Assembly (NCBI GenBank): GCA_038230455.1
Contig: JBBRNF010000007.1
Span: forward strand, 160,293-224,292
Reading direction: 5' to 3'
Source of the DNA: Terriglobales bacterium
Lineage (GTDB): Bacteria; Acidobacteriota; Terriglobia; Terriglobales; Acidobacteriaceae
DNA: 64,000 nucleotides
Shown: positions 1-64,000 of the stretch, piece by piece
Layout: each line of letters begins with the position of its first letter
Position numbering within the stretch: the first letter of the stretch is position 1
Notes under the pieces: generated by a model
Database searches by the model: none
Seen by the model: the letters and a program-made list of their open reading frames with translations, nothing else
Told to the model about the DNA's origin: nothing
Translations under genes and position numbers: made by a program

Positions 1-476
1 TGGACTTCGGCGCCGACCCCCGCACCGCCGACATCCGCGACGAGTACATGTTCGGCCCCGCCCTCCTCATCGCCCCCGTCGTCGAGCAGGGCATGACCAA
101 CCGCGAAGTCTATCTCCCCGCCGGCGCCGACTGGTTCAACTTCTGGACCAACCAGAAACTCCACGGCGGCCAGACCATCACCGTCGACGCCCCCATCGAC
201 ACCCTCCCCATCTTCGTCCGCGCCGGCTCCATCCTCCCCCTCGGAGAGCCCGTCGAAAGCACCAACGAGCTCCAGAAAATCGCCACCCTCCGCGTCTACC
301 CCGGCGCCAACTCCACCTTCGAGCTCTACAACGACGACGGCACCACCTACGCCTACGAGCAGGGCGCATCCCAGCGCACCCAGCTGCATTGGAACGACAC
401 CACCGGCAGGCTCACCCACACCGGTGCGGAGTTGCCACCCGGCTCTCGTGCCGCCGTTCAAATCGTTGGCAGGTAG
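1..476 (+). CDS. GH31 family alpha-xylosidase/alpha-glucosidase, C-terminal part (5' end outside window)
   Basis: Frame 3 is open from the window edge (DFGADPRTADIRDEYMFGPALLIAPVVEQG...YLPAGADWFNFW...LPIFVRAGSILPLG...YNDDGTTYAYEQG). This pattern is typical of the C-terminal catalytic/distal domains of GH31 (YicI-like) enzymes. Confidence 0.75.
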   Translation, partial: DFGADPRTADIRDEYMFGPALLIAPVVEQGMTNREVYLPAGADWFNFWTNQKLHGGQTITVDAPIDTLPIFVRAGSILPLGEPVESTNELQKIATLRVYPGANSTFELYNDDGTTYAYEQGASQRTQLHWNDTTGRLTHTGAELPPGSRAAVQIVGR

Positions 477-541
477 ACGGCGAGCGGCAACGCAGACAAG
501 ACTCGTGCGCCTGTTCGCTCCCACTGCTAAACTCAGCCATC

Positions 542-2107
542 ATGCCGCTCAGACACGCTGCCGTTTTCTTCCTTGTTACCCTGCTAAGTTGTGCCGGTAA
601 GGCTCAGGCTGTGGCCTGCGGAGCCCTGCGTACGCTTCCGCTAGAGAGCACCACCATTACCGCCACTGAACAGGTAGACACCCACAGCCTCCTGCCACCC
701 TACGGCAGCCCCCTGGCGGGCCTTCCCGCCTTCTGCCGCGTTGCGGGCGTCATACGCCCCACGCCCGACTCGGTCATACGTTTTGAAGTCTGGATGCCCG
801 TCGCAGCCTGGAACGGACGCCTCCTCGGCGCAGGCAATGGCGGGTTCGCCGGGACCATCAACTACGGGCAGATGGCCTCCAGCCTGCGCCAGGGTTTCGC
901 AACTGCCAGCACCGATACCGGGCACGAAGCCGGAGCGGAAGACGCAAGCTGGGCTTTCCGCCATCCCGAAAAAATCACCGACTTCGGCTATCGCGCCCTG
1001 CACCTCACCACCCTGCGCGCCAAACAGATCATCGCCGCTTTCTATGGCCGTCCCGCAGACCATGCCTACTTCGACTCCTGCTCCAACGGCGGCCGCGAAG
1101 CCCTCATGGAAGCCCAGCGGTTTCCAGAAGACTACGACGGCATCCTCGCCGGTGCGCCAGCCAATAACTGGACACGCATGTTGAGTTCCGCGGTCGACGT
1201 CGTCCAGACGATGACGGCCGACCCAGCCGCCTACATTCCAGCCATGAAGCTGCCCGCCATTCACCAGGCCGCTCTGGCTGCCTGCGACGCCCAGGACGGA
1301 GTCAAAGACGGCATCGTCAACGATCCCTCGCAATGCCACTTCGAACCCGCCACCCTGCTCTGCAAGGCGGACGACTCCCTGACCTGCCTCACGGCTCCGC
1401 AGGTCAACACCCTGCACAAGCTGTACGGCGGTGGAACCGACCGCAAAGGCAACAACTTGTTTCCGGGCTACATTCCGGGCTCCGAGCTGCCCGGATGGGA
1501 CTCCTGGGTCGTCGGCGCCGGTCCCGGCGCCGGCGCGGGCTCCCGCTATCCCGTCAACTTCTTCCGCTACATGGTCTACAACAATGCCCGCTGGGAGATT
1601 CTCGACGCAGACCCGGCCCAGGCTCGTACCGAAGCAGAGAAAGCCGTCGGCAACGACCTCAACGCCAGCAGCCCCGACCTCTCGCGCTTCACCGCCCGGG
1701 GCGGCAAGCTCATCCTCTATCACGGCTGGGACGACCCCGCCATCTCGCCCTGGAACAGCATCGCCTATTTCCAATCTGTCCGCGAAGCCCTCGGCCCCGC
1801 GAAAGCCGACACCGCAGTCCGGCTCTACATGGCTCCCGGCATGGAGCACTGCAGCGGCGGTGCCGGACCCAACAGCTTCGGACAGCTCGGCCTTCCCGCC
1901 GCGCAGGGACCGGGCTCGGGCGCCCTCGACGCCCTCGAGACGTGGGTCGAAAAAGGCACCGCCCCGGGGCCGCTCGTCGCCGCGCGATTCAAAGCGCATG
2001 ACCAACTCCTGCTCTCACGCCCGCTCTGCCCTTACCCGCAGATCGCCGTTTACAACGGCACCGGAAGCGTCGATCGCGCCGAAAACTTCCTCTGTCGCGC
2101 CCCATAG
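542..2107 (+). CDS. Secreted tannase/feruloyl esterase family hydrolase
   Basis: The internal ATG at 542 gives the signal peptide MPLRHAAVFFLVTLLSCAGKAQA. FDSCSNGGREALMEAQRFPEDYDGILAGAPA matches the nucleophile-Ser motif region of the tannase/feruloyl esterase family. The longer track ORF (389) has an Arg-rich, non-signal N-terminus. Confidence 0.8.
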   Translation: MPLRHAAVFFLVTLLSCAGKAQAVACGALRTLPLESTTITATEQVDTHSLLPPYGSPLAGLPAFCRVAGVIRPTPDSVIRFEVWMPVAAWNGRLLGAGNGGFAGTINYGQMASSLRQGFATASTDTGHEAGAEDASWAFRHPEKITDFGYRALHLTTLRAKQIIAAFYGRPADHAYFDSCSNGGREALMEAQRFPEDYDGILAGAPANNWTRMLSSAVDVVQTMTADPAAYIPAMKLPAIHQAALAACDAQDGVKDGIVNDPSQCHFEPATLLCKADDSLTCLTAPQVNTLHKLYGGGTDRKGNNLFPGYIPGSELPGWDSWVVGAGPGAGAGSRYPVNFFRYMVYNNARWEILDADPAQARTEAEKAVGNDLNASSPDLSRFTARGGKLILYHGWDDPAISPWNSIAYFQSVREALGPAKADTAVRLYMAPGMEHCSGGAGPNSFGQLGLPAAQGPGSGALDALETWVEKGTAPGPLVAARFKAHDQLLLSRPLCPYPQIAVYNGTGSVDRAENFLCRAP

Positions 2108-2144
2108 CGGACGCTCTTCCCAGCAATCGAGTAAGGCGCATAGG

Positions 2145-2747
2145 ATGTGCACCATGCCGCGACGCCTCCTCGTTCTCGCCACGATGCTCACCGCCCTGGC
2201 GTGCCATGCGCAGCAGCGGCCGGAGTTCGGCCGGAATACACGTGGCCAGGCAATCACCTCGCTCGGTGGTCCCCATACCCGCGCGGTCGTCCTCTTCTTC
2301 GTCGCCTCCGATTGCCCCGTCTCCAACCGTACCTTCCCCGAAATGAAGCGACTCCGCCAGAAGTTTTCCTCCCGCGGCGTCCGTTTCTGGTTCGTCTATC
2401 CCAACCAGAACGAACGTCCCATCCAGGTGCGACTGCATCAATCCGCCTACGACCCGGACGGCCAGGCGCTGCTTGACGAGGCAGGCGCGCTCGTTCGCCT
2501 CAGCCGCGCGCGCATTACGCCCCAGGTCTCCGTACTCGCGCCCGACGGGGCGATCCACTGGAAGCCCGTCTACACAGGCCGCATCGACAACCGCTCCATA
2601 CAATTCGGCAAGGAGCGACCCCAACCAACCGAGCATTTCGCCGAGCGCGCCTTGTCCAGCCTGCTTGCGGGCCGCGCCGTCGCGCCGGCCATCGGCACCG
2701 GCGCAGGCTGCGCCATCGTCAACCCCGCAGTGAGCCGAGAACCATGA
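2145..2747 (+). CDS. Thioredoxin-fold (redoxin/AhpC-TSA-like) protein with signal peptide
   Basis: Signal-like N-terminus MCTMPRRLLVLATMLTALACHAQQ and VVLFFVASDCPVSNRTFPEMKRL (thioredoxin-fold CxxS/N-type motif). The stop overlaps the next start by 4 nt (ATGA at 2744-2747). The start could be 2145 or 2154. Confidence 0.6.
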   Translation: MCTMPRRLLVLATMLTALACHAQQRPEFGRNTRGQAITSLGGPHTRAVVLFFVASDCPVSNRTFPEMKRLRQKFSSRGVRFWFVYPNQNERPIQVRLHQSAYDPDGQALLDEAGALVRLSRARITPQVSVLAPDGAIHWKPVYTGRIDNRSIQFGKERPQPTEHFAERALSSLLAGRAVAPAIGTGAGCAIVNPAVSREP

Positions 2748-4966
2748 ATATCGCAGTCCGGCTTGGCTTAGCGACCCTTGCCGCGGCCGCACTCGCCGCT
2801 GCTCTGCTGGCCCTGAGCGGCAACCCCGCAGCCACCGTCTCCGCCCAGTCCGCAACCCCAACCTGGCGTCGTCAGATCGCTCCCATCCTCTACAAGAACT
2901 GCACAAGTTGCCATCACGAAGGCGGCTCCGGCCCTTTCTCCCTCACCTCCTACCCGCAGGCCAAACGTTGGGCCAGTGTCATGCAAACCGTCACCCAGAG
3001 CCACGTCATGCCGCCCTGGCTCCCCGAACCCGGCTTCGGCGCCTTCGCCGGCGACCGCCGCCTGAGCGACGAGGACATCGCCCTCATCCGCGCGTGGGTC
3101 GAAAGCGGCACGCCCGAGGGCAGCGATCCCGCCCTCAAACCACCCATGTACGCCGCTGACTGGGAACTCGGACCGCCCGATATCATCCTCGAAATGACCA
3201 CGCCACTGCCCGTACCCGCCGGTGGCGCAGACCTCTTCGAGAACATCGTCCTCCCCGTCCCGCTCCAGTCCACCCACTGGGTGCGCGCCATGGAAATCAA
3301 GCCCGGCTCGCCGCAAGTGGTCCACCACGCCAACGTCATTCTGGACCCCACCGCTTCCCTCCGCCGTGCCCATCCGTCCGACTGGCAGCACGGCATCCCC
3401 GGCATGGACATCCTGGTCGACTCCGGCAACAGCTTCGACCCCGACAGCCACTTCCTCTTCTGGAAGCCGGACTCCACCGCTCTCGTCGAGCCCCCCGGCA
3501 TGCCCTGGAAGCTCGATCCCGGCACCGACCTCGTGCTCAACCTGCACCTCAAGCCCACCGGCAAGCCCGAGAGCGTCCGCGCTCGCATCGGCCTTTATTT
3601 CACACCGAACCCCGCGACAGAGCATCCCATGCTCCTCCAACTCGAGCATGATGCAGCCCTCGACATCCCCGCCGGCCAGTCCGCCTTCGTGGTCGAAGAC
3701 ACGCTTCGGCTGCCCGTCCGCGTCGATGTCCTCGGCATATATCCACACGCCCACTATCTCGGTAAGAAGATGGAGGCCTGGGCCACCCTGCCCAGCGGAG
3801 ACCGCCGCTGGCTCATCCTCATCAAGGACTGGGACATCGACCGCCAGGCCGTCTACCGCTTCGCGAAACCCGTCCCTCTGCCCCTCGGCACCGTCGTCCA
3901 CATGCGCTACACCTATGACAACTCCGCGCACAATGTTCGCAACCCCAACTCGCCTCCCATCCGGGTCCGCGCCGGCAACCGTTCCGTCGACGAGATGGGA
4001 CACCTCTGGCTGCAGGTGCTGCCGCACCCGGAGCCAGCCTCCGATGCCCCAACATCAGACCCGCGCCTGAAGCTGGAGCGCGCCTGGATGGAGAACCGCC
4101 TCCGCAAAGACCCGGGCGACGACATCGCCCTGTACAACCTTGCTTCTCTCTTCACCACCGAAGGCGACAACGCGCAGGCCATCCAGCTCTACCGCCGAGC
4201 GCTTGCAAAGCGTCCCGGTAATGCCCGCACCATCACTTCTCTCGGCACTGCGCTCGAGGCCAGCGGCGACTGGCAAGGCGCGCAGTCGCAATACCGTGCG
4301 GCCATCCTCCGTGAGCCCCAATACACAGACGCCATCTTCAATCTAGCCGCGCTCGACCTTCGCCACGGCTCCCTGCCCGAAGCAGAGCAGCTCTTTCGTG
4401 ACCTGGTCGCCGCCCACCCCGGGGACGCCGGTGCTCGCGCCGGTCTTGGCAGCGTGCTTCTCGCCAGCGAGCGTCCAGCCGACGCCCGCTCAGAGTTCGA
4501 AGCCGCGCTCGCCGCCGCGCCCGACAACTACGACGCCCTGCTTGGCCTCGCTCAGATCCATGCCAGCAGCGGCGACCTGAAGATCGCCGAACCACTCCTG
4601 CTCCGCGCCATCGCTGTTCGCAACGACGCCGAGCCGCAGCGCCTTCTCGCCATGGTCTACGCCGGCACCGGAAAAATGGATCTCGCGCTCGTCCACCTGC
4701 TCGCCTGGCAGCGCCTCCAGCCCTCCGACGCTGAACCCCACCGCGCCCTGGCGCAGGTCTACAGCCAGCTCGGCCGCCTGAGCGACGCCCTGCGCGAACA
4801 GACTCAGGTTGTTACGCTCGCACCGGGCTCCACCGCAGACTGGAACGACCTGGGCGTCCTCGAAGCCCAGTCCGGAGACAAACTCGCCGCTCGCCGCGCC
4901 CTCGAGCATGCCCTCGCACTCGACCCTGAAAACAAGGCCGCCAAAGCCAATCTCCAGAGACTCTAA
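2744..4966 (+). CDS. Fusion protein: c-type heme-binding motif + PHM/DBH-like copper monooxygenase-like domain + C-terminal TPR repeats
   Basis: Signal peptide, then CTSCHH (CxxCH) at aa 53-57. His/Met pattern HH (aa 194-195), H (268), HAH (335-337), DEM (416-418), with spacing like the CuH/CuM ligands of peptidylglycine alpha-hydroxylating monooxygenase. From about aa 440 to 740 there are repeated TPR-like Ala/Leu-rich units (e.g. ALYNLASLFTTEGDNAQAIQLYRRAL). Confidence 0.6.
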   Translation: MNIAVRLGLATLAAAALAAALLALSGNPAATVSAQSATPTWRRQIAPILYKNCTSCHHEGGSGPFSLTSYPQAKRWASVMQTVTQSHVMPPWLPEPGFGAFAGDRRLSDEDIALIRAWVESGTPEGSDPALKPPMYAADWELGPPDIILEMTTPLPVPAGGADLFENIVLPVPLQSTHWVRAMEIKPGSPQVVHHANVILDPTASLRRAHPSDWQHGIPGMDILVDSGNSFDPDSHFLFWKPDSTALVEPPGMPWKLDPGTDLVLNLHLKPTGKPESVRARIGLYFTPNPATEHPMLLQLEHDAALDIPAGQSAFVVEDTLRLPVRVDVLGIYPHAHYLGKKMEAWATLPSGDRRWLILIKDWDIDRQAVYRFAKPVPLPLGTVVHMRYTYDNSAHNVRNPNSPPIRVRAGNRSVDEMGHLWLQVLPHPEPASDAPTSDPRLKLERAWMENRLRKDPGDDIALYNLASLFTTEGDNAQAIQLYRRALAKRPGNARTITSLGTALEASGDWQGAQSQYRAAILREPQYTDAIFNLAALDLRHGSLPEAEQLFRDLVAAHPGDAGARAGLGSVLLASERPADARSEFEAALAAAPDNYDALLGLAQIHASSGDLKIAEPLLLRAIAVRNDAEPQRLLAMVYAGTGKMDLALVHLLAWQRLQPSDAEPHRALAQVYSQLGRLSDALREQTQVVTLAPGSTADWNDLGVLEAQSGDKLAARRALEHALALDPENKAAKANLQRL

Positions 4967-5140
4967 CAGCGTTCCCGTATGCGACTGGATTTCGCGATTC
5001 ATGATCAGCAACAACCATCAGCCGCCGTTCCACATGAGCGGACTCGGTCCCGGATTCATCGCCTTCCCCGCGAACAGCGTGCCCACGCGTATGCTCCCAA
5101 TCCTTCGGCATACGTCATTTGGTAGAGCGAACCTGACTCG

Positions 5141-6859
5141 CTAGGCGAGCGTCAATTGCAGCGCCGTAACGCTGGCAGGCGGGAATGTATGAATGAGCCT
5201 GCCGGACGACGGAACGCCGACCGATGCCGCCTTCGGCTTTACCGCATCCGGGTGAGCGAAGTCGTTATGGTCGTGAACATCGCGCGAGGCCAGGACGGTG
5301 CCCGTTGCCGAGGCAATCGACGCGCCACGAACAACCAGCTCCGTCGTCATCGGACGATCGGTGTGCGGGTTCACTACCGTAAGCGTCAGTAACTTGCCCG
5401 GCGCTCCACCAGCGCTGGTAGCGACGAGCGAGGCAGAACCACTCAACCCCGCCAGGGTCTTCACCGGGGCCAGCTCGCCAATGTAGCTGTTGCCTCCAAC
5501 TTGTATCGGTGTATTGCCGAGCGGGTTGTCAATCGCGGCGGCGGTAAACTCTGTGCGCACGGCTGTAGCGCCCTGGTGCGGCTGATACATCTTGAACACG
5601 TGGAACGTGGGCGTAAGCGCAAACTTGTCGCCCTGCGCCAGCATCAGCGAGTGAATGCAGTTGATGCTCTGTGCCACCGCCGCCACGGCGACCTTGTCGG
5701 CATGGCGTTGGAAAATGTCAAAAGTGATCCCGGTAAGCAGCGCGTCGCGCATGGTGGACTGCTGCGACAGGTTGTACTCCGGCCCCAGCTGCGTCCCCTT
5801 GCCGTACCAGGCGCCCCACTCGTCCACGACCAGCTTGACCGCAGGCTGTCCCGGCGTATTTCCCATCGCCCGCCAGTGGTCTGTCACAACTTTCTCCATC
5901 AGGCTGCCGCGCGTCAGCAGGTCGTAGAACTCGTCGTTGGAAAAGTCCAGCGCATCGCCTTCCGCAAACTTCTTCGCGCTCCCGGAGGTGTAGTAGTGAA
6001 TGGACAGTCCCCACAACTTGCGCCGCTCCGGATTGGCGTAAAGCGCTTTGAACAGGCGAGTCGTCCAATCGACGTCGTCGCCATTAGGACCGACGGCCAC
6101 AAAGCGCAGCGGCGTTTGGCTATAGCTGGGTGTCCAGGCCGTATAGCGGCGGAACTCAGCTGCATACTCCTCCGGTGTAAGGTTGCCGCCGCAGCCCCAG
6201 CTTTCGTTTCCGACCCCCCAAAGGTCTACCTGGAACGGCGCCACATCGCCATTCGCGGCTCGCAGGGCTGCCAGGCCATTTGGAGCCGCGGGCGCAGCCG
6301 AGTTCGACGCGATATTTCCGGCAGGCGCGTTGCAGTACTCAATTTCCTCATAGAAGTCGCGTGCGGGCTGCGTCCGCAGGTTGGCGGCAAGGTAAGGTTT
6401 GCAGCCAATCAGCCGGCAGGTCTGCATGAACTCGTGCAGCCCATACTGGTTGGGCTCCTGCTGGTCCCAGAAGCCGGCCCGCGCACGCCGCTTGCCGCGC
6501 GGGCCAAGGCCATCGTGCCAGTCGTACGAGTCCGCAAAGCAGCCGCCGGGCCAACGCAGCACGGGCGCCTTCACCGCTCGCATGGCGTCCACAAAAGCCG
6601 TGCGGATGCCATTGGTGTTCGGAATTTTCGATTTCTCGCCCACCCAGACACCGTCGTAAATCACGCCGCCCAGGTGCTCGATAAAGTGCGAGTAGATCTC
6701 CGGCGAAATAATGCTGATCGTCTCGGAGGGCATGATCTCGATATGGGCGTCAACCTGGCTGGCCTGGCCAAGCAGAGGGAGCCGGCAGAGGCCGGCGGCG
6801 GAGGCTGCGATGGCTGTGCTCTTGAGGAAATTGCGGCGTGTTGTAGCGTTCATTGTCAT
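5141..6859 (-). CDS. GH51 alpha-L-arabinofuranosidase with Tat-type signal
   Basis: MTMNATTRRNFLKSTAIAASAAGL (twin-arginine signal); IYSHFIEHLGGVIYDGVWVGE and RWPGGCFADSYDWHDGLG are typical GH51 motifs. GGAG lies 10 nt upstream of the ATG at 6859, so this start is preferred over the track start at 6895. Confidence 0.8.
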   Translation of the reverse strand: MTMNATTRRNFLKSTAIAASAAGLCRLPLLGQASQVDAHIEIMPSETISIISPEIYSHFIEHLGGVIYDGVWVGEKSKIPNTNGIRTAFVDAMRAVKAPVLRWPGGCFADSYDWHDGLGPRGKRRARAGFWDQQEPNQYGLHEFMQTCRLIGCKPYLAANLRTQPARDFYEEIEYCNAPAGNIASNSAAPAAPNGLAALRAANGDVAPFQVDLWGVGNESWGCGGNLTPEEYAAEFRRYTAWTPSYSQTPLRFVAVGPNGDDVDWTTRLFKALYANPERRKLWGLSIHYYTSGSAKKFAEGDALDFSNDEFYDLLTRGSLMEKVVTDHWRAMGNTPGQPAVKLVVDEWGAWYGKGTQLGPEYNLSQQSTMRDALLTGITFDIFQRHADKVAVAAVAQSINCIHSLMLAQGDKFALTPTFHVFKMYQPHQGATAVRTEFTAAAIDNPLGNTPIQVGGNSYIGELAPVKTLAGLSGSASLVATSAGGAPGKLLTLTVVNPHTDRPMTTELVVRGASIASATGTVLASRDVHDHNDFAHPDAVKPKAASVGVPSSGRLIHTFPPASVTALQLTLA

Positions 6860-7015
6860 GCGCTCTCTATCTCCAGACTCGGCCGACTCGGTCAAGTATC
6901 CACCTTAAAAACATCATCCAGGGCTCCTGCGACCGAACTGAGCGGAGCGCCTTTGAGGTGGCCAAGCTATGCTTGATGCACAACGGTGCGCTGCATCCGG
7001 CACTTAACTCGACAT

Positions 7016-7029
7016 AGTAAACGTTACCT
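7016..7029. promoter_or_regulatory. Candidate LacI-family operator half-palindrome (AGTAAACGTTACCT)
   Basis: AACGTT-centred imperfect palindrome in the divergent GH51/GH27 intergenic region, about 60 nt upstream of the GH27 start. It resembles the TGnAAnCGnTTnCA type of LacI/GalR operators, and a LacI gene lies just downstream of GH27. The symmetry is imperfect. Confidence 0.25.
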
Positions 7030-7089
7030 ACGCGCTAATCCACCCCCGTTTTTTACACCGCAGGCACTCCCCGAACTCTCCAGGACCCA

Positions 7090-8439
7090 ATGAAAACAGC
7101 TACTTTGCGCACGCTCGCCCTCGCCACCCTGACGACAAGCGCCTCTCTGCTCACCTCCCTCCACGCCCAGAAAACGATGCTCGCACCGACTCCACCCATG
7201 GGCTGGAACAGTTGGGACAGCTACGGCCCGGCCATCCGCGAAGAGGAAGTGAAGGCTAACACCGACGCGATGGCGGCGAAGCTGAAGGCATCCGGCTGGC
7301 AGTACATCGTGGTCGATATCGAGTGGTATCAGCCAGACGCGCATGCCCACGGGTACATTGCGCGAGGCAAGGTCAGCATGGATGCGAACGGTCGTTTCGC
7401 GCCCGCGGCTAATCGTTTTCCGTCCGCGGCCAATGGAACGGGTTTCAAGCCGCTGGCGGACTATGTTCATAGCAAGGGCCTCAAGTTTGGCATTCACATC
7501 ATGCGCGGCATTCCCCGCGAGGCCGTCGATCGCAATCTACCCATCTTCGGCACCAGCCTGCATGCAGCGGACGTCGCCGACAAACTCGACGTATGCAAAT
7601 GGCAGGGCATGGAAGATACGTACGGAGTCAACATGAGCAAGCCTGGCGGGCAGGCCTACTACGATTCCATCGCAAAGCTGTACGCAAGTTGGGGCGTCGA
7701 TTACGTGAAGGCCGACGACATGAGCCGGCCGTATCACGCGGCGGAGATCCACGCCCTGCGTACGGCGCTCGATAAGACCGGCAGACCGATCGTTCTAAGC
7801 CTTTCGCCGGGCCCCGCGCCTATCGATCAGTACGAGCACTTGAAGGCGAACGCCCAGCTGTGGCGCATCTCCGACGACTTCTGGGATCGCTGGGTTGACG
7901 TGAAGGCGCAATTCGAACTGATGAAGAGGTGGAACGGCAAAAGCCGCGCCAACGGATTTCCGGACGCAGACATGCTGCCGCTTGGACACATCGGCATCCG
8001 AGCCGAACGCGGCAACGATCGCAAGAGCCTGCTGACGCACGACGAGCAGTACACTCTGATGTCGCTCTGGTCGCTGTTTCGCTCGCCCCTGATGATGGGC
8101 GGCGATTTGCCCACAAGCGATGAGTTCACCTACAGCCTGCTGACGAACCGAGAGGTTCTTGCCGTGAACCAGCACAGCGACAACGGCCACGAAGTGTGTC
8201 GCGAAGGTACGACGATCGCGTGGACAGCCGACGCGCCCGGCGGTGCGGCCAAATACGCCGGAATTTTCAATACGGGCGACACCCAAACGACCGTCGACCT
8301 GCCGTGGAGCAAACTCGGCATCGCGTACGCGAAACCTGCTCTACGCGACCTATGGACGCACACGGATGCGGGCCGCACGGAGTCAGTGCATATAACGCTT
8401 CGTCCCCACGCCAGTGTTCTTTGGAAGGTATCGAAATAG
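7090..8439 (+). CDS. Secreted GH27 alpha-galactosidase-like glycoside hydrolase
   Basis: Signal peptide MKTATLRTLALATLTTSASLLTSLHAQ; PPMGWNSWDSYG and WGVDYVKADD motifs are characteristic of GH27/melibiase. Confidence 0.8.
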   Translation: MKTATLRTLALATLTTSASLLTSLHAQKTMLAPTPPMGWNSWDSYGPAIREEEVKANTDAMAAKLKASGWQYIVVDIEWYQPDAHAHGYIARGKVSMDANGRFAPAANRFPSAANGTGFKPLADYVHSKGLKFGIHIMRGIPREAVDRNLPIFGTSLHAADVADKLDVCKWQGMEDTYGVNMSKPGGQAYYDSIAKLYASWGVDYVKADDMSRPYHAAEIHALRTALDKTGRPIVLSLSPGPAPIDQYEHLKANAQLWRISDDFWDRWVDVKAQFELMKRWNGKSRANGFPDADMLPLGHIGIRAERGNDRKSLLTHDEQYTLMSLWSLFRSPLMMGGDLPTSDEFTYSLLTNREVLAVNQHSDNGHEVCREGTTIAWTADAPGGAAKYAGIFNTGDTQTTVDLPWSKLGIAYAKPALRDLWTHTDAGRTESVHITLRPHASVLWKVSK

Positions 8440-8456
8440 TAGAGGCACGTGAGGCG

Positions 8457-9491
8457 CTAGGCCGGACTGCGCTGCGACGATGCGCGCACCACAAGCGAGG
8501 GAGTTAGCACCACTTTTTCCGGTGGCCGCGCTCCCTTTTGCGCGATCATGTCCAGCACCATTTGGCCGGCACGTGCGCCGATCGTCGCCGTCTGCTGGTC
8601 GATGCTCGAAAGTGGCACGCTGAGCGAAGCATCGTAGTGCAGGTTACCGCAACCGATGAGCGCGATGTCCCCCGGGATGCTCAGACCGGCGCGGAGGATG
8701 GTCTGCATGGCCCCAATGGCGAGCGGATCGTTGTAACAAAAGATGCCGTCGGGACGGGGCTTGCGACCAAGCAGCAGATGCGCGGCCTGGGCGCCCTGCT
8801 CGAGAGTCTCGGTGTCCACGGTGCTGCGATGAACCACCAGATTCGCGTGGTACGGGAGGCCGTGGCTTGCCAGCGCATCCTTGTATCCCTCGAGCCGTTG
8901 GGAGCCGGTGCTGTTTGGGCGCCCACTCATGTGGGCGATGCGGCGGCAGCCCATCTGAATCAGGTGTTCAGTCGCCAGCCTGCCGGCCTCATGGTCGTCC
9001 GTGCACACAAAGCTTTCGTTCGCGTCGTCGAAGCGGCGGTCGATCAGCAGCACGGGCTGGTTGCTGTCGCGCATGGTGGCGAAGCGCTTACCCGATAAGG
9101 ACGTGGACGCGACCACGACCGCGTCCATCTTGCGCGCCAGCAACTGACGAATCTCCTGCTCTTCGAGCTTCGCATCCTCTTCGGAGGAGGAGATCAGCAG
9201 GGAATATCCGTCGGCGCGGATTGCCAGCGAGAGCGCCTTTGCGATTTCGGCGAAGAACGGGTGCAGCAGGTCCGGGACCACTAGACCGATCAGGTAACTA
9301 CGTCCGGTCACCAGGCTCCGCGCCACGATGTTGGGCTGATAGTCGCGCGCCCGAACATGTTTAAGAACGCGCTCACGCGTCTCCGGGCTGATATCTGGAT
9401 GGTTGCGGAGCACCTTGGATATAGTGACGATCGACAGCCCAAGATCCTCTGCGATGTCCTTCATCCGTAAAGCCATGCCGGAACTATACAT
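8457..9491 (-). CDS. LacI family transcriptional regulator
   Basis: N-terminal HTH (MKDIAEDLGLSIVTISKVLRNHPDISPETRERV) followed by a periplasmic-binding-protein-like sugar-binding fold. The start is uncertain (9491, 9476 or 9464). Confidence 0.85.
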   Translation of the reverse strand: MYSSGMALRMKDIAEDLGLSIVTISKVLRNHPDISPETRERVLKHVRARDYQPNIVARSLVTGRSYLIGLVVPDLLHPFFAEIAKALSLAIRADGYSLLISSSEEDAKLEEQEIRQLLARKMDAVVVASTSLSGKRFATMRDSNQPVLLIDRRFDDANESFVCTDDHEAGRLATEHLIQMGCRRIAHMSGRPNSTGSQRLEGYKDALASHGLPYHANLVVHRSTVDTETLEQGAQAAHLLLGRKPRPDGIFCYNDPLAIGAMQTILRAGLSIPGDIALIGCGNLHYDASLSVPLSSIDQQTATIGARAGQMVLDMIAQKGARPPEKVVLTPSLVVRASSQRSPA

Positions 9492-9537
9492 TGCAGGGCG
9501 TGTGGATGATTCTCATAAGAACCCATCAAAGTTATGG

Positions 9538-9744
9538 ATGATGGTAGAAGATGACGCCCACGGCTTCCTGAAGTTGCTGGCTCTGCGTGGCGGCGGAATC
9601 ATCGGGGGCACGTATTTGGGTGAACGCGCCAGCGAAGCAATTACGGGAGTCGTGATCGCCATAGATCGCGGCATCACCCTGCAGCAACTTGCAGGGGTGG
9701 TGCATCCCTATCCGACATACGCAATCGCCTGCAGTTCCTCGTGA
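9538..9744 (+). pseudogene. Remnant (C-terminal ~65 aa) of a pyridine nucleotide-disulfide oxidoreductase dimerisation domain
   Basis: The translation DDAHGFLKLLALRGGGIIGGTYLGERASEAITGVVIAIDRGITLQQLAGVVHPYPTY aligns with the conserved C-terminal pattern GF.KL....(I)(I)GG...G..A.E.I....AI..G.T...L....H.(H/Y)PT of dihydrolipoamide dehydrogenase/mercuric reductase-type flavoproteins. The ~380 aa that should precede it are absent, because the LacI gene starts at 9491. Confidence 0.6.
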
Positions 9745-9870
9745 CCGAGATGGCGATGCAACAAACTTAACGCATTTGAAAGGGCCACAGTCTGCGCACC
9801 TGTGCCGCTTGTACCGTTGAGTGTCAATATCCTCGGAAATAGCTGTTCTTCGAGCTCCCAGCCTCACCCG

Positions 9871-12819
9871 TCAATGGTTAATCTCCTCCAAGACTTCCTT
9901 AGCTGAGTGATATTTTTCCTCCGTCGCCTCGCTGTAAGGAATGAGAAGCGTTGCCTCAGCCTTGAGCGCCGCGTCCCGCACGTTGGCTAGTCCTGGAGGG
10001 GTGTCGTGCTCGTGTTCAATTTTCGAGTCGGCATTCAACCTTCTCGTGGCTAGATTGAAATAGAGCGCCAGCAGATCGTGCTCAAGATGTTTTGGACGAT
10101 TTTTGTGGAATAGATACACAAAGATATTGCCGAATGCAAACGAAGCTTTCACTTCGGGCTGGCTGAGCGCGCCATCCGCGGCGGCTCCGGCGCGGCCATC
10201 GAAGCGTTGATCCGTTGCCTGGATACGGGCCAGTGTCTCGGCCGGCTCTTCGTGAGCATCGGATTTCCAGTGGAGATAGATGTGCGGCTCATGTTCTTCA
10301 CGCAGTTTAACCACGGTAATCTTGGTGGCTGCGGAGGCGGTCAAGGACTCAGAGGGACATGACGCACCAGTTTGAAAACCCAATTTCACATTATTTGCAA
10401 AGGTCGTGCCATCCAGGGCGAGCAGGGTGGGTCGCGCCGTAAACTGGATGACGCCAGGCTCCGAATGTGGCGACAAAGAGCCGACGTTCCACACGAGCGT
10501 GCGAGTGCCGTCTCCATTCAGGGTGACGGACACGGGCTTCGGTCCGGCACCCTGATCCAGGGGCAAGCTGTAGTAAACATCTTTGGGCACAGTGTCGGTT
10601 ACCACCACGTTTAAAGCCGTGCCGCCGCCGTTGTTCTGGTACTGAATTCTGTAGGCGATCGCCTCACCTGCGTTGACGGAGGCGGTTGCACTCTTTTCAA
10701 GCGCCAGTACAGGGGCGTGTACGGTTGCTTGCGACGATCTTGTAAGATCGATCGCATTGCTCGCCAGATCCGTGCCGCGAGCTCGCACTGAATCAGTGAT
10801 CAAAACACCATCTTTCGCGGAGCAAGGAACAATAGAATTAGCTGTCTTACTGACGGCAGCACGCAAAACAACTGTGCCGAAATTTACCGTTTGTGTGGAT
10901 GCGTCCGGCCCAGTGGAAACCGCCACCATGTTCACAGCTGGCCCACGCGAGCCATCCTCGAGCCGATTCTCCAGTTTGATGTTGTAAGCCATTGTCCCGC
11001 CCGGCGTGGCGTCCGACGGTCCAGTGACCGTCAATGTCAGTTTGGCCTGTGTCATTTTGCTGGCGGCATTATGGGCGCTCTCGACCGATTGCGGATCGGG
11101 CTCCTGCTCAGCAGGAGTTCCTGCGGTTGTAAAGTCGGTAACCGTACGGAAGTTATAGACCAGCGATGCCCAATCGTTGAACCCGTTCAAAGTGCTCAAG
11201 ATTGCGGGCTCCCCCGGGTCCTGGACTCCGTTGTTGTTCGCGTCTGCGGAAGTATCAAAATTTATATTCGCTGCTACGTTGACGTTGTTCGGCGCCTGGC
11301 AGTTTGACGCACCCTCCAATTTGCTGTTGTTGTTGAAATCGACCGCGCCAAGGCCGAGAGCGTTACCATCAATGCCCAGGCATTCATCCAGGCTGTTCTC
11401 ATTCAGCCCTGTCAACGGCGGCAACTTCACGCGCGAATAGTCGCAATTGCCTAGGATACCGGCTGCCGGAATTACCGGGACGTTACAGAACTGCTCATTG
11501 ATAACAACGCCCGGGGAAGGAAAACCTTTGTAGGACATAACGCTGAGATAGTTTGGCTTATTATTGATGTCGTCGTTACCGCCGTGACGCAGTCCTAGAG
11601 TGTGACCGAACTCGTGCATGAGGGTCCCGGCCTGTTGTGCCTGGTTGCCAACGGAATTCCCAGTTCCGTCCACGCCCCAGCAAGCAGCCAGCACCGGGGG
11701 TGTTCCGCGCAACCCAACTCCACCAAGCGAAACCATGAAGTTTACGCCCGGGATGCCTTTCGATATTCCCGAGGTGCAGTCATTTACCGCAAGCCGCGCA
11801 TTGGTCTGATGAACGAACATGACATAGCGAAAAATATTATTGCGGTTGGGATTCATGGTCTTCAGCGTGAAGAAATTTGTACCCGGATTACCCGCGGCAC
11901 CATCCCAATCCACGATTATGTTCCCGGCCTCCGGAATGGCATTTCCACCACCGCCGTAATCACCATAGGTTCCTTTCACCCTTGCGTCGGTGCCGGGCAC
12001 AGTCGTGACCACACCGACTCCATAGATGGATCCCACGTCGATGTGCAGCTGGATACCCGTGCTGCCATCCGCATTGATCACAGGCGCGTTAGCGAATGCC
12101 TGCACTACCTGCTGAATCGCCAGCTGCAGCGGTTGATGGGTGTGGTTAGCTGCCAACAGAAAATCTAGTTGCAGGTACAGGTCTATTTTGTTCGGGTCGG
12201 CCCCCATGGCAGGCAGATTGACCCCATTTACGCCGCCCGTCTCCCATATGTCAAGCAATCCATCGCCATCAGAGTCCGCACATCCCGGTGCAGACGTGGT
12301 AATCGTGAAATATAGTTGGGCAGAATCCTTGCCGTTGCCTGTGGAGGACGATTGGGTATTAATAAATCCGCTTAACCCTCCTGAACCTTGCCATGTGCAG
12401 TTACTTAGATTCACAGTAATATCCTGTGACTTATTCGGCAGCGATGTGATGTTGATCTGGTCGTCGGCACTTAGATCGTCCTGGTCCCAAAGTTCCACAT
12501 GGATGCTCACCACGTTGTGACTAACGTCAGCTTGGCGGCTAAACACCCAATTCGGCTGAAAGTCTGTGTCATGCGCGCAACAGAAGCGGCCCTTGCCGTC
12601 GTCCAGGCCCTGTGCATCAATGTCTACTTTGGGATAGTAATCGTTGGGGCAAGCCTCACCCGCTCCCTCGTTACACTGCACTTCTTTCACACGAGTAATG
12701 GTAAAAGTCACAGTATTGGTCGCGGCCTTCAGCTGGCAGACGCCAAACCAGAGCGTAAGCAACATACCTGCTCGAACCGCAATCATCAAGCACTTGTTCA
12801 TCTTGGCCGTGAGTTTCAT
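9871..12819 (-). CDS. Large secreted zinc metalloprotease (metzincin motif) with Ca-binding-like DxDxDG segment and DUF11-type repeat domains
   Basis: GAGGAGGGG RBS precedes the ATG at 12819, and the signal peptide is MKLTAKMNKCLMIAVRAGMLLTLWFGVCQLKAA. HEFGHTLGLRH (11584-11616) is followed by the Met-turn-like NYLSVMSY. CADSDGDGLLDIWE is also present. There are two DUF11/conserved-repeat-like modules (e.g. LALEKSATASVNAGEAIAYRIQYQNNGGGTALNVVVTDTVP). Hand-counted GC is lower than in neighbouring genes. Confidence 0.75.
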   Translation of the reverse strand: MKLTAKMNKCLMIAVRAGMLLTLWFGVCQLKAATNTVTFTITRVKEVQCNEGAGEACPNDYYPKVDIDAQGLDDGKGRFCCAHDTDFQPNWVFSRQADVSHNVVSIHVELWDQDDLSADDQINITSLPNKSQDITVNLSNCTWQGSGGLSGFINTQSSSTGNGKDSAQLYFTITTSAPGCADSDGDGLLDIWETGGVNGVNLPAMGADPNKIDLYLQLDFLLAANHTHQPLQLAIQQVVQAFANAPVINADGSTGIQLHIDVGSIYGVGVVTTVPGTDARVKGTYGDYGGGGNAIPEAGNIIVDWDGAAGNPGTNFFTLKTMNPNRNNIFRYVMFVHQTNARLAVNDCTSGISKGIPGVNFMVSLGGVGLRGTPPVLAACWGVDGTGNSVGNQAQQAGTLMHEFGHTLGLRHGGNDDINNKPNYLSVMSYKGFPSPGVVINEQFCNVPVIPAAGILGNCDYSRVKLPPLTGLNENSLDECLGIDGNALGLGAVDFNNNSKLEGASNCQAPNNVNVAANINFDTSADANNNGVQDPGEPAILSTLNGFNDWASLVYNFRTVTDFTTAGTPAEQEPDPQSVESAHNAASKMTQAKLTLTVTGPSDATPGGTMAYNIKLENRLEDGSRGPAVNMVAVSTGPDASTQTVNFGTVVLRAAVSKTANSIVPCSAKDGVLITDSVRARGTDLASNAIDLTRSSQATVHAPVLALEKSATASVNAGEAIAYRIQYQNNGGGTALNVVVTDTVPKDVYYSLPLDQGAGPKPVSVTLNGDGTRTLVWNVGSLSPHSEPGVIQFTARPTLLALDGTTFANNVKLGFQTGASCPSESLTASAATKITVVKLREEHEPHIYLHWKSDAHEEPAETLARIQATDQRFDGRAGAAADGALSQPEVKASFAFGNIFVYLFHKNRPKHLEHDLLALYFNLATRRLNADSKIEHEHDTPPGLANVRDAALKAEATLLIPYSEATEEKYHSAKEVLEEINH

Positions 12820-13323
12820 CAGGATCCCCTCCTCAGTGTCAGCAGACCGGGCCCGATTCACTCTGCGAAGAGCGAGTGTGGTGCATACGCAGCCGCAGGG
12901 GCAGGCTGCATGCACAGCTTTGCGCCGAAACTAGCACGAGCGAACTCTTTATGCAACTTCATCCAGACTTGGGACCGCCACTTGCGCGCCTATGTATAGG
13001 TGAAGTTGAACGAAAAGCGTTTTATGCAAAGGAGATAGCAGTCGGCGCGGAGGGTGTAGAAATGCGCGTATAACGGAAAGGGAGGGTTGTGCCGTGCAGC
13101 AGGTGATCCCGGCTCGTTTACGTGGTCGTTTTCGGCGCGAGACGCGACTATCGGAACCCGCCAGAACTCAGGTCACACCATCAAGGGCGCACCGAGGCCG
13201 GACATTGCCCGGGCCGCTAGTGCTACCTCGCCGCGGCCGACTTCGAAGCAGCTCAAAGAATGGAAGTATAAACACGTCGTCAGGCGTACGCCCTCACTGA
13301 CGGTGGAATGATTAAAGGTAAGT

Positions 13324-13358
13324 GAGCAAAAGAAGGCCGCTGGTTGGCGGCCTTCTTT
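13324..13358 (-). terminator. Rho-independent terminator downstream of the glycine-zipper stress gene
   Basis: Perfect 12-bp stem AAAGAAGGCCGC/GCGGCCTTCTTT (13329-13340 / 13347-13358) with a 6-nt loop. On the minus strand it is followed by TTTTGCT. Confidence 0.7.
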
Positions 13359-13375
13359 GCTTACATGGGCAAACA

Positions 13376-13981
13376 CTAATAGTTAGAACGGGTACCACGC
13401 GTGCCGACCGTTTCCTCGGCGACATCCGCAGCGTTCTCTGTGTTGTCTGTATGGGTACTTACGGCCTTCTCTCCGGCGGAGGCGATGTCCTCGCCACCGG
13501 CTGCCTTCAGCACATCTTTGGCACGGCCCACTTCGTCCGAGCTATCGCAGTGGACGGACACTAGAATGCCACCATCTTTGACGCGCCCTTCATAGCGCTT
13601 TGCTTCGTACTCAGGAATGCCCATGCCGACCAGGGCTCCGACCAGGCCGCCGACTGCGCCGCCAATACCGAGGCCGGCGAGTGCGCCCATGATGGGGCCT
13701 GCTGCAATAAGGGGACCAACACCGGGGATTGCGAGCGCTCCCAGGCCGGCGAGCAACCCAAGCGTGCCGCCGATCGTTCCACCACTTACGACGCCGGTTG
13801 TGGTGCCTTCAGGGGCCTTTGTGTTCTTCTCGCTCGCAAACTCCTTCGAACCTTTGCTATCCGACATGAGAACGGAAACGTCATCGTTAGAAAAACCTGC
13901 TGCGATAAGCTGATCAACTGCAGCCTCTGCAGCGCTGCGTGAAGGGAAGATACCGAATGCTGCTGTGTTTTTGCCTGCCAT
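13376..13981 (-). CDS. Glycine-zipper membrane protein, general-stress (YflT/DUF1269-like)
   Basis: AAGGAG RBS before the ATG at 13981. The N-terminus FGIFPSRSAAEAAVDQLIAAGFSNDDVSVL and the C-terminus YEGRVKDGGILVSVH flank a Gly-rich hydrophobic core (GGTLGLLAGLGALAIPGVGPLIAAGPIMGALAGLGIGGAVGG). Confidence 0.6.
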   Translation of the reverse strand: MAGKNTAAFGIFPSRSAAEAAVDQLIAAGFSNDDVSVLMSDSKGSKEFASEKNTKAPEGTTTGVVSGGTIGGTLGLLAGLGALAIPGVGPLIAAGPIMGALAGLGIGGAVGGLVGALVGMGIPEYEAKRYEGRVKDGGILVSVHCDSSDEVGRAKDVLKAAGGEDIASAGEKAVSTHTDNTENAADVAEETVGTRGTRSNY

Positions 13982-14042
13982 AACAATCTCCTTGTAAATG
14001 CACTGAGCCAACCGCCATTCCTGACGGGTCCGGGAAGCCGGC

Positions 14043-14435
14043 TTACTGCTTAACTGTGATCTGGTTCGTGACCTTGTCCTGACCAGCGACCGCTATGGCC
14101 TTCGCAGCGATACCCTGTTTCTCCTCTTCGGAGTGAACTGGTCCTTTCAGGGTTACTGCGCCGCGCTTGACAATAATTTTGACGTTGTGGCCATAAGTCG
14201 AAATTGACTTGTCGGCTACGATGGCGCGCCGAATTTCGGCGGTAAGTTGAATATCAGATTTGTTATTCTTCTGGTTGTCCGCCGTTACACTTTGGTTTTG
14301 AGCCTTATTTGTTCGGGAATTGTCCGGCGTGCTCTGATCCTGAGCAAATGCTGGGATCGAGACGACACATAGTGACAGAAGTGCGGTACGTGCAAGCACA
14401 ATCAACCACCTGCAAGAATACATATTGCTATACAT
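14043..14435 (-). CDS. BON domain protein (OsmY-like), secreted
   Basis: Signal peptide, then LTAEIRRAIVADKSISTYGHNVKIIVKRGAVTLKGPVHSEEEKQGIAAKAIAVAGQDKVTNQITV, a typical single BON domain. Confidence 0.75.
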   Translation of the reverse strand: MYSNMYSCRWLIVLARTALLSLCVVSIPAFAQDQSTPDNSRTNKAQNQSVTADNQKNNKSDIQLTAEIRRAIVADKSISTYGHNVKIIVKRGAVTLKGPVHSEEEKQGIAAKAIAVAGQDKVTNQITVKQ

Positions 14436-14833
14436 TATTCACCTCAAAGCAGGGATAACTGCAATGGGCCGAAAGAAACGGTATGCACTTACGTCCTGTA
14501 TTAAACAGGGCTGGATGTGTGCCTTTCAGTCCTAACACTCTGATGCGGGATTCTTTTCCGCTGTTGTTCACTATTGTTCGAAGCGTGGGATTGGTTGACC
14601 TACATTTTCGTGGCGCATAGGGCTGTCGCCGCGCAAGCGCTGGCAAACCTTGAACTTGAGCCGTTCCGCCCGACTGCGGCGCACACGGCGAGCATCATCG
14701 GACTCTTTGCCTCGCAGCCTGTGGCTCCCAAAAGTCCAAACATATATCAGTGCATGTGGGATTTCGGTTTCTTCCTTTCAATCCAAAGCTGTATAAGAGG
14801 AGCGGTATGCGGGTCACCGTCCAATCTGTGTGA

Positions 14834-17233
14834 ATGAAGGGCCTCTTCTTGCCAAATGTACTGAGCGATCCCCGAGAGAAAATAAAGAATTCGAACGATG
14901 GGCTGACTGCCGCGCTCGTGCTGGCGACCCTCTACTTCGCGCGTGAAGTGTTCGTTCCGCTCGCGTTGGCGGGGCTACTTGCATTTCTGCTCGCACCTGC
15001 GTGCGCTCGGCTGGAGAGATGGGGAGCCAAGCGCGGGCCGGCGGCTTTACTCGTCGTCGTTCTCTCTTTGTGCGCGGCCGGCACGCTCGGCTGGGTCGTC
15101 CTGGGGCAGGTCTACAACCTCGCCGTAGAGTTGCCGCAGTATCAAGAAAACATCTCTGCGAAAGTCGACAAGCTTCATCTGCACTCGGCGGGCAGATTAA
15201 CTCGGACTGTCGAAATGCTCACCACTCTGAGCAAGCAAGTGGCCGGTGAGGCACCTGAGGATCGAGCGGTGCCTGCGCCGTTTCCGCGGGCCAGACCGAA
15301 GGCGTCGAAATCCACTTTACCGCAAGCCATACCGCCTCTGACGCAACCTATTCCGGTGAAGGTGGAAGAGCCGACGGAGTCGATGCTCACCGTTGCGGGA
15401 CGCAGCATAAAACCTCTCCTGCAACCGCTCACGACGGCGATGATCGTGGTCATTTTCCTGGTGTTCATCCTTCTGGGGCGCGAGGGTTTGCGCGATCGTG
15501 CGCTCAGGCTCGCAGGGAGTGGCCGCCTGCACGTCACGACCACCGCCATAGAGGACGCCAGCGCAAGAGTAAGCCGGTTTCTGCAGATGCAGCTGATCGT
15601 AAACATCTGTTATGGAGCGTTAGTCGGCGTTCTGCTTTGGTGGATAGGCGTACCCCATGCACTGCTTTGGGCGGTCCTAACGTGCGTATTGCGTTTTGTG
15701 CCTTACGTCGGCATAGTCCTGGCGGCGGCTGGCCCGTTGCTGCTCTCGCTTGCAATAACGCCCTCCTGGGGTCCTCTGGCGTGGACCATGGCGATGTTTG
15801 GGACGCTTGAAATCGTGACGGCGAACTTCGCCGAACCGGTGCTCTACGGCACCTCGACAGGCATGTCAGCCATTGCCATCCTGGTCGCCGCTATTTTCTG
15901 GACGCTGCTCTGGGGAATGCCCGGACTGCTGCTGTCCACGCCTCTGACGGTCTGCCTTATCGTCATCGGACGGCAAGTGCCGCACTTGAGCTACCTGGAT
16001 GTCCTGTTTGGCGAAGAAGCGGAATTAGCTCCCTCAGAGCGTTTCTACCAGCGACTACTTGTCTCCAACAGTCACGATGCCCGATCGTTGATTGCCGAAC
16101 AGCTTAAGACCAAGTCTCGAGAGTGCGTGTGGGACGATGTAATGGTCCCTGCACTCACGCAGATTGAAGAAGCCAGGCATGCCGAGGAGATTACAAGCGC
16201 ACGGGCCGACGAGCTTCTACTGGGCGTCGAAGAGATTACCGAAGACCTTACCATTTCGACGGCCAGCCCTGCTGGGCCTGAACCTCTGTCCGCCAAGCGA
16301 GTGGCTTGCGTTCCGGCACGTGATTTTGGCGATGAAGTCGCGGCTCAGCTGGCTCAGCAGATCATCGCGGACTTGTCCCTCGTCCGCGTTCTGCATGCCG
16401 ACTCTTCCACGCCGGACCTGCTGCAAGGGCTTGAAGATGGCAGATTCGAGGTGATCTGCGTTATTGGCATTCCACCCCGCGCGTTACGACATATTCGCAT
16501 GCGATGCCATCAGATTCGCGCCCGCTTTCCGGAGGCAACGGTAGTTGCCTGCCTGTTGAGCGAGGCGAGTGACCTATCTAATCTGCGCAGCCGCATCCCT
16601 ATCGAAGACGCACAGCACGTGGTGTCCTCGCTACACTTGATGAAGACGTATGTGGCCTCGGTCCTGTATCCCTCCTCCTTACCGGTGGAGGCGCCGCCGA
16701 AATCGTCTGAAGACACGAAGCCGGGGAGGCAACTCAGCGACACAATCGACGAGCTTCACCAGGGCGACGTGTTCGACGCCCCCAAGCAAGACATCTTCAG
16801 CAGGTTGACGGCGGATCTGGCGAGGTCGTTCGACGCGCCGATTGCCCTGATTACAGCCAGGGACAGCCAGCGGCGCTTCTGGGAAGCACAATGTGGTTTG
16901 CCGGAACAGAACCTGCTCGCTGACTCCGAGCGGGACATATCCGTGTTCAGCATGATCGTGCTGCCCGATGGCGGTCTCTTCGTTGCGGACATCAACGACG
17001 ATGCCAGGTTCTCGAACGACGCGTTCTTTCTGAGTAAGGGTCTTCGTTTCTATGCGGGAATGCCGCTGAAGGCACACGACGGCGAGGTGATGGGCTCGCT
17101 GTGCGTTTTAGACACGCGACCGCGAGAGGTGACCGATGAGCAAAAGGCTGCACTGACCTCTATCGCAAGTTCGGTCATGACCGCCATCGAGCTTCATGAC
17201 ACAGCAGAGCCCGAAACCCCATCGCAGCTTTGA
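14834..17233 (+). CDS. AI-2E family transporter (PerM-like) fused to a cytoplasmic linker domain and a C-terminal GAF domain
   Basis: The N-terminal ~400 aa is multi-TM with AI-2E-type sequence (REVFVPLALAGLLAFLLAP...FLQMQLIVNICYGALVG...FVPYVGIVLAAAGP). The C-terminal ~150 aa is FSRLTADLARSFDAPIALITARDSQRRFWEAQCGL...FYAGMPLKAHDGEVMGSLCVLDTRPREVTDEQ, a typical GAF pattern. Confidence 0.7.
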   Translation: MKGLFLPNVLSDPREKIKNSNDGLTAALVLATLYFAREVFVPLALAGLLAFLLAPACARLERWGAKRGPAALLVVVLSLCAAGTLGWVVLGQVYNLAVELPQYQENISAKVDKLHLHSAGRLTRTVEMLTTLSKQVAGEAPEDRAVPAPFPRARPKASKSTLPQAIPPLTQPIPVKVEEPTESMLTVAGRSIKPLLQPLTTAMIVVIFLVFILLGREGLRDRALRLAGSGRLHVTTTAIEDASARVSRFLQMQLIVNICYGALVGVLLWWIGVPHALLWAVLTCVLRFVPYVGIVLAAAGPLLLSLAITPSWGPLAWTMAMFGTLEIVTANFAEPVLYGTSTGMSAIAILVAAIFWTLLWGMPGLLLSTPLTVCLIVIGRQVPHLSYLDVLFGEEAELAPSERFYQRLLVSNSHDARSLIAEQLKTKSRECVWDDVMVPALTQIEEARHAEEITSARADELLLGVEEITEDLTISTASPAGPEPLSAKRVACVPARDFGDEVAAQLAQQIIADLSLVRVLHADSSTPDLLQGLEDGRFEVICVIGIPPRALRHIRMRCHQIRARFPEATVVACLLSEASDLSNLRSRIPIEDAQHVVSSLHLMKTYVASVLYPSSLPVEAPPKSSEDTKPGRQLSDTIDELHQGDVFDAPKQDIFSRLTADLARSFDAPIALITARDSQRRFWEAQCGLPEQNLLADSERDISVFSMIVLPDGGLFVADINDDARFSNDAFFLSKGLRFYAGMPLKAHDGEVMGSLCVLDTRPREVTDEQKAALTSIASSVMTAIELHDTAEPETPSQL

Positions 17234-17546
17234 TGCTTGCGCCCGGCTCGGAACTGCGACGCATGGCAGAGCGGGTAATGCGATAGGCGGTACCCAAACA
17301 GCCCTGCTATTTGGACCCCGGGAGCCAATTGCTGACTACAGACGACAGAATTGTAGCGAGGTGAACAAATTATTCCCCTTCACAGCGAGATTGAAATTTC
17401 CCAGTACCGCTGAGCAACATATCGACTGAAGTAGGTGTCTACCTACATACTCACATGATACAAAAGTGGTAGTCACAGTTCCCCATTTGTGCAAGGTGAG
17501 TATGCTGGCCAGTCTGCGGCCACCACTATCTCAGGAGATGCCTTAA

Positions 17547-18173
17547 ATGAAATCCGTTCTTCTTCGTGCCGCACTTGTGGGCGCTCTACTTACTCCTTTC
17601 GCAGCGAATGCCACGCCGATCTCTGGGAGCGACTCTGTTGCCCTCTTTAATGTGACGGTAACGCCTTCCGGTGCACCGCTTTTTCCAATCTCCGGCGTTT
17701 CCAGCATCAACTATACGTTCGGCCTGACCACGTCGGTAGGCACGGGCAATTTCTCGATTATACCGGTGGGTTCACCAGTAACACCCTCGATACTCTATCC
17801 GATGGGTCCGAATGGCGGAAACGGAACCACGCCGTTCAGCGTCACAATCGCGGGTTTCGGAACATTTACCGAGACCGGCAACCCTATCGTTTTGGCGAAC
17901 ACTTCTACCGGTAGATCGACCGGGGTGGAGTTCTACCTGCTCGGGATCTTCCAGCCTAGCGGGGCATTGTCTGCATACTCGTCAAATGACGCCGCGTTCG
18001 ACGTGAGTTTTACACAGACGGGTGGCAGCTACTCCGGAAGCGGCACCTTCGCGGTCCCGTCGGCAACGCCGACGACGCCGATGACCCCGACACCCGAGCC
18101 TTCTAGTATCGCTTTGCTGGGAACTGCTGTACTTGCAGGGGCTGGCTTCATGAAGAAGAAACTCTTCGCTTAG
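17547..18173 (+). CDS. PEP-CTERM sorting-domain secreted protein
   Basis: Signal peptide MKSVLLRAALVGALLTPFAANA. The C-terminus TPEPSSIALLGTAVLAGAGFMKKKLFA has the PEP motif, a TM helix and a basic tail. Confidence 0.8.
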   Translation: MKSVLLRAALVGALLTPFAANATPISGSDSVALFNVTVTPSGAPLFPISGVSSINYTFGLTTSVGTGNFSIIPVGSPVTPSILYPMGPNGGNGTTPFSVTIAGFGTFTETGNPIVLANTSTGRSTGVEFYLLGIFQPSGALSAYSSNDAAFDVSFTQTGGSYSGSGTFAVPSATPTTPMTPTPEPSSIALLGTAVLAGAGFMKKKLFA

Positions 18174-18456
18174 TATTTCGTAAGTGGAGTTGAAAGAATA
18201 GCGGGGCGTCGTTCCTGGTTCAGGACTGGCGCTCCGGTTGTTTTAAGGGCACGCACGCTCGAGCACATTAGGCTGCTGGCGTCGATCTCGGAACCGCTCG
18301 GGAACCGACTGGCGGCGGGCACAGTCGGCGGGCTGAGGATTGAAGTGAATCCGTATATTGACTGGACTAACCAAGAAGACACCCAGTAGGATACTCGGGC
18401 TTCACCACCTGACGATGTTGCGGCGGCGAAGAATTACCGGTCTCACGGAGAGTGTC

Positions 18457-21400
18457 ATGAGTCATTTCCCGCGTCTTCGCATCGCGCTATTTGTTGTCCT
18501 GCTGATGAGTGCTTTTAGCGCTGTTGCAAACGCCGTTACGCCCATTCCCGCCAACCATATACGGATCCATTACTTCCGCCCGGACGGTGCGTACGCGGGC
18601 TGGACGATTTACGCGTTCGGCGACACGACGGAGGACACGAATAATTACGGCGGCGGTCCAGTGCAAATTGCGGGCAGCGACAGTTTTGGCGTTTTCTTCG
18701 ACGTAGGGGTGACGTCGGGGGCGAAAAATGTTGGGCTCATCATCCATAACAACTGCTGCAAGGACCCAGGGCCGAATGAGTATGTGAACCCTTCAGTGCA
18801 GGGCAATGAATTCTGGCAGGTGTCGAGCACCACAGAGCTGTTTACGTCGCCACCGAATACCGCGAATGCGAAGAACCCGGCAATTCCAGCAAATGTGGCG
18901 CGGGTGCACTACTACCGGCCCGACAACAACTTTGCCGGGTGGTATGTGTATGCCTTCAACGATACGACGGCCGACACGAACAATTATGGCGGCGGGCCGA
19001 TTCCGGTGGCGGGAACCGACAACTATGGAGCGTACTTCGACGTTCCGCTGAAGTTGAATAATCCGCAGGACATAGGCTTCATCGTTCACAACATCCAGAA
19101 TGGGACGAAGGACACGCCGGACGACCGGCACCTGAATGTCTACCTGTACAACGAGGTGTGGATCATCTCGGGCGATCCGATGCTGTACCTCACCCAGCCA
19201 AGCGCCTCGCAGTTGCTGAACGGGAGCTTTCTCAAGGCGCAGGCGTTCTGGATCGACCGGAGCACGGTGCTGATCCAGCAGGCCTACTTGCAGAACGGCG
19301 GCCAGTACTTCCTGGCGAGCGATCCGGCTGCCGGGTTGGCCTTGACCAACACGGGCGTTACGGGCGGCACGAATGTTCCGTTGACTGCGGGCGGCACATT
19401 GACGGCGGCTCAAAAGGCGCGGTTCCCTCAACTATCGACGGGATATGCAGTGCTGACGCTGCCTGCGACGTTGAAGCAGACCGACTATGATGCGTTGGTT
19501 CGCGGACAGCTGGCGGTCTTCGTCGAGCGGGCGGATGGGTCGTTGACGTATGCGACGGGAGTGCAGGACGCGGGTGCGTTGGATGACTTGTATGCGTATA
19601 CGGGCCGACTGGGTGTGATCGTGCGCGGGTCGTCCTGGGAGGACTACTCCGACTGGAGAGACTTCGACGATGACAATGCGGGCGCGCTCAAGCTGAAGGT
19701 ATGGGCTCCGACGGCACAGTCGATGAATGCGGAGTTGTTCAAGGCGGATGGAGATACAACCCCGGCGAAGACGGTTCCGATGCATGAGCACAACGGAGTG
19801 TGGGTGGTGACGCTGGATTCAACCTGGATCGGCAAGTACTATCTGCTGGAAGAGAAGGTCTATGCGCCGAGCGTGCGGAGCGTTGTAGATAACGTGGTCA
19901 CGGACCCCTACTCCATCGATCTGGCGCTGAATGCGACGAAGAGCCGCTTCACGGATATGAATGCGCGGGAGAACACGCCGACTGGTTGGAAGGACGATAA
20001 GGCTCCTGCACTGGCGCGGGTGAACGACCTGAGCATCTACGAGCTGCATGTCCGCGACTTCAGCATCGGCGATGCGACGGTGCCAGCGGAGCATCGCGGC
20101 ACGTACCTCGCGTTTACCGATAACCACTCGGACGGCATGAGGCACCTGAATCAGTTGGCCGCCTCGGGACTGAAGGCGATCCATCTGCTGCCGACATTCC
20201 ACTTCAACAGCATCAACGAAGACAAGACGACGTGGCTTGCGACGCCAAGCTTGAGCGGGTTTGCGCCAGACAGCCAGTCTCAGCAGGCGGCGGTGACCGC
20301 AGTGCAGAGCGCAGACGGCTACAACTGGGGCTACGATCCGGACCACTATCTGGCTCCGGAAGGTGGTTATGCGGTGAATCCGTCGTTCCGGGTGAGGGAG
20401 TACCGGCAGATGGTGATGGGACTGCACAGAGCGGGCTTGCGGGTGATCCAGGACGTGGTGTTCAACCATACGAGCGGATTTGGACAGGCGAACAATTCGA
20501 TCCTGGACAAGGTCGTTCCGAACTATTACAACCGGCTGGACAACGACGGCAATCTGGAGACGGGATCGTGCTGCGCCGACACCGCGACCGAGCACCTGAT
20601 GATGGGCAAGCTACAGCAGGACGCGATCTTGTGGAATGTGAAGAAGTACAAGATCGATGGGTTCCGCTTCGACATCTTGAGCTTCACGTTTATCCAAAAC
20701 ATCAACCAGATTCAACAGGAGCTGGCGAAGCTGACGCTGGCAAAGGACGGCGTGGACGGGTCGAAGGTGTATATCTACGGCGAGGGCTTCAACTTCGGCG
20801 AGACGGCGAACAGCGCGCTGGGGTTGAACGCTTCGCAACTGAACCTCTACGGGAACGGAGTGGGTACTTTCAACGATCGCATCCGGGACGGTGTGCGGGG
20901 CGGCGGCCCGTTCGACGATGAGCGGGTGCAGGGCTTCGCGACTGGCCTGTTCAATGATCCAAGCACCTACACGACCAGCAATACGGCCTCTTCCGCCCAG
21001 TTGAATACGCTCCTGCACAGGACCGATTGGATCAAGATCGGGCTTACAGGCAACCTGCGCGACTACAGCTTCGTGGACGCGACGGGCGTCACCCGGACCG
21101 GAGCGCAACTCGACTACCAGGGGCAGCCGACCGGCTACACGGCGACGCCGATCGAGGCGATCAACTACGTATCGGTGCATGACAACCAGGACTTATTCGA
21201 CGCGATCCAGGTGAAGGCGTCGGCGGCGGACACAGCAGCGACGAGGGCTCGGCGGCAGGTGCTGGCAATGAGCCTGGTTGAGCTGGGTCAGGGCATTCCC
21301 TTCTTTCAGGCGGGCGACGACCTGTTACGGTCTAAGGACATGGACCAGAACAGTTACGATTCGGGCGACTGGTTCAACAAGATCGACTGGACGGGGCTGG

Positions 21401-21909
21401 GGAACAACTGGGGGATCGGGCTGCCGATCGCGAGCCAGAACAGCAGTCAATGGTCGTTCCAACAACCGCTGCTGGCGAACGGCGCGCTGAAGCCGCTCTC
21501 GACGGAGATCGCGGCGACGACCGCAGCGTTCCAGGAGTTCCTGAAAATCCGCGACAGCTCCGGCCTGTTCCGGATGGGTACATTCACCGAGGTGCAGAAC
21601 AACCTGCACTTCCTCAACAGCGGTACAGCCCAGACTCCAGGGCTGATCGTGATGGAGTTGGACGCAAACGGCGGCCGCTACGGCCGCTACGGGCACATCG
21701 TTGTCGTCTCCAACGCAAATACGACGCAGCAGAGCTATACGGCAAGCGCGCTGGCGGGGCTGGATCTGCGGCTGCACCCGGTGCAAAAGTACGGTAGCGA
21801 TGTAGTCGTGAAGACGGCAACGTTCGATCTGAAGACCGGGACACTGGTGGTGCCGGGGCTAACGACGGCGGTGTTCGTGAACGGTAGCGAGGGAGACAAC
21901 GGGCACTAA
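18457..21909 (+). CDS. Pullulanase-type alpha-1,6-glucosidase (GH13) with two N-terminal CBM41-like repeats
   Basis: GGAG RBS before the ATG at 18457, and signal peptide MSHFPRLRIALFVVLLMSAFSAVANA. Two ~110-aa repeats are present (IRIHYFRPDGAYAGWTIYAFGDTT.. / ARVHYYRPDNNFAGWYVYAFNDTT..). GH13 motifs are VIQDVVFNHT, IDGFRFDIL, YIYGEGFNF and YVSVHDN. Confidence 0.85.
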   Translation: MSHFPRLRIALFVVLLMSAFSAVANAVTPIPANHIRIHYFRPDGAYAGWTIYAFGDTTEDTNNYGGGPVQIAGSDSFGVFFDVGVTSGAKNVGLIIHNNCCKDPGPNEYVNPSVQGNEFWQVSSTTELFTSPPNTANAKNPAIPANVARVHYYRPDNNFAGWYVYAFNDTTADTNNYGGGPIPVAGTDNYGAYFDVPLKLNNPQDIGFIVHNIQNGTKDTPDDRHLNVYLYNEVWIISGDPMLYLTQPSASQLLNGSFLKAQAFWIDRSTVLIQQAYLQNGGQYFLASDPAAGLALTNTGVTGGTNVPLTAGGTLTAAQKARFPQLSTGYAVLTLPATLKQTDYDALVRGQLAVFVERADGSLTYATGVQDAGALDDLYAYTGRLGVIVRGSSWEDYSDWRDFDDDNAGALKLKVWAPTAQSMNAELFKADGDTTPAKTVPMHEHNGVWVVTLDSTWIGKYYLLEEKVYAPSVRSVVDNVVTDPYSIDLALNATKSRFTDMNARENTPTGWKDDKAPALARVNDLSIYELHVRDFSIGDATVPAEHRGTYLAFTDNHSDGMRHLNQLAASGLKAIHLLPTFHFNSINEDKTTWLATPSLSGFAPDSQSQQAAVTAVQSADGYNWGYDPDHYLAPEGGYAVNPSFRVREYRQMVMGLHRAGLRVIQDVVFNHTSGFGQANNSILDKVVPNYYNRLDNDGNLETGSCCADTATEHLMMGKLQQDAILWNVKKYKIDGFRFDILSFTFIQNINQIQQELAKLTLAKDGVDGSKVYIYGEGFNFGETANSALGLNASQLNLYGNGVGTFNDRIRDGVRGGGPFDDERVQGFATGLFNDPSTYTTSNTASSAQLNTLLHRTDWIKIGLTGNLRDYSFVDATGVTRTGAQLDYQGQPTGYTATPIEAINYVSVHDNQDLFDAIQVKASAADTAATRARRQVLAMSLVELGQGIPFFQAGDDLLRSKDMDQNSYDSGDWFNKIDWTGLGNNWGIGLPIASQNSSQWSFQQPLLANGALKPLSTEIAATTAAFQEFLKIRDSSGLFRMGTFTEVQNNLHFLNSGTAQTPGLIVMELDANGGRYGRYGHIVVVSNANTTQQSYTASALAGLDLRLHPVQKYGSDVVVKTATFDLKTGTLVVPGLTTAVFVNGSEGDNGH

Positions 21910-21944
21910 TCACCGCTGCCCACTTCGGACGAAGATAGGAGACG

Positions 21945-21980
21945 GTCGGCCTGGCTAATTAGCCAGGCCGACTTCTCATT
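21945..21980 (+). terminator. Putative rho-independent terminator after the pullulanase gene
   Basis: 12-bp perfect stem GTCGGCCTGGCT/AGCCAGGCCGAC with loop AATT (21945-21972), followed by TTCTCATT (a weak U-tract). Confidence 0.5.
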
Positions 21981-22165
21981 CGGCACAGGGAAAGCGCCAC
22001 GTCAAGCTTAGTGCCGATCTAGTTTCTTGCAGGCGTAGCGGCGAATTGCGAACTGGCAAAAAGAGGATTGTTGGCTCCAAATTGCGCCTCCGACTTGAGG
22101 GCAGAAAGTTCAGTTTCAGCGAACCGCCGACGCCGGCCGTTTCAGGGCCGCGCGATGCTGTACTT

Positions 22166-22357
22166 TTAACTACTTAGTCGTTCCCGAACGACGCTTAAGT
22201 CCGTGGAACGGCGGGCAAGACGGCCTGGTTGCGGGTGCGAAATGCGGTGTGAAACGTTGGACACCAGACCGGCCCCACGCGCACGTTCTTCCAGCATGGC
22301 GAACTCCGCCTCGCTGACCTTGGTGCCGACTGATTTTGTACGGAGCGGCGGCTTCAT
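22166..22357 (-). CDS. Small ribbon-helix-helix-like protein (MobC/CopG-like) or remnant of one
   Basis: MKPPLRTKSVGTKVSEAEFAMLEERARGAGL resembles the RT+x+V+xEE+xxLxxxAxxAGLS N-terminus of MobC/RHH accessory proteins. The remainder is not recognisable. The call is weak. Confidence 0.25.
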   Translation of the reverse strand: MKPPLRTKSVGTKVSEAEFAMLEERARGAGLVSNVSHRISHPQPGRLARRSTDLSVVRERLSS

Positions 22358-22727
22358 CGCGCACCGCCTGACTGGATTGTGAGGGACTGGCCGCACACTG
22401 CCTGTGCGTCGGGGAGAAGACAGCAAGGGGGCCGGAGGCGGGCTAAGGGGTTGAGACTCATATGGTTCCCCAACAGCAACGTGCGCTCACCTCTAGGGTA
22501 CGCCGCTCAGACCGTTTTTTCTATTAGCCGCTTGTTTTCATATAGTTCCCGCACAGGAACCCAAGGTTACTCCGCAGCACCCATTCTGGGGTGACGTGTC
22601 ATGCCTACAGCCGATGCGAAGCAGCGTGGTTTTTCTCTAGGTCGGCACGGCTCTCGGATGGAGCCACAGACGCAGCAAGGCCGCCCCCGAAGGGACGGCC
22701 TGCGAGAACTGCACCTACTCGACAGAA

Positions 22728-23117
22728 CTATGCATCGGTTACCTTCTCAAACGAGTTCCTGATCCAGGAAATCACAGAGAGAACCTCCGTTTCAATCGCC
22801 CACAGCGAACTGTCGATCACCTCTAGATGGATTATCTCTTCAGAAGGTTCGACCTGAGTCTTCGCAACCAAGGTTAGATTAATCACCTCATCGATCTTCC
22901 CCGACGTGGATATCAGCTCTTCCCAGGCCATGCAGACGCCGTCTGCTCGACTGGACACCTTCGTTTCAAAAACCAGGATATCTTTGCCAACTGCTTCGAT
23001 ATCCTCGAAACACCATTGGTAACTGCGGACCTCTAGGGGCATCGAGGAAAGGATTTGGGTTAGGTCGAACTTCAATGCCCCACCTGAGTCAAGATCAAAT
23101 ATTTCGAGTCTTTTCAT
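22728..23117 (-). CDS. Candidate cytoplasmic immunity protein for RHS-CT cassette 2
   Basis: 129-aa acidic protein with no signal peptide that starts 7 nt after the stop of the upstream toxin-tip ORF. It lies in a lower-GC region. No recognisable motif, so the assignment is by position only. Confidence 0.5.
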   Translation of the reverse strand: MKRLEIFDLDSGGALKFDLTQILSSMPLEVRSYQWCFEDIEAVGKDILVFETKVSSRADGVCMAWEELISTSGKIDEVINLTLVAKTQVEPSEEIIHLEVIDSSLWAIETEVLSVISWIRNSFEKVTDA

Positions 23118-23124
23118 CGTGACC

Positions 23125-23883
23125 TCAAGAACTTGGCGGGGGCTTAGGAGTAGGCGGTTTTGGATCGACCGGCTGTTGAGGCATCCGCTTTCCGTCGCTG
23201 GGACGGTACGGGTGCTCGTGAGGAACGTCAGGATGCTCCTTAGGTCGACCGTGATCTGTATGGTCTATGTCCTTAACTGGCTTGCCGTTCGCATCAAATT
23301 TCACGTCCTTGCACATAGGACCAGCCCTCCCGTCTTTGACACCTAGTTGCGTATGCGGATTGCCAGCCGCTTCGGCATCCGGGACGGGTCTTCCATCTTT
23401 GTCTCTGGGTAGAGGATCCTGCGCTGTTCTCGGCTGGGTTGCGCCGACAGGAGCCGCCGGGGAAAGAGCGGACGACACAGCATTGCTTAGGTTCGCGATT
23501 GCAGCTTGTCCTTGCGGGGAATGGATGTACGCTTCCACGGCGACCGTTGCGGCAGTCGCAACAGCAGCAACCGCGATATAAGTGGCTACGCCCTCCCCGA
23601 TACAAAGATCCCAGAAACAGTGCCCATCTTTATCCGCACGAGCCAGCGGGTTGTTTCTGACGTACTGATACAGGTTCAACGTCTGTGGATCATCCAGCGA
23701 CGAATAGGGCACGGCTTCCGGCTTGTCAGCCCAGTCTGGGCTCATCCATCGCCCCATGTTGCTGGCATAGTACCTGGCCCCGAAGTAGTCGAGGCCCGAC
23801 TCTGCATCTCTTTCTTTGCCGGTATAACGAGATTTGAAGAGCACAAGGTGTGGAGCGCAGTCATAGATGAATGCGGTTTGCAT
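23125..23883 (-). CDS. Orphan RHS C-terminal cassette 2 (core-end motif + unrelated His-rich C-terminal domain)
   Basis: From the ATG at 23883 (7 nt after the preceding stop): YTGKERDAESGLDYFGARYYASNMGRWMSPDW...NLYQYVRNNPLARADKDGH is the end of the RHS-associated core. It is followed by a hydrophobic helix and GNPHTQLG...DIDHTDHGRPKEHPDVPHEHPY and a Pro-rich tail. The track ORF (to 24117) overlaps the upstream gene and is probably too long. Confidence 0.7.
   Translation of the reverse strand: MQTAFIYDCAPHLVLFKSRYTGKERDAESGLDYFGARYYASNMGRWMSPDWADKPEAVPYSSLDDPQTLNLYQYVRNNPLARADKDGHCFWDLCIGEGVATYIAVAAVATAATVAVEAYIHSPQGQAAIANLSNAVSSALSPAAPVGATQPRTAQDPLPRDKDGRPVPDAEAAGNPHTQLGVKDGRAGPMCKDVKFDANGKPVKDIDHTDHGRPKEHPDVPHEHPYRPSDGKRMPQQPVDPKPPTPKPPPSS
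23620..23826 (-). repeat. RHS core-end homology block, copy 2
   Basis: This 207 nt encodes YTGKERD...DKDGH. It is clearly homologous at DNA level to 25115-25321 (e.g. gtacctggccccgaagtagtc / gtacctagccccgaagtagtc, ctctttctttgccggta in both). Confidence 0.7.
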
Positions 23884-23890
23884 CGTACAT

Positions 23891-24586
23891 TCAACGGGGT
23901 ATCGCGCCGACCTTCCTTTCAGCGCGAGCCTTGATCGTTGCCTTCTCCTTTGACAGTACTGAGATGGGAATCGGAGTTCCGAATACGTTATAGGACTTGC
24001 GGGTTGTGTAGCTGTCCAGTGTCCTATATCGTCCAACCGCCGAATCGAAGTAGAACGTCCGAATTTGATATTTGTGTTCACCCTCAATAGTGGCGTCCGG
24101 CACGCTTGTGAATTCACCGATGCTTACGAGAGGGAACCGCGACACAACCCGATCAAACCACATTTGATGGTCGCCTTGCCTAGAGAGCACAATCTTAGGC
24201 AGCAAATTCTCCAACATGGCGGAGCTTGGGTTGTAAACCACTGCTGCAAGCCAGAGAGCCGTCCCGCTCCCGCCGGAATTTTGAGTTGCCGAGAAAAGTC
24301 CGATCTGAGTCTTCTCACCTATGGGGAACGGGAAGAAACTGATGAGTGGTGAATCAAAATACAGGTCATTTCCCTCGCCTGCCTGAAGACAGTGCTTATT
24401 CAAATCACCCTCTATGGCGAAGCAGACTTCAGCGTAGCCTTTCGGGTCATCCGGATCACCCGCGTGTAATTCATATGAGGCCGGTTTGGAGGCCCCATAG
24501 AGAATTACTAGAGGCTGACTCAGAATCTGGCAAGAAGCAGATAGGAGCAAAATAAGTGCCACCAATAAACTTTTAATCATCGTCAT
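23891..24586 (-). CDS. Candidate exported (signal peptide / possible lipoprotein) immunity protein for RHS-CT cassette 1
   Basis: MTMIKSLLVALILLLSASCQ signal. The gene starts 9 nt after the stop of the upstream toxin-tip ORF. No recognisable family motif. Confidence 0.5.
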   Translation of the reverse strand: MTMIKSLLVALILLLSASCQILSQPLVILYGASKPASYELHAGDPDDPKGYAEVCFAIEGDLNKHCLQAGEGNDLYFDSPLISFFPFPIGEKTQIGLFSATQNSGGSGTALWLAAVVYNPSSAMLENLLPKIVLSRQGDHQMWFDRVVSRFPLVSIGEFTSVPDATIEGEHKYQIRTFYFDSAVGRYRTLDSYTTRKSYNVFGTPIPISVLSKEKATIKARAERKVGAIPR

Positions 24587-24595
24587 CTCCTGTCT

Positions 24596-25756
24596 TCAAT
24601 TTGTCTTTGGTTGTGGCGGGGTCGGCGGGGGGGGAGGGGTGGGCGCAGGTGCAGGCGTTGGAGCGGGTGTAGGTGCCGGTGTTGGCGCAGGTGTCGGCTG
24701 TGGTACGACGGTTCCCGTTTTGTTTCCTTCTCGCTGAGTCTGAGCAGCTTCCATTTTCTTGCGCTGTTCAGGCGTAAGGTCGCTGATTTTTGTCCCCGGT
24801 GGAACTCCCGCAGCAGCTGCCAATGCAGCCAAATAAGCTGCTTGAATGGCTGCGGGATCTCCTTTGGTCCACTCTTTGACTGCATCCTCAAGGCTTAAGT
24901 CTTGATACTTTGGCCTTTGCCACTGTGCATCTTGAGCTGCCTGACCCACGTCCATTGATAGGAAAATCGCGAATCCTCCGGAGTCCTGACCGATAGCGCC
25001 AAGTTTCTTCGCTAGACCACTGTAGGCCATGTTTCCAGGATTATTGTTTCTCCAAGATCTGTCTCCGCCGACTTTCGTTTCGCCTCCATATTGGGTCTTG
25101 CATTTAGGACACTCGTGCCCGTCTTCATCAACTTGGGATAAGGGATTGTTATTTACGTAGGCATAGAGGTTCAACGACTGAGGGTTCGAGAGTTCTGCGT
25201 AAGGGATCGGCGTTGGTTTTGAATACCAGTCCGGCGACATAAACCGGCCCATTGAGCTTGCGTAGTACCTAGCCCCGAAGTAGTCGTTGCCTGATTCTGT
25301 ATCTCTTTCTTTGCCGGTAAACTTGTACTTGGTATTGTCACCATCGGGTGGCTGCGGCCCGATGTAGTTCACCGTATTTCCATCAATGACTTCCTGCCCG
25401 AACGGCGTGAACTGTCCCTGCCACACCGGCCATCCGCCTGCGCTCAACTCCATCTGCGTCGTGCCGAGATAATCATTGAGATAGTAGTTGGTGTTCACGG
25501 TTGCGTCCGGAGTAGCGGTCTGCTCGGTAGCGAATACGAAATCGTGGCCCCCACAGGGATTCCAGAGGCTTCCACTGATTGCTTGACCAGTCATCAGACG
25601 AAGGACGCTCCCATCCTTGCGCGCGATGACCATAGTAGCAAACCAAACATCCCACTTACCCGGACCGATGGGTGTACCAACCATCCCAGAAATCAAAAAC
25701 CGCTTTCGACCCAATGACGGATGGAAAGCGGAGGCAAGACTTTCGCAAGGAACCAT
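24596..25756 (-). CDS. Orphan, 5'-truncated RHS C-terminal cassette 1 (core end + divergent C-terminal domain with PT-rich tail)
   Basis: NYYLNDYLGTTQMEL...FTGKERDTESGNDYFGARYYASSMGRFMSPDW...NLYAYVNNNPLSQVDEDGH is the RHS core end. It is followed by ~170 aa of unrelated sequence (CPKCK, WRNNNPGNM, (PTPA)n tail). Only ~215 aa precede the tip. The frame is closed by an in-frame TAG inside the tRNA gene that begins 18 nt upstream. Confidence 0.75.
   Translation of the reverse strand: MVPCESLASAFHPSLGRKRFLISGMVGTPIGPGKWDVWFATMVIARKDGSVLRLMTGQAISGSLWNPCGGHDFVFATEQTATPDATVNTNYYLNDYLGTTQMELSAGGWPVWQGQFTPFGQEVIDGNTVNYIGPQPPDGDNTKYKFTGKERDTESGNDYFGARYYASSMGRFMSPDWYSKPTPIPYAELSNPQSLNLYAYVNNNPLSQVDEDGHECPKCKTQYGGETKVGGDRSWRNNNPGNMAYSGLAKKLGAIGQDSGGFAIFLSMDVGQAAQDAQWQRPKYQDLSLEDAVKEWTKGDPAAIQAAYLAALAAAAGVPPGTKISDLTPEQRKKMEAAQTQREGNKTGTVVPQPTPAPTPAPTPAPTPAPAPTPPPPPTPPQPKTN
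25115..25321 (-). repeat. RHS core-end homology block, copy 1
   Basis: This 207 nt encodes FTGKERD...DEDGH and is a paralogue of 23620-23826. Confidence 0.7.
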
Positions 25757-25774
25757 CTGAGTTATGGAAAGGGA

Positions 25775-25851
25775 TGGTAGGCACGTCCGGATTCGAACCG
25801 GAGACCTCTACCGTGTCAAGGTAGCGCTCTAACCAACTGAGCTACGCGCCT
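25775..25851 (-). tRNA. tRNA-Val (anticodon GAC), CCA encoded
   Basis: Reverse complement AGGCGCGTAGCTCAGTTGGTTAGAGCGCTACCTTGACACGGTAGAGGTCTCCGGTTCGAATCCGGACGTGCCTACCA. It has a 7-bp acceptor stem (one G-U), D arm GCTC/GAGC, anticodon stem CTACC/GGTAG with loop TTGACAC, and T arm TCCGG/CCGGA with loop TTCGAAT. Confidence 0.95.
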
Positions 25852-25899
25852 TCATGCGTTCGTTCAGTCTACCGCGAACCCCCAGGCCGCCGCAACAAC

Positions 25900-26562
25900 C
25901 TAGACATCGGGCGGCGCTCCCACCGCCACCACCGGATGCGACTGCACCCGCCGAATCACGATCCACGCGTACTCCGCCGCAGACACCGGCGCGAGCACGG
26001 CAATGGTTTTTAGCAGCAGCGCCTTCAGCCCCAGCAGGTGCGGAGCCGCCACCACCTGGCATGTCATCACCGTTAGGAGGCCCAGTATCTGGATCGCCGT
26101 GTTGGCCTTGCCCAGCATGCTGGGCCGGAAGTCGCGCAGCATGCCAGTCGCGAAGAGCAGCGTCGCAATCAGCAGAATCCCCAGGTCGCGGCTGAACACC
26201 AGCACCGTCACATACCGCGGAATCACACCAACGTGCATCAGCACCAGGAACAGCGTGCTCATCAGCAGTTTGTCCGCGATCGGATCAAGATACAGCCCCA
26301 GCGTCGTCTTCTGCTTCAACAGCCGCGCGGCCAGCCCGTCCAGGCCGTCGCTTACACCCGCAATCCACAACAGCGCAAACGCCAGCTTCCAGTGACCGTC
26401 CAGTATCTCGATCACCAGGAATGGCAACACAAACAGCCGCAGCATAGTCAGCAGGTTAGGGGCGGCGCGGAATTGGCGAATCGTGTTCAAAGCAGGCAAA
26501 TTGTCCCGGACGATCGAAAGGACTATCGCATAGTAGCTGATTAACTCCACAACTTTTCGCAC
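25900..26562 (-). CDS. CDP-alcohol phosphatidyltransferase (PgsA-like)
   Basis: SDGLDGLAARLLKQKTTLGLYLDPIADK matches D(x)2DG(x)2AR(x)8G(x)3D(x)3D. The protein is multi-TM. The track start is a GTG, so the N-terminus is uncertain. Confidence 0.8.
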   Translation of the reverse strand: MRKVVELISYYAIVLSIVRDNLPALNTIRQFRAAPNLLTMLRLFVLPFLVIEILDGHWKLAFALLWIAGVSDGLDGLAARLLKQKTTLGLYLDPIADKLLMSTLFLVLMHVGVIPRYVTVLVFSRDLGILLIATLLFATGMLRDFRPSMLGKANTAIQILGLLTVMTCQVVAAPHLLGLKALLLKTIAVLAPVSAAEYAWIVIRRVQSHPVVAVGAPPDV

Positions 26563-26755
26563 GAGGGCGAGCTAACCGAAGCCTGCGCCACGGACGGGTT
26601 GCCGCACGAGGACTTGTGCGCTGCAGACGCGAGTCTTTCGGCTAGGCCGAAGGCCCAGGAAGCGAGTAATCTCCAGTGCCGATCGTGCAGCAGGAGCAAG
26701 CCTGGCCACGATGGGACGTTGCGAACAACGACTCAACAATCGCTACACTGGGAGC

Positions 26756-27919
26756 ATGGGTACCCTCTCGCTCGCAGTGGAGATTTTCGCGGCGCTTATT
26801 ACAGCGAGCGGAATCGCGTATGGCCTGCTGGCGTTGTGGGGCGCGCGCGACTTCGACCATCACTCCCGTGAGAACCGGGCCCGGCAGATCAACTTCGCTC
26901 CGAATGTGTCCATCCTGAAGCCCGTGAAAGGGGCGGATCCGCAGATGTTTGCCGCGTTTGCGAGTCATTGTCAGCAGACATACAGCGGGAACTTCGAGCT
27001 GCTGTTCGGCGTCGGTACACTTGAAGATCCAGCTGTGGCGGACATTGCGCGGCTGCGCATCGAGTACCCGCAGGTGGCAATTCGCCTAATCGAGTGTCCG
27101 CTGCGGCTGGGGACCAGCGGCAAGGTCTCTAACCTGGCGCAGATGCTGCCGCTGGCGAGCTACGAACACCTCGTGATCAACGACAGCGACATCCTGGTGT
27201 CCCCAACGTATCTGGCGCGCGTGATGGCCCCCCTTGCCGATGCGACTGTCGGCCTGGTCACGGTGCCGTACATCGGTCGTGCGGAAAACACTCTGTGGTC
27301 GCGGCTGGAAGCTCTGGGGATCTCCACCGATTTTATGCCGGGAGTGCTGACGGCACGCAAGCTCGAAGGCGGCATCCGTTTTGGGCTCGGCTCCACGCTG
27401 GCTACCACCAGGGCGGCGCTTGCGGCTGCGGGCGGGCTCGCTTCGCTGACCGAGTGCCTGGCCGACGACTATGAGATCGGCGCGCGCATCGCGGCCAACG
27501 GTCTGCGCGTGGAGCTGGTCAGCGAAGTGGTCGCAACCACCGTTCCGGCCTACACGCTGCGGGGCTTTTGCGAGCACCAATTGCGCTGGGCACGGTCAAC
27601 GCGTGACTCGCGCCGCTGGGGATATGTCGGTCTCGGCGTGACGTACGTTCTGCCGTGGGCGTTGGCGACGGTGATTGCCACAGGGGGCGCGCTTTGGAGC
27701 TTTTCGCTGCTGAGCCTGGCGCTGCTGGTGCGCGTCGCCGTTGCACTGACGGTCGGCGTGGGCGTCCTGCGCGACGCGCAGGTGCTGAGAGACATCCTCC
27801 TGCTTCCAGTGCGCGACGGGTTTGGGCTATTTTTCTGGTTCTGGAGCTATGCCGGCGACTCGGTTGTGTGGCGTGGGGAGCGGTTTCGTCTACGCCGGGG
27901 GCGGCTGGAACGCGCGTAA
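26756..27919 (+). CDS. GT2/GT21-type glycosyltransferase (HpnI / ceramide glucosyltransferase-like)
   Basis: N-terminal TM, then VSILKPVKGADP...NFELLFGV...VINDSDILV...(Q)HQLRWARS, the pattern of HpnI/glucosylceramide synthase-like enzymes. GGGAG precedes the ATG at 26756. Confidence 0.6.
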   Translation: MGTLSLAVEIFAALITASGIAYGLLALWGARDFDHHSRENRARQINFAPNVSILKPVKGADPQMFAAFASHCQQTYSGNFELLFGVGTLEDPAVADIARLRIEYPQVAIRLIECPLRLGTSGKVSNLAQMLPLASYEHLVINDSDILVSPTYLARVMAPLADATVGLVTVPYIGRAENTLWSRLEALGISTDFMPGVLTARKLEGGIRFGLGSTLATTRAALAAAGGLASLTECLADDYEIGARIAANGLRVELVSEVVATTVPAYTLRGFCEHQLRWARSTRDSRRWGYVGLGVTYVLPWALATVIATGGALWSFSLLSLALLVRVAVALTVGVGVLRDAQVLRDILLLPVRDGFGLFFWFWSYAGDSVVWRGERFRLRRGRLERA

Positions 27920-27951
27920 AGGGCACCACCTGTGCTTTCGGTGCACCGGAG

Positions 27952-30141
27952 TTAGGGCTTGGGTTTGAGGGTGCGATCGAAGAAGGCGGCTGCCGCGGTG
28001 TAGGCGGCCAGCCAGTCTTTATGGAGCAGGAAGGTGTGGACCTCGTCGGGGAAGATGAGTTCCTCGACCGGAACGTTGCGGGCGCGGAGCGCGTCTGCGA
28101 GCAGCGGGGTCTGGGAGTAGGCTACGTCAGGGTCGTCGTCGCCGTGAATGAGGAGGATGGGTGAACGCCACTTTGCGATGTCGGCCATCGGGGAGCTGGC
28201 GTGGGCGAGGGCCGCAATGCGGGCGATTTCCGTAGGGTCGGAGGTGGGGCTGCGGAGCCAGTCTGCGGGGGCGTTGTCTTCGAGCGACCACTCGTGGACG
28301 CCGTGAAAGTCGACGCCAGCGGCGAAGAGGTTGGAGTTGCGGGCGAGGGCAAGCGCGGTGAGGTAGCCACCGTAGCTTCCACCCCAGATGCCGATGTGGG
28401 CAGCGTCAACGTCGGGACGGGAGGCGAGGTATTTATGCGCGCCGAGGACGTCGGCGTACTCGGCGGCGCCGTCGGCTCCGCAATGCTCGCATTGGCGGAA
28501 GTTGAGGCCGTATCCGATCCCGCCGCGATAATTCACGCTCAGCACAATGTATCCGCGCGAAGCAAGGTACTGGTTCATGGCGTAAGCGTTGGAGTAGTAG
28601 TCCATGGCGGGATAGCCGAGGAGCATCTGGCGGCGGGGGCCTCCGTGGAAGAAGAGGATGGCCGGGTGTTTGATGGGGGAGGGAGTTTTGGGGAGAAAGA
28701 GCTGGCCGTGGAGCTCGAAGAGTTTGTCGGAGGAGGGGAAGAGGACTTGTTGCGGGAGGATGAGTTCGCCGGGATTTTGTTTGGGTTGCGCGTTCGGATG
28801 AAGCAGGTTCGATCTACCCTGCACATCGATCAGCGCTGGGCGTAGGGGCGCTCTTGCGTCGGAGACTAAAGCAGCGAGACGGGACGTCGCGCCGTACACG
28901 GCATGGGTTTCGATACCGTCTCCACCCGTGACCGCATACGGGCTTGGCGTCGCCCAGCGGAGATCGATTTCCCAGAGATGACGCCGATCTGAATCCAGCG
29001 GATCGCGGCTGGAGCGGGAGGCCGTGCAAGGTGGTTTGGCGCAAGCATTGTCACGGATTGATTCTGGATCGTTCGCAGAGAAGAAGACGATCTGCCCGTC
29101 TTGGCTGACGCTGACGTCTTCGACTTCGTACCGGCCTGGCGTCAGCAGCGACGGTGGGCTCGACTTTTCAGGGTCAAGTGCGTAGAGGTGCACCCAGCCA
29201 TCGGCTTCCGAGAAGAACAGGACGTGCTTGTCGGCAGTCCAGTAGAGATGAGGATCGCCAGTGGACATGCGGGGTTCGGCGCTGCCCGGTTGGTTGGGTT
29301 GAGGGGTGAAGACGGTGCGACTCTCGTGGGTGGTGAGGTCAAGCAGTTGGATCGACCAGGGGTTGGCTGAGGTGCGGTGGGTGGCGAACTCGGGGGCTTC
29401 GGTGAAAGGGTTGCGGAGCCAGGCTAGTTGCTTGCCGTCGCGGGAGAAGCTGGGCGCGGAATCGTTGCCGGTGGAAGGCGCGGGGAAGGTGAGGGTTTGT
29501 GTAGCGAGGTCGAAGAGAGCGAGGAAGGCGTGGGTACCGCGGTGCGAGATGTAGGCGAGCGCCTTGCCGTCGGGGGAGAGGGTGAGGGCCGACGCAGAGC
29601 CGCGGTCGTAGAGGATTTGGTGCGGAGGTGATAAAGAGGCCGCCGCCGGACAATTTTTGACGCACGCCACGAAGATCTGGCCGGAGCGGAGGAAGAAGAT
29701 CGAGGCGCCGTCGTGGGTGAAGAACGGCGCGCGGCCTTCGCCGATAACAGTGGCTGGCGCGTTTGGCTCGAGCGGCTGGAGGATGACCTGGAGCGCGGTG
29801 CTACGTTGCAGGTGGGCGGGGTTAGCGGGCTTGCCGCTATGGCCAAACTCGGCACCATAGGTGTAGGCGATGGCGGAGGCGTCGGGTGACCAGGCGAGGT
29901 TGGCGAGGTCCTGGCCGTCGTCGTCGGTGTAGTGGGTGATGGCACGCGCGGACTCATGGGCGCTGGCGATCCAGATGTTACGCACGCCCGCGGCGTTTTC
30001 GACCCATGCGAAGCGGTCTCCGACGGGAGCTGCGGTGAGCGAGAGCGCGTAGGGTGCGGCGAGAGTCTGTTCGAGCGTGAAGGTCTGTTGCGCAAAGACG
30101 GGAAGAGCGGCCAGGACGAGAAAAGCTGCGAGGGGGCGCAT
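27952..30141 (-). CDS. S9 family serine peptidase (prolyl oligopeptidase/dipeptidyl aminopeptidase type) with N-terminal beta-propeller
   Basis: Signal peptide MRPLAAFLVLAALPVFAQQ; repeated WSPDG/SPDGK propeller motifs; nucleophile motif GIWGGSYGGYLT; C-terminal PILLIHGDDDPDV...H. Confidence 0.85.
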   Translation of the reverse strand: MRPLAAFLVLAALPVFAQQTFTLEQTLAAPYALSLTAAPVGDRFAWVENAAGVRNIWIASAHESARAITHYTDDDGQDLANLAWSPDASAIAYTYGAEFGHSGKPANPAHLQRSTALQVILQPLEPNAPATVIGEGRAPFFTHDGASIFFLRSGQIFVACVKNCPAAASLSPPHQILYDRGSASALTLSPDGKALAYISHRGTHAFLALFDLATQTLTFPAPSTGNDSAPSFSRDGKQLAWLRNPFTEAPEFATHRTSANPWSIQLLDLTTHESRTVFTPQPNQPGSAEPRMSTGDPHLYWTADKHVLFFSEADGWVHLYALDPEKSSPPSLLTPGRYEVEDVSVSQDGQIVFFSANDPESIRDNACAKPPCTASRSSRDPLDSDRRHLWEIDLRWATPSPYAVTGGDGIETHAVYGATSRLAALVSDARAPLRPALIDVQGRSNLLHPNAQPKQNPGELILPQQVLFPSSDKLFELHGQLFLPKTPSPIKHPAILFFHGGPRRQMLLGYPAMDYYSNAYAMNQYLASRGYIVLSVNYRGGIGYGLNFRQCEHCGADGAAEYADVLGAHKYLASRPDVDAAHIGIWGGSYGGYLTALALARNSNLFAAGVDFHGVHEWSLEDNAPADWLRSPTSDPTEIARIAALAHASSPMADIAKWRSPILLIHGDDDPDVAYSQTPLLADALRARNVPVEELIFPDEVHTFLLHKDWLAAYTAAAAFFDRTLKPKP

Positions 30142-30405
30142 ATGTCGAGAGTACAGGTGCGATCTGTGTTGTACCGGTGCAGGCTCGCTTCTGGCGGTAA
30201 TTTCCGTTTCAGGAGGGATGGTGCGGTGGGGGCGTTGCCGTCCCGCAAGGCGGGAGAGGTGGGTTTACGGGCCAGATGGCAAGCTGCGTTGTGTAACTTA
30301 GTGCGCCGCGCGGACTCAAATCGTGGCGTCTGCGCATGCTTTGAGAGCTTTTAACTGAATATCGCGCGCTCTTAGAATCGCGTCGCGAATTTGCAAAGGA
30401 GCTTT

Positions 30406-31611
30406 ATGAGCCGCAGTCGATCCATGCTCGCGTTGTCAGCGCTCTTACTCACCCTGCTGGTGAGTGGATGCGGTACGGTAGCGAGCGGGGTAGGGCCCCA
30501 ACCCGCAGCACCTCCCGCCCCGCCGGCCACGACAACCTCCCCCGTACCGGCGCCTAGCGGGCCTGCTCCCACACCCGCGCCCGCAGTCGGTACGGCGAGC
30601 GTGTTCACCATGAACAACAGTGCTTCCGGGAATGCGGTATTGGCCTTCGCGCGCCTGGCGGATGGATCCCTGGCGGCGACGGGTACCTATCCGACGGGTG
30701 GACGCGGCACAGGCGGCGGCTTACAAAATCAGGCGGGTGTGGCAATCAGTACGGACGGCAAGTTTCTGTTCGCGGTCAACGCGGGTTCGGACGACTTCAC
30801 GGTCTTCAAGCTCGATTCCTCCGGGCTGAGCGTAGCCTCCCGACCGTCGTCCTCAGGAGCGCATCCGATCAGCGTTGCCGAGCATGGCGGCATCGTTTAC
30901 GTGCTCAATCTTGATAGCACGTCGGGGGCGGCGGGATCGGACAGCGTGAGTGGGTTTGCGATCGATGCCGCTGGCCAGGCAACGCCTATTCCCAATTCCA
31001 CGCGATCCTTGAGCGCAAAGGCAACTTCGGCGGCACAAGTGGCCCTCTCGCCGGATGGAAGTATGCTGCTGGTGACCGAGCGGGGAACCGCGACGATCGA
31101 CGCTTATGTTCTTGATGCGAAGGGTAACCCCAGCGCTCAGCCGATTTTAAACCGGTCGGTCGGATCGATACCTTTCGGCTTCCAGTTTCTGGATGACGGG
31201 CACGTGCTGGTGTCGGAGGAAGGGCCGAACGCCGTTTCTTCCTATATTGTCGGCGGGACGGGAGCGCTGACACCGATCAGCCGTTCGGTGCCCAGCTTTC
31301 AATCGGCGGTCTGCTGGCTCGCCATCTCGCCCGACCATCGCTTTGCGTATACGGGTAATACATCGGGCTCATCGGTTTCGGGATACGCCATTCATCCGGA
31401 CGCCAGTGTGTCGCTGCTGGTGCAGAACGGTCTTTCGGCGGCCACCGACGGCGGTGCTCTGGACCTGACGGTGAGCAGTGACAGCCGGTATCTCTACGTA
31501 GTCCTGACCGGCGGCACTCTGGAGACTTTTTCCATCGACACCGCAGGCGGCCTGCGCAAGGTGCAGTCGATATCGTCGCTCGGTCAACTGAACGGCGTGA
31601 TCGCCTTGTAG
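30406..31611 (+). CDS. Lipoprotein, 7-bladed beta-propeller lactonase-like family
   Basis: Lipobox LLVSGCG, a Pro/Ala-rich linker, then repeated blades (SPDGSMLLVTERG, RYLYVVLTGG, HGGIVYVLN) typical of the 3-carboxymuconate cyclase/6-phosphogluconolactonase-like propeller family. Confidence 0.6.
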   Translation: MSRSRSMLALSALLLTLLVSGCGTVASGVGPQPAAPPAPPATTTSPVPAPSGPAPTPAPAVGTASVFTMNNSASGNAVLAFARLADGSLAATGTYPTGGRGTGGGLQNQAGVAISTDGKFLFAVNAGSDDFTVFKLDSSGLSVASRPSSSGAHPISVAEHGGIVYVLNLDSTSGAAGSDSVSGFAIDAAGQATPIPNSTRSLSAKATSAAQVALSPDGSMLLVTERGTATIDAYVLDAKGNPSAQPILNRSVGSIPFGFQFLDDGHVLVSEEGPNAVSSYIVGGTGALTPISRSVPSFQSAVCWLAISPDHRFAYTGNTSGSSVSGYAIHPDASVSLLVQNGLSAATDGGALDLTVSSDSRYLYVVLTGGTLETFSIDTAGGLRKVQSISSLGQLNGVIAL

Positions 31612-31729
31612 GCCTGACACCCCCGGCGCGGAAGCTCGTCGATCTTCGGCGACTGAGGGGAACCCTGCCTGTAACTTTCGCGGGGGTGGAGCATCTCACC
31701 TCACGAACCGCAAGGAAAGGCTCATCGAC

Positions 31730-32335
31730 ATGGCAGACGGAACTTTCTCAGCAGGGGCAGCACACACAAGGATGGCGGGCCGATGGAACAGGAGTCGCGC
31801 TTCCTGGCTGGCGGTGGCGGGACTTATGGTCGCGGCTATCGGCGCGGCGGGACAGACACCTGTCGTCGGAACGAAGGCTCCGGACTTCGTTCGCTCCACA
31901 CCGTCTGGCGGGCAGGTTCGCCTGTCGGACCTGATCTCGAAGGGCACGACAGTTCTGGTGGTTCTACGCGGATTCCCTGGATATCAGTGTCCGTACTGCG
32001 AAAAACAGGTGCACGACTTTGTTCAACATGCGCCGGAGTTTGCGGCCAAGAAGGCCAACGTGCTGCTGGTCTATCCCGGACCCCCAGCCGAACTGGACGC
32101 GCACGCAAAAGAGTTTCTGGCGAAACAGGGCGACCTGCCGGCGAATATTCAGCTGGTAACCGACCCGGACTACACAATGACCAATCAGTACGGTCTGCGC
32201 TGGAACGCACCGAAAGAGACAGCCTATCCGGCCACTTTTCTATTGGATGGCAACGGCAAGGTGTTCTTCGTCAAGGTAAGCCATAGCCATGGCGACCGGG
32301 TGTCTGCGGAAGAGACGCTCTCGCATCTGCCGTAA
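31730..32335 (+). CDS. Secreted peroxiredoxin/redoxin-family thioredoxin-fold protein
   Basis: VGTKAPDFV...TVLVVLRGFPGYQCPYCEKQVHDF is an AhpC/TSA-type motif with CPYC. AAGGAAAGG RBS lies 9 nt upstream. Confidence 0.75.
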   Translation: MADGTFSAGAAHTRMAGRWNRSRASWLAVAGLMVAAIGAAGQTPVVGTKAPDFVRSTPSGGQVRLSDLISKGTTVLVVLRGFPGYQCPYCEKQVHDFVQHAPEFAAKKANVLLVYPGPPAELDAHAKEFLAKQGDLPANIQLVTDPDYTMTNQYGLRWNAPKETAYPATFLLDGNGKVFFVKVSHSHGDRVSAEETLSHLP

Positions 32336-32411
32336 TTCCGCAAATTCGTCGACCGGGTACAGGTGCAGCCAGGGACTTTCCCTGGCTCTTGCGTCGGACT
32401 TGAGGCGGGAC

Positions 32412-32771
32412 TTACGCGGGCTGGGCTTCTTCGCCGAGCAACGCGAGCACCAGATGTTCGGCGTTGAGATAAATCTGTTTCCGCTGGTCGGCGTTTTGCT
32501 GTGCTGCGGCGAACACCCGAATCAGAGTGGGCGAAAGCGCCAGGTCGGCGGCCATGGAAACGCGTTCGCCAGCTGGTCCTCGTGCGGCAAGGCGATGTTC
32601 GATCAGCGGCAAGGTGATATGTGGGGCGAGGCGCTTGATCAGGCGCCTCTGCTCGCGGAGCAGGCCGAGCCAGAGGTGCTCCGCCTCCAGCACCGACGAG
32701 CCGAGGCGGCTGGCTTCGTAGCGCGCCAGGAGGATGACTTTGCGAGAATCTTCGGCGTAGCGTTCCAGCAT
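32412..32771 (-). CDS. Stand-alone Clp N-terminal (Clp_N repeat) domain protein
   Basis: MLERYAEDSRKVILLARYEASRLGSSVLEAEHLWLGLL... and a second repeat ...VFAAAQQNADQRKQIYLNAEHLVLALL match the two-repeat ClpA/ClpB/ClpC N-domain. No AAA+ module follows. Confidence 0.7.
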   Translation of the reverse strand: MLERYAEDSRKVILLARYEASRLGSSVLEAEHLWLGLLREQRRLIKRLAPHITLPLIEHRLAARGPAGERVSMAADLALSPTLIRVFAAAQQNADQRKQIYLNAEHLVLALLGEEAQPA

Positions 32772-33048
32772 GCTTGGTCTGAGCGTATCGCAGCGCTATA
32801 GGCGAGACAAGGTGCGGAGTGGTTTGTGCGCCGGATTTGCCCGTCTGGCTCGATGGAGCGGTGCGTGTGGCAGGGATCGTGTCGGTGCGGCTAGCGGTCT
32901 GATAAGCTGGCAAATTTGTGTGCGTCTTTTGCCGAAAACAGAAGACTTCCTGGGGCGTTTGGAATTGAAAAAAGCACAGGGAACAGCGTTGGCCGTTCCC
33001 TGTCGTGGAGTCATAGAGTGGTTTCGTTGAGTCGTTTTATTTCCGAAC

Positions 33049-34320
33049 CTAGTGTGCGGCCCACTCGATCTTGGTAAGGTCAATGCCTTCCTTCACCATC
33101 TCGTAGAGGGGCGAAAGCTCGCGGAGTTTGGAAACGACGTCGATGAGCTTGTCGGAAACGTAGTCAACTTCTTCCCTGGTGTTGAAGCGGCCAAGACCGA
33201 AGCGAATGGAGGAGTGGGCAACATCATCGCCAAGGCCGAGGGCTTTGAGCACGTAGCTGGGCTCAAGCGTGGCTGAGGTGCAGGCGGAGCCGGAGCTGAC
33301 GGCGATGTCGTTGATACCCATCAACAGCGACTCGCCTTCAACGTACACGAAGCTCATGTTGAGGTTTCCGGGCAGGTGGTGGTCCATGTTGCCGTTGACG
33401 TGGACGTAGTCGAGGGCGGCTTCAAACTTGGCCTTCATGTAGTCGCGAAGTTCCTTTTCGCGGACGCCTTCGGCTTCCATCTCGTTGCCGGCGATTTCGC
33501 AGGCAGCGCCCAGGCCGACGATACCGGGAACGTTGAGCGTGCCCGAACGCATGCCACGTTCGTGACCGCCACCGTTGATCTGCTCAGAGATCTGGACGCG
33601 GGGATTGCGGCGGCGAACGTACAGCGCACCCACGCCCTTCGGCCCATAGACCTTATGGCCACTCATGCTGAGCACGTCGATGTTGTCGGCGATGACGTCG
33701 ACGGGAATCTTGCCGACAGCCTGCACGGCGTCGGTATGGAAGATAACGTTGTTGGCGTGGCAGATCGCGCCAATTTCCTTCATCGGCTGGATGACGCCGA
33801 TCTCATTGTTGGCATACATGATGCTGACGAGAATGGTGTCCTTGTCGATGGCACGCTTCAGGTCTTCGAGATCGATGAGGCCGTCGGCCTGCACTGGCAG
33901 GTAGGTGATGCGGCAACCGGACTTCTCGAGGCGCTTGCAGGTATCCAGCGTGGCCTTGTGCTCCGTGACCTGGGTGATGATGTGGTTGCCACGCTCGCGA
34001 TACATTTCCGCGATGCCCTTGATGGCGAGGTTGTTGGACTCGGTGGCACCGGAGGTGAAGATGATCTCTTTCGCGGTCGCGCCGATGAGCTTGGCAATCT
34101 GCTCGCGCGCTTTTTCGACGGCCTGTTCTGCTTCCCAGCCGAACGAATGGTTTCGGGAAGCCGCGTTGCCGAAGACTCCGGTGAGGTACGGCATCATGGC
34201 TTCGAGCACCCGCGGGTCCAGCGGCGTGGTGGCGTGGTTGTCCATGTAGATGGGAAGCTTGACGCCCGCTGGAAGGGGCTCGCTGGTGCTGGTGACGTTC
34301 ATTCCGAGTGTTTCTGGCAT
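33049..34320 (-). CDS. iscS: Cysteine desulfurase (class I, IscS/NifS type)
   Basis: [25 protein letters not shown] (PLP lysine) and SSGSACTS (active-site Cys loop). The gene lies downstream of an Rrf2 regulator. No iscU follows in this window. Confidence 0.9.
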
Positions 34321-34391
34321 TGGTGTACTCCTAAGTGGTGCCGGTTTCGGCGGGAAGCAGGTCCTCCGCGTGCGGCGAAGGATGACAATAT

Positions 34392-34850
34392 CTAGAGCCC
34401 GATGCTGACCAGACCGCCCGCAACCGCGGCGTAGTGCGACGGATCACTGGCCTCGACGAGGTCAGAAATGCGGATACCGGAGAGCAGGTCCTTGATGCTG
34501 TCGTTGACCTTGCGCAATGGTTCTTTGATGGTGCAGTGGCCGTGAAGGTCGCAGGTTCCGTGGATGGTGATGCAACTGGTGATGAAAAGCGGACCGTCGA
34601 TTGCGCGTATCACTTCAAAAGCGGAGATTTCGTGTGCCGATCGCGCCAGGGCGTAGCCGCCATTGGTGCCGGCATGAGACACCAGTATCCCCGCCCGGGT
34701 AAGCGTCTGCAGAATCTTGGCCAGAAGCTGAGGCGGTATATGGTAGGCTTCGGCGATTTCTTTGGCCGATTGTGCATGAGACTCAGCCTGCTCGGCCAGG
34801 TACTTGAGGGCCATGAGGCCGTAGTCCGCTTTTTTAGTAAGCCTGAGCAT
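34392..34850 (-). CDS. iscR: Rrf2 family transcriptional regulator (IscR-like)
   Basis: [19 protein letters not shown]...[42 protein letters not shown], with a Cys cluster (C..C.....C) further downstream. Confidence 0.85.
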
Positions 34851-35000
34851 GGGAAGGGTGGCCCGTCAGCGAACTCAGGACCGATTTCAGTGTACGGCTT
34901 GAGGTACGGCGGAAGCAAGACCGAAGCAGTCGTATTTCAAGTGTAATGGCGTGCGCTATTTGCTAAACTGCACCCGACAGGCGATGTGCTGAGGTGGTCT

Positions 35001-35777
35001 ATGGCGAGGTCTTCAACTTCTTTCGTGAGCAGGTCCCTTACGCTGTTGATGGCCGCGGGCGTGGCACTGGGTTGCTGCCCGGCGCGGGCGCAGGATGACG
35101 GCGGCGCCTCCTACACCCGCAATGAGGAGCTGCTGGAAAGCATCTTTGTTCCTTACCTGGCACATGCCCCGTTCAGCTTGAAATTGAGCACGGAGTGGTC
35201 AAAGCCGATGGATAACGGCGGGAGATTGACGACCGCCAACCTGCGCCCGATCATGCGCGACAGCGTGGGGCGAATCTATCAGGAGAGGTGGGCGCTGGCA
35301 CCGAAGGACAGCAAAATCGCTTCGTTCATGACCTGGATACAGATCGCCGATCCGGTGGCGCACACGCTGTGCGAGTGCAGTGCGCGTCAACACGTCTGCG
35401 AACTGCTTACCCTGCGGGATACCACGGCGCTACGGCTGAACCCGGAACGAATGACCTCGGGACCGCTGCCGAACGGCAAAGGCGAACACAGGCACGAGGA
35501 TCTGGGAGCGGAATTTTTTGCGGGTCTGCCGGTGCGGCACTATCGGGATACCACCACGGTGAACGCCGGCACCATGGGCAACGACCTGGCCATGGTCACA
35601 ACCAGAGACTATCGTTTTTCCGCGGAGTTGGGGATGAATCTGTGGTCGGTGCTGAATACACCGGCGCTGGGGAAACAGATGTTCACGGTGACGGAGGTGT
35701 CGACGACCGAGCCGGATGCGCATTATTTTCAGCCGCCGCAAGGCTGGCGAGTGGTCGATCACCGGGCAGCTGAGTAG
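35001..35777 (+). CDS. Secreted hypothetical protein
   Basis: Signal-like N-terminus MARSSTSFVSRSLTLLMAAGVALGCCPARAQ, coding-like composition and no recognised motif. Confidence 0.5.
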   Translation: MARSSTSFVSRSLTLLMAAGVALGCCPARAQDDGGASYTRNEELLESIFVPYLAHAPFSLKLSTEWSKPMDNGGRLTTANLRPIMRDSVGRIYQERWALAPKDSKIASFMTWIQIADPVAHTLCECSARQHVCELLTLRDTTALRLNPERMTSGPLPNGKGEHRHEDLGAEFFAGLPVRHYRDTTTVNAGTMGNDLAMVTTRDYRFSAELGMNLWSVLNTPALGKQMFTVTEVSTTEPDAHYFQPPQGWRVVDHRAAE

Positions 35778-35788
35778 GTGACCGGGAT

Positions 35789-37036
35789 CTATTCGTAGCG
35801 CAGCGCGTCAATGGGGTCGAGGTTCGCCGCTTTCCAGGCCGGATAGATGCCAAACACCAGCCCGATCGCGCAGGAGCACAGAAACGCGGTCAAGACCCAT
35901 AGCGGGCTGACATCGCAAGACATAGCCAGCTTCACCAGCAGCGCCAGCAGCACGCCGATCGTAATGCCGATTAGCCCGCCAATCGCGCACAGCACGACGG
36001 CCTCCAGCGTGAACTGCGTCAGGATCACCTTCTTTGTCGCGCCGATAGCTTTGCGGATGCCAATTTCGCGTGTGCGTTCGGTCACCGACACCAGCATGAT
36101 GTTCATCACGCCCACGCCGCCCACCATCAAACCCACCGCGCTCAGGCCGAACATCAAACCAAACAGGCCGCCCGTAATTTGACCCCACAAGCGCGTAATC
36201 GAGTCCGACCCGAAGATGGCAAAGTTGTCCTCTGCCTCGTTGCGCACCTTGCGCCGCCGTCGCAGCAAGTCGCGGACTTCGTCTTCGACCAGAGGCTTGT
36301 TCTTCGCGTCGTCGAACTTCGCCGAGATCCAGTAATCCAGCACCTCCGGATGAAACTTATGGAACGTGCTGATCGGCATAAACGCGAAATTGTCGTTCGG
36401 GTTTTTGCCGCCGCCGAACGCGCTCGGCTGCTTCTCGAGGGTTCCGATCACGGTCAGCGTCCGGCCCTGCAGTGTCATCTCTTTCCCGATAGGATCGACG
36501 TTGCCGAAAAGGTCCTCCGCCGTGTCGAAACCCAGGATGACCACGTCTGACGCGCGTTCCTGGTCCACCTGCGTGAAGAACCGCCCGGAGTGCATGTTCC
36601 AGTCGTTGACCTCGCGGATGGCCAGCGTCTCGCCGCCCATGGACACGTTCTCGACCTTGCGCGTTCCCCACTTCGCCACTGTCGATCCGGAGTTGAACTG
36701 GAAGTTCTGATACCGCAGCGAGGCCGACGCCGCAACCACATGCGGCAGCTTGCCGATTTCCATCGCATCGTCGTACGTCAACTGCTTGCGCGTCAGCATT
36801 TCTGTGGTGGGACGCACCCCGATGACGGGGAATCGAAAGATCCACAGCACATTGGTGCCGAACTGCTGCACCATGTTTGAAACCTGGCTATTCAGACCGT
36901 TAATGACCGAAGAGATAACGATTACCGTCATCACGCCGATCACGATGCCGAGGATGGTCAGGCCGGAGCGCAGCTTATTGGTGCGCAGCGTGTCCAGCGC
37001 CATTTTTACGGATTCGCTTTGCTCGCCGTTCGCCAT
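35789..37036 (-). CDS. ABC transporter permease, MacB/FtsX type (MacB periplasmic domain + FtsX)
   Basis: ALDTLRTNKLRSGLTILGIVIGVMTVI N-terminal TM, a large periplasmic domain, and C-terminal VSVTERTREIGIRKAIGA...FGIYPAWKAANLDPIDALRYE. Confidence 0.85.
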   Translation of the reverse strand: MANGEQSESVKMALDTLRTNKLRSGLTILGIVIGVMTVIVISSVINGLNSQVSNMVQQFGTNVLWIFRFPVIGVRPTTEMLTRKQLTYDDAMEIGKLPHVVAASASLRYQNFQFNSGSTVAKWGTRKVENVSMGGETLAIREVNDWNMHSGRFFTQVDQERASDVVILGFDTAEDLFGNVDPIGKEMTLQGRTLTVIGTLEKQPSAFGGGKNPNDNFAFMPISTFHKFHPEVLDYWISAKFDDAKNKPLVEDEVRDLLRRRRKVRNEAEDNFAIFGSDSITRLWGQITGGLFGLMFGLSAVGLMVGGVGVMNIMLVSVTERTREIGIRKAIGATKKVILTQFTLEAVVLCAIGGLIGITIGVLLALLVKLAMSCDVSPLWVLTAFLCSCAIGLVFGIYPAWKAANLDPIDALRYE

Positions 37037-37045
37037 GTCTTTCTC

Positions 37046-38272
37046 CTAAAATTCTGCGCGCAATGCTGCAATCGGATCCAGTTCCGCAGCCTTCCGCGCC
37101 GGGTACACCCCAAAGAAAATCCCGACCGAGGTCGAAACCGCCAGCCCCGCGAAGATGCTCCAAATCGCGAGGCTTGATGGGAATCCCAGTATCGATGTGA
37201 CGATCTGCGCCACCGATACGCCGCCGATCACACCGATGGCACCGCCGATCAGTGCCATCGTGCCGGACTCCATCAGGAACTGCATCAGAACGTCCTGCCG
37301 CGTCGCGCCCAGCGCTTTGCGCACACCAATTTCGCGCGTTCGCTCCGTCACCGACACCAGCATGATGTTCATGATGACGATCCCGCCAACCACCAGCGAT
37401 ATGCCCGCGATGGCTACCGCGACGAGCTCGAAGCTACCCGAAATCTGCTTCCACAGCCCGGCGAGCGAGTCGCTGGTCTCGAGCGTGAAGCTGTCGTCCT
37501 CGCCCGGACGGTCGTGGCGCTGGCCGCGCATCAGCATGCGGGCCTGGTCGCTGGCCGCTTCCATCGCGGTCGCGCCTGTGCCGGCCTTCGCGTAAATCAA
37601 CACCGACTTCGCGGTCCCGTAGGTCTTCTGGAACGAGGTCAGCGGAACACCTACCCAGTTATCCTGGCTCTGGCCCAGCGTCTTGCCCTGCTTTTCGCCC
37701 AGCCCGATAATCGTGTAAGGCACGCCGTCGACTCGGATCTCCTTGCCGATGGGATCCTCGCCCTTCAACAGATTTTCCTGAATATCCGAGCCGACCAGCG
37801 CCACCCTGGCCCCGTGGTCGTCGTCCGATTGCGTAAACCCTCGCCCCGAAACAATGTTCAGATTCTGCATGTCGGGCATCTGCCACGTATAACCGCGGAT
37901 CGACGTGTCGGTGCTCGACTGCGTCCCCGCAACGATCTTGCCGGTAGCGGTCTGCATCGCACCGAGCGAGATGCAGCGATCGCAGTGCTCCTGCAGGCCG
38001 CGAAACTGATCCAGCGTGATCACTTTGCGCTTGCCGTATTTGATGAACTCCGAGTAGTTGGTCACGATGCCCGGAGACTTCGAAATTGTGAACACATCCG
38101 CGCCAACCTTGTTGATCTTGGTCGCCACGTACACGTTCGCGCCGTTGATCAGCGTTACCACCGCGATCACCGACGCCACACCGATGACCACGCCCAGCAG
38201 CGTGAGCACGGTGCGCAACTTGTTCGCCCATAACGATTGGATGGCGATCCGAAATGCTTCTTTGGTTCCCAT
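37046..38272 (-). CDS. ABC transporter permease, MacB/FtsX type (paralogue of the downstream gene)
   Basis: AIQSLWANKLRTVLTLLGVVIGVASVI ... VSVTERTREIGVRKALGA ... GVYPARKAAELDPIAALRAEF. Confidence 0.85.
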   Translation of the reverse strand: MGTKEAFRIAIQSLWANKLRTVLTLLGVVIGVASVIAVVTLINGANVYVATKINKVGADVFTISKSPGIVTNYSEFIKYGKRKVITLDQFRGLQEHCDRCISLGAMQTATGKIVAGTQSSTDTSIRGYTWQMPDMQNLNIVSGRGFTQSDDDHGARVALVGSDIQENLLKGEDPIGKEIRVDGVPYTIIGLGEKQGKTLGQSQDNWVGVPLTSFQKTYGTAKSVLIYAKAGTGATAMEAASDQARMLMRGQRHDRPGEDDSFTLETSDSLAGLWKQISGSFELVAVAIAGISLVVGGIVIMNIMLVSVTERTREIGVRKALGATRQDVLMQFLMESGTMALIGGAIGVIGGVSVAQIVTSILGFPSSLAIWSIFAGLAVSTSVGIFFGVYPARKAAELDPIAALRAEF

Positions 38273-38375
38273 AAATTTGCCTTACAAGACGCTTTCAGTC
38301 TACCGCGCACACCTCACCCGGCGTGTATGTCATGAAGTTTTACGTACAAAGCCTGACGCCGGTTCCATGGCTGGA

Positions 38376-39812
38376 TCAAACCACAAACATCTCTACAAAT
38401 TCATCCACCGGCATCGCCTCCAGTTTCGCCTGCTTCGCGGTTGCCTCCAGAATCTTTCCCTGAGCCTCCTCCGACAGCCGCCGCGCCAGGTTCGTACGGA
38501 ACTTCTCCCACAGTAGTGGAATCCCATCCCCTCGGCGCAGCCGATGCCCAATCGGATATTCCACCACGACCTCCGGCAGGTACGTCCCGTCGGTCAACTC
38601 CACTGTCAACGCGTTGGCAATCGAACGCTTTTCGGGATCGTGGTAATCCGCCGTAAACTGCGCATCCTCGACGCACAGGATCTTGGCCCGCAGCAGGTCA
38701 ATTCGCGAATCCGATGCCACCCCGTCCTCGTAGTCCTCCGCCTTCAGCCCACCGGTCAGCAGTGGCACGGCCACCATGTACTGGATGCAGTGATCCCGGT
38801 CCGCCGGATTATTCAGCGGTCCCTGCTTATCGATGATGCGAATGCAAGCCTCATGAGTGCGAATCGTTACGCGCGCAATGTCGGCGGCGGTCTTACCCGC
38901 ACCGGCCAGCTGCCCATGGATCGTCACCGCTGCTTCCACCGCTGTCTGCGAGTGAAACTCCGCCGGAAACGATATCTTGAACAGCACATTCTCCATCACG
39001 TAGCTGCCGTACGCCCGCTGGAACTTGAACTCCTGCCCCTTGAACGACACGTCGTAAAAGCCCCAAGTCTTTGCGCTCAGCGCACTCGGATAGCCCATCT
39101 CTCCGGTCTGCGCGATCAGCGCCAGCCGCACTGCCCGGCTCGTGGCATCGCCTGCAGCCCAGCTCTTCCGCGACCCGGCGTTTGGCGAGTGCCGGTACGT
39201 CCGCAGCGACTGCCCATCGACCCACGCCAGACTTACGGCGTTCAGACATTGCTCGCGCGTCAGCCCCAACATGCCCGCAACCACCGCCGTCGACGCGACC
39301 TTCACGAGCACCACATGGTCCAGCCCGACCTTGTTGAACGAGTTCTCGAGCGCCAGGCAGCCCTGAATCTCATGCGCTTTGATCATCGCCGTCAGCACGT
39401 CGCGCACCTTCAGCGGGTGCCCATTCCGCGTCATCCAATCCCCGACCGCGAGGATTGCTCCAAGGTTGTCGCTCGGATGTCCCCACTCCGCAGCCAGCCA
39501 GGTGTCGTTGAAGTCCAGCCACCGAATAATGGTCCCAATATTAAACGCAGCCGCCACGGGGTCAAGCTCATATCCAGTCCCCGGAACCCGCGCCCCCTTC
39601 GTCATTGTGAGTCCCGGAACCAGCGGCCCCAGCAGCTTTGTACAGGCCGGAAAATCCAGCGCTTGCAATCCACACCCCAACGTATCGAGCAGACAATACC
39701 GCGCGGTCTCGTACGCTAGCTCGCTCACAATCTTGTGATTCAAAACATAATCAACAATGTCGATGATGGGTTGATCAAAGGGCGGACGAACATTGGAAAT
39801 GTGTGAAGACAT
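38376..39812 (-). CDS. prpD: 2-methylcitrate dehydratase
   Basis: MmgE/PrpD family sequence throughout ([32 protein letters not shown], KxxxCxxxxQ-type patterns), in an operon with prpB and prpC. The internal ATG at 39812 ([14 protein letters not shown]) is preferred. Confidence 0.85.
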
Positions 39813-39951
39813 GAAGAACTTCCTTTTTGCTATGAGATTGGCTACCGCTCGACTTTGATGGCAACTGCCCATCCGTCACCGTCGTGACGCGGAACAGGAC
39901 GGCAACCACGAGCAACACATGTTGACGGAACGGAAGAGATAGGTCGTATTC

Positions 39952-41112
39952 CTACTCCCGTTCCGCCATCCCCACAAACACCACATCCTCCGGCCCGGTG
40001 TAGTTCGCGCTCGGCCGAATGATCTTCCCATCCACCCGCTGCTCCATCACATGTGCTGCCCATCCACTGGTTCGAGCAATCGCAAAGATCGGCGTGAACA
40101 TCGCCGTCGGAATCCCCATCACGTGATAGCTCACCGCGCTGAACCAATCCAGATTTGGAAACATCCGCTTGATCTCCCACATCACGCTCTCCAGCCGCTC
40201 CGCCACGTCATACATGGCCGTATCTCCTGCTGCACGCGACAGGTCCTCGGCTACCTTTTTGATCACCACATTCCGCGGGTCGCCAGTGGTATAAACCGGG
40301 TGCCCGAACCCGATAATTACTTCCCTGCGTCCCACGCGCTCGCGAATGTCGGCCTCCGCCTCGTCGGGCGATGCATACCTCTGTTGAATCTCCAGCGCAA
40401 CTTCATTCGCCCCGCCGTGCTTGGGCCCCTTGAGCGCGCCGATCGCACCGGCAATCGCCGAAAACATATCGGAGCCGGTGCCCGCGATAACGCGGGCGGT
40501 GAAAGTAGAAGCGTTGAATTCATGCTCCGCATACAGAATCAGCGACACCTGCATAGCCTGCACCCACTCCGCGCTTTGCGGCGCGCCATGCAGCAGCGTC
40601 AAAAAATGCCCGGCAATCGAGGCGTCCTCCGTCTCGACCGAAATCCGCGAGCCGTCCTTCACAAAGTGGTGCCAGTACAGCAGCATCGACCCCTGCGAAG
40701 CCATCAACCTGTCTGCCACATCGAGCGCACTTTCCGCCGTATGGGGCATCGCCTCGGGCTCCAGAGTTGCCAGCACCGACACACCCACCCGCAGCACGTC
40801 CATCGGATGCGCCGTCCCCGGCAACTGCTCGAGGGCCACCTTCACGCCCTCGGGCAGACCCCGCATCCCGCGCAGCCGCTGCTTGTAGGGGGTCAACTCC
40901 GCGAGCGTCGGCAGCTTGCCATAGAGCAGCAGGTACGCCACTTCCTCAAACTCGCACTTCGCCGCCAGCTCCAGAATGTCGTACCCACGGTAGTGCAGGT
41001 CATTCCCATTCCGCCCTACCGTACACAGCGCCGTATTCCCCGCCGGCACCCCCGACAACGCCACCGACTTCTTCGGCTTGAAAGCCCCCGCCACCACTGC
41101 CGCTTCACCCAT
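39952..41112 (-). CDS. prpC: 2-methylcitrate synthase / citrate synthase family
   Basis: [34 protein letters not shown] and GFGHPVY are citrate synthase family signatures. The prp operon context supports the call. Confidence 0.85.
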
Positions 41113-41162
41113 ACGATTCCAGCTCTCTTTTCCTGTTCGTGTTCCCAGTTACATGGTGCCTG

Positions 41163-42059
41163 CTAAATCTTCTTCTCAAACAGCTCGTCCAGCTTCCGCT
41201 CAAACTCGTGATAACCCAGGAACTCGTACAGCTCTGCGCGGGTCTGCATCGTCTCCAGCACATTCTTCTGCGTCCCATCCCGCCGCACCGCTTCATATAC
41301 CTTCAACGCCGCCTGATTCATAGCCCGAAACGCCGACAGCGGATACAGAGCAATCGCCACATCCGCTGCGCGCAACTCGTCGAGATTCCACAGCGGCGTC
41401 GCCCCAAACTCCGTGATGTTCGCCAGCACCGGCACCATGGTCCGCGCCGCGAACGCCCGATACTGCTCGAGCTCGGTCACCGCCTCCGGGAAGACCATAT
41501 CCGCGCCCGCCTCCACGCAAGCCGCGGCCCGGTCCAGCGCCGCCTGCAAGCCCTCATTCGCCAGCGCATCCGTGCGTGCCATCACGACAAAGCTTTCATC
41601 CGTGCGCGCATCCACCGCCGCCTTGATCCGATCCACCATCTCTTCCGAGGACACGATCGCCTTCCCAGGACGATGCCCACAACGCTTTGCCTGCACCTGG
41701 TCCTCGATATGGCATCCACCCGCGCCCGCCTTGATGAGCGCACGTACACTCCGCGCCAGGTTGAACGCTCCGCCAAATCCCGTATCAATGTCCACCAGCA
41801 GCGGCAGCCTGCAAACATCAGTAATCCTCCGGACGTCCACCAGCACGTCTTCCAACGCGGAAATGCCAAGATCAGGAACTCCCAGCGAACCCGCCGCCAC
41901 CCCGCCTCCCGACACGTACAGCGCCCGATAACCCACCTGCTCCGCCATCCGCGCGTGATACGCATTGATGGCACCGATCACCTGCAGCGGACGCTCCTCC
42001 GCTACCGCTGCCCGAAGCAATTGGCCCGCCGTTTTATTCGCGATCTTTATGTCTTCCAT
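41163..42059 (-). CDS. prpB: Methylisocitrate lyase
   Basis: [25 protein letters not shown] and [16 protein letters not shown] (KRCGH active-site loop). The ATG at 42059 ([12 protein letters not shown]) is preferred over the track start. Confidence 0.85.
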
Positions 42060-42265
42060 ATGTCTTCCATCGCATCCATTACCCACGCTTCCGCGTCCAG
42101 CGCGAATCAAAATCCTAGCAGTTCCGCCTGCTTCAAGAATCCGCGGCAAGCGGTTGGGCTTGTCCGCCGGAGGGCGCAGGTCCTTAGCGCCCCCGATTCA
42201 CACCGGCTTTCGAACGGGCTTCAGCCCCGGAGGAACGGCCGATGGAGCGCGTGCAGAAGTCAAAC

Positions 42266-43723
42266 CTAATTCTTCTCCGGACACACACATCCCCTGTACG
42301 CGGCCGCCGTATCGTTCGTAATGGCGCACGAGGTTTCCGGCCATAATAGCCGCATCGCGATCGCGCGCAGGCCTCCACCCACCATAAAGTTGTTCTCGTA
42401 GGCCTGCGTCTGGGCCGAAGCCGCTGCCTGGTCCGCTCGAAATGCGCCCACGATCGCAGCCACATCCTCGGCACGAAACGCCGGCCGGTCATAAGTCGTT
42501 GAGTACCGGTACTCCTCACTCCACTTCGCCCCAATGCCCGTCTGGTTGTCTCCAAACACCACGCGATAGTCCTTTAACACCGCGGTCCGCGGCTCCACCT
42601 CCGCCAGCGTGAACGCTGGCAGGTTGCCATTGATCGGCGTGACCGCGGGCAACAGCTTCACCGCCACCGTCGCTCCGTCCACCCCGTGCAGCAGGCGCAT
42701 CTCGTCCATGTGCGTGTGCCCGAACAGCACCAGCCGAATCTCCGCCGCGAACTCCGTCAGGACATCCACGAGCCGCTCGTCGCTCAGAAACATCACCGGA
42801 GCCTGCCCGCCACACACATTGCGTTTGCCCTGCACAGTCGAGTACACGTTGACGCCGGGGGGAATATGCGCCATCACCCACACCTGCTCATGATGCGTGC
42901 GCGCCGCCGCCAACTCGGTTCGCAGCCACTCGAGTTGTGCGGCACCCGGCGCAAGGTCCGCTTTACCATTGCAGCCTGCATACTCGCGCGAAAGAAAAAC
43001 ATCCTGCAACACGATCAGACGTCCGCGAACAATCGGGTTCGGCAACGCCACGCTGTAGTTGCCTCCCAACGGAAACCCGCTCGCCACCGCCGCGCGCCCC
43101 GCAGGTACCAGCGTGGCGTCGCTGAACGTCCGCGCCACGTCCGCCAGGAACGCACTGTTCTGCCCTTCACGATAGTCGCCGCACCCGGCATCGTTGTTGC
43201 CCAGCGCCATGTACACCGGACTCCGCGGAAACGAACGTCGTAGCTCACTCGCCACAAAGGCCACCGTCTTCGCCGCGAAATCCGAGAACTCTGCCTCGCT
43301 CCCGCCATGCGCCAGTGCGTGAAACCGGCAATCGAATTTATGCACCACCAAGTCTCCAGAAACGGTGACAAAAAGCGGGTGCGGCGATTGCGCATGGGCC
43401 GCCGCCACGCTCGACTCGAGCAGCGTCCACGGCGTGTCCACACCCCGCGCAGGACACTTGCTGCTCAACCCGGCAAAGTCCGTGGCCTGCGTCGGCGCAT
43501 CCGGCTCAGTCAGTATCCGCTGCCACATCGTGACCGGCGCCGCGCGCAGCCGGTCGAACTTCGCGGGATCGTGGAACGGGTCGAAGTGGATATCGCTCAA
43601 CATCACGACCGGGACCGTCGCCGCGGCAACCCGTCCCGGCAGATCGGTCGCCGAAGCAACGCCACATGTCATCCCCGCCACAACGAGAAACGCCAGCTTC
43701 CGACCACGGGCAACCAAAGCCAT
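42266..43723 (-). CDS. Secreted calcineurin-like metallophosphoesterase (acid sphingomyelinase-like phosphodiesterase type)
   Basis: Signal peptide, then VVMLSDIHFDPFHDP, GDLVVH, ALGNND, MAHIPPG and LFGHTHMDE metallophosphoesterase motifs. Confidence 0.7.
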   Translation of the reverse strand: MALVARGRKLAFLVVAGMTCGVASATDLPGRVAAATVPVVMLSDIHFDPFHDPAKFDRLRAAPVTMWQRILTEPDAPTQATDFAGLSSKCPARGVDTPWTLLESSVAAAHAQSPHPLFVTVSGDLVVHKFDCRFHALAHGGSEAEFSDFAAKTVAFVASELRRSFPRSPVYMALGNNDAGCGDYREGQNSAFLADVARTFSDATLVPAGRAAVASGFPLGGNYSVALPNPIVRGRLIVLQDVFLSREYAGCNGKADLAPGAAQLEWLRTELAAARTHHEQVWVMAHIPPGVNVYSTVQGKRNVCGGQAPVMFLSDERLVDVLTEFAAEIRLVLFGHTHMDEMRLLHGVDGATVAVKLLPAVTPINGNLPAFTLAEVEPRTAVLKDYRVVFGDNQTGIGAKWSEEYRYSTTYDRPAFRAEDVAAIVGAFRADQAAASAQTQAYENNFMVGGGLRAIAMRLLWPETSCAITNDTAAAYRGCVCPEKN

Positions 43724-43923
43724 CCAGCCTTCTCCAAATCCGCACTTGCGATACCGTAGAGTGCAGTCGCTACAGTGTATCGACTGTGTGTTACAAGTTT
43801 TCGGTTGACGGTTCTCTCAGCCGTGGGCTCCTCGTTGGGGGTCCTCGCATTGTCGCTTTGCCCCTTTGGATGGTCATTCCCGTAGGATTTGCGTTTCCCC
43901 ATCACGGTACGGTCACAACCCAC

Positions 43924-44976
43924 ATGCTGATTCCCTTCGACCAGCTCCGCACCACGCTCGAACTCGCCCTCGTCAACCTCGGCCTCCCCGGCGAGCGCGC
44001 CGCGCTGTCCGCGCGCCTCATCGCCGAAACCGACCTGGACGGCGTCTCCACCCACGGCATCGCACGTTTCTCCCGCTTCGCCGACATGGTGCGCGCCGGT
44101 CATATAGACCCCCGAGCCACGCCCAACCGCACCGCCAGCTTCGGCGCACTCGAGCGCTGGACCGGGAACCTGGGTCCCGGCAACCTGGCCGCCCACGCGG
44201 CGATGACACGCGCGATGCAACTCGCAGACCAGCAAGGACTTGGCGGCGTCGCGCTCGCCCATACCAACCACTGGCAACGCGGAGGCACCTACGGCTGGCA
44301 GGCAGCAGCCGCCGGCTTCGCCTCGATCTGCTGGACGAACACGCTGCCCAACGTACCGCCCTGGGGAGCCACCACACCCGCCGTTGGCAACAATCCCCTC
44401 GTCATTTCGATTCCCAGATCCATCTGCAACGGCGTCGAAGAAACTGCGGCGCCTATCGTGCTTGACATGGCCATGTCGCAGTTCTCCTACGGCACCATCA
44501 CCGCTTATCGGGAGGCCGGCAAGCCACTGCCCGTGCCCGGGGGCTTCGATACAGCGGGCAACCTCACCACCGACGCCGCCCAGATCGAAGCCTCGCAGCG
44601 AGCGTTGCCCATCGGCTTCTGGAAAGGCTCCGGCCTCTCCTTTGCGCTCGACGTTCTCGGCGCGCTGCTGGCCGACGGCCGCCCTACCCACGAAATCCCG
44701 GCGGACTTCACGCGCGAAACCGGCGTCTCGCAGATCTTCCTCGCGATGTCTCCGGAAGCCCTGCGCTCGAACAACGCCCTGCGCACCGTAGCCGACGACG
44801 CGATCGCCTTCCTGCACGCCGCCACTCCCTCAGACCCCGACCACCCCCCGCGCTACCCCGGCGAGCGCACCCTCCAGACCCGCGCCCACAACCTCGCACA
44901 CGGCATCCCCCTCCACCCCACTCACTGGGCCTTCGTGCAGGAAACAGCCGCTTGGAAAGCAGTGACCAGCAACTGA
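43924..44976 (+). CDS. Malate/L-lactate dehydrogenase family 2 (Ldh_2; e.g. 2,3-diketo-L-gulonate reductase-like) oxidoreductase
   Basis: From the internal ATG: MLIPFDQLRTTLELALVNLGLP...TDLDGVSTHGIARF...NPLVISIP...DMAMSQFSYG matches the Ldh_2 family pattern. Confidence 0.7.
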   Translation: MLIPFDQLRTTLELALVNLGLPGERAALSARLIAETDLDGVSTHGIARFSRFADMVRAGHIDPRATPNRTASFGALERWTGNLGPGNLAAHAAMTRAMQLADQQGLGGVALAHTNHWQRGGTYGWQAAAAGFASICWTNTLPNVPPWGATTPAVGNNPLVISIPRSICNGVEETAAPIVLDMAMSQFSYGTITAYREAGKPLPVPGGFDTAGNLTTDAAQIEASQRALPIGFWKGSGLSFALDVLGALLADGRPTHEIPADFTRETGVSQIFLAMSPEALRSNNALRTVADDAIAFLHAATPSDPDHPPRYPGERTLQTRAHNLAHGIPLHPTHWAFVQETAAWKAVTSN

Positions 44977-45060
44977 CCCGGCTATGGATTCGGGGTTCGG
45001 GGTTCGGGTTCTGGGTTCTGGGCGGTTTACCCACGACCCGGAACCAAGAACCGATCAACC

Positions 45061-47058
45061 TCACTCCTCCGGCCGATCCGGCTGCGACAAGTAAACCTCT
45101 TCCACCCTCGCCAACGTGTCGATCTCCGCCAACGGTTTATCCGTCCGTATCCGGATAATTCGCGGAAACCGTATCGCAAACCCCGACGCGTGGCGCGTAG
45201 ACCGCATGATGTTGTTGAACGCCACCTCCAGCACAATCTGCGGCTCGACGGTGCGGAAATGCCCATGATCTTCGAGCGTATGCGCCTTCAGCCACTCCGT
45301 CAGCTCCAGTATCTCGACATCGGTCACCCCCGAATACGCCTTACCCACATTCAACAGTTCTCCATCCCCGCCGCGCACGGCAAACGTATAGTCCGACAGC
45401 AACCCGGCCCGCCGCCCATGCCCAAACTCCGCGCCAGTAATCACTACATCCAGCGTTGCCAGCTCGCGCTTCAACTTCACCCACGCCAGCCCGCGCCGCC
45501 CCGGCAGGTACGCCGAGTTCGCCGCCTTCAACATCACGCCTTCATTCTTCCGCTCGCGCGCATCCCGGTATGCACGATCGATCGCTTCCGCATCGGCTAC
45601 CCGCTGCGACGGCGAAAGCAGCAGCCGCGCCTTGCCTTCCGCCTCTGGTGTTTCGCCGCCAAACAACCCCTGCTGCGCGCCCTTCCGCGACCCATCGACG
45701 ACCAGCGGCGCAACCACCCGTGCCTGCCACCGCCCCACCACCGCCTCCAGCCGTGCTCGCCGTTCTGACAACGGCAGCGGCAGCAGCAACTCCTCGCCCG
45801 CAAACAACAGATCGAACGCCATAAATACCACCGGAATTTGCGTACGCAGCTGATTCGACACGACCTTCCGCCCAATCCTCTGCCCCATCACCGCAAACGG
45901 CAGCGCCTGCCCGGCGGCATAATCCCACCCCAGAATTTCGCCGTCCAGGATGAGCGGCTCGGCAACCCCCGCAAACGCCTCCTCCAAGTCCGGAAAGCTC
46001 GCCGTTATGTCCTCGCGATTGCGCGAGTAGATCGCGACCCGCCCCGGCTGCCCGCGATCCCCGCAATGCACCTGCGCTCGCATGCCGTCATACTTGTCCT
46101 CCAGAAACGCCAGCACGCCGCCAGCATCCTCGGACAGCGGCACCCCGAACCGCAAGACAGGGTCTCCGATCCTGCCATCATCCCTCTCGGGTGAGGTTGG
46201 GGATTCAGCCCCGGACCCTGCCGCACGGCTCTCGGTCTCCACATCCTCCGCCAAACCCTCCTCCGCAGCCTCCACCGCCACCAGCCCCTTCGCCGACTTG
46301 CGGCCCTTCTTCGCCACCACTATCTTCGGCGGGGGCTCCGTAAACCTCTTCACCGCATCTTCTGGCGTCTCCACCGGAGAAGCCAGCATGAATCCCAGCG
46401 CATGGAATAGAGTCATCCTCGCCTCGCCCAGCGTCCCCGCAAACGCCCGCTCCACCGACCTCCCCAGGTCTGCCTCAAGCATCACCGCGTGCCGCACCGC
46501 AGCTACGTCCGCCTCCGCCGCCACCGCAATCGCCTCCTCCACCAGCGATTGCTTTACCCCGATCCGCATGTCGCCCAGCATCAGCTTCAGCAGATACTTT
46601 GCCTCGAGCGCCGTCGCCCGCCGCAGCAGCCGCTCCACCAGCGCTGCCCGCACCGCCGTCGTCCGCGCCACGGCCATCGACGCAAATGTCTCCGCCACCT
46701 CACCCAGAGAAACCGGCTGCCCGGCACCTTCGGGCATGGGTGCCTTATCAGCCAGCAGATGGTGCGCTGCCGCTCCCAGGTCTCCATATTTGCGATAGGC
46801 TGCCGTCAGCGCCGCTTCGGTCGCCCCCGACACCGTCAGCACCGCCCGCGACAGCAGCGCTCCACCCGCATTCAGCTTCCGCGCGTCGTTTTCCGCAAAC
46901 GGCTGCCCTGACAGATACATGGCGAACAGCCCTGCATCCTGTGGTTCGGCCCGCAGCAGCGCCTGTGCAATCGCCGCGCGCTTTTTCAACCGGCTGCCTT
47001 GTCCCGCCAAAGATTCAGCCACGTCAGCAATCTGAGCAAACAGAGTCATGTTGTACAA
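45061..47058 (-). CDS. ATP-dependent DNA ligase (three-domain, Lig1/LigB-like)
   Basis: N-terminal DNA-binding domain; adenylation motif I EDKYDGMRAQVH (Lys codon 46093-46095); ILDGEILGW, VFMAFDLL, NEGVMLK and WVKLK motifs; C-terminal OB domain. A ~60-aa charged low-complexity insert precedes motif I. Confidence 0.85.
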   Translation of the reverse strand: MYNMTLFAQIADVAESLAGQGSRLKKRAAIAQALLRAEPQDAGLFAMYLSGQPFAENDARKLNAGGALLSRAVLTVSGATEAALTAAYRKYGDLGAAAHHLLADKAPMPEGAGQPVSLGEVAETFASMAVARTTAVRAALVERLLRRATALEAKYLLKLMLGDMRIGVKQSLVEEAIAVAAEADVAAVRHAVMLEADLGRSVERAFAGTLGEARMTLFHALGFMLASPVETPEDAVKRFTEPPPKIVVAKKGRKSAKGLVAVEAAEEGLAEDVETESRAAGSGAESPTSPERDDGRIGDPVLRFGVPLSEDAGGVLAFLEDKYDGMRAQVHCGDRGQPGRVAIYSRNREDITASFPDLEEAFAGVAEPLILDGEILGWDYAAGQALPFAVMGQRIGRKVVSNQLRTQIPVVFMAFDLLFAGEELLLPLPLSERRARLEAVVGRWQARVVAPLVVDGSRKGAQQGLFGGETPEAEGKARLLLSPSQRVADAEAIDRAYRDARERKNEGVMLKAANSAYLPGRRGLAWVKLKRELATLDVVITGAEFGHGRRAGLLSDYTFAVRGGDGELLNVGKAYSGVTDVEILELTEWLKAHTLEDHGHFRTVEPQIVLEVAFNNIMRSTRHASGFAIRFPRIIRIRTDKPLAEIDTLARVEEVYLSQPDRPEE

Positions 47059-47306
47059 GGCACTCGCTGTACTAGGATGCGAACTGGCTCTGCCGGCAAC
47101 TCGATTCCGGTGCCATGCCTGCTCCCCGCGCGCGAAGTCAACTGTTCGCTGCGATCTCCGCCCAGCCCAACGGCGAAAACGCGCATCCTATCAACTGTCT
47201 GCCCGGCGGCCATCACGCCGCTTCCATCGTTGGCGCGCCTCGCCCGCATCAGCGCATGTCATACAGGGGCCAGATGTTCTTGCCCCCTGTCAGGAGTTTA
47301 AACTTA

Positions 47307-48584
47307 ATGATTCACCCGTCTCATCCCATATCTTGCGCTAAACGCGCCATAGTGCGGAGCCTCAGAATAACGGCCACCCTGCTCGTTTTCGCTGGCCCCT
47401 TTGCATTCGGTTCTGCCGCCCAGCAGCCTCTGATCGCCGCTTCCGCAGGCCTTCCCGAAGCCCCAAGTGCCCTCCTGTTTCCGCAAGCCGCTTCGCAACA
47501 GGCTCTCGCTCCGCAAACAGCCCAGAAGCTCGCTCCCGGCAGCGTCTCCGGCACTGTCTCCGATGCCGGGGCCGGCCTTGTTCCCCACGCCCAAGTCCAG
47601 CTCCTTCACGGCGGCCACGGAGAACCCCGGGTCACCACCTCGGATGCCGACGGCCGCTTCGCCTTTACCGGCGTCGGCCCCGGTTCTTACCGCATCGTCA
47701 TCACCGCCCCAGGCCTGCAGCCCTTCGAGTCCGCCCCGATCGTCCTTACCCCCGGCCAGGCCTACGAACTGCCTGCGACCGCCCTGGTCGTCGCCTCCAC
47801 CAGCACCACCGTCGATGTCGTCGAAACCCGGTCCCAAGTCGCAGACGCCGAAGTCAAGCTTGAAACCCAGCAGCGCGTCCTCGGCATCGTCCCTAACTTC
47901 TACACCAGCTTTTTGTGGGACGCCGCTCCGCTCAACGTCCGTCAGAAGGGCAAGCTCGCCCTGGTGACCGTGGTCGACCCCGTCACCCTCATGCTCACCG
48001 CCGGCTTCTCCGGCGCACAGTACGTTCACAACAGCTATCCCGAGTACGGAGACGGTCCCGAAGGCTATGGCAAACGATTCGGTGCCAACTACGCCGACCA
48101 GGTTCTCTCCCGCGGCCTCAGCTCTTTCCTCTTCCCCTCCGTCTTCCGGCAGGACCCCCGCTACTTCTACATGGGTCCGAACCGCAGCTTCGCTCTTCGA
48201 CTGCGCCACGCTCTGCTGGCCGGCGTCGTCACCAAGGGCAACAATGGCAAATGGCAACCCAACTTCGCCAGCGTTGCCGGACACGCCTCTGCGGGCGCCA
48301 TCTCCACCATCTATCGCCCATCCACCAATACCGTGCAGGACCTCGTCGGCCTGAACGTCGTCGTGGGCATTGTCGGCACCGGCATCCAGGGCCTGTTCCG
48401 CGAGTTCGTCTGGCCCAGCTTCACACCCAAGGTTCCCAACTACGTCATCAAGGGCAAACCCCCCGTCGCCCCGGAACCCGCAACCACGACCCCTGCTCCT
48501 GCCAACCCGACTGCCATGCCTGCACCTGCACCCGCAAACCCTGCACCCACGCCGGCCCCGTCCTCATCCAATCCAATGCTGTAG
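47307..48584 (+). CDS. Secreted protein with CarboxypepD_reg-like domain and uncharacterised C-terminal domain
   Basis: CAGGAG RBS precedes the start. SGTVSDAGAGLVPHAQVQLL...TTSDADGRFAFTGVGPGSYRIVITAPG is a carboxypeptidase-regulatory-like beta-sandwich. The C-terminal tail is Pro/Ala-rich. Confidence 0.6.
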   Translation: MIHPSHPISCAKRAIVRSLRITATLLVFAGPFAFGSAAQQPLIAASAGLPEAPSALLFPQAASQQALAPQTAQKLAPGSVSGTVSDAGAGLVPHAQVQLLHGGHGEPRVTTSDADGRFAFTGVGPGSYRIVITAPGLQPFESAPIVLTPGQAYELPATALVVASTSTTVDVVETRSQVADAEVKLETQQRVLGIVPNFYTSFLWDAAPLNVRQKGKLALVTVVDPVTLMLTAGFSGAQYVHNSYPEYGDGPEGYGKRFGANYADQVLSRGLSSFLFPSVFRQDPRYFYMGPNRSFALRLRHALLAGVVTKGNNGKWQPNFASVAGHASAGAISTIYRPSTNTVQDLVGLNVVVGIVGTGIQGLFREFVWPSFTPKVPNYVIKGKPPVAPEPATTTPAPANPTAMPAPAPANPAPTPAPSSSNPML

Positions 48585-48657
48585 CATTACGTAGCGATGT
48601 CCTCATCCCAGGCAATCCCGGTGCTCCCCTCCCGCACGGCTCCCCGCCGTGACTTTG

Positions 48658-48705
48658 CCTAGCTGCGCCCAATCCTAGCTGCGACCATTCCTAGCTGCGA
48701 CCCTC
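48658..48705. repeat. Three tandem 16-bp repeats (CCTAGCTGCGMCCNNY)
   Basis: cctagctgcgcccaat / cctagctgcgaccatt / cctagctgcgaccctc, ending 61 nt upstream of the prfA start. Confidence 0.9.
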
Positions 48706-48766
48706 GGCCTTCTTCCCCAACTTGCTATTTCAAGTCTCTATTCTCCAGCCCTCCCAAGGAGGAGCG

Positions 48767-49840
48767 ATGTTTGATCGCCTCGAACAACTCGAACAGCGTT
48801 ACGAAGAGCTCTCCCGACAGCTCTCCGACCCCGCCATCGTCAACGACCAGGAGAACTACCGCAAGGTCTCCAAGCAGCACCGCGACCTCGAAGATACCGT
48901 TGAAAAGTTCCGCCAGTACCGCGCCATCAAGACCGGCATCGCCGACGCTCGCACCATGCTCGCCGAGTCCGACGCCGATATTCGCGGCATGGCCGAAGAA
49001 GAGCTCGCCCAACTCGAGCCTCGCCTCACGACGGTCGAAGAAGAGATCAAGATCCTCCTGCTGCCCAAGGATCCCAACGACGACAAGAACATCATTATCG
49101 AGCTCCGCGCCGGCACCGGCGGCGACGAGGCCTCGCTCTTCGTCGCTGAAATGTTCCGCCTCTACCTGCGCTTCGCCGAGCAGCATCGCTGGAAGGTCGA
49201 AGTCCTCTCCCAGACCGACTCCGACGTCGGCGGCCTCAAGGACATTACCGCCATCTTCGAAGGCAACAAGGTCTACTCCCAGATGAAGTATGAGTCCGGC
49301 GTCCACCGCGTGCAGCGCGTCCCGGCCACCGAAACGCAAGGCCGCGTCCACACGTCCGCGATCACCGTCGCCGTGCTCCCCGAAGCCGAGGAAGTCGACA
49401 TCAAGATCGAAAACAAAGACCTCCGCGTCGACACCTTCTGCTCCTCCGGCCCGGGCGGACAATCGGTCAACACTACCTACTCAGCCATCCGCATCACCCA
49501 CCTGCCCACCAACACGGTGGTTAGCTGCCAGGACGAAAAATCGCAGATCAAGAACCGCGAAAAGGCCATGCGTGTCCTCCGCGCGCGCCTTTATGAAGTC
49601 GAGGCCGAGCGCGTCCACCAGATCCAGGCAAAAGAGCGCAAGCAACAGGTTGGCACCGGCGACCGCTCGGAAAAAATCCGCACCTACAACTTCCCCCAGA
49701 ACCGCCTCACCGACCACCGGATCGGCCTCACCAACCACAACCTCGCCATGGTGATGGAAGGGCTGCTCCAACCGACGGTCGACGCGCTGATCGCCTATTA
49801 CACCGCCGAGCGAATGAAGGGCGAGCCCGCAAACGCCTGA
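48767..49840 (+). CDS. prfA: Peptide chain release factor 1
   Basis: AAGGAGGAG RBS; [15 protein letters not shown]; PAT tripeptide ([13 protein letters not shown]) specific for RF1; GGQ motif ([11 protein letters not shown]). Confidence 0.95.
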
Positions 49841-49982
49841 ATACCGTCGTCTGCGAAGCCATGTTTCACCCCGTGCAACCATTTCGACGCGGTACCTTTT
49901 CTGTTCTCCGACCCCCTCGGACAACAGCGGTACCGGCAAGGCCGTCACACCTTGTAGCGCTAACCCGCCAACGAGGTACGTC

Positions 49983-50471
49983 ATGACAAACATGTCTATT
50001 TTTGCTGTAGCGCTTTTGACCTTCGCCTTCGCGTCCACGGCATGCACCGCGGCTGCGGCGCAACAGACCTACCCGCAGCAGCAACAAGGCTATCCGCGAC
50101 AACAGCAGGGCTACCCCCAACAACAGGGCTATCCCCAGCAGCAACGCGGGTACGACCAGGATCGCGACAATAACGGCCGTTGGGATGCGCCTCCCAACGA
50201 TTTCGACGAGCTGAACCGCCGTGCTTTCCACGATGGCATAGACGCCGCCCGCTTCGATGCCCAGAGCAGACGCCACATGGATTTCGATGACGCCCAGAAC
50301 TACCGCCATCCGCCCGCCCCGCGCAACCAGCGCAATCAATACCGGGCTTCGTTTGCGCGCGGCTACCAGGTCGCCCAGCGCCGGATGGAGTGGATGCAGT
50401 CCCACGGCGGGGATCCATGGAATCACGACCATGATCACTGGAACGACAACTATCCGAACCGGCCTCGCTGA
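49983..50471 (+). CDS. Secreted hypothetical protein with QQGYP repeats
   Basis: Signal peptide MTNMSIFAVALLTFAFASTACTAAAAQ and a repetitive YPQQQQGYPRQQQGYPQQQGYPQQQRGY segment, followed by a strong terminator. Confidence 0.55.
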   Translation: MTNMSIFAVALLTFAFASTACTAAAAQQTYPQQQQGYPRQQQGYPQQQGYPQQQRGYDQDRDNNGRWDAPPNDFDELNRRAFHDGIDAARFDAQSRRHMDFDDAQNYRHPPAPRNQRNQYRASFARGYQVAQRRMEWMQSHGGDPWNHDHDHWNDNYPNRPR

Positions 50472-50497
50472 TCGTTGCAGCTTGCACGCTTTTGAAG

Positions 50498-50523
50498 AAG
50501 AGCCCCCCGGGGGGCTCTTTTCC
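50498..50523 (+). terminator. Rho-independent terminator
   Basis: AAGAGCCCCCC/GGGGGGCTCTT GC-rich hairpin followed by TTTTCC, 27 nt after the stop at 50471. Confidence 0.8.
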
Positions 50524-50725
50524 AGGTTGCCGCTGCCTGTTCCACCCGAGTGGCAGACGGGCTTCAGCCCGCGGAAAACTGTCCCCAGGGGAGCGGATCT
50601 AGCCCCGTCAGGCTGCATCTCTCAGGCTCTACGACCGCCACTGTCCCGCATCTTGATTGCGGCCCAAATCGCCGAGGCTCCTACCCAGGGCCCACCTCGG
50701 TCACGCCCTATCAAGACTGGACGAC

Positions 50726-51568
50726 CTAGTTCATCCACCGCTTGTCGTCAAAATTCCGCGGCTCCCGCGGCTTGCCGTCGGGGTCCACATACCGTCCGCT
50801 GGCATCGATATTGACTTCCTTGCCTTGCTTCCGCATGTAGACCGTGAACTTCTTGGCGGCCCGGCGTCGCCGCGCGCGGTAGTAGGCGTTACGCGCCCCG
50901 AACCAGCCTTCCGACGCTGTGAAGCTCATCCCGCGCCGCGGAGCCATGCGGAGGTAAACATAACCGCTGAGAGCCACGCTGAGAGCCGTGATCGCGCTGA
51001 ACGGATCGTGCGAGAGCAGAGCGCTGCCAAGGTAGAACAACAGAAAGATTGCTACCAGGTGCTTGGCCTTAACCCGCAGCACGAAATACAACCGCATCTC
51101 CGCGTCAGGATTGCGGCGTGCAAATGCCAGCAAGAGCGCCAGCGACGCCGGCCACAGACCAAACACGGAGCTGTACGGCCGAACACCGGGAATATGCGCC
51201 ATGCTCAACAGCGAAGCCAACAGCGCTCCCCCCACGGTCGACGCCAGGTAATACTCCAGCAGCCACCGCCCCCCGCGTTCGTCTTCCAGAGAGGAACCCA
51301 GGAACCACACCGAGAGCAGAGCGAACGCTGTGCTCAGAAACTCCGGCGCGAGTAGGCCGTAGGTGACGACCTGCCACGGCATCCAGTGACCGAACGCCAG
51401 CGCGGGCGTAAGCACCAGCCCCATAGTCCCCAGGGGCGGCGCAGGCGAAAGCGCATCCGACAACTTGACCAAAAGGAAGGCCGCGGCTGCAATCAGCACG
51501 AGCAGGCGTGTGGTGCCGCGGAACGCCGGGAGCGACAGAAGGATTGGTCCGTTTGAACGCAAGGCCAT
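50726..51568 (-). CDS. Rhomboid-like polytopic membrane protein, apparently lacking the catalytic Ser/His motifs
   Basis: About 6 TM segments with overall rhomboid/DUF1751-like layout (WQVVTYGLL...WFLGSSLE...). No GxSG and no HxxxxHxxxN are visible. The C-terminal tail is basic. Start taken at the internal ATG at 51568 (MALRSNGPILL). Confidence 0.4.
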   Translation of the reverse strand: MALRSNGPILLSLPAFRGTTRLLVLIAAAAFLLVKLSDALSPAPPLGTMGLVLTPALAFGHWMPWQVVTYGLLAPEFLSTAFALLSVWFLGSSLEDERGGRWLLEYYLASTVGGALLASLLSMAHIPGVRPYSSVFGLWPASLALLLAFARRNPDAEMRLYFVLRVKAKHLVAIFLLFYLGSALLSHDPFSAITALSVALSGYVYLRMAPRRGMSFTASEGWFGARNAYYRARRRRAAKKFTVYMRKQGKEVNIDASGRYVDPDGKPREPRNFDDKRWMN

Positions 51569-51802
51569 AACGACCTCTATGGTATGCCTTCGCAGCGGGA
51601 GCCGCCGGGAAGGAAATGCGCCGAGGCCCAGCGGGCTATGCTGGCTTTCCGGCTCGCAGACGTAGAATAAGGATGGATGGGCGCACACTCCGGTCGTATT
51701 GACTTGAACGGCGTGCGCCGCTAGAACAATACCTAAGCTGCCCGGTTGCCCCCGGCGACATCTCAGCAAGGGCGCGTAACTTTTCTCGATGGAGAGTGTT
51801 TT

Positions 51803-52009
51803 ATGTCAGTAGTGTGCCCTGAGTGCGACAATCCGCTGGACATCGACGTCGACGACGTCGAAGAAGGCGAAACAGTCCAGTGCGACGAGTGTGGAAGCGA
51901 TCTAGAAGTGGTCTCCAGCGATCCGCTGGAACTGGCCGCCATAGATGCAGAAGGTTATGACGATGAAGATGATGCAGTTGCCGCCGATACCGAGGAAGAA
52001 GATGAATAG
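51803..52009 (+). CDS. LysW-like amino-group carrier protein (zinc ribbon + acidic tail ending in Glu)
   Basis: [48 protein letters not shown]...EEEDE follows the LysW/ArgW pattern CPxC-x(n)-CxxCGxxLEVVxxxPLxL with an acidic C-terminus ending in Glu. GGAGAG RBS is present. Confidence 0.6.
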
Positions 52010-52391
52010 CAGCCTGGCCGTGCTGGCCCAGCGCAGCGCACGTGCCTCAGCGCTCGCCTTGAGTCTTACACTGGCCTTCGGGGCCGTCTCCGTTACCGCC
52101 GTGCCACTTGTGGCGCAGCAGCGCGGGCCCGTTCACCGCGCCATCGACGGCCGCGTGCACGACAAGAATGACGCACCGCTCCGGGGGGCCGTCGTCTATC
52201 TCAAAGACAGCCGCACGCTCGCTGTCAAGAGCTTCATCTCGGACGACGAGGGCGCCTTCCACTTCGGCCAGCTCTCGCAAAACACCGACTACGAGGTCTA
52301 CGCTGAGTTCGAAGGCAAGCGCAGCAAGAGCAAAAACGTCAGTTCCTTCGATAGCAAAAACGATTTCAATTTCACGTTGAAGATTCTGTAG
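52002..52391 (+). CDS. Small secreted CarboxypepD_reg-like domain protein
   Basis: The start ATG overlaps the LysW-like stop (ATGAATAG). Signal-like N-terminus, then [22 protein letters not shown]...[22 protein letters not shown]. Confidence 0.6.
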
Positions 52392-52702
52392 CAGGCGGCG
52401 GATCCCGCTTGTCAGGCAGGTTACCCACAACCTGCTGGAATGCATCGCCACTTCACCTCGCTAAACGGTCGAAGCGAAGGCCGCGGGCGGAGGTTGCCTG
52501 CCGGATGTAGGCCCCTAGTCTCTGAAGGCCGCCTGCTGGCTATTGGTCGAAGAGCCGAGCGAGGTGTTCGGGGATGAATCTAGCGTGCCGGAGAGCGACA
52601 CCCGTTAGCCAAGGTGAAAGTCACCTGTAGCCCCCTACCTCCGGGCCTCTCGAAAACGTGAGCCCGAAGAGCGCGTTTTGCAACCAAGATCTTCGTAGAT
52701 CC

Positions 52703-52740
52703 GGAAAGAAAAACGGGAACCGCCGAAGCGGTTCCCGTTT
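52703..52740 (-). terminator. Rho-independent terminator after the TonB-dependent receptor gene
   Basis: AAACGGGAACCGC-CGAA-GCGGTTCCCGTTT perfect 13-bp stem. On the minus strand it is followed by TTTTTCTTTCC. Confidence 0.85.
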
Positions 52741-52774
52741 GCTTGAAGCCCCGGCATCGCGCCGGAAGGGTTAG

Positions 52775-55700
52775 TTAGAAGACATATGCGACTTTGATGC
52801 GCAGTTGACGACCTGCCTGGAAGAGGTTGGGGTTTCCGTACAGATTCGAAACCGTACGACGGCCAACGGAGGTTGTGTTGTTGCTGGTCCCGATGTAATC
52901 CCAGCCTGTTTCCAAGGCCTTGAAGTCGGTACCGACAGGGTTCGCCGTAGAGATTGGGTAGGTTGCGCCGGTCAGGGGAATTTCGTTGTAGCCCATGACT
53001 GCGTGCTGCCCGAGCAGGTTGGAGACGTTGAGTTCGCCGCCAAACTTGCGGTTCTCGTGATCCTTGCTGACGTGAACATAGTGCGTCAGGTTGGAGTCTG
53101 TCTGGAAGTAAGCAGGTGTGCGGCGTCCTTTCTGGATGGCCCCAGCAGTGACTGAACCATCGGCTGCGCGAGTAATTGGCAACCAATTGCCTTGACCTTC
53201 TACGAACTGCACGGCAGAAGACGAGACAACGGGCCACGCCGTGGATACCGGCGTACCCTGGTAAGCGGCCTGCGAAAGACCAAGCTGAGTCTCCCCACCG
53301 AACCAGCGGACACGATAAGAACCGAATCCACCCACAGTGTTAGGACGGTCGGTCGGAAGGGGACCACCGAAATAGTTGCCGTGAGAGTCGAATTGCATGT
53401 GGGGCTGATCGAACGAGCGATTATTGTTGGGATTGTGGCGACCGCCGGCTCCATCTGTTGCAAATGTAGACGTAAGTCCCGGGTAGTTTCCTTGCAGGCG
53501 GCTATAGGTGTAGAAAGCGGTGAAGAAGAACTTGGTTCCGCCCATCTTCGTGATCCGGAATTCTAAACCGTCATAGTCACGTCGTGCCTTGGGCTGGTCG
53601 GGGCAGCTAGCGCAAAGAGGCTGCGTGTAGCCCTGACCGACCAGGGTGCGCTTCAGGAGATCGCCATAGCCAGGTCCAGGGTTTCCGATATAGAAGCCGA
53701 GGTTGTCGTTCACGCCGATGTCTTCGATAGTGTTTTCCAGGCGCTTGCGCGAATAACGAGCCGTGAAGGACAGAGTGGGTGTGGCGGCCCATTCCGAGCC
53801 AACGACGAATTCGTGTTGCGACATGGGCTTAACGTTGGGATCAACGCCCGGGTCTGCCGCGTTGATGACATTCTTGCGAAGGTCATTGTTCTCTATGAAG
53901 CGGTAAGAGGAAGCAACTCCAATGGCGGCACCGGTGACTGGGCAGGCGTGACCTTCGGAGTTGTTGCCGGGTACGAACGCGTTATAGTTCGGATCGTCGA
54001 GTGCATACACGCAATTGTGCCAATACTCTCCACCGAATGAGCCCTGTGGGAGCGAGTATTTGACGATGTCGAAGAACTTGCCGTAGCTGCCGTATAGCTT
54101 CAGCTTGCCGTTGTGAAGCACATCGTAGGCTGCGCCGATGCGTGGAGCCACTTTTTGCGAGAAGCCGAACCCAATGCTGGAGGCGCCGGGATTGTAAGGC
54201 GGCAGGTACTCCTTGTCGAAGCGGACGCCGGCGTTGATGGTAAGACCGGTATGCGCGATGCTCCACGAATCCTGACCGTAGAAGGCGGAGTTGGTGCCCT
54301 TCGCAGTACCACCCGTCGAGAAGTCGTATACATAGACATAACCGTAGTTACCACGGCAGTGGCCTAGTGCGGGGGAGCCGTACTTAGTTACATTGGCTTG
54401 AATGATAGCGTCGCAAGCAGTCGCGGACGTCTGCGGCGTATAGTCGACACCATATTCCTCGTAGACCAGAGCGGTGTTAGAGCCGCTATTCAGTTTTGCG
54501 TTGGTACCGTTCCAGGCATATCCGCCCTTGAAGTTGTGCGTTCCGAAGATTCCGGATGTCAGGTAGGAGATATCGGCTGAAAAACTCTTGCGCTGCAGGA
54601 TGTTGAACTTGGTTTGGGTGTTCGACGCGATGTTTGCGAAGTTCGACGCCTTCTGGTAAGCCGCCGGGACTGCGACACCGTCCAAACCGAGCACTGGCAC
54701 ACCAGTTCCGGAAACGGAACCGTTTTCGAAGAAGTCACGGACGCCGACGGGCTTGCCGCGATCTTGAGAGTCATTGTAGAGATACCCGTAACGGGCGGTG
54801 ACCAAGGTTTTGGAAGTAAGGGTGTAATCCGCACCGAACGCGTAAATGGCGGCGGGGCTCACCACACCAGAATCGGCGCGGAAGGTGGCTGGGTCAGTCG
54901 TTGAGCTGGAATTGAACTGTCCCAGTTTGCTGTCTGCACCGGGAAGGCTGTTTCCTGTAAGGCGGGTGTATAGATCTTCCCAGCTTGCAAACAAACGTAG
55001 TTTGCTGATTGGACCGTAATCGAAGCGGGCGAATCCATAGTGCTGGTCTTGATTCTGATAGAACTGGCGTGGACCAGGATTAGCGGCAGTGAAACTCACA
55101 TCGCGGCGCAGACGGTAGAACTCGGGGATGTAGCTCGCGAACATCCAGAGCTTGTCTTTGTAGAGGGGACCGCCGAGTGTAAAGCCGGGATTTACGATGC
55201 GGTAGTGATCCTGCTTGCCGACGTAATACCACGCCGCCTGGTCGGTCCGGGTCGATGAGCTTGCAACCGTCGCTGGATTTCTGCCTAGACCGCACGTGCT
55301 CGAAATGTTGCACTGATCTGTCGCGTTGAGTGCGCTTGAACGGTAATAGCCGAGGATCGACCCATGCCAGTTATTAGATCCTCTCTGCTGAATAACGTTG
55401 ATCACTCCGCCTAGGGCGCCGCCGTACTCAGCTTCAAAGGAAGAACTCTTTACTTGTACGTCTTGCACGAATTCGATCGGAACGTTGTAGCCCACTCCAC
55501 CGCCGACTATGCCTGTGATGTTGACGCCTTCTGAGCTGTAAACGTTCTCGGAATCAGACGCTCCGTCAATCTGGAAGCCACCAGTGCGATTGCCTGCAAG
55601 CACACTGCCGCTGAGAGATTGCAACGGCTCCTGGCGGGCGCCGGGGGCGAACGGGATCACGGACTGAAAGGAGCGACCCTTCGGAATTTCCTGAAGAACC

Positions 55701-56110
55701 TCGTTAGAGATAGTCGTCTCAACCTTGCTCTGGGTCACGTCTACTTGAGCTACGGCGCTGCTGACCTCGACCACAGTCATGGCACCTGGAGCAAGTGTAA
55801 AGTTCAAGTTGGGCAAATCACCCGCGGAAAGCCGAAGATCGTTAGCTTTAGCCGCCATGCCGGAACCCTGGACAGTTAAGCTATATGTGCCAGGAGGGAG
55901 GGCATTCAGACGGTAAAAGCCGCGTTTGTCGGTCGTCGCTTTGGCGGTTCCGATGAGCTTATCGCCAGTCGCTGTGACTGTCGCGCCGACGACCACAGCA
56001 CCCGTCGGATCCGTGATGATTCCCTGTACGGCGCCGGTTGTTTCCTGCGCTCGTCCCACCATTGCAATGCTCATCACAAGTGTGAGCATCAACAGCCATA
56101 GCTTCTTCAT
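52775..56110 (-). CDS. TonB-dependent receptor, Oar-like (N-terminal CarboxypepD_reg domain + plug + beta-barrel)
   Basis: GAGGAGAG RBS; signal peptide MKKLWLLMLTLVMSIAMVGRAQE; GAVQGIITDPTGAVVVGATVTATG...GFYRLNALPPGTYSL; a very long barrel ending in the aromatic terminus ...KVAYVF. Confidence 0.85.
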   Translation of the reverse strand: MKKLWLLMLTLVMSIAMVGRAQETTGAVQGIITDPTGAVVVGATVTATGDKLIGTAKATTDKRGFYRLNALPPGTYSLTVQGSGMAAKANDLRLSAGDLPNLNFTLAPGAMTVVEVSSAVAQVDVTQSKVETTISNEVLQEIPKGRSFQSVIPFAPGARQEPLQSLSGSVLAGNRTGGFQIDGASDSENVYSSEGVNITGIVGGGVGYNVPIEFVQDVQVKSSSFEAEYGGALGGVINVIQQRGSNNWHGSILGYYRSSALNATDQCNISSTCGLGRNPATVASSSTRTDQAAWYYVGKQDHYRIVNPGFTLGGPLYKDKLWMFASYIPEFYRLRRDVSFTAANPGPRQFYQNQDQHYGFARFDYGPISKLRLFASWEDLYTRLTGNSLPGADSKLGQFNSSSTTDPATFRADSGVVSPAAIYAFGADYTLTSKTLVTARYGYLYNDSQDRGKPVGVRDFFENGSVSGTGVPVLGLDGVAVPAAYQKASNFANIASNTQTKFNILQRKSFSADISYLTSGIFGTHNFKGGYAWNGTNAKLNSGSNTALVYEEYGVDYTPQTSATACDAIIQANVTKYGSPALGHCRGNYGYVYVYDFSTGGTAKGTNSAFYGQDSWSIAHTGLTINAGVRFDKEYLPPYNPGASSIGFGFSQKVAPRIGAAYDVLHNGKLKLYGSYGKFFDIVKYSLPQGSFGGEYWHNCVYALDDPNYNAFVPGNNSEGHACPVTGAAIGVASSYRFIENNDLRKNVINAADPGVDPNVKPMSQHEFVVGSEWAATPTLSFTARYSRKRLENTIEDIGVNDNLGFYIGNPGPGYGDLLKRTLVGQGYTQPLCASCPDQPKARRDYDGLEFRITKMGGTKFFFTAFYTYSRLQGNYPGLTSTFATDGAGGRHNPNNNRSFDQPHMQFDSHGNYFGGPLPTDRPNTVGGFGSYRVRWFGGETQLGLSQAAYQGTPVSTAWPVVSSSAVQFVEGQGNWLPITRAADGSVTAGAIQKGRRTPAYFQTDSNLTHYVHVSKDHENRKFGGELNVSNLLGQHAVMGYNEIPLTGATYPISTANPVGTDFKALETGWDYIGTSNNTTSVGRRTVSNLYGNPNLFQAGRQLRIKVAYVF

Positions 56111-56342
56111 GGACTCTCCTCGTACAAACTCAGACTCACCGGCAGGCACGGGAAGACACTCCCGAGCGTCTGCACGGCCAAAGATGTCCGGCTCCCGTGG
56201 GAGACGATTCATCAAGGTTTTACTTATTCGTTGTTGACAACACTGAGGCCTTCAACCCTGGGAGTCAAGGGAAAATTTTACGGACAATTCATTTCCCTCT
56301 TGAAATCACACGACCAAGACGTCAGCAACACCCCACCACGGT

Positions 56343-56684
56343 TCAGCAGGGTGTCCTGTCTGTATGCCCAGGAGGCGCGCTCACCACCAGAAACCGAACG
56401 TCCGCCCCGCCAATGTTGAGCGCCTGGTGCGGTGTCCCCGGAGCGATTTCCAGCCCGTGACCGGCGCGCAGCACGTAACTTGCTCCAGCGGCTTCGATCG
56501 TCAACTCGCCGGTCAGCACATAGAAGAACTGTCGCGAGCGTTCATGAAAATGGCGCTGCTCAGTCGCGCCCGGCGGCATCCGCTCCTCAATCACGCTCAG
56601 CCCCGGGGACCGCACCAGGTGCCAGCCGTCCGAAACCGCGCCCCAGATATAGTGCTCACCCGTCGCCACGCTCACAGCATCCAT
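56343..56684 (-). CDS. Cupin domain protein
   Basis: GATEQRHFHERSRQFFYVLTGELTIE...LEIAPGTPHQALN is a classic two-motif cupin barrel. Confidence 0.75.
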   Translation of the reverse strand: MDAVSVATGEHYIWGAVSDGWHLVRSPGLSVIEERMPPGATEQRHFHERSRQFFYVLTGELTIEAAGASYVLRAGHGLEIAPGTPHQALNIGGADVRFLVVSAPPGHTDRTPC

Positions 56685-56786
56685 CTCCGCACCTTATACG
56701 GATCTCGGGCCGGGGCGTAAGGCAAGATTGCGGTCGCGGAAGCTCCTCAAGCAAACAAACGGCGAATAGAATACAGAATAGCCGCG

Positions 56787-58139
56787 ATGTCGACCTCCCC
56801 TAAACCCGAACCGGCCCAACCCGAACCGGCCCAACCCGATCTGTTCGGCTTCCTGCATATCGACCTCAACAGCTTCTTCGCATCGGTAGAACAGGAACTT
56901 CACCCCGAATACCGGGGCCGTCCTACGGCCGTCGTCGGCACCATGGCCGACACCGGCACCATCATCGCCGCCAGCTACGAGGCCAAGGCCCTCAAGATCA
57001 AGACCGGCACTAAGGTGGGTGAGGCGAGAGCCATCTGCCCGGACATCATCCTCGTCGACGGCTCGCACACCGTCTACTCCGAATACTCCCACCGCATTGC
57101 AGAGGCTGTGGATCGCTGCTGCCCGGTGGCGCACACGCCTTCGATCGACGAGATGGTGTGTCAGCTTATCGGCCGCGAGCAGAAGCCGCCCAACGCCCGT
57201 CGCATCGCGCTTGAAATCAAGCAGGCCATCAAGGACGACGTTGGCAGCACGCTGAACTGCTCCATCGGCATGGCGCCCAACCGCTATCTGGCCAAGATCG
57301 CCTCTGACATGCAGAAGCCCGACGGGCTGATCGGGCTGCTGCCTTCGCAGCTGCCGCGCGCTATCGCGCATCTCGAACTCCGCGACCTTCCGGGCGTCGG
57401 CGCGAAGACGGAAGTCCGCCTCAACGCCAAAGGCATCCGTACCATCCCGGAGCTGCTGGCGCTCGATCGCAACGGAATGCATGCGCTGTGGGACTCCGTC
57501 TGGGGCGACCGCCTGTTCCACTGGCTGCGCGGCGCCGCGACCGGGGACGACGGTGCACCCGTCGCCTCCGACCTCCAAAAGTCGCTCGGCCACTCGCATG
57601 TGCTTGGTCCTGAGCACCGCTCGCAGGAAGGCGCCTGGGCCGTCGCGCACAAGCTCCTGCATAAGGCGGGCATGCGTCTCCGCATGGAAAAGTTCCACAC
57701 CAGTTCGCTCTCAGTGACAATCAAGTTTCAACTCTCGCGCGACCAGGCAGGGCGTGCCAGCAAACTGCGTCAACATACCAGCGGCATCCAACATGCGGCC
57801 TGGGGCATGGAAGCGCGCTTTCGCCACTGTAACGACACACTTTCGCTGCTCGAGGCGCTGCAGGGCATCTGGAAGCAGCGTCCCACCGGCCCCGACCAGC
57901 AGAAGCCGTTCTTCGTCGGCGTCACCCTCCGCAATCTGCTGCCCGACGCCGAAGTCCCGCACATGCTCTTCGAAGAGCCCGGCCACCGCGCCGAACTCTC
58001 CGCCACCATGGACAAGCTGAACCTCAAGTACGGCCACACCACGCTGCACTTCGCCGGCATGCTCCCCGCCCGCGACTCCGCCCCCACCCGCATTGCCTTC
58101 ACGCAAATTCCAGTACAGTACGGAGCGGACTGGATGTAG
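56787..58139 (+). CDS. Y-family DNA polymerase (DinB/UmuC-like)
   Basis: FLHIDLNSFFASVEQ (motif I), ASYEAKALKIKTG, PSIDEMV (catalytic D-E), and LRDLPGVGAKT (HhH of the thumb). Confidence 0.8.
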   Translation: MSTSPKPEPAQPEPAQPDLFGFLHIDLNSFFASVEQELHPEYRGRPTAVVGTMADTGTIIAASYEAKALKIKTGTKVGEARAICPDIILVDGSHTVYSEYSHRIAEAVDRCCPVAHTPSIDEMVCQLIGREQKPPNARRIALEIKQAIKDDVGSTLNCSIGMAPNRYLAKIASDMQKPDGLIGLLPSQLPRAIAHLELRDLPGVGAKTEVRLNAKGIRTIPELLALDRNGMHALWDSVWGDRLFHWLRGAATGDDGAPVASDLQKSLGHSHVLGPEHRSQEGAWAVAHKLLHKAGMRLRMEKFHTSSLSVTIKFQLSRDQAGRASKLRQHTSGIQHAAWGMEARFRHCNDTLSLLEALQGIWKQRPTGPDQQKPFFVGVTLRNLLPDAEVPHMLFEEPGHRAELSATMDKLNLKYGHTTLHFAGMLPARDSAPTRIAFTQIPVQYGADWM

Positions 58140-58148
58140 GCTCAGACC

Positions 58149-58427
58149 ATGCCCCCGCCAGCGAACACAGTGAACCGCCGCCGCCTGCTGTGGCTCGTCT
58201 TCGGCCTTGGCTTCGCGGGCTCACTGCTGGGCCTGCTCGTCCTCTTCAACCCGACGCTCGAGTTCTACGCCATCGATCTGATCGAAATGCTGCATCTGTC
58301 CATCGGTGTATTCGGCAACATCGCGCTGCTGGCCGAAGTCGGGTTGCTACTCATCTCTAGCATCGGTCTGGTCACCATGACCATTCAACATCTGTTCCGA
58401 CGCAGGGTTAGAACATCAGCTCCATAA
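58149..58427 (+). CDS. Small hypothetical membrane protein (3 predicted TM segments)
   Basis: It starts 10 nt after the polymerase stop and has hydrophobic helices LLWLVFGLGFAGSLLGLLVLF, SIGVFGNIALLAEVGLLLISSIGLV. No family is recognised. Confidence 0.45.
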   Translation: MPPPANTVNRRRLLWLVFGLGFAGSLLGLLVLFNPTLEFYAIDLIEMLHLSIGVFGNIALLAEVGLLLISSIGLVTMTIQHLFRRRVRTSAP

Positions 58428-58875
58428 AAACGTTTGCGCGATCGTACCGAGACTTTCTGTCCGGCAGGCGTTGAAATCCCGCGCGCTCATACAGGCTGAT
58501 CGCTGGCACCAGCCTGGCGTTGGTCTCGAGATAAAGCCGTTTGGCGCCCATCTTTCGCGCCGCTTCGACCGTATGCTGCAGCACTCGCCGCCCCACACCC
58601 GCGCCCTGCGCCGACTCCGTCACGGCCATCTTGGCCACCTCGAACTCTCCCGGACCCAGGACCACGAGCGCGCAGCAGCCCACCACCGTGCCCCCGTGCA
58701 GCGCAAAGAAGATGCGCCCACCTTTGTCGAGAATCTTGTGCTGGGGATCGGAGAAAGTGTTTAAGTCGCTGGGCTCAAGCGTGAAATAGCGCACGATCCA
58801 TTCCGCGTTCAAGCGCCGGAACACAGCTTCATCGCCGGGCTCGAACTCACGAATCTGCAACTCCGCAGCCGCCAT
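58408..58875 (-). CDS. GNAT family N-acetyltransferase
   Basis: From the internal ATG at 58875: IREFEPGDEAVFRRLN...VVGCCALV...VTESAQGAGVGRRVLQ (Q/RxxGxG/A acetyl-CoA motif)...YERAGF. Confidence 0.8.
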   Translation of the reverse strand: MAAAELQIREFEPGDEAVFRRLNAEWIVRYFTLEPSDLNTFSDPQHKILDKGGRIFFALHGGTVVGCCALVVLGPGEFEVAKMAVTESAQGAGVGRRVLQHTVEAARKMGAKRLYLETNARLVPAISLYERAGFQRLPDRKSRYDRANVFMELMF

Positions 58876-59000
58876 GGAGGAACCTCTTGCAGTCAGTATG
58901 ACAAACGTCACCGCGCTTTGCTGACGACCCGCACTGCGTTCTCGCCTGCGCTCCGCGCACACTAGCTCTTGTCAGGTACAGCATTCGAAGGAGCCCGAAC

Positions 59001-59981
59001 ATGAGCGCAGTGATGGAAGTGGTCACACCCACCGCAGCAACCGGCACCAGCCAGCCCAGCGAGGTCGTCGCTTCGCTCACTGGCATCACCAAGCGATACT
59101 CAAACGGCGTTGTCGCGCTCGATGGCCTCTCGCTCGAGCTCAGGCGTGGAGAGATCGTCGCGTTACTCGGCCCCAATGGCGCAGGCAAATCGACGGCCGT
59201 CAAGCTCATGCTTGGCCTCTCCGCCCCCACTTCCGGCACCGTTCGCATCTTCGGCGCCGACCCTCGCGACCCCGCCGCCCGCGTACGGACAGGAGCCATG
59301 CTGCAAGTTGGCCGGGCGCCGGAAATGCTCCGCGTCCGTGAGCACATCGCCATGTTTCGCGCCTACTATCCGCACCCCATGCCGTATGCCGAAATCGTAA
59401 AGGCTGCGGGACTTGAGGGCATTGAAAACCGCCTGTTCGCCCAGCTTTCCGGCGGTCAGAAGCAGCGCACGTTCTTCGGCCTCGCGCTCGCCGGCAACCC
59501 CGACATCATCTTCCTCGACGAGCCCACCGTAGGCCTCGACATTGAAGCACGCCGCGGTCTCTGGGCGCAGATCCGCACCCTCGCTGCAGCAGGTAAGACC
59601 GTTCTGCTGACGACACACTATCTCGAAGAAGCCGACGCCCTCGCGCACCGAATCATCGTTGTGAACAACGGCCGCGTCATCTGCGAAGGCACGCCGGCAG
59701 AAGTGAAGTCGATGGGCGCAACCGGCTCTGTCCAACCCGGAAGCACGGCTGCCATCCCCCGCACGATTCGTTGCGTCACCGCTCTCGCGGTCGAAACCCT
59801 TCGGGGGCTCCCGGGAGTCTCCGAAGCCCACACCACACCCGGCGGCGCCACGATCATTACCAGCCGTCCCGAAGCTGCGCTGCGTGAGATGCTCGCCCTC
59901 GATCAAACCCTGCACTCGCTTGAAGTCGCCGCACCTGCGCTGGAAGATGCCTTTCTGGCACTGACCTCCAAATCTTCCTAG
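59001..59981 (+). CDS. ABC transporter ATP-binding protein (ABC-2/DrrA-like)
   Basis: Walker A GPNGAGKST, signature LSGGQKQR and Walker B IIFLDEPTVGLD, with a C-terminal extension. Confidence 0.9.
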   Translation: MSAVMEVVTPTAATGTSQPSEVVASLTGITKRYSNGVVALDGLSLELRRGEIVALLGPNGAGKSTAVKLMLGLSAPTSGTVRIFGADPRDPAARVRTGAMLQVGRAPEMLRVREHIAMFRAYYPHPMPYAEIVKAAGLEGIENRLFAQLSGGQKQRTFFGLALAGNPDIIFLDEPTVGLDIEARRGLWAQIRTLAAAGKTVLLTTHYLEEADALAHRIIVVNNGRVICEGTPAEVKSMGATGSVQPGSTAAIPRTIRCVTALAVETLRGLPGVSEAHTTPGGATIITSRPEAALREMLALDQTLHSLEVAAPALEDAFLALTSKSS

Positions 59982-60081
59982 TTTGGTTCGTCATCCCGAA
60001 CAGAATCCGCGCCCGCCCATTTTGGTTTTCATTCCCGCAGGGACCCTGCGTCTCTTCCACAAACGCCCAAGGAGATTCACC

Positions 60082-60882
60082 ATGTCCACCGCAACCCTTC
60101 CGCTCCCCTCCATAGGCCTGGCGCACACCTTCCGCGTCTTCGCCATCGAAACCCGTCACGAGTTCATCCGCGCCGTGCGTACCCGCACGTTCTCGCTCTC
60201 AGCGATCGGCTTCCCTGTCATGTTCTATGTCCTGTTCGGCATTGTGCTTAACCGCGGCAACATGGCCTCCGGAGTCTCCATAGCCAAGTACATGCTTGGC
60301 GGCTACGCCGTTTTCGGCATCGTCGGGGCGGCACTCTTCAATATCGGCATCGGCGTGGCAGCCGACCTCTCCGCCGGCTGGCTGGAGCTCAAACGAGCCA
60401 GCCCCATGCCGGCCGTCGCCTACCTCATGGCAAAATGCTGCACGGCGATGGCCTTCGGAGTCATCATCGTTACTCTGCTTTGCGGCCTGGGCATCACCAT
60501 GGGACATGTCCAGCTTTCCTTTTCCGAATACATGCGCATGATCGCCCTCACCCTGGCCGGGTCCATCCCCTTCGCCTGCATGGGCCTGGTGCTCGCCCTT
60601 ACGGTCCCGTTCAACTCCGCACCCGGCATCGCCAACCTCATCCTGATGCCCATGAGCTTCCTGAGCGGTCTGTGGATTCCGGTTCAAATGCTGCCGTCCG
60701 CACTGCGCACTATCGCTCCGGCGTTTCCCACCTACCACCTGGCTCAACTCATGCTGGGGACGTTCCAGGCGGCCCTTCCTGGCAGCATCGCCTGGCACCA
60801 CTGGGTGTATCTGGCCGGCTTCGCCTGCGTCATGCTCGCCATCGCCGCCTTCGCCTTCCGCCGCCGCGAGCAGAACAGCTAA
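60082..60882 (+). CDS. ABC-2 type transporter permease
   Basis: AAGGAG RBS before the ATG at 60082. Six hydrophobic segments, directly downstream of the ATPase. Confidence 0.75.
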   Translation: MSTATLPLPSIGLAHTFRVFAIETRHEFIRAVRTRTFSLSAIGFPVMFYVLFGIVLNRGNMASGVSIAKYMLGGYAVFGIVGAALFNIGIGVAADLSAGWLELKRASPMPAVAYLMAKCCTAMAFGVIIVTLLCGLGITMGHVQLSFSEYMRMIALTLAGSIPFACMGLVLALTVPFNSAPGIANLILMPMSFLSGLWIPVQMLPSALRTIAPAFPTYHLAQLMLGTFQAALPGSIAWHHWVYLAGFACVMLAIAAFAFRRREQNS

Positions 60883-60912
60883 AGCGCAGCGGCGTAAACT
60901 GCAGAGGATGTC

Positions 60913-62052
60913 ATGAAGAAGTCGATCGCCATCGCCGAGAGACATACTGCGGGCTCCACCACCGTGTGGCTCGCGTATACCCTCTTCCTTTTCATAGAGC
61001 CGCTCTTCTCTCCACGTCCTTTCATCTGGCCGCGTACCCTGGCCATCCTCGCAGTCTTCCTCTGGGTCTTCTTCACCTACCTTCGAACCACCAGCGAAAC
61101 CACGCGCCGCCTCATGATCGCCGCCACCTTCGCACTTGGCCTTATCGGCTTTCCGTGGAACTCCGGCGCGACCACCTTCTTCATCTATACTGCGGCTTTC
61201 CTTCCGTTCAGCATCCGTTCGGTTCCGTTGGTGCTGACGGGCTTTGTGGCGGAAGCCATCGGCATCGCCGCCGAATCCTGGTGGCTCCGGCCGCATAGCA
61301 ACTGGCCGAACGCCCTCTTTGCCATCTTCCTTCTCCTGGTCATCGGCGGAGGCAACATCTTCTTCGCGCAGCAGCGCCGCGCCGACTGCGCCCTCCGCGA
61401 GGCCCAGGCCGAGAACGTCACCCTCGCCGCCGTGGCGGAGCGAGAGCGCATCGCCCGTGACCTGCACGACGTGCTGGGCCACACCCTGTCCGTCATCGTT
61501 CTGAAAGCTGAACTTGCGGGCCGGCTGCTCACCTCGGAAACTGCCCGCGACCATCACCGCGCCGCCGCAGAAATCGCCGAAGTCGAAAGCACCGCTCGCT
61601 CCGCGCTCGCCGAGGTTCGCGAGGCCATCGGCGGATACCGGGCCCGCGGTCTCGTCGCCGAGATCGAAGCCGCCCGACGCACTCTCGACGCCGCCGGCGT
61701 CACCTTGTTTTGCGACGCCATGCCCTCCACGCACAGCGGCCTCGGTGCGAAGGAAGAAACAGTCCTCGCGCTCGCGCTGCGTGAAGCAGTCACCAACATC
61801 GTCCGCCACTCCAACGCCACACAATGCACGCTGCGCTTCCACATCGCAGACGGCCAGCACCGCCTCACCGTCGCTGACAACGGGAGACGTGCTGGAAGCC
61901 ACGCCGGAAACGTGCAGCCGCGCGAAGGCAACGGCCTGCGCGGAATGCGCGAGCGCGTCGAAGCCCTCGGCGGCCATCTCTCACTGGACTGCACCAGCGG
62001 CACCTGCCTCCTGATCGCCCTCCCCGTGCATATGCCGAGCCCCACCGCATGA
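60913..62052 (+). CDS. Sensor histidine kinase, HisKA_3 (DesK/NarX/LiaS-like) with polytopic N-terminal sensor
   Basis: About 5 N-terminal TM helices, H-box ERERIARDLHDVLGHTLS, and C-terminal HATPase (NIVRHSNA...GNGLRGMRERVEALGG). Confidence 0.9.
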   Translation: MKKSIAIAERHTAGSTTVWLAYTLFLFIEPLFSPRPFIWPRTLAILAVFLWVFFTYLRTTSETTRRLMIAATFALGLIGFPWNSGATTFFIYTAAFLPFSIRSVPLVLTGFVAEAIGIAAESWWLRPHSNWPNALFAIFLLLVIGGGNIFFAQQRRADCALREAQAENVTLAAVAERERIARDLHDVLGHTLSVIVLKAELAGRLLTSETARDHHRAAAEIAEVESTARSALAEVREAIGGYRARGLVAEIEAARRTLDAAGVTLFCDAMPSTHSGLGAKEETVLALALREAVTNIVRHSNATQCTLRFHIADGQHRLTVADNGRRAGSHAGNVQPREGNGLRGMRERVEALGGHLSLDCTSGTCLLIALPVHMPSPTA

Positions 62053-62681
62053 CGCCCTCCGCCGCCCCCGCTTCGCACATCCGCGTCCTGCTAGCCGAAG
62101 ATCAGACCATGCTGCGGGGGGCGCTCGCTGCCCTGCTCGAACTCGAACCGGACATCACCATCGTTGGACAGGCAGCCAACGGCCGCGAAGCTCTGCGTCT
62201 GGCTCGCTCGCTCACGCCCGCCGTCGTCGTCACCGATATAGAGATGCCCGAGATGACCGGCCTCGAACTTGCCTCCGCGCTCAAACAAGACGAGTCCAAA
62301 GCGCGCGTGGTCATCCTCACCACCTTCGCCCGCCCCGGCTACCTGCGCCGCGCACTCGACGCCGGCGCCCGAGGCTATCTGCTGAAAGAACGCCCCGCCT
62401 CCGAGCTTGCCGAAGCCATTCGGCGCGTCCACCAGGGCCTTCGCGCCGTGGATCCAGCCCTGGCAGCGGAAGCCTGGTCGGCCGACGAAGATCCCCTCTC
62501 GGACCGCGAGCGCGTCATCCTGCAGCGCGCCGGCGACGGCAGAACCTCCTCGGAGATCGCCGCCGAACTCCACCTATCCGAGGGCACCGTCCGCAACTAC
62601 CTCTCCGAAGCCATCGCCAAACTTGGCGCCGCCAACCGTGTCGATGCCGCCCGAATTGCAAGGACCAAGGGCTGGCTATGA
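62049..62681 (+). CDS. NarL/LuxR family response regulator
   Basis: Receiver domain (VLLAEDQTMLR...VVVTDIEMPEMTG...ILTTF) plus LuxR HTH (LSDRERVILQRAGDGRTSSEIAAELHLSEGTVRNYLSEAIAKLG). The start overlaps the kinase stop by 4 nt. Confidence 0.9.
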   Translation: MTPSAAPASHIRVLLAEDQTMLRGALAALLELEPDITIVGQAANGREALRLARSLTPAVVVTDIEMPEMTGLELASALKQDESKARVVILTTFARPGYLRRALDAGARGYLLKERPASELAEAIRRVHQGLRAVDPALAAEAWSADEDPLSDRERVILQRAGDGRTSSEIAAELHLSEGTVRNYLSEAIAKLGAANRVDAARIARTKGWL

Positions 62682-62770
62682 GGAGTTGTGCGTTGTCAGC
62701 TGTCAGTTGTACGTTAAAGTGCCGTCGCTCCTAAGTTTAGAACTGACAGCGTGCAACTCACATCGCCTCC

Positions 62771-63652
62771 ATGTCCTATACCGGCCGTCTCGCCCCCTCA
62801 CCCACCGGTCTTCTACATCTGGGCCACGCGCGAACGTTCTGCACGGCATATGACCGCGCATGTGCCGCCAACGGCAAGCTCTGGCTTCGTGATGACGACC
62901 TCGACCCTCAGCGCTCCGGGCCGGAGTTCGCCGCAGCCATACGCGAAGATCTCTCCTGGCTTGGTATTCAATGGCACGACGAAGTGAAGCAGAGCGACCG
63001 CCTTCCGCTCTACCAACGCGCCGCGGAAGAACTCCTTGCGGCCGGCCACATCTACCCCTGCCACTGCTCCCGCCGAGACCTGCAACGATCCATTCATGCC
63101 CCCCACGAAGACGATGACGAGCCCATCTACCCCGGCACTTGCCGTCCTCCCATCGAGCCGGGTGCTCGGCGTCGGGCACTTCGGAAGTGGGCTGCTCCTC
63201 CCCAGCCGTTGGCCGCACACACCAACTATCGCTTTCACGTTCCTGATCATCAGACCATTCGCTTCACCGACCTCCACGCCGGTCCGCAAGCGTTCCGCGC
63301 AGGCTGCGACGAGGCTGCCCAGTTCGGCGACTTCCTTGTCTGGCGTCGAGACGGTCTGCCCAGCTACCAGCTCGCCTGCGTCGTCGACGACGCCGCCATG
63401 GCCATCACGGAGGTCGTGCGCGGACGCGACCTGCTCAAGTCCACCGCGCGCCAGCTGCTCCTGCAACGCGCCCTCCATCTGCCCACCCCAGCCTTCTTCC
63501 ACACCGACCTTATGCTCGACGAACGCGGCATTCGCCTCGCCAAACGCCACGACGCACTCAGCCTCCGTACCCTTCGCGACGCCGGCGTCACACCCGGACA
63601 AGTCCGCGAGCGCCTGCAGCTTCTCCCCCGCACTCCCGTGATCCCTGGTTAA
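62771..63652 (+). CDS. gluQ: Glutamyl-Q tRNA(Asp) synthetase
   Basis: YTGRLAPSPTGLLHLGHARTF (HIGH-type motif). It is a truncated GluRS-like catalytic domain of ~290 aa without an anticodon-binding domain. Zn-site-like CHCSRRDL...YPGTC and VVRGRDLL are present. Confidence 0.85.
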   Translation: MSYTGRLAPSPTGLLHLGHARTFCTAYDRACAANGKLWLRDDDLDPQRSGPEFAAAIREDLSWLGIQWHDEVKQSDRLPLYQRAAEELLAAGHIYPCHCSRRDLQRSIHAPHEDDDEPIYPGTCRPPIEPGARRRALRKWAAPPQPLAAHTNYRFHVPDHQTIRFTDLHAGPQAFRAGCDEAAQFGDFLVWRRDGLPSYQLACVVDDAAMAITEVVRGRDLLKSTARQLLLQRALHLPTPAFFHTDLMLDERGIRLAKRHDALSLRTLRDAGVTPGQVRERLQLLPRTPVIPG

Positions 63653-63677
63653 GCATCCAAGCTATCTGCGAGGGCCC

Positions 63678-64000
63678 ATGAAACGTCTTTTACAAGTAAC
63701 ATGCCTCGGCGGAGCAGCGGTGCTTCTGATCGCCGGATGCAAGAAGACCGACGACAACGCGCTCAACTTCACCAGCGCCATCAACGCCTATTACTCCACC
63801 CACCCCGCCTGCCTGTGGGATCAGCCCCTCAAATTCCCCGTGCAGGTCACCACTTCCGACACCGCGAAGACGGCTGGGTATGACGCTCTCGTCGACCAGG
63901 GCCTGCTCGTGCGTACCACCGCCGAGAAGAAGGTCTTCATCATCGCCAGCAAGCAGGTCACCAACTACGACATCAGCGATCAGGGCCGCAGCGCCTGGAC
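63678..64000 (+). CDS. Lipoprotein, hypothetical (3' end outside window)
   Basis: Own translation: MKRLLQVTCLGGAAVLLIAGCKKTDDNALNFTSAINAYYSTHPACLW... with lipobox LIAGC. The frame is open to the window end and is not in the ORF track because no stop is reached. Confidence 0.6.
   Translation, partial: MKRLLQVTCLGGAAVLLIAGCKKTDDNALNFTSAINAYYSTHPACLWDQPLKFPVQVTTSDTAKTAGYDALVDQGLLVRTTAEKKVFIIASKQVTNYDISDQGRSAW

What the first reader, a model, noticed from the sequence alone, without database searches (positions are those of the whole stretch)
22728..25775. Array of two orphan RHS toxin-tip/immunity cassettes abutting tRNA-Val, with no full-length rhs gene
Reading leftward from the 3' end of tRNA-Val(GAC) there are four tightly spaced minus-strand genes with 7-9 nt gaps. 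They are an RHS fragment with divergent tip 1, a small exported protein, an RHS core-end fragment with divergent tip 2, and a small cytoplasmic protein. Both RHS fragments retain the conserved core end (F/YTGKERDxESGxDYFGARYYAS.MGR.MSPDW...NLY.YV.NNPL...D.DGH) and then diverge completely. This is the hallmark of polymorphic-toxin tip exchange, and the two 207-nt core-end blocks are obvious DNA paralogues. Orphan modules are normally found downstream of a full-length rhs gene. Here the first fragment has only ~215 aa of Rhs sequence, and its frame is closed by a stop inside the tRNA gene, so the main gene is absent from the locus. No integrase, VgrG/PAAR or other delivery gene is present. A hand count gives 28/60 G+C at 24061-24120, against 40/60 in the adjacent pgsA-like gene. 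This could be a silent reservoir of toxin/immunity modules, an immunity-only protective island, or the decayed end of a tRNA-integrated element.
Basis: partly seen in the sequence, partly recalled or inferred. Interest (0 to 1): 0.7.

Follow-up and report, generated by a model that had tools for sequence, protein, structure and literature searches.

The report
Orphan Rhs toxin/immunity islet at tRNA
Beside a valine tRNA gene, this soil acidobacterium carries two "warhead plus antidote" gene pairs left over from Rhs bacterial-warfare toxins but lacks the gene that would deliver them; this kind of arrangement is already known and probably serves mainly to protect against neighbours' toxins.

Summary
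Four tightly packed minus-strand genes follow tRNA-Val(GAC). Two 5'-truncated rhs fragments each keep the Rhs-associated core end (TIGR03696, E about 1e-18) and then diverge, and each is followed by a small gene. The 64-kb window has no other Rhs sequence, no integrase and no delivery gene, and the islet's GC3 is 0.45-0.64 against 0.76-0.80 in the flanks.

Tip 1 is an intact lysozyme-fold peptidoglycan hydrolase of the phage Enc34 endolysin type. The catalytic Glu is conserved and dN/dS is 0.07. Its partner has a Sec signal peptide. Tip 2 is Ntox24-like, but a 1-nt deletion and a 1-nt insertion 19 nt apart scramble the family's invariant Y-x-Q-x-R-E motif. Both toxin/immunity pairings recur in other acidobacterial contigs.

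A related contig shares exactly the unit core-end 1, tip 1, imm1, core-end 2, then carries a different tip. That is cassette exchange at the core-end blocks. In five of seven informative related loci the arrays also lack a main gene, and some lie next to integrases or IS elements.

The most likely reading is a horizontally acquired orphan immunity islet that also holds one usable toxin cassette. No att repeat or integrase shows how it arrived. It is a new member of a known kind, of modest interest.

The parts
25775..25851 (-). tRNA-Val(GAC). The islet begins 19 nt after its 3' end, on the same strand.
   Evidence: ARAGORN; Rfam tRNA model, 70.4 bits.
25757..25774 (-). tRNA trailer. About 16 nt are still similar to the relatives L001 and L002. 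Homology with the relatives ends here, at about 25759.
   Evidence: Junction alignment.
24596..25756 (-). rhs fragment 1 (386 aa). Aa 1-26 are a non-Rhs leader. Aa 27-214 are the end of the Rhs shell plus the core end (25115-25678). Aa 215-350 are tip 1 (24707-25114). Aa 351-386 are a Pro-rich tail. There is no Shine-Dalgarno sequence before the ATG.
24707..25114 (-). Tip 1, an Enc34-endolysin-type (PHA02564-like) lysozyme-fold peptidoglycan glycosidase domain. The invariant Glu (aa 343 of the ORF, in the 'REG' motif beginning at 24733) aligns with the catalytic Glu of the Enc34 endolysin.
   Evidence: AF2 model pLDDT 81.6. Foldseek top hit 7q47, E 6e-4, TM 0.62. Profile against PDB: 7q47 E 7.8e-10, 9vvp_L E 2.9e-15. 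PHROG 2276 E 6e-7. dN/dS 0.07 against L087.
23891..24586 (-). imm1, the predicted immunity protein for tip 1. It has a Sec-type signal peptide and a likely start at the ATG at 24580, preceded by AGGAG with 6-nt spacing. It matches no known family.
   Evidence: Found directly downstream of tip 1 in L081, L087, L093 and L094.
23125..23883 (-). rhs fragment 2 (252 aa). Rhs homology starts at 'YTGKERD'. The core end (through the DGH motif) is 23620-23883. A hydrophobic helical linker follows, then the Ntox24-like tip at 23128-23430. There is no Shine-Dalgarno sequence.
23299..23319 (-). Seven scrambled codons (PMCKDVK). A 1-nt deletion near 23320 and a 1-nt insertion near 23301 put the family's invariant Y-x-Q-G-R-E motif out of frame; the +1 frame still reads SYVQGRE. 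There is also a 3-nt insertion near 23229-23231 in the H-x-N-P-H motif.
   Evidence: Three-frame translation. Protein alignment with 12 homologues. DNA alignment with the intact homologue in L096.
22728..23117 (-). imm2, the predicted cytoplasmic immunity protein for tip 2 (129 aa). GAGG lies 5 nt before the ATG. It matches no known family.
   Evidence: Homologues follow tip 2 homologues in L085/L086 (38% identity) and L096 (51% identity).
22678..22701 (-). G+C-rich hairpin (10-bp stem, UUCG loop, extendable to 22661-22720) immediately after the imm2 stop. Probably the end of the transcription unit.
   Evidence: RNA fold -32.6 kcal/mol, z -2.6. There is no U tail, so terminator function is inferred.
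22490..22627 (-). Conserved non-coding element also found downstream of Rhs fragments in two other acidobacterial contigs. In one of them it lies just upstream of an IS5-like transposase. It may be an IS-end remnant or a locus-associated site and probably marks the left edge of the islet.
   Evidence: No RNA-structure support and no Rfam match.
22166..22426 (-). 86-aa ORF with a weak ribbon-helix-helix (NikA-like mobilisation protein) resemblance. It may be a mobile-element remnant.
   Evidence: Pfam NikA-like, E 0.06, below threshold. Weak evidence only.

Best explanation
What it is. This is a small, compositionally foreign islet of about 3.1 kb (roughly 22.66-25.76 kb). It consists of two 'headless' rhs C-terminal toxin/immunity modules placed directly after tRNA-Val(GAC).

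Module 1 encodes the last ~190 residues of an Rhs shell and core, fused to an intact lysozyme-fold peptidoglycan glycosidase of the phage Enc34 endolysin type. A Sec-exported immunity protein follows. This is the expected pairing for a toxin that acts in the periplasm.

Module 2 keeps only the last ~70 core residues, fused to a hydrophobic linker and an Ntox24-like tip (a predicted RNase). A compensated frameshift scrambles the conserved motif of that tip. A cytoplasmic immunity protein follows.

How it probably works. Neither fragment has YD repeats, a signal peptide or another N-terminal delivery domain, so neither toxin can be encapsulated or exported from this locus. The likely working output is the two immunity proteins. 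They would be translated from their own Shine-Dalgarno sites on a transcript that probably reads through from the upstream pgsA-like gene and tRNA-Val, and would protect the cell against the matching Rhs toxins of neighbours. Tip 1 is kept intact as a cassette that can be exchanged by homologous recombination at the conserved core-end blocks.

Shown: the gene anatomy, the family assignments, the lesion in tip 2, the conserved toxin/immunity pairing, the cassette exchange and the foreign composition.

Inferred: expression, protective function and the route of arrival.
For: Anatomy:
- Core-end HMM hits on both fragments, with no RHS_repeat hits.
- No other Rhs sequence in the window and housekeeping flanks.

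Tip 1:
- Profile match to the Enc34 endolysin catalytic domain, E 7.8e-10, with the invariant Glu aligned to the catalytic Glu region (PMC8943055).
- Fold match to 7q47.
- The domain co-occurs with PG_binding_1, VanY and phage tail proteins.
- dN/dS is 0.07 over 136 codons against L087.
- imm1 has a signal peptide that is conserved across homologues, while its Cys is not.

Tip 2:
- The family reaches the Ntox24 gathering score in homologue P0131.
- Y39, R43, E44, F45 and N68 are conserved in all 12 homologues and lost only in the window copy.
- The cause is a -1/+1 indel pair seen at DNA level.
- The rest of the domain is strongly constrained (pN 0.06 vs pS 0.72).

Pairing and exchange:
- Tip 1 with imm1 in L081, L087, L093 and L094; tip 2 with imm2 in L085/L086 and L096.
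- The shared unit 23614-25321 has unrelated flanks in L087 and L093.

Translation and transcription signals:
- AGGAG and GAGG precede imm1 and imm2, and nothing similar precedes either rhs fragment. The background motif frequency is 10%.
- This matches Poole et al. 2011, where orphan toxin fragments lack translation initiation signals yet the orphan immunity protein is made (PMC3150448).
- No promoter-like site was found in the scanned region (21800-26700), and no terminator-like site lies between the tRNA and fragment 1.
- A hairpin follows imm2.

Foreign origin:
- GC3 of the four genes is 0.53-0.59 against 0.76-0.80 in the flanks.
- The genes are absent downstream of tRNA-Val in all related loci.
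Against: - Expression is not shown. The promoter scan covers only sigma-70-type sites, and Shine-Dalgarno use in this genome seems low (8 of 42 first starts), so two of two immunity genes against none of two toxin fragments is weak statistics.
- Tip 1 is under strong purifying selection, which an immunity-only role does not explain. A recent transfer from a functional full-length gene, or use as a toxin after recombination, would explain it.
- A full-length rhs gene may exist elsewhere in the genome. The contig is 271 kb and only 64 kb could be read.
- The indel pair in tip 2 could be an assembly error. The identical Logan contig (L084) may derive from the same reads.
- Neutralisation of either toxin by its neighbour gene is untested.
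Confidence: 0.6

Rival explanations
1. Silent toxin reservoir. The modules are kept as substrates that recombine, through the conserved core-end blocks, with a full-length rhs gene elsewhere in the genome, so that the strain can switch the toxin it delivers. This mechanism was shown for the Salmonella orphan Rhs.
For: - Tip 1 is intact, keeps its catalytic Glu and has dN/dS 0.07.
- Recombination exactly at the core-end blocks has happened in this lineage, as shown by the shared unit 23614-25321 in L087 and L093.
- A classical 'main rhs plus orphans' locus exists in Acidobacteria (L088).
- Koskiniemi et al. 2014 (PMC3967940, listed) is the precedent.
Against: - There is no full-length rhs gene in 64 kb. 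Recombination with a distant locus would invert or delete the intervening chromosome unless it proceeded by gene conversion.
- Tip 2 is disabled.
- The core-end blocks are only 67-80% identical to each other.
- This explanation is not exclusive of the immunity reading.
Confidence: 0.25
2. Functionless debris. The islet is the decaying end of a mobile element or of a deleted rhs locus and has not yet been purged.
For: - Fragment 1 is truncated within about 80 nt of the tRNA junction.
- The tip 2 motif is scrambled.
- To the left lie a possible IS-end remnant and a weak RHH remnant.
- The region is rearranged relative to the closest available genomes.
Against: - All four ORFs are open and spaced 7-9 nt apart.
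- The second indel restored the tip 2 frame instead of leaving it broken.
- Both immunity genes keep Shine-Dalgarno sites.
- dN/dS is 0.07 for tip 1 and 0.26 for imm1.
- Headless modules recur in many acidobacterial genomes.
Confidence: 0.15
3. Intracellular toxin-antitoxin-like modules. The orphan tips are made inside the cell from internal start sites and, with their immunity proteins, regulate growth. This was reported for Salmonella Rhs orphans.
For: - Starsta et al. 2020 (PMC7043789) is the precedent.
- Ntox24 versions also occur in toxin-antitoxin systems (Zhang et al. 2012, PMC3482391).
Against: - Tip 1 is a cell-wall hydrolase with an exported immunity protein and has no signal peptide of its own. 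Made in the cytoplasm, it would not meet its substrate.
- The conserved motif of tip 2 is scrambled.
- No promoter-like site or Shine-Dalgarno sequence was found for either fragment.
Confidence: 0.05

Closest known systems
Orphan rhs-CT/rhsI (and cdiA-CT/cdiI) modules (Poole et al. 2011, PMC3150448; Koskiniemi et al. 2014, PMC3967940)
   Same: These are 5'-truncated toxin gene fragments that keep a variable length of conserved core. An unrelated C-terminal toxin follows the conserved motif. A small immunity gene comes immediately after. The toxin fragment has no translation start signals. The same tips are fused to other cores elsewhere.
   Different: The classical orphans lie directly downstream of a full-length rhs gene. 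Here no main gene lies within 64 kb and the first fragment abuts a tRNA gene. The host is an acidobacterium. The related Rhs protein whose N-terminus was examined (L094) has a Sec signal peptide rather than a PAAR domain.
Orphan immunity islets and acquired interbacterial defence (AID, rAID-1) clusters (Ross et al. 2019, bioRxiv 10.1101/471110; Barretto and Fowler 2020, PMC7400221)
   Same: These are horizontally acquired, compositionally skewed clusters that are unlinked to any delivery system. Their useful products are immunity proteins against toxins the host does not deliver. Pseudogenised remnants occur among them.
   Different: This islet has only two immunity genes, each still attached to its toxin fragment. 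There is no recombinase and there are no integron-like intergenic repeats in the window. Tyrosine recombinases do sit next to related cassettes in L081 and L094.
Enc34-type endolysin catalytic domain, family PHA02564 (Cernooka et al. 2022, PMC8943055; PDB 7q47)
   Same: Tip 1 matches by sequence profile (E 7.8e-10) and by fold (TM 0.62). It keeps the catalytic Glu, and Tyr94 and Trp82 probably correspond to the paper's Tyr95 and Trp79 (the Tyr and Trp correspondence is read from the alignment, not tested).
   Different: Here the domain is the C-terminal tip of an Rhs fragment and is paired with a secreted inhibitor-like protein. It is not a phage lysis enzyme with a C-terminal membrane anchor. 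The searched paper library does not link this domain to polymorphic toxins.
Ntox24 polymorphic-toxin domain (Zhang et al. 2012, PMC3482391; Pfam PF15529)
   Same: The tip 2 family is all-beta in the predicted model and has conserved Tyr and His residues. It is attached to Rhs cores. One homologue passes the Pfam gathering score.
   Different: The window copy scores 13.9 bits against a cut-off of 24 and has lost the conserved Tyr and the R-E pair through the frameshift pair. Its immunity protein matches neither Imm50 nor Imm53 in Pfam.

Membership tests
Full-length Rhs/YD-repeat polymorphic toxin | YD (RHS) repeat shell | tested here: not met
   Neither ORF hits RHS_repeat or TEN_YD-shell at E <= 0.1. 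Only about 190 and 70 residues of the C-terminal end remain.
Full-length Rhs/YD-repeat polymorphic toxin | Rhs-associated core domain ending in the PxxxxDPxGL-type motif | tested here: met
   TIGR03696 hits at E 6.2e-19 and 7.3e-19. The motif variants are NNPLSQVDEDGH and NNPLARADKDGH.
Full-length Rhs/YD-repeat polymorphic toxin | N-terminal delivery domain (PAAR, signal peptide or similar) | tested here: not met
   Fragment 1 begins with 26 non-Rhs residues at the tRNA junction, and fragment 2 begins at the core end. No Pfam hit.
Orphan rhs-CT/rhsI module | 5'-truncated rhs fragment that keeps core homology and is followed by an unrelated C-terminal tip | tested here: met
   The tips are unrelated to each other and have separate homologue sets.
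Orphan rhs-CT/rhsI module | Small gene immediately downstream that travels with the tip (candidate immunity gene) | tested here: met
   imm1 follows tip 1 in four other contigs. imm2 follows tip 2 in two other independent contexts, L085/L086 and L096.
Orphan rhs-CT/rhsI module | Position downstream of a full-length rhs gene | tested here: not met
   No other Rhs sequence in the 64-kb window. The frame is closed inside the tRNA gene.
Orphan rhs-CT/rhsI module | The tip is toxic and is neutralised specifically by the downstream protein | not testable with these tools
   Needs expression experiments.
Enc34-type endolysin domain (PHA02564) | Sequence and fold similarity with the catalytic Glu conserved | tested here: met
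   Profile E 7.8e-10 to 7q47, with the invariant Glu aligned to 'RHEN'. Foldseek E 6e-4, TM 0.62. Residues as given in PMC8943055.
Enc34-type endolysin domain (PHA02564) | Muralytic activity | not testable with these tools
   Needs an enzyme assay.
Ntox24 | Pfam PF15529 score at or above the gathering threshold (24 bits) | tested here: inconclusive
   The window copy scores 13.9 bits. Homologue P0131 scores 25.6 bits, and P0128 and P0125 score 21.9 and 19.0 bits.
Ntox24 | Conserved Tyr and His residues ('Y, H, H' in Zhang et al. 2012) | tested here: not met
   The His residues are kept. The conserved Tyr and the adjacent R-E are lost in the window copy through the indel pair.
tRNA-integrated genomic island | Integrase gene and a direct repeat of the tRNA 3' end at the far boundary | tested here: not met
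   No repeat longer than 10 nt. tBLASTn with the L081 integrase finds nothing, and no integrase is among the flanking genes scanned.
tRNA-integrated genomic island | Starts at a tRNA 3' end, has atypical composition and is absent from relatives | tested here: met
   Caveat: the closest genomes available are only 86-88% identical in the neighbouring protein, and synteny is broken on both sides.
rAID-1 recombinase-associated immunity cluster | 5' XerD-like recombinase followed by co-oriented low-GC immunity genes with repeated intergenic motifs | tested here: not met
   No recombinase in the window. The intergenic gaps are only 7-9 nt.

The most novel reading that the evidence does not exclude
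Headless rhs-CT/immunity cassettes may be autonomous, mobile units in Acidobacteria rather than by-products of a local main gene. Tyrosine recombinases or IS elements would carry them into sites such as tRNA 3' ends. Read-through from the tRNA would then give constitutive immunity. The cassettes would also seed toxin switching by recombination at the core-end blocks.

A narrower version is that the Enc34-type peptidoglycan hydrolase paired with a secreted inhibitor is a previously undescribed Rhs toxin/immunity family.
Probability: 0.15. Interest if true: 0.55.

Novelty: new member of a known kind. Interest (0 to 1): 0.3.

Why it matters
Orphan toxin/immunity modules and immunity islets are well described in Proteobacteria and Bacteroidales but little studied in soil Acidobacteria. 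This locus and its relatives suggest three things.

- Modules without a main gene are common in that phylum.
- They travel with integrases and IS elements.
- They include an unannotated but very widespread cell-wall hydrolase domain (2,487 representative clusters, no Pfam model) used as an Rhs warhead, together with a new secreted immunity protein.

These points give concrete, testable toxin/immunity pairs. None of them overturns current understanding.

Tried and rejected
1. A fixed truncation point for short acidobacterial Rhs proteins, which would have implied a cassette boundary or att site. Alignment starts looked clustered, but the N-termini of 35 homologues start at many different positions. 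Rejected.

2. An att direct repeat of the tRNA 3' end. Nothing longer than 10 nt was found.

3. A 14-nt inverted repeat (22456-22469 and 25749-25762) as transposon ends. About two such pairs are expected by chance in 5 kb (my estimate), 25 similar pairs were reported, and the repeat does not extend. Not accepted.

4. Defining the insertion boundaries by synteny. Relatives keep the pgsA-like gene and tRNA-Val but differ on both sides, so the left boundary cannot be fixed.

5. An integrase related to the one in L081. None was found in the window or in the other loci.

6. The conserved element at 22490-22627 as a structured RNA. Rfam gives no match and three sequences give no covariation.

7. Structure of tip 2. 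Only the C-terminal ~90 residues were modelled with confidence, and Foldseek gave nothing significant; the best hit was a polymorphic toxin at E 0.85.

8. The word-indexed homologue search with tip 1 alone returned a single hit. The exhaustive search was needed.

9. An exact look-up of the 386-aa product found nothing. The public gene call uses a different extent.

10. Immunity proteins against Pfam, NCBIfam, PHROGs and PDB: no matches.

Full report
**The observation**

The region holds four co-oriented minus-strand ORFs:
- 24596-25756 (386 aa)
- 23891-24586 (231 aa)
- 23125-23883 (252 aa from the ATG)
- 22728-23117 (129 aa)

They are separated by 9, 7 and 7 nt. tRNA-Val(GAC) is at 25775-25851 on the same strand. 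The reading frame of the first ORF is closed by a TAG inside the tRNA gene.

Both larger ORFs hit the Rhs-associated core model TIGR03696, at E 6.2e-19 and 7.3e-19. Neither has YD-repeat hits. Homology to other Rhs proteins covers about residues 27-214 of the first ORF and about 18-89 of the second.

The two core-end DNA blocks are 67% identical over 207 nt and 80% over the central 94 nt, with BLASTN E 9e-18. They are real paralogues but only moderately similar. tBLASTn finds no other Rhs sequence in the 64 kb. GC3 of the four genes is 0.53-0.59 (sub-segments 0.45-0.64), against 0.76-0.80 for the flanking genes. The flanks encode a pullulanase, a CDP-alcohol phosphatidyltransferase, a GT21 glycosyltransferase and an S9 peptidase.

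**Organism and locus comparison**

The neighbouring pgsA-like protein places the window in Acidobacteriaceae near Granulicella. The best matches are metagenome-assembled genomes (MAGs) at 86-88% identity.

Most of the relatives sampled keep tRNA-Val(GAC) next to this gene. None of the 80 loci has the Rhs fragments, either small gene or the pullulanase next to the tRNA. Similarity to the two closest loci ends about 16 nt after the tRNA, at window position ~25759, three bases before the ATG of fragment 1. In the closest locus the tRNA is followed by fumarase, TonB and OmpA genes.

Synteny is also broken on the other side of the pgsA-like gene. A 9-kb block is inverted, and genes that lie downstream of the tRNA in L001 sit 25 kb away in the window. 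The comparison therefore shows that the islet is lineage-specific and starts at the tRNA. It does not fix the left boundary or prove a simple insertion. The window contains no repeat of the tRNA 3' end and no integrase.

**Tip 1 and its partner**

Pfam has no model for tip 1. An exhaustive search finds the domain in 2,487 representative clusters. It occurs at the N-terminus, in the middle or at the C-terminus of proteins that also carry PG_binding_1, VanY or phage minor-tail domains. It matches a PHROG tape-measure family at E 6e-7.

[quoted passage not shown] The family's invariant Glu aligns with the endolysin's catalytic Glu region. An AlphaFold model (pLDDT 81.6) has 7q47 as its only significant structural match. 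The Enc34 domain is a demonstrated muralytic enzyme with a permuted lysozyme-like fold, a catalytic Glu131 and important Trp79 and Tyr95 (PMC8943055). Tip 1 keeps a Glu, a Tyr and a Trp that appear to be the equivalents.

Compared with the copy in contig L087, tip 1 has dN/dS 0.07 at dS 0.72. The downstream protein has a Sec-type signal peptide. Its Cys is not conserved, so it is probably not a lipoprotein. It follows tip 1 in L081, L087, L093 and L094 at 52-80% identity. An exported partner is what one expects for a toxin that attacks the cell wall.

**Tip 2 and its partner**

Tip 2 has a hydrophobic helical linker and an all-beta C-terminal domain. Twelve homologues were found. All are short Rhs core-end proteins or fragments, from Acidobacteria, Chitinivorax and Stenotrophomonas. 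One of them passes the Pfam Ntox24 gathering score, while the window copy scores 13.9 bits. Zhang et al. 2012 describe Ntox24 as all-beta with conserved Y, H, H, as a predicted RNase, and as also present in toxin-antitoxin systems (PMC3482391).

In all 12 homologues the motif Y-x-Q-x-R-E-F and an Asn before P-H-E-H are conserved. The window copy reads PMCKDVKF instead. The +1 frame still encodes SYVQGRE. A DNA alignment with the intact homologue in L096 shows a 1-nt deletion and a 1-nt insertion 19 nt apart, plus a 3-nt insertion further on. Outside the seven scrambled codons the domain is 90% identical at saturated synonymous divergence, so the lesion is recent relative to that divergence. 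The toxin is very probably disabled although its frame was restored.

The 129-aa downstream gene has homologues after tip 2 homologues in L085/L086 (38% identity) and L096 (51% identity).

**Cassette exchange and context elsewhere**

L087 and L093 match the window at 81% DNA identity from 25321 (the start of the FTGKERD block of fragment 1) to 23614 (just past the DGH motif of fragment 2). Outside that span they differ. Upstream they carry a different Rhs core, and downstream a different tip. The exchanged unit is therefore bounded by the two conserved core-end blocks. This is the signature of polymorphic-toxin tip exchange by homologous recombination.

Seven related contexts were informative. 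Five lack a full-length rhs gene upstream:
- L081, where a tyrosine recombinase directly precedes the tip 1 cassette
- L082 and L089, each a solo fragment among housekeeping genes
- L085/L086, an array of three core ends
- L091, another array

The other two have long Rhs genes. L088 is a classical main gene followed by orphans, and L083 has a long Rhs gene split into two ORFs. The sample is biased, because these loci were chosen from short proteins on long contigs.

In L094 the tip 1 cassette is followed by a 1,220-aa Rhs-repeat ORF with a signal peptide, which is cut short before its core end. An integrase gene follows it. L096 has an IS110 transposase beside the tip 2 cassette. The missing main gene is thus common in this clade, and the cassettes are repeatedly found next to mobility genes.

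**How it probably works**

Neither fragment can build an Rhs shell or be exported, so the locus cannot deliver a toxin by itself. The two small genes are preceded by AGGAG and GAGG at proper spacing, and the two rhs fragments have nothing comparable. The motif occurs by chance in 10% of such positions. This matches the classical finding that orphan toxin fragments lack translation signals while orphan immunity protein is made (PMC3150448).

No sigma-70-like promoter was found in the scanned region, and no terminator-like site lies between the tRNA and fragment 1. A strong hairpin follows the last gene. Transcription by read-through from the pgsA-like gene and tRNA-Val is therefore plausible but unproven.

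I conclude that the islet most likely acts as a small orphan immunity locus. It resembles the immunity islets and AID clusters described in Salmonella Typhi and Bacteroidales (PMC7400221; bioRxiv 10.1101/471110). Tip 1 remains available as an intact cassette.

Three rivals remain. A silent toxin reservoir needs a main rhs gene elsewhere, which I could not check. Functionless debris is disfavoured by the open, tightly spaced frames and the low dN/dS. A toxin-antitoxin-like role (PMC7043789) is disfavoured by the periplasmic logic of module 1 and the lesion in module 2.

**Novelty**

This is a new member of a known kind.
- the identity of tip 1 and its secreted partner, a pairing I did not find in the searched literature
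- the compensated frameshift in tip 2
- the evidence that headless modules are common in Acidobacteria

None of these would surprise a specialist in polymorphic toxins. Interest is modest.

Noticed in passing
window 22490-22627: A conserved non-coding element lies about 100 nt past imm2. It matches L083 15193-15327 (76% identity, E 1e-19) and L082 11682-11732 (85% identity). Among 96 fetched loci the 22-nt core is found only in L082, L083 and L084 (the last is identical to the window). In every case it is downstream of an Rhs fragment and in the same orientation. In L083 it lies 65 nt upstream of an IS5-like transposase gene. There is no Rfam match and no covariation support.
   Followed up: partly
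window 23299-23319 (also 23229-23231): Compensated -1/+1 frameshift inside the Ntox24-like tip. It replaces the family's invariant Y-x-Q-G-R-E with MCKDVK while keeping the ORF open. A 3-nt insertion also lies in the H-x-N-P-H motif.
   Followed up: yes
window 22661-22720: G+C-rich hairpin with a UUCG loop directly after the imm2 stop codon (-32.6 kcal/mol, z -2.6). It has no U tail.
   Followed up: partly
window 22456-22469 and 25749-25762: 14-nt inverted repeat (13 of 14 matching). One arm spans the tRNA-side junction and the other lies left of the islet. It is within chance expectation for the region and does not extend.
   Followed up: partly
window 22166-22426 (minus strand): 86-aa ORF with a weak ribbon-helix-helix, NikA-like mobilisation-protein resemblance (E 0.06). 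It may be a mobile-element remnant between the pullulanase gene and the islet.
   Followed up: partly
window about 26600-35800 and 50729-52385: Relative to the closest genomes (L001, L002, L027, L005), the aminotransferase class-V gene (33049-34320) and its neighbours up to ~35.8 kb, which directly precede the pgsA-like gene there, lie about 9 kb away and in inverted relative orientation. Genes found 4-7 kb downstream of tRNA-Val in L001 sit at 50.7-52.4 kb, also inverted. The tRNA-Val neighbourhood is a rearrangement hot spot.
   Followed up: partly
window 24707-25114, and 2,487 representative protein clusters elsewhere: The tip 1 domain (motif WRNNNPGN ... EG) is very widespread in phage tail and tape-measure proteins and in bacterial proteins with peptidoglycan-binding domains, yet it has no Pfam model. 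It is related to the Enc34 endolysin family (PHA02564).
   Followed up: yes
L094 1747-7098: A 1,220-aa Rhs-repeat ORF with an N-terminal Sec signal peptide ends before any core-end sequence. About 490 nt further on lies a tyrosine-recombinase gene. This suggests an integrase-bearing element inserted into, or recombined with, an rhs gene.
   Followed up: no
homologues P0018, P0043, P0048, P0089 and window rhs fragment 1, aa 27-90: Acidobacterial Rhs proteins of this subfamily carry a conserved segment between the last YD repeats and the core end. It contains the motif G-x-W-D-x-x-x-A-D-x-x-I-x-x-x-D-G-(T/S)-V. Fragment 1 begins inside this segment.
   Followed up: no
L084 (Logan contig SRR19962015_493333): A 3,005-nt contig from a public sequencing run is 100% identical to window 22327-25331, so the same strain (or the same reads) is present in that run.
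   Followed up: partly
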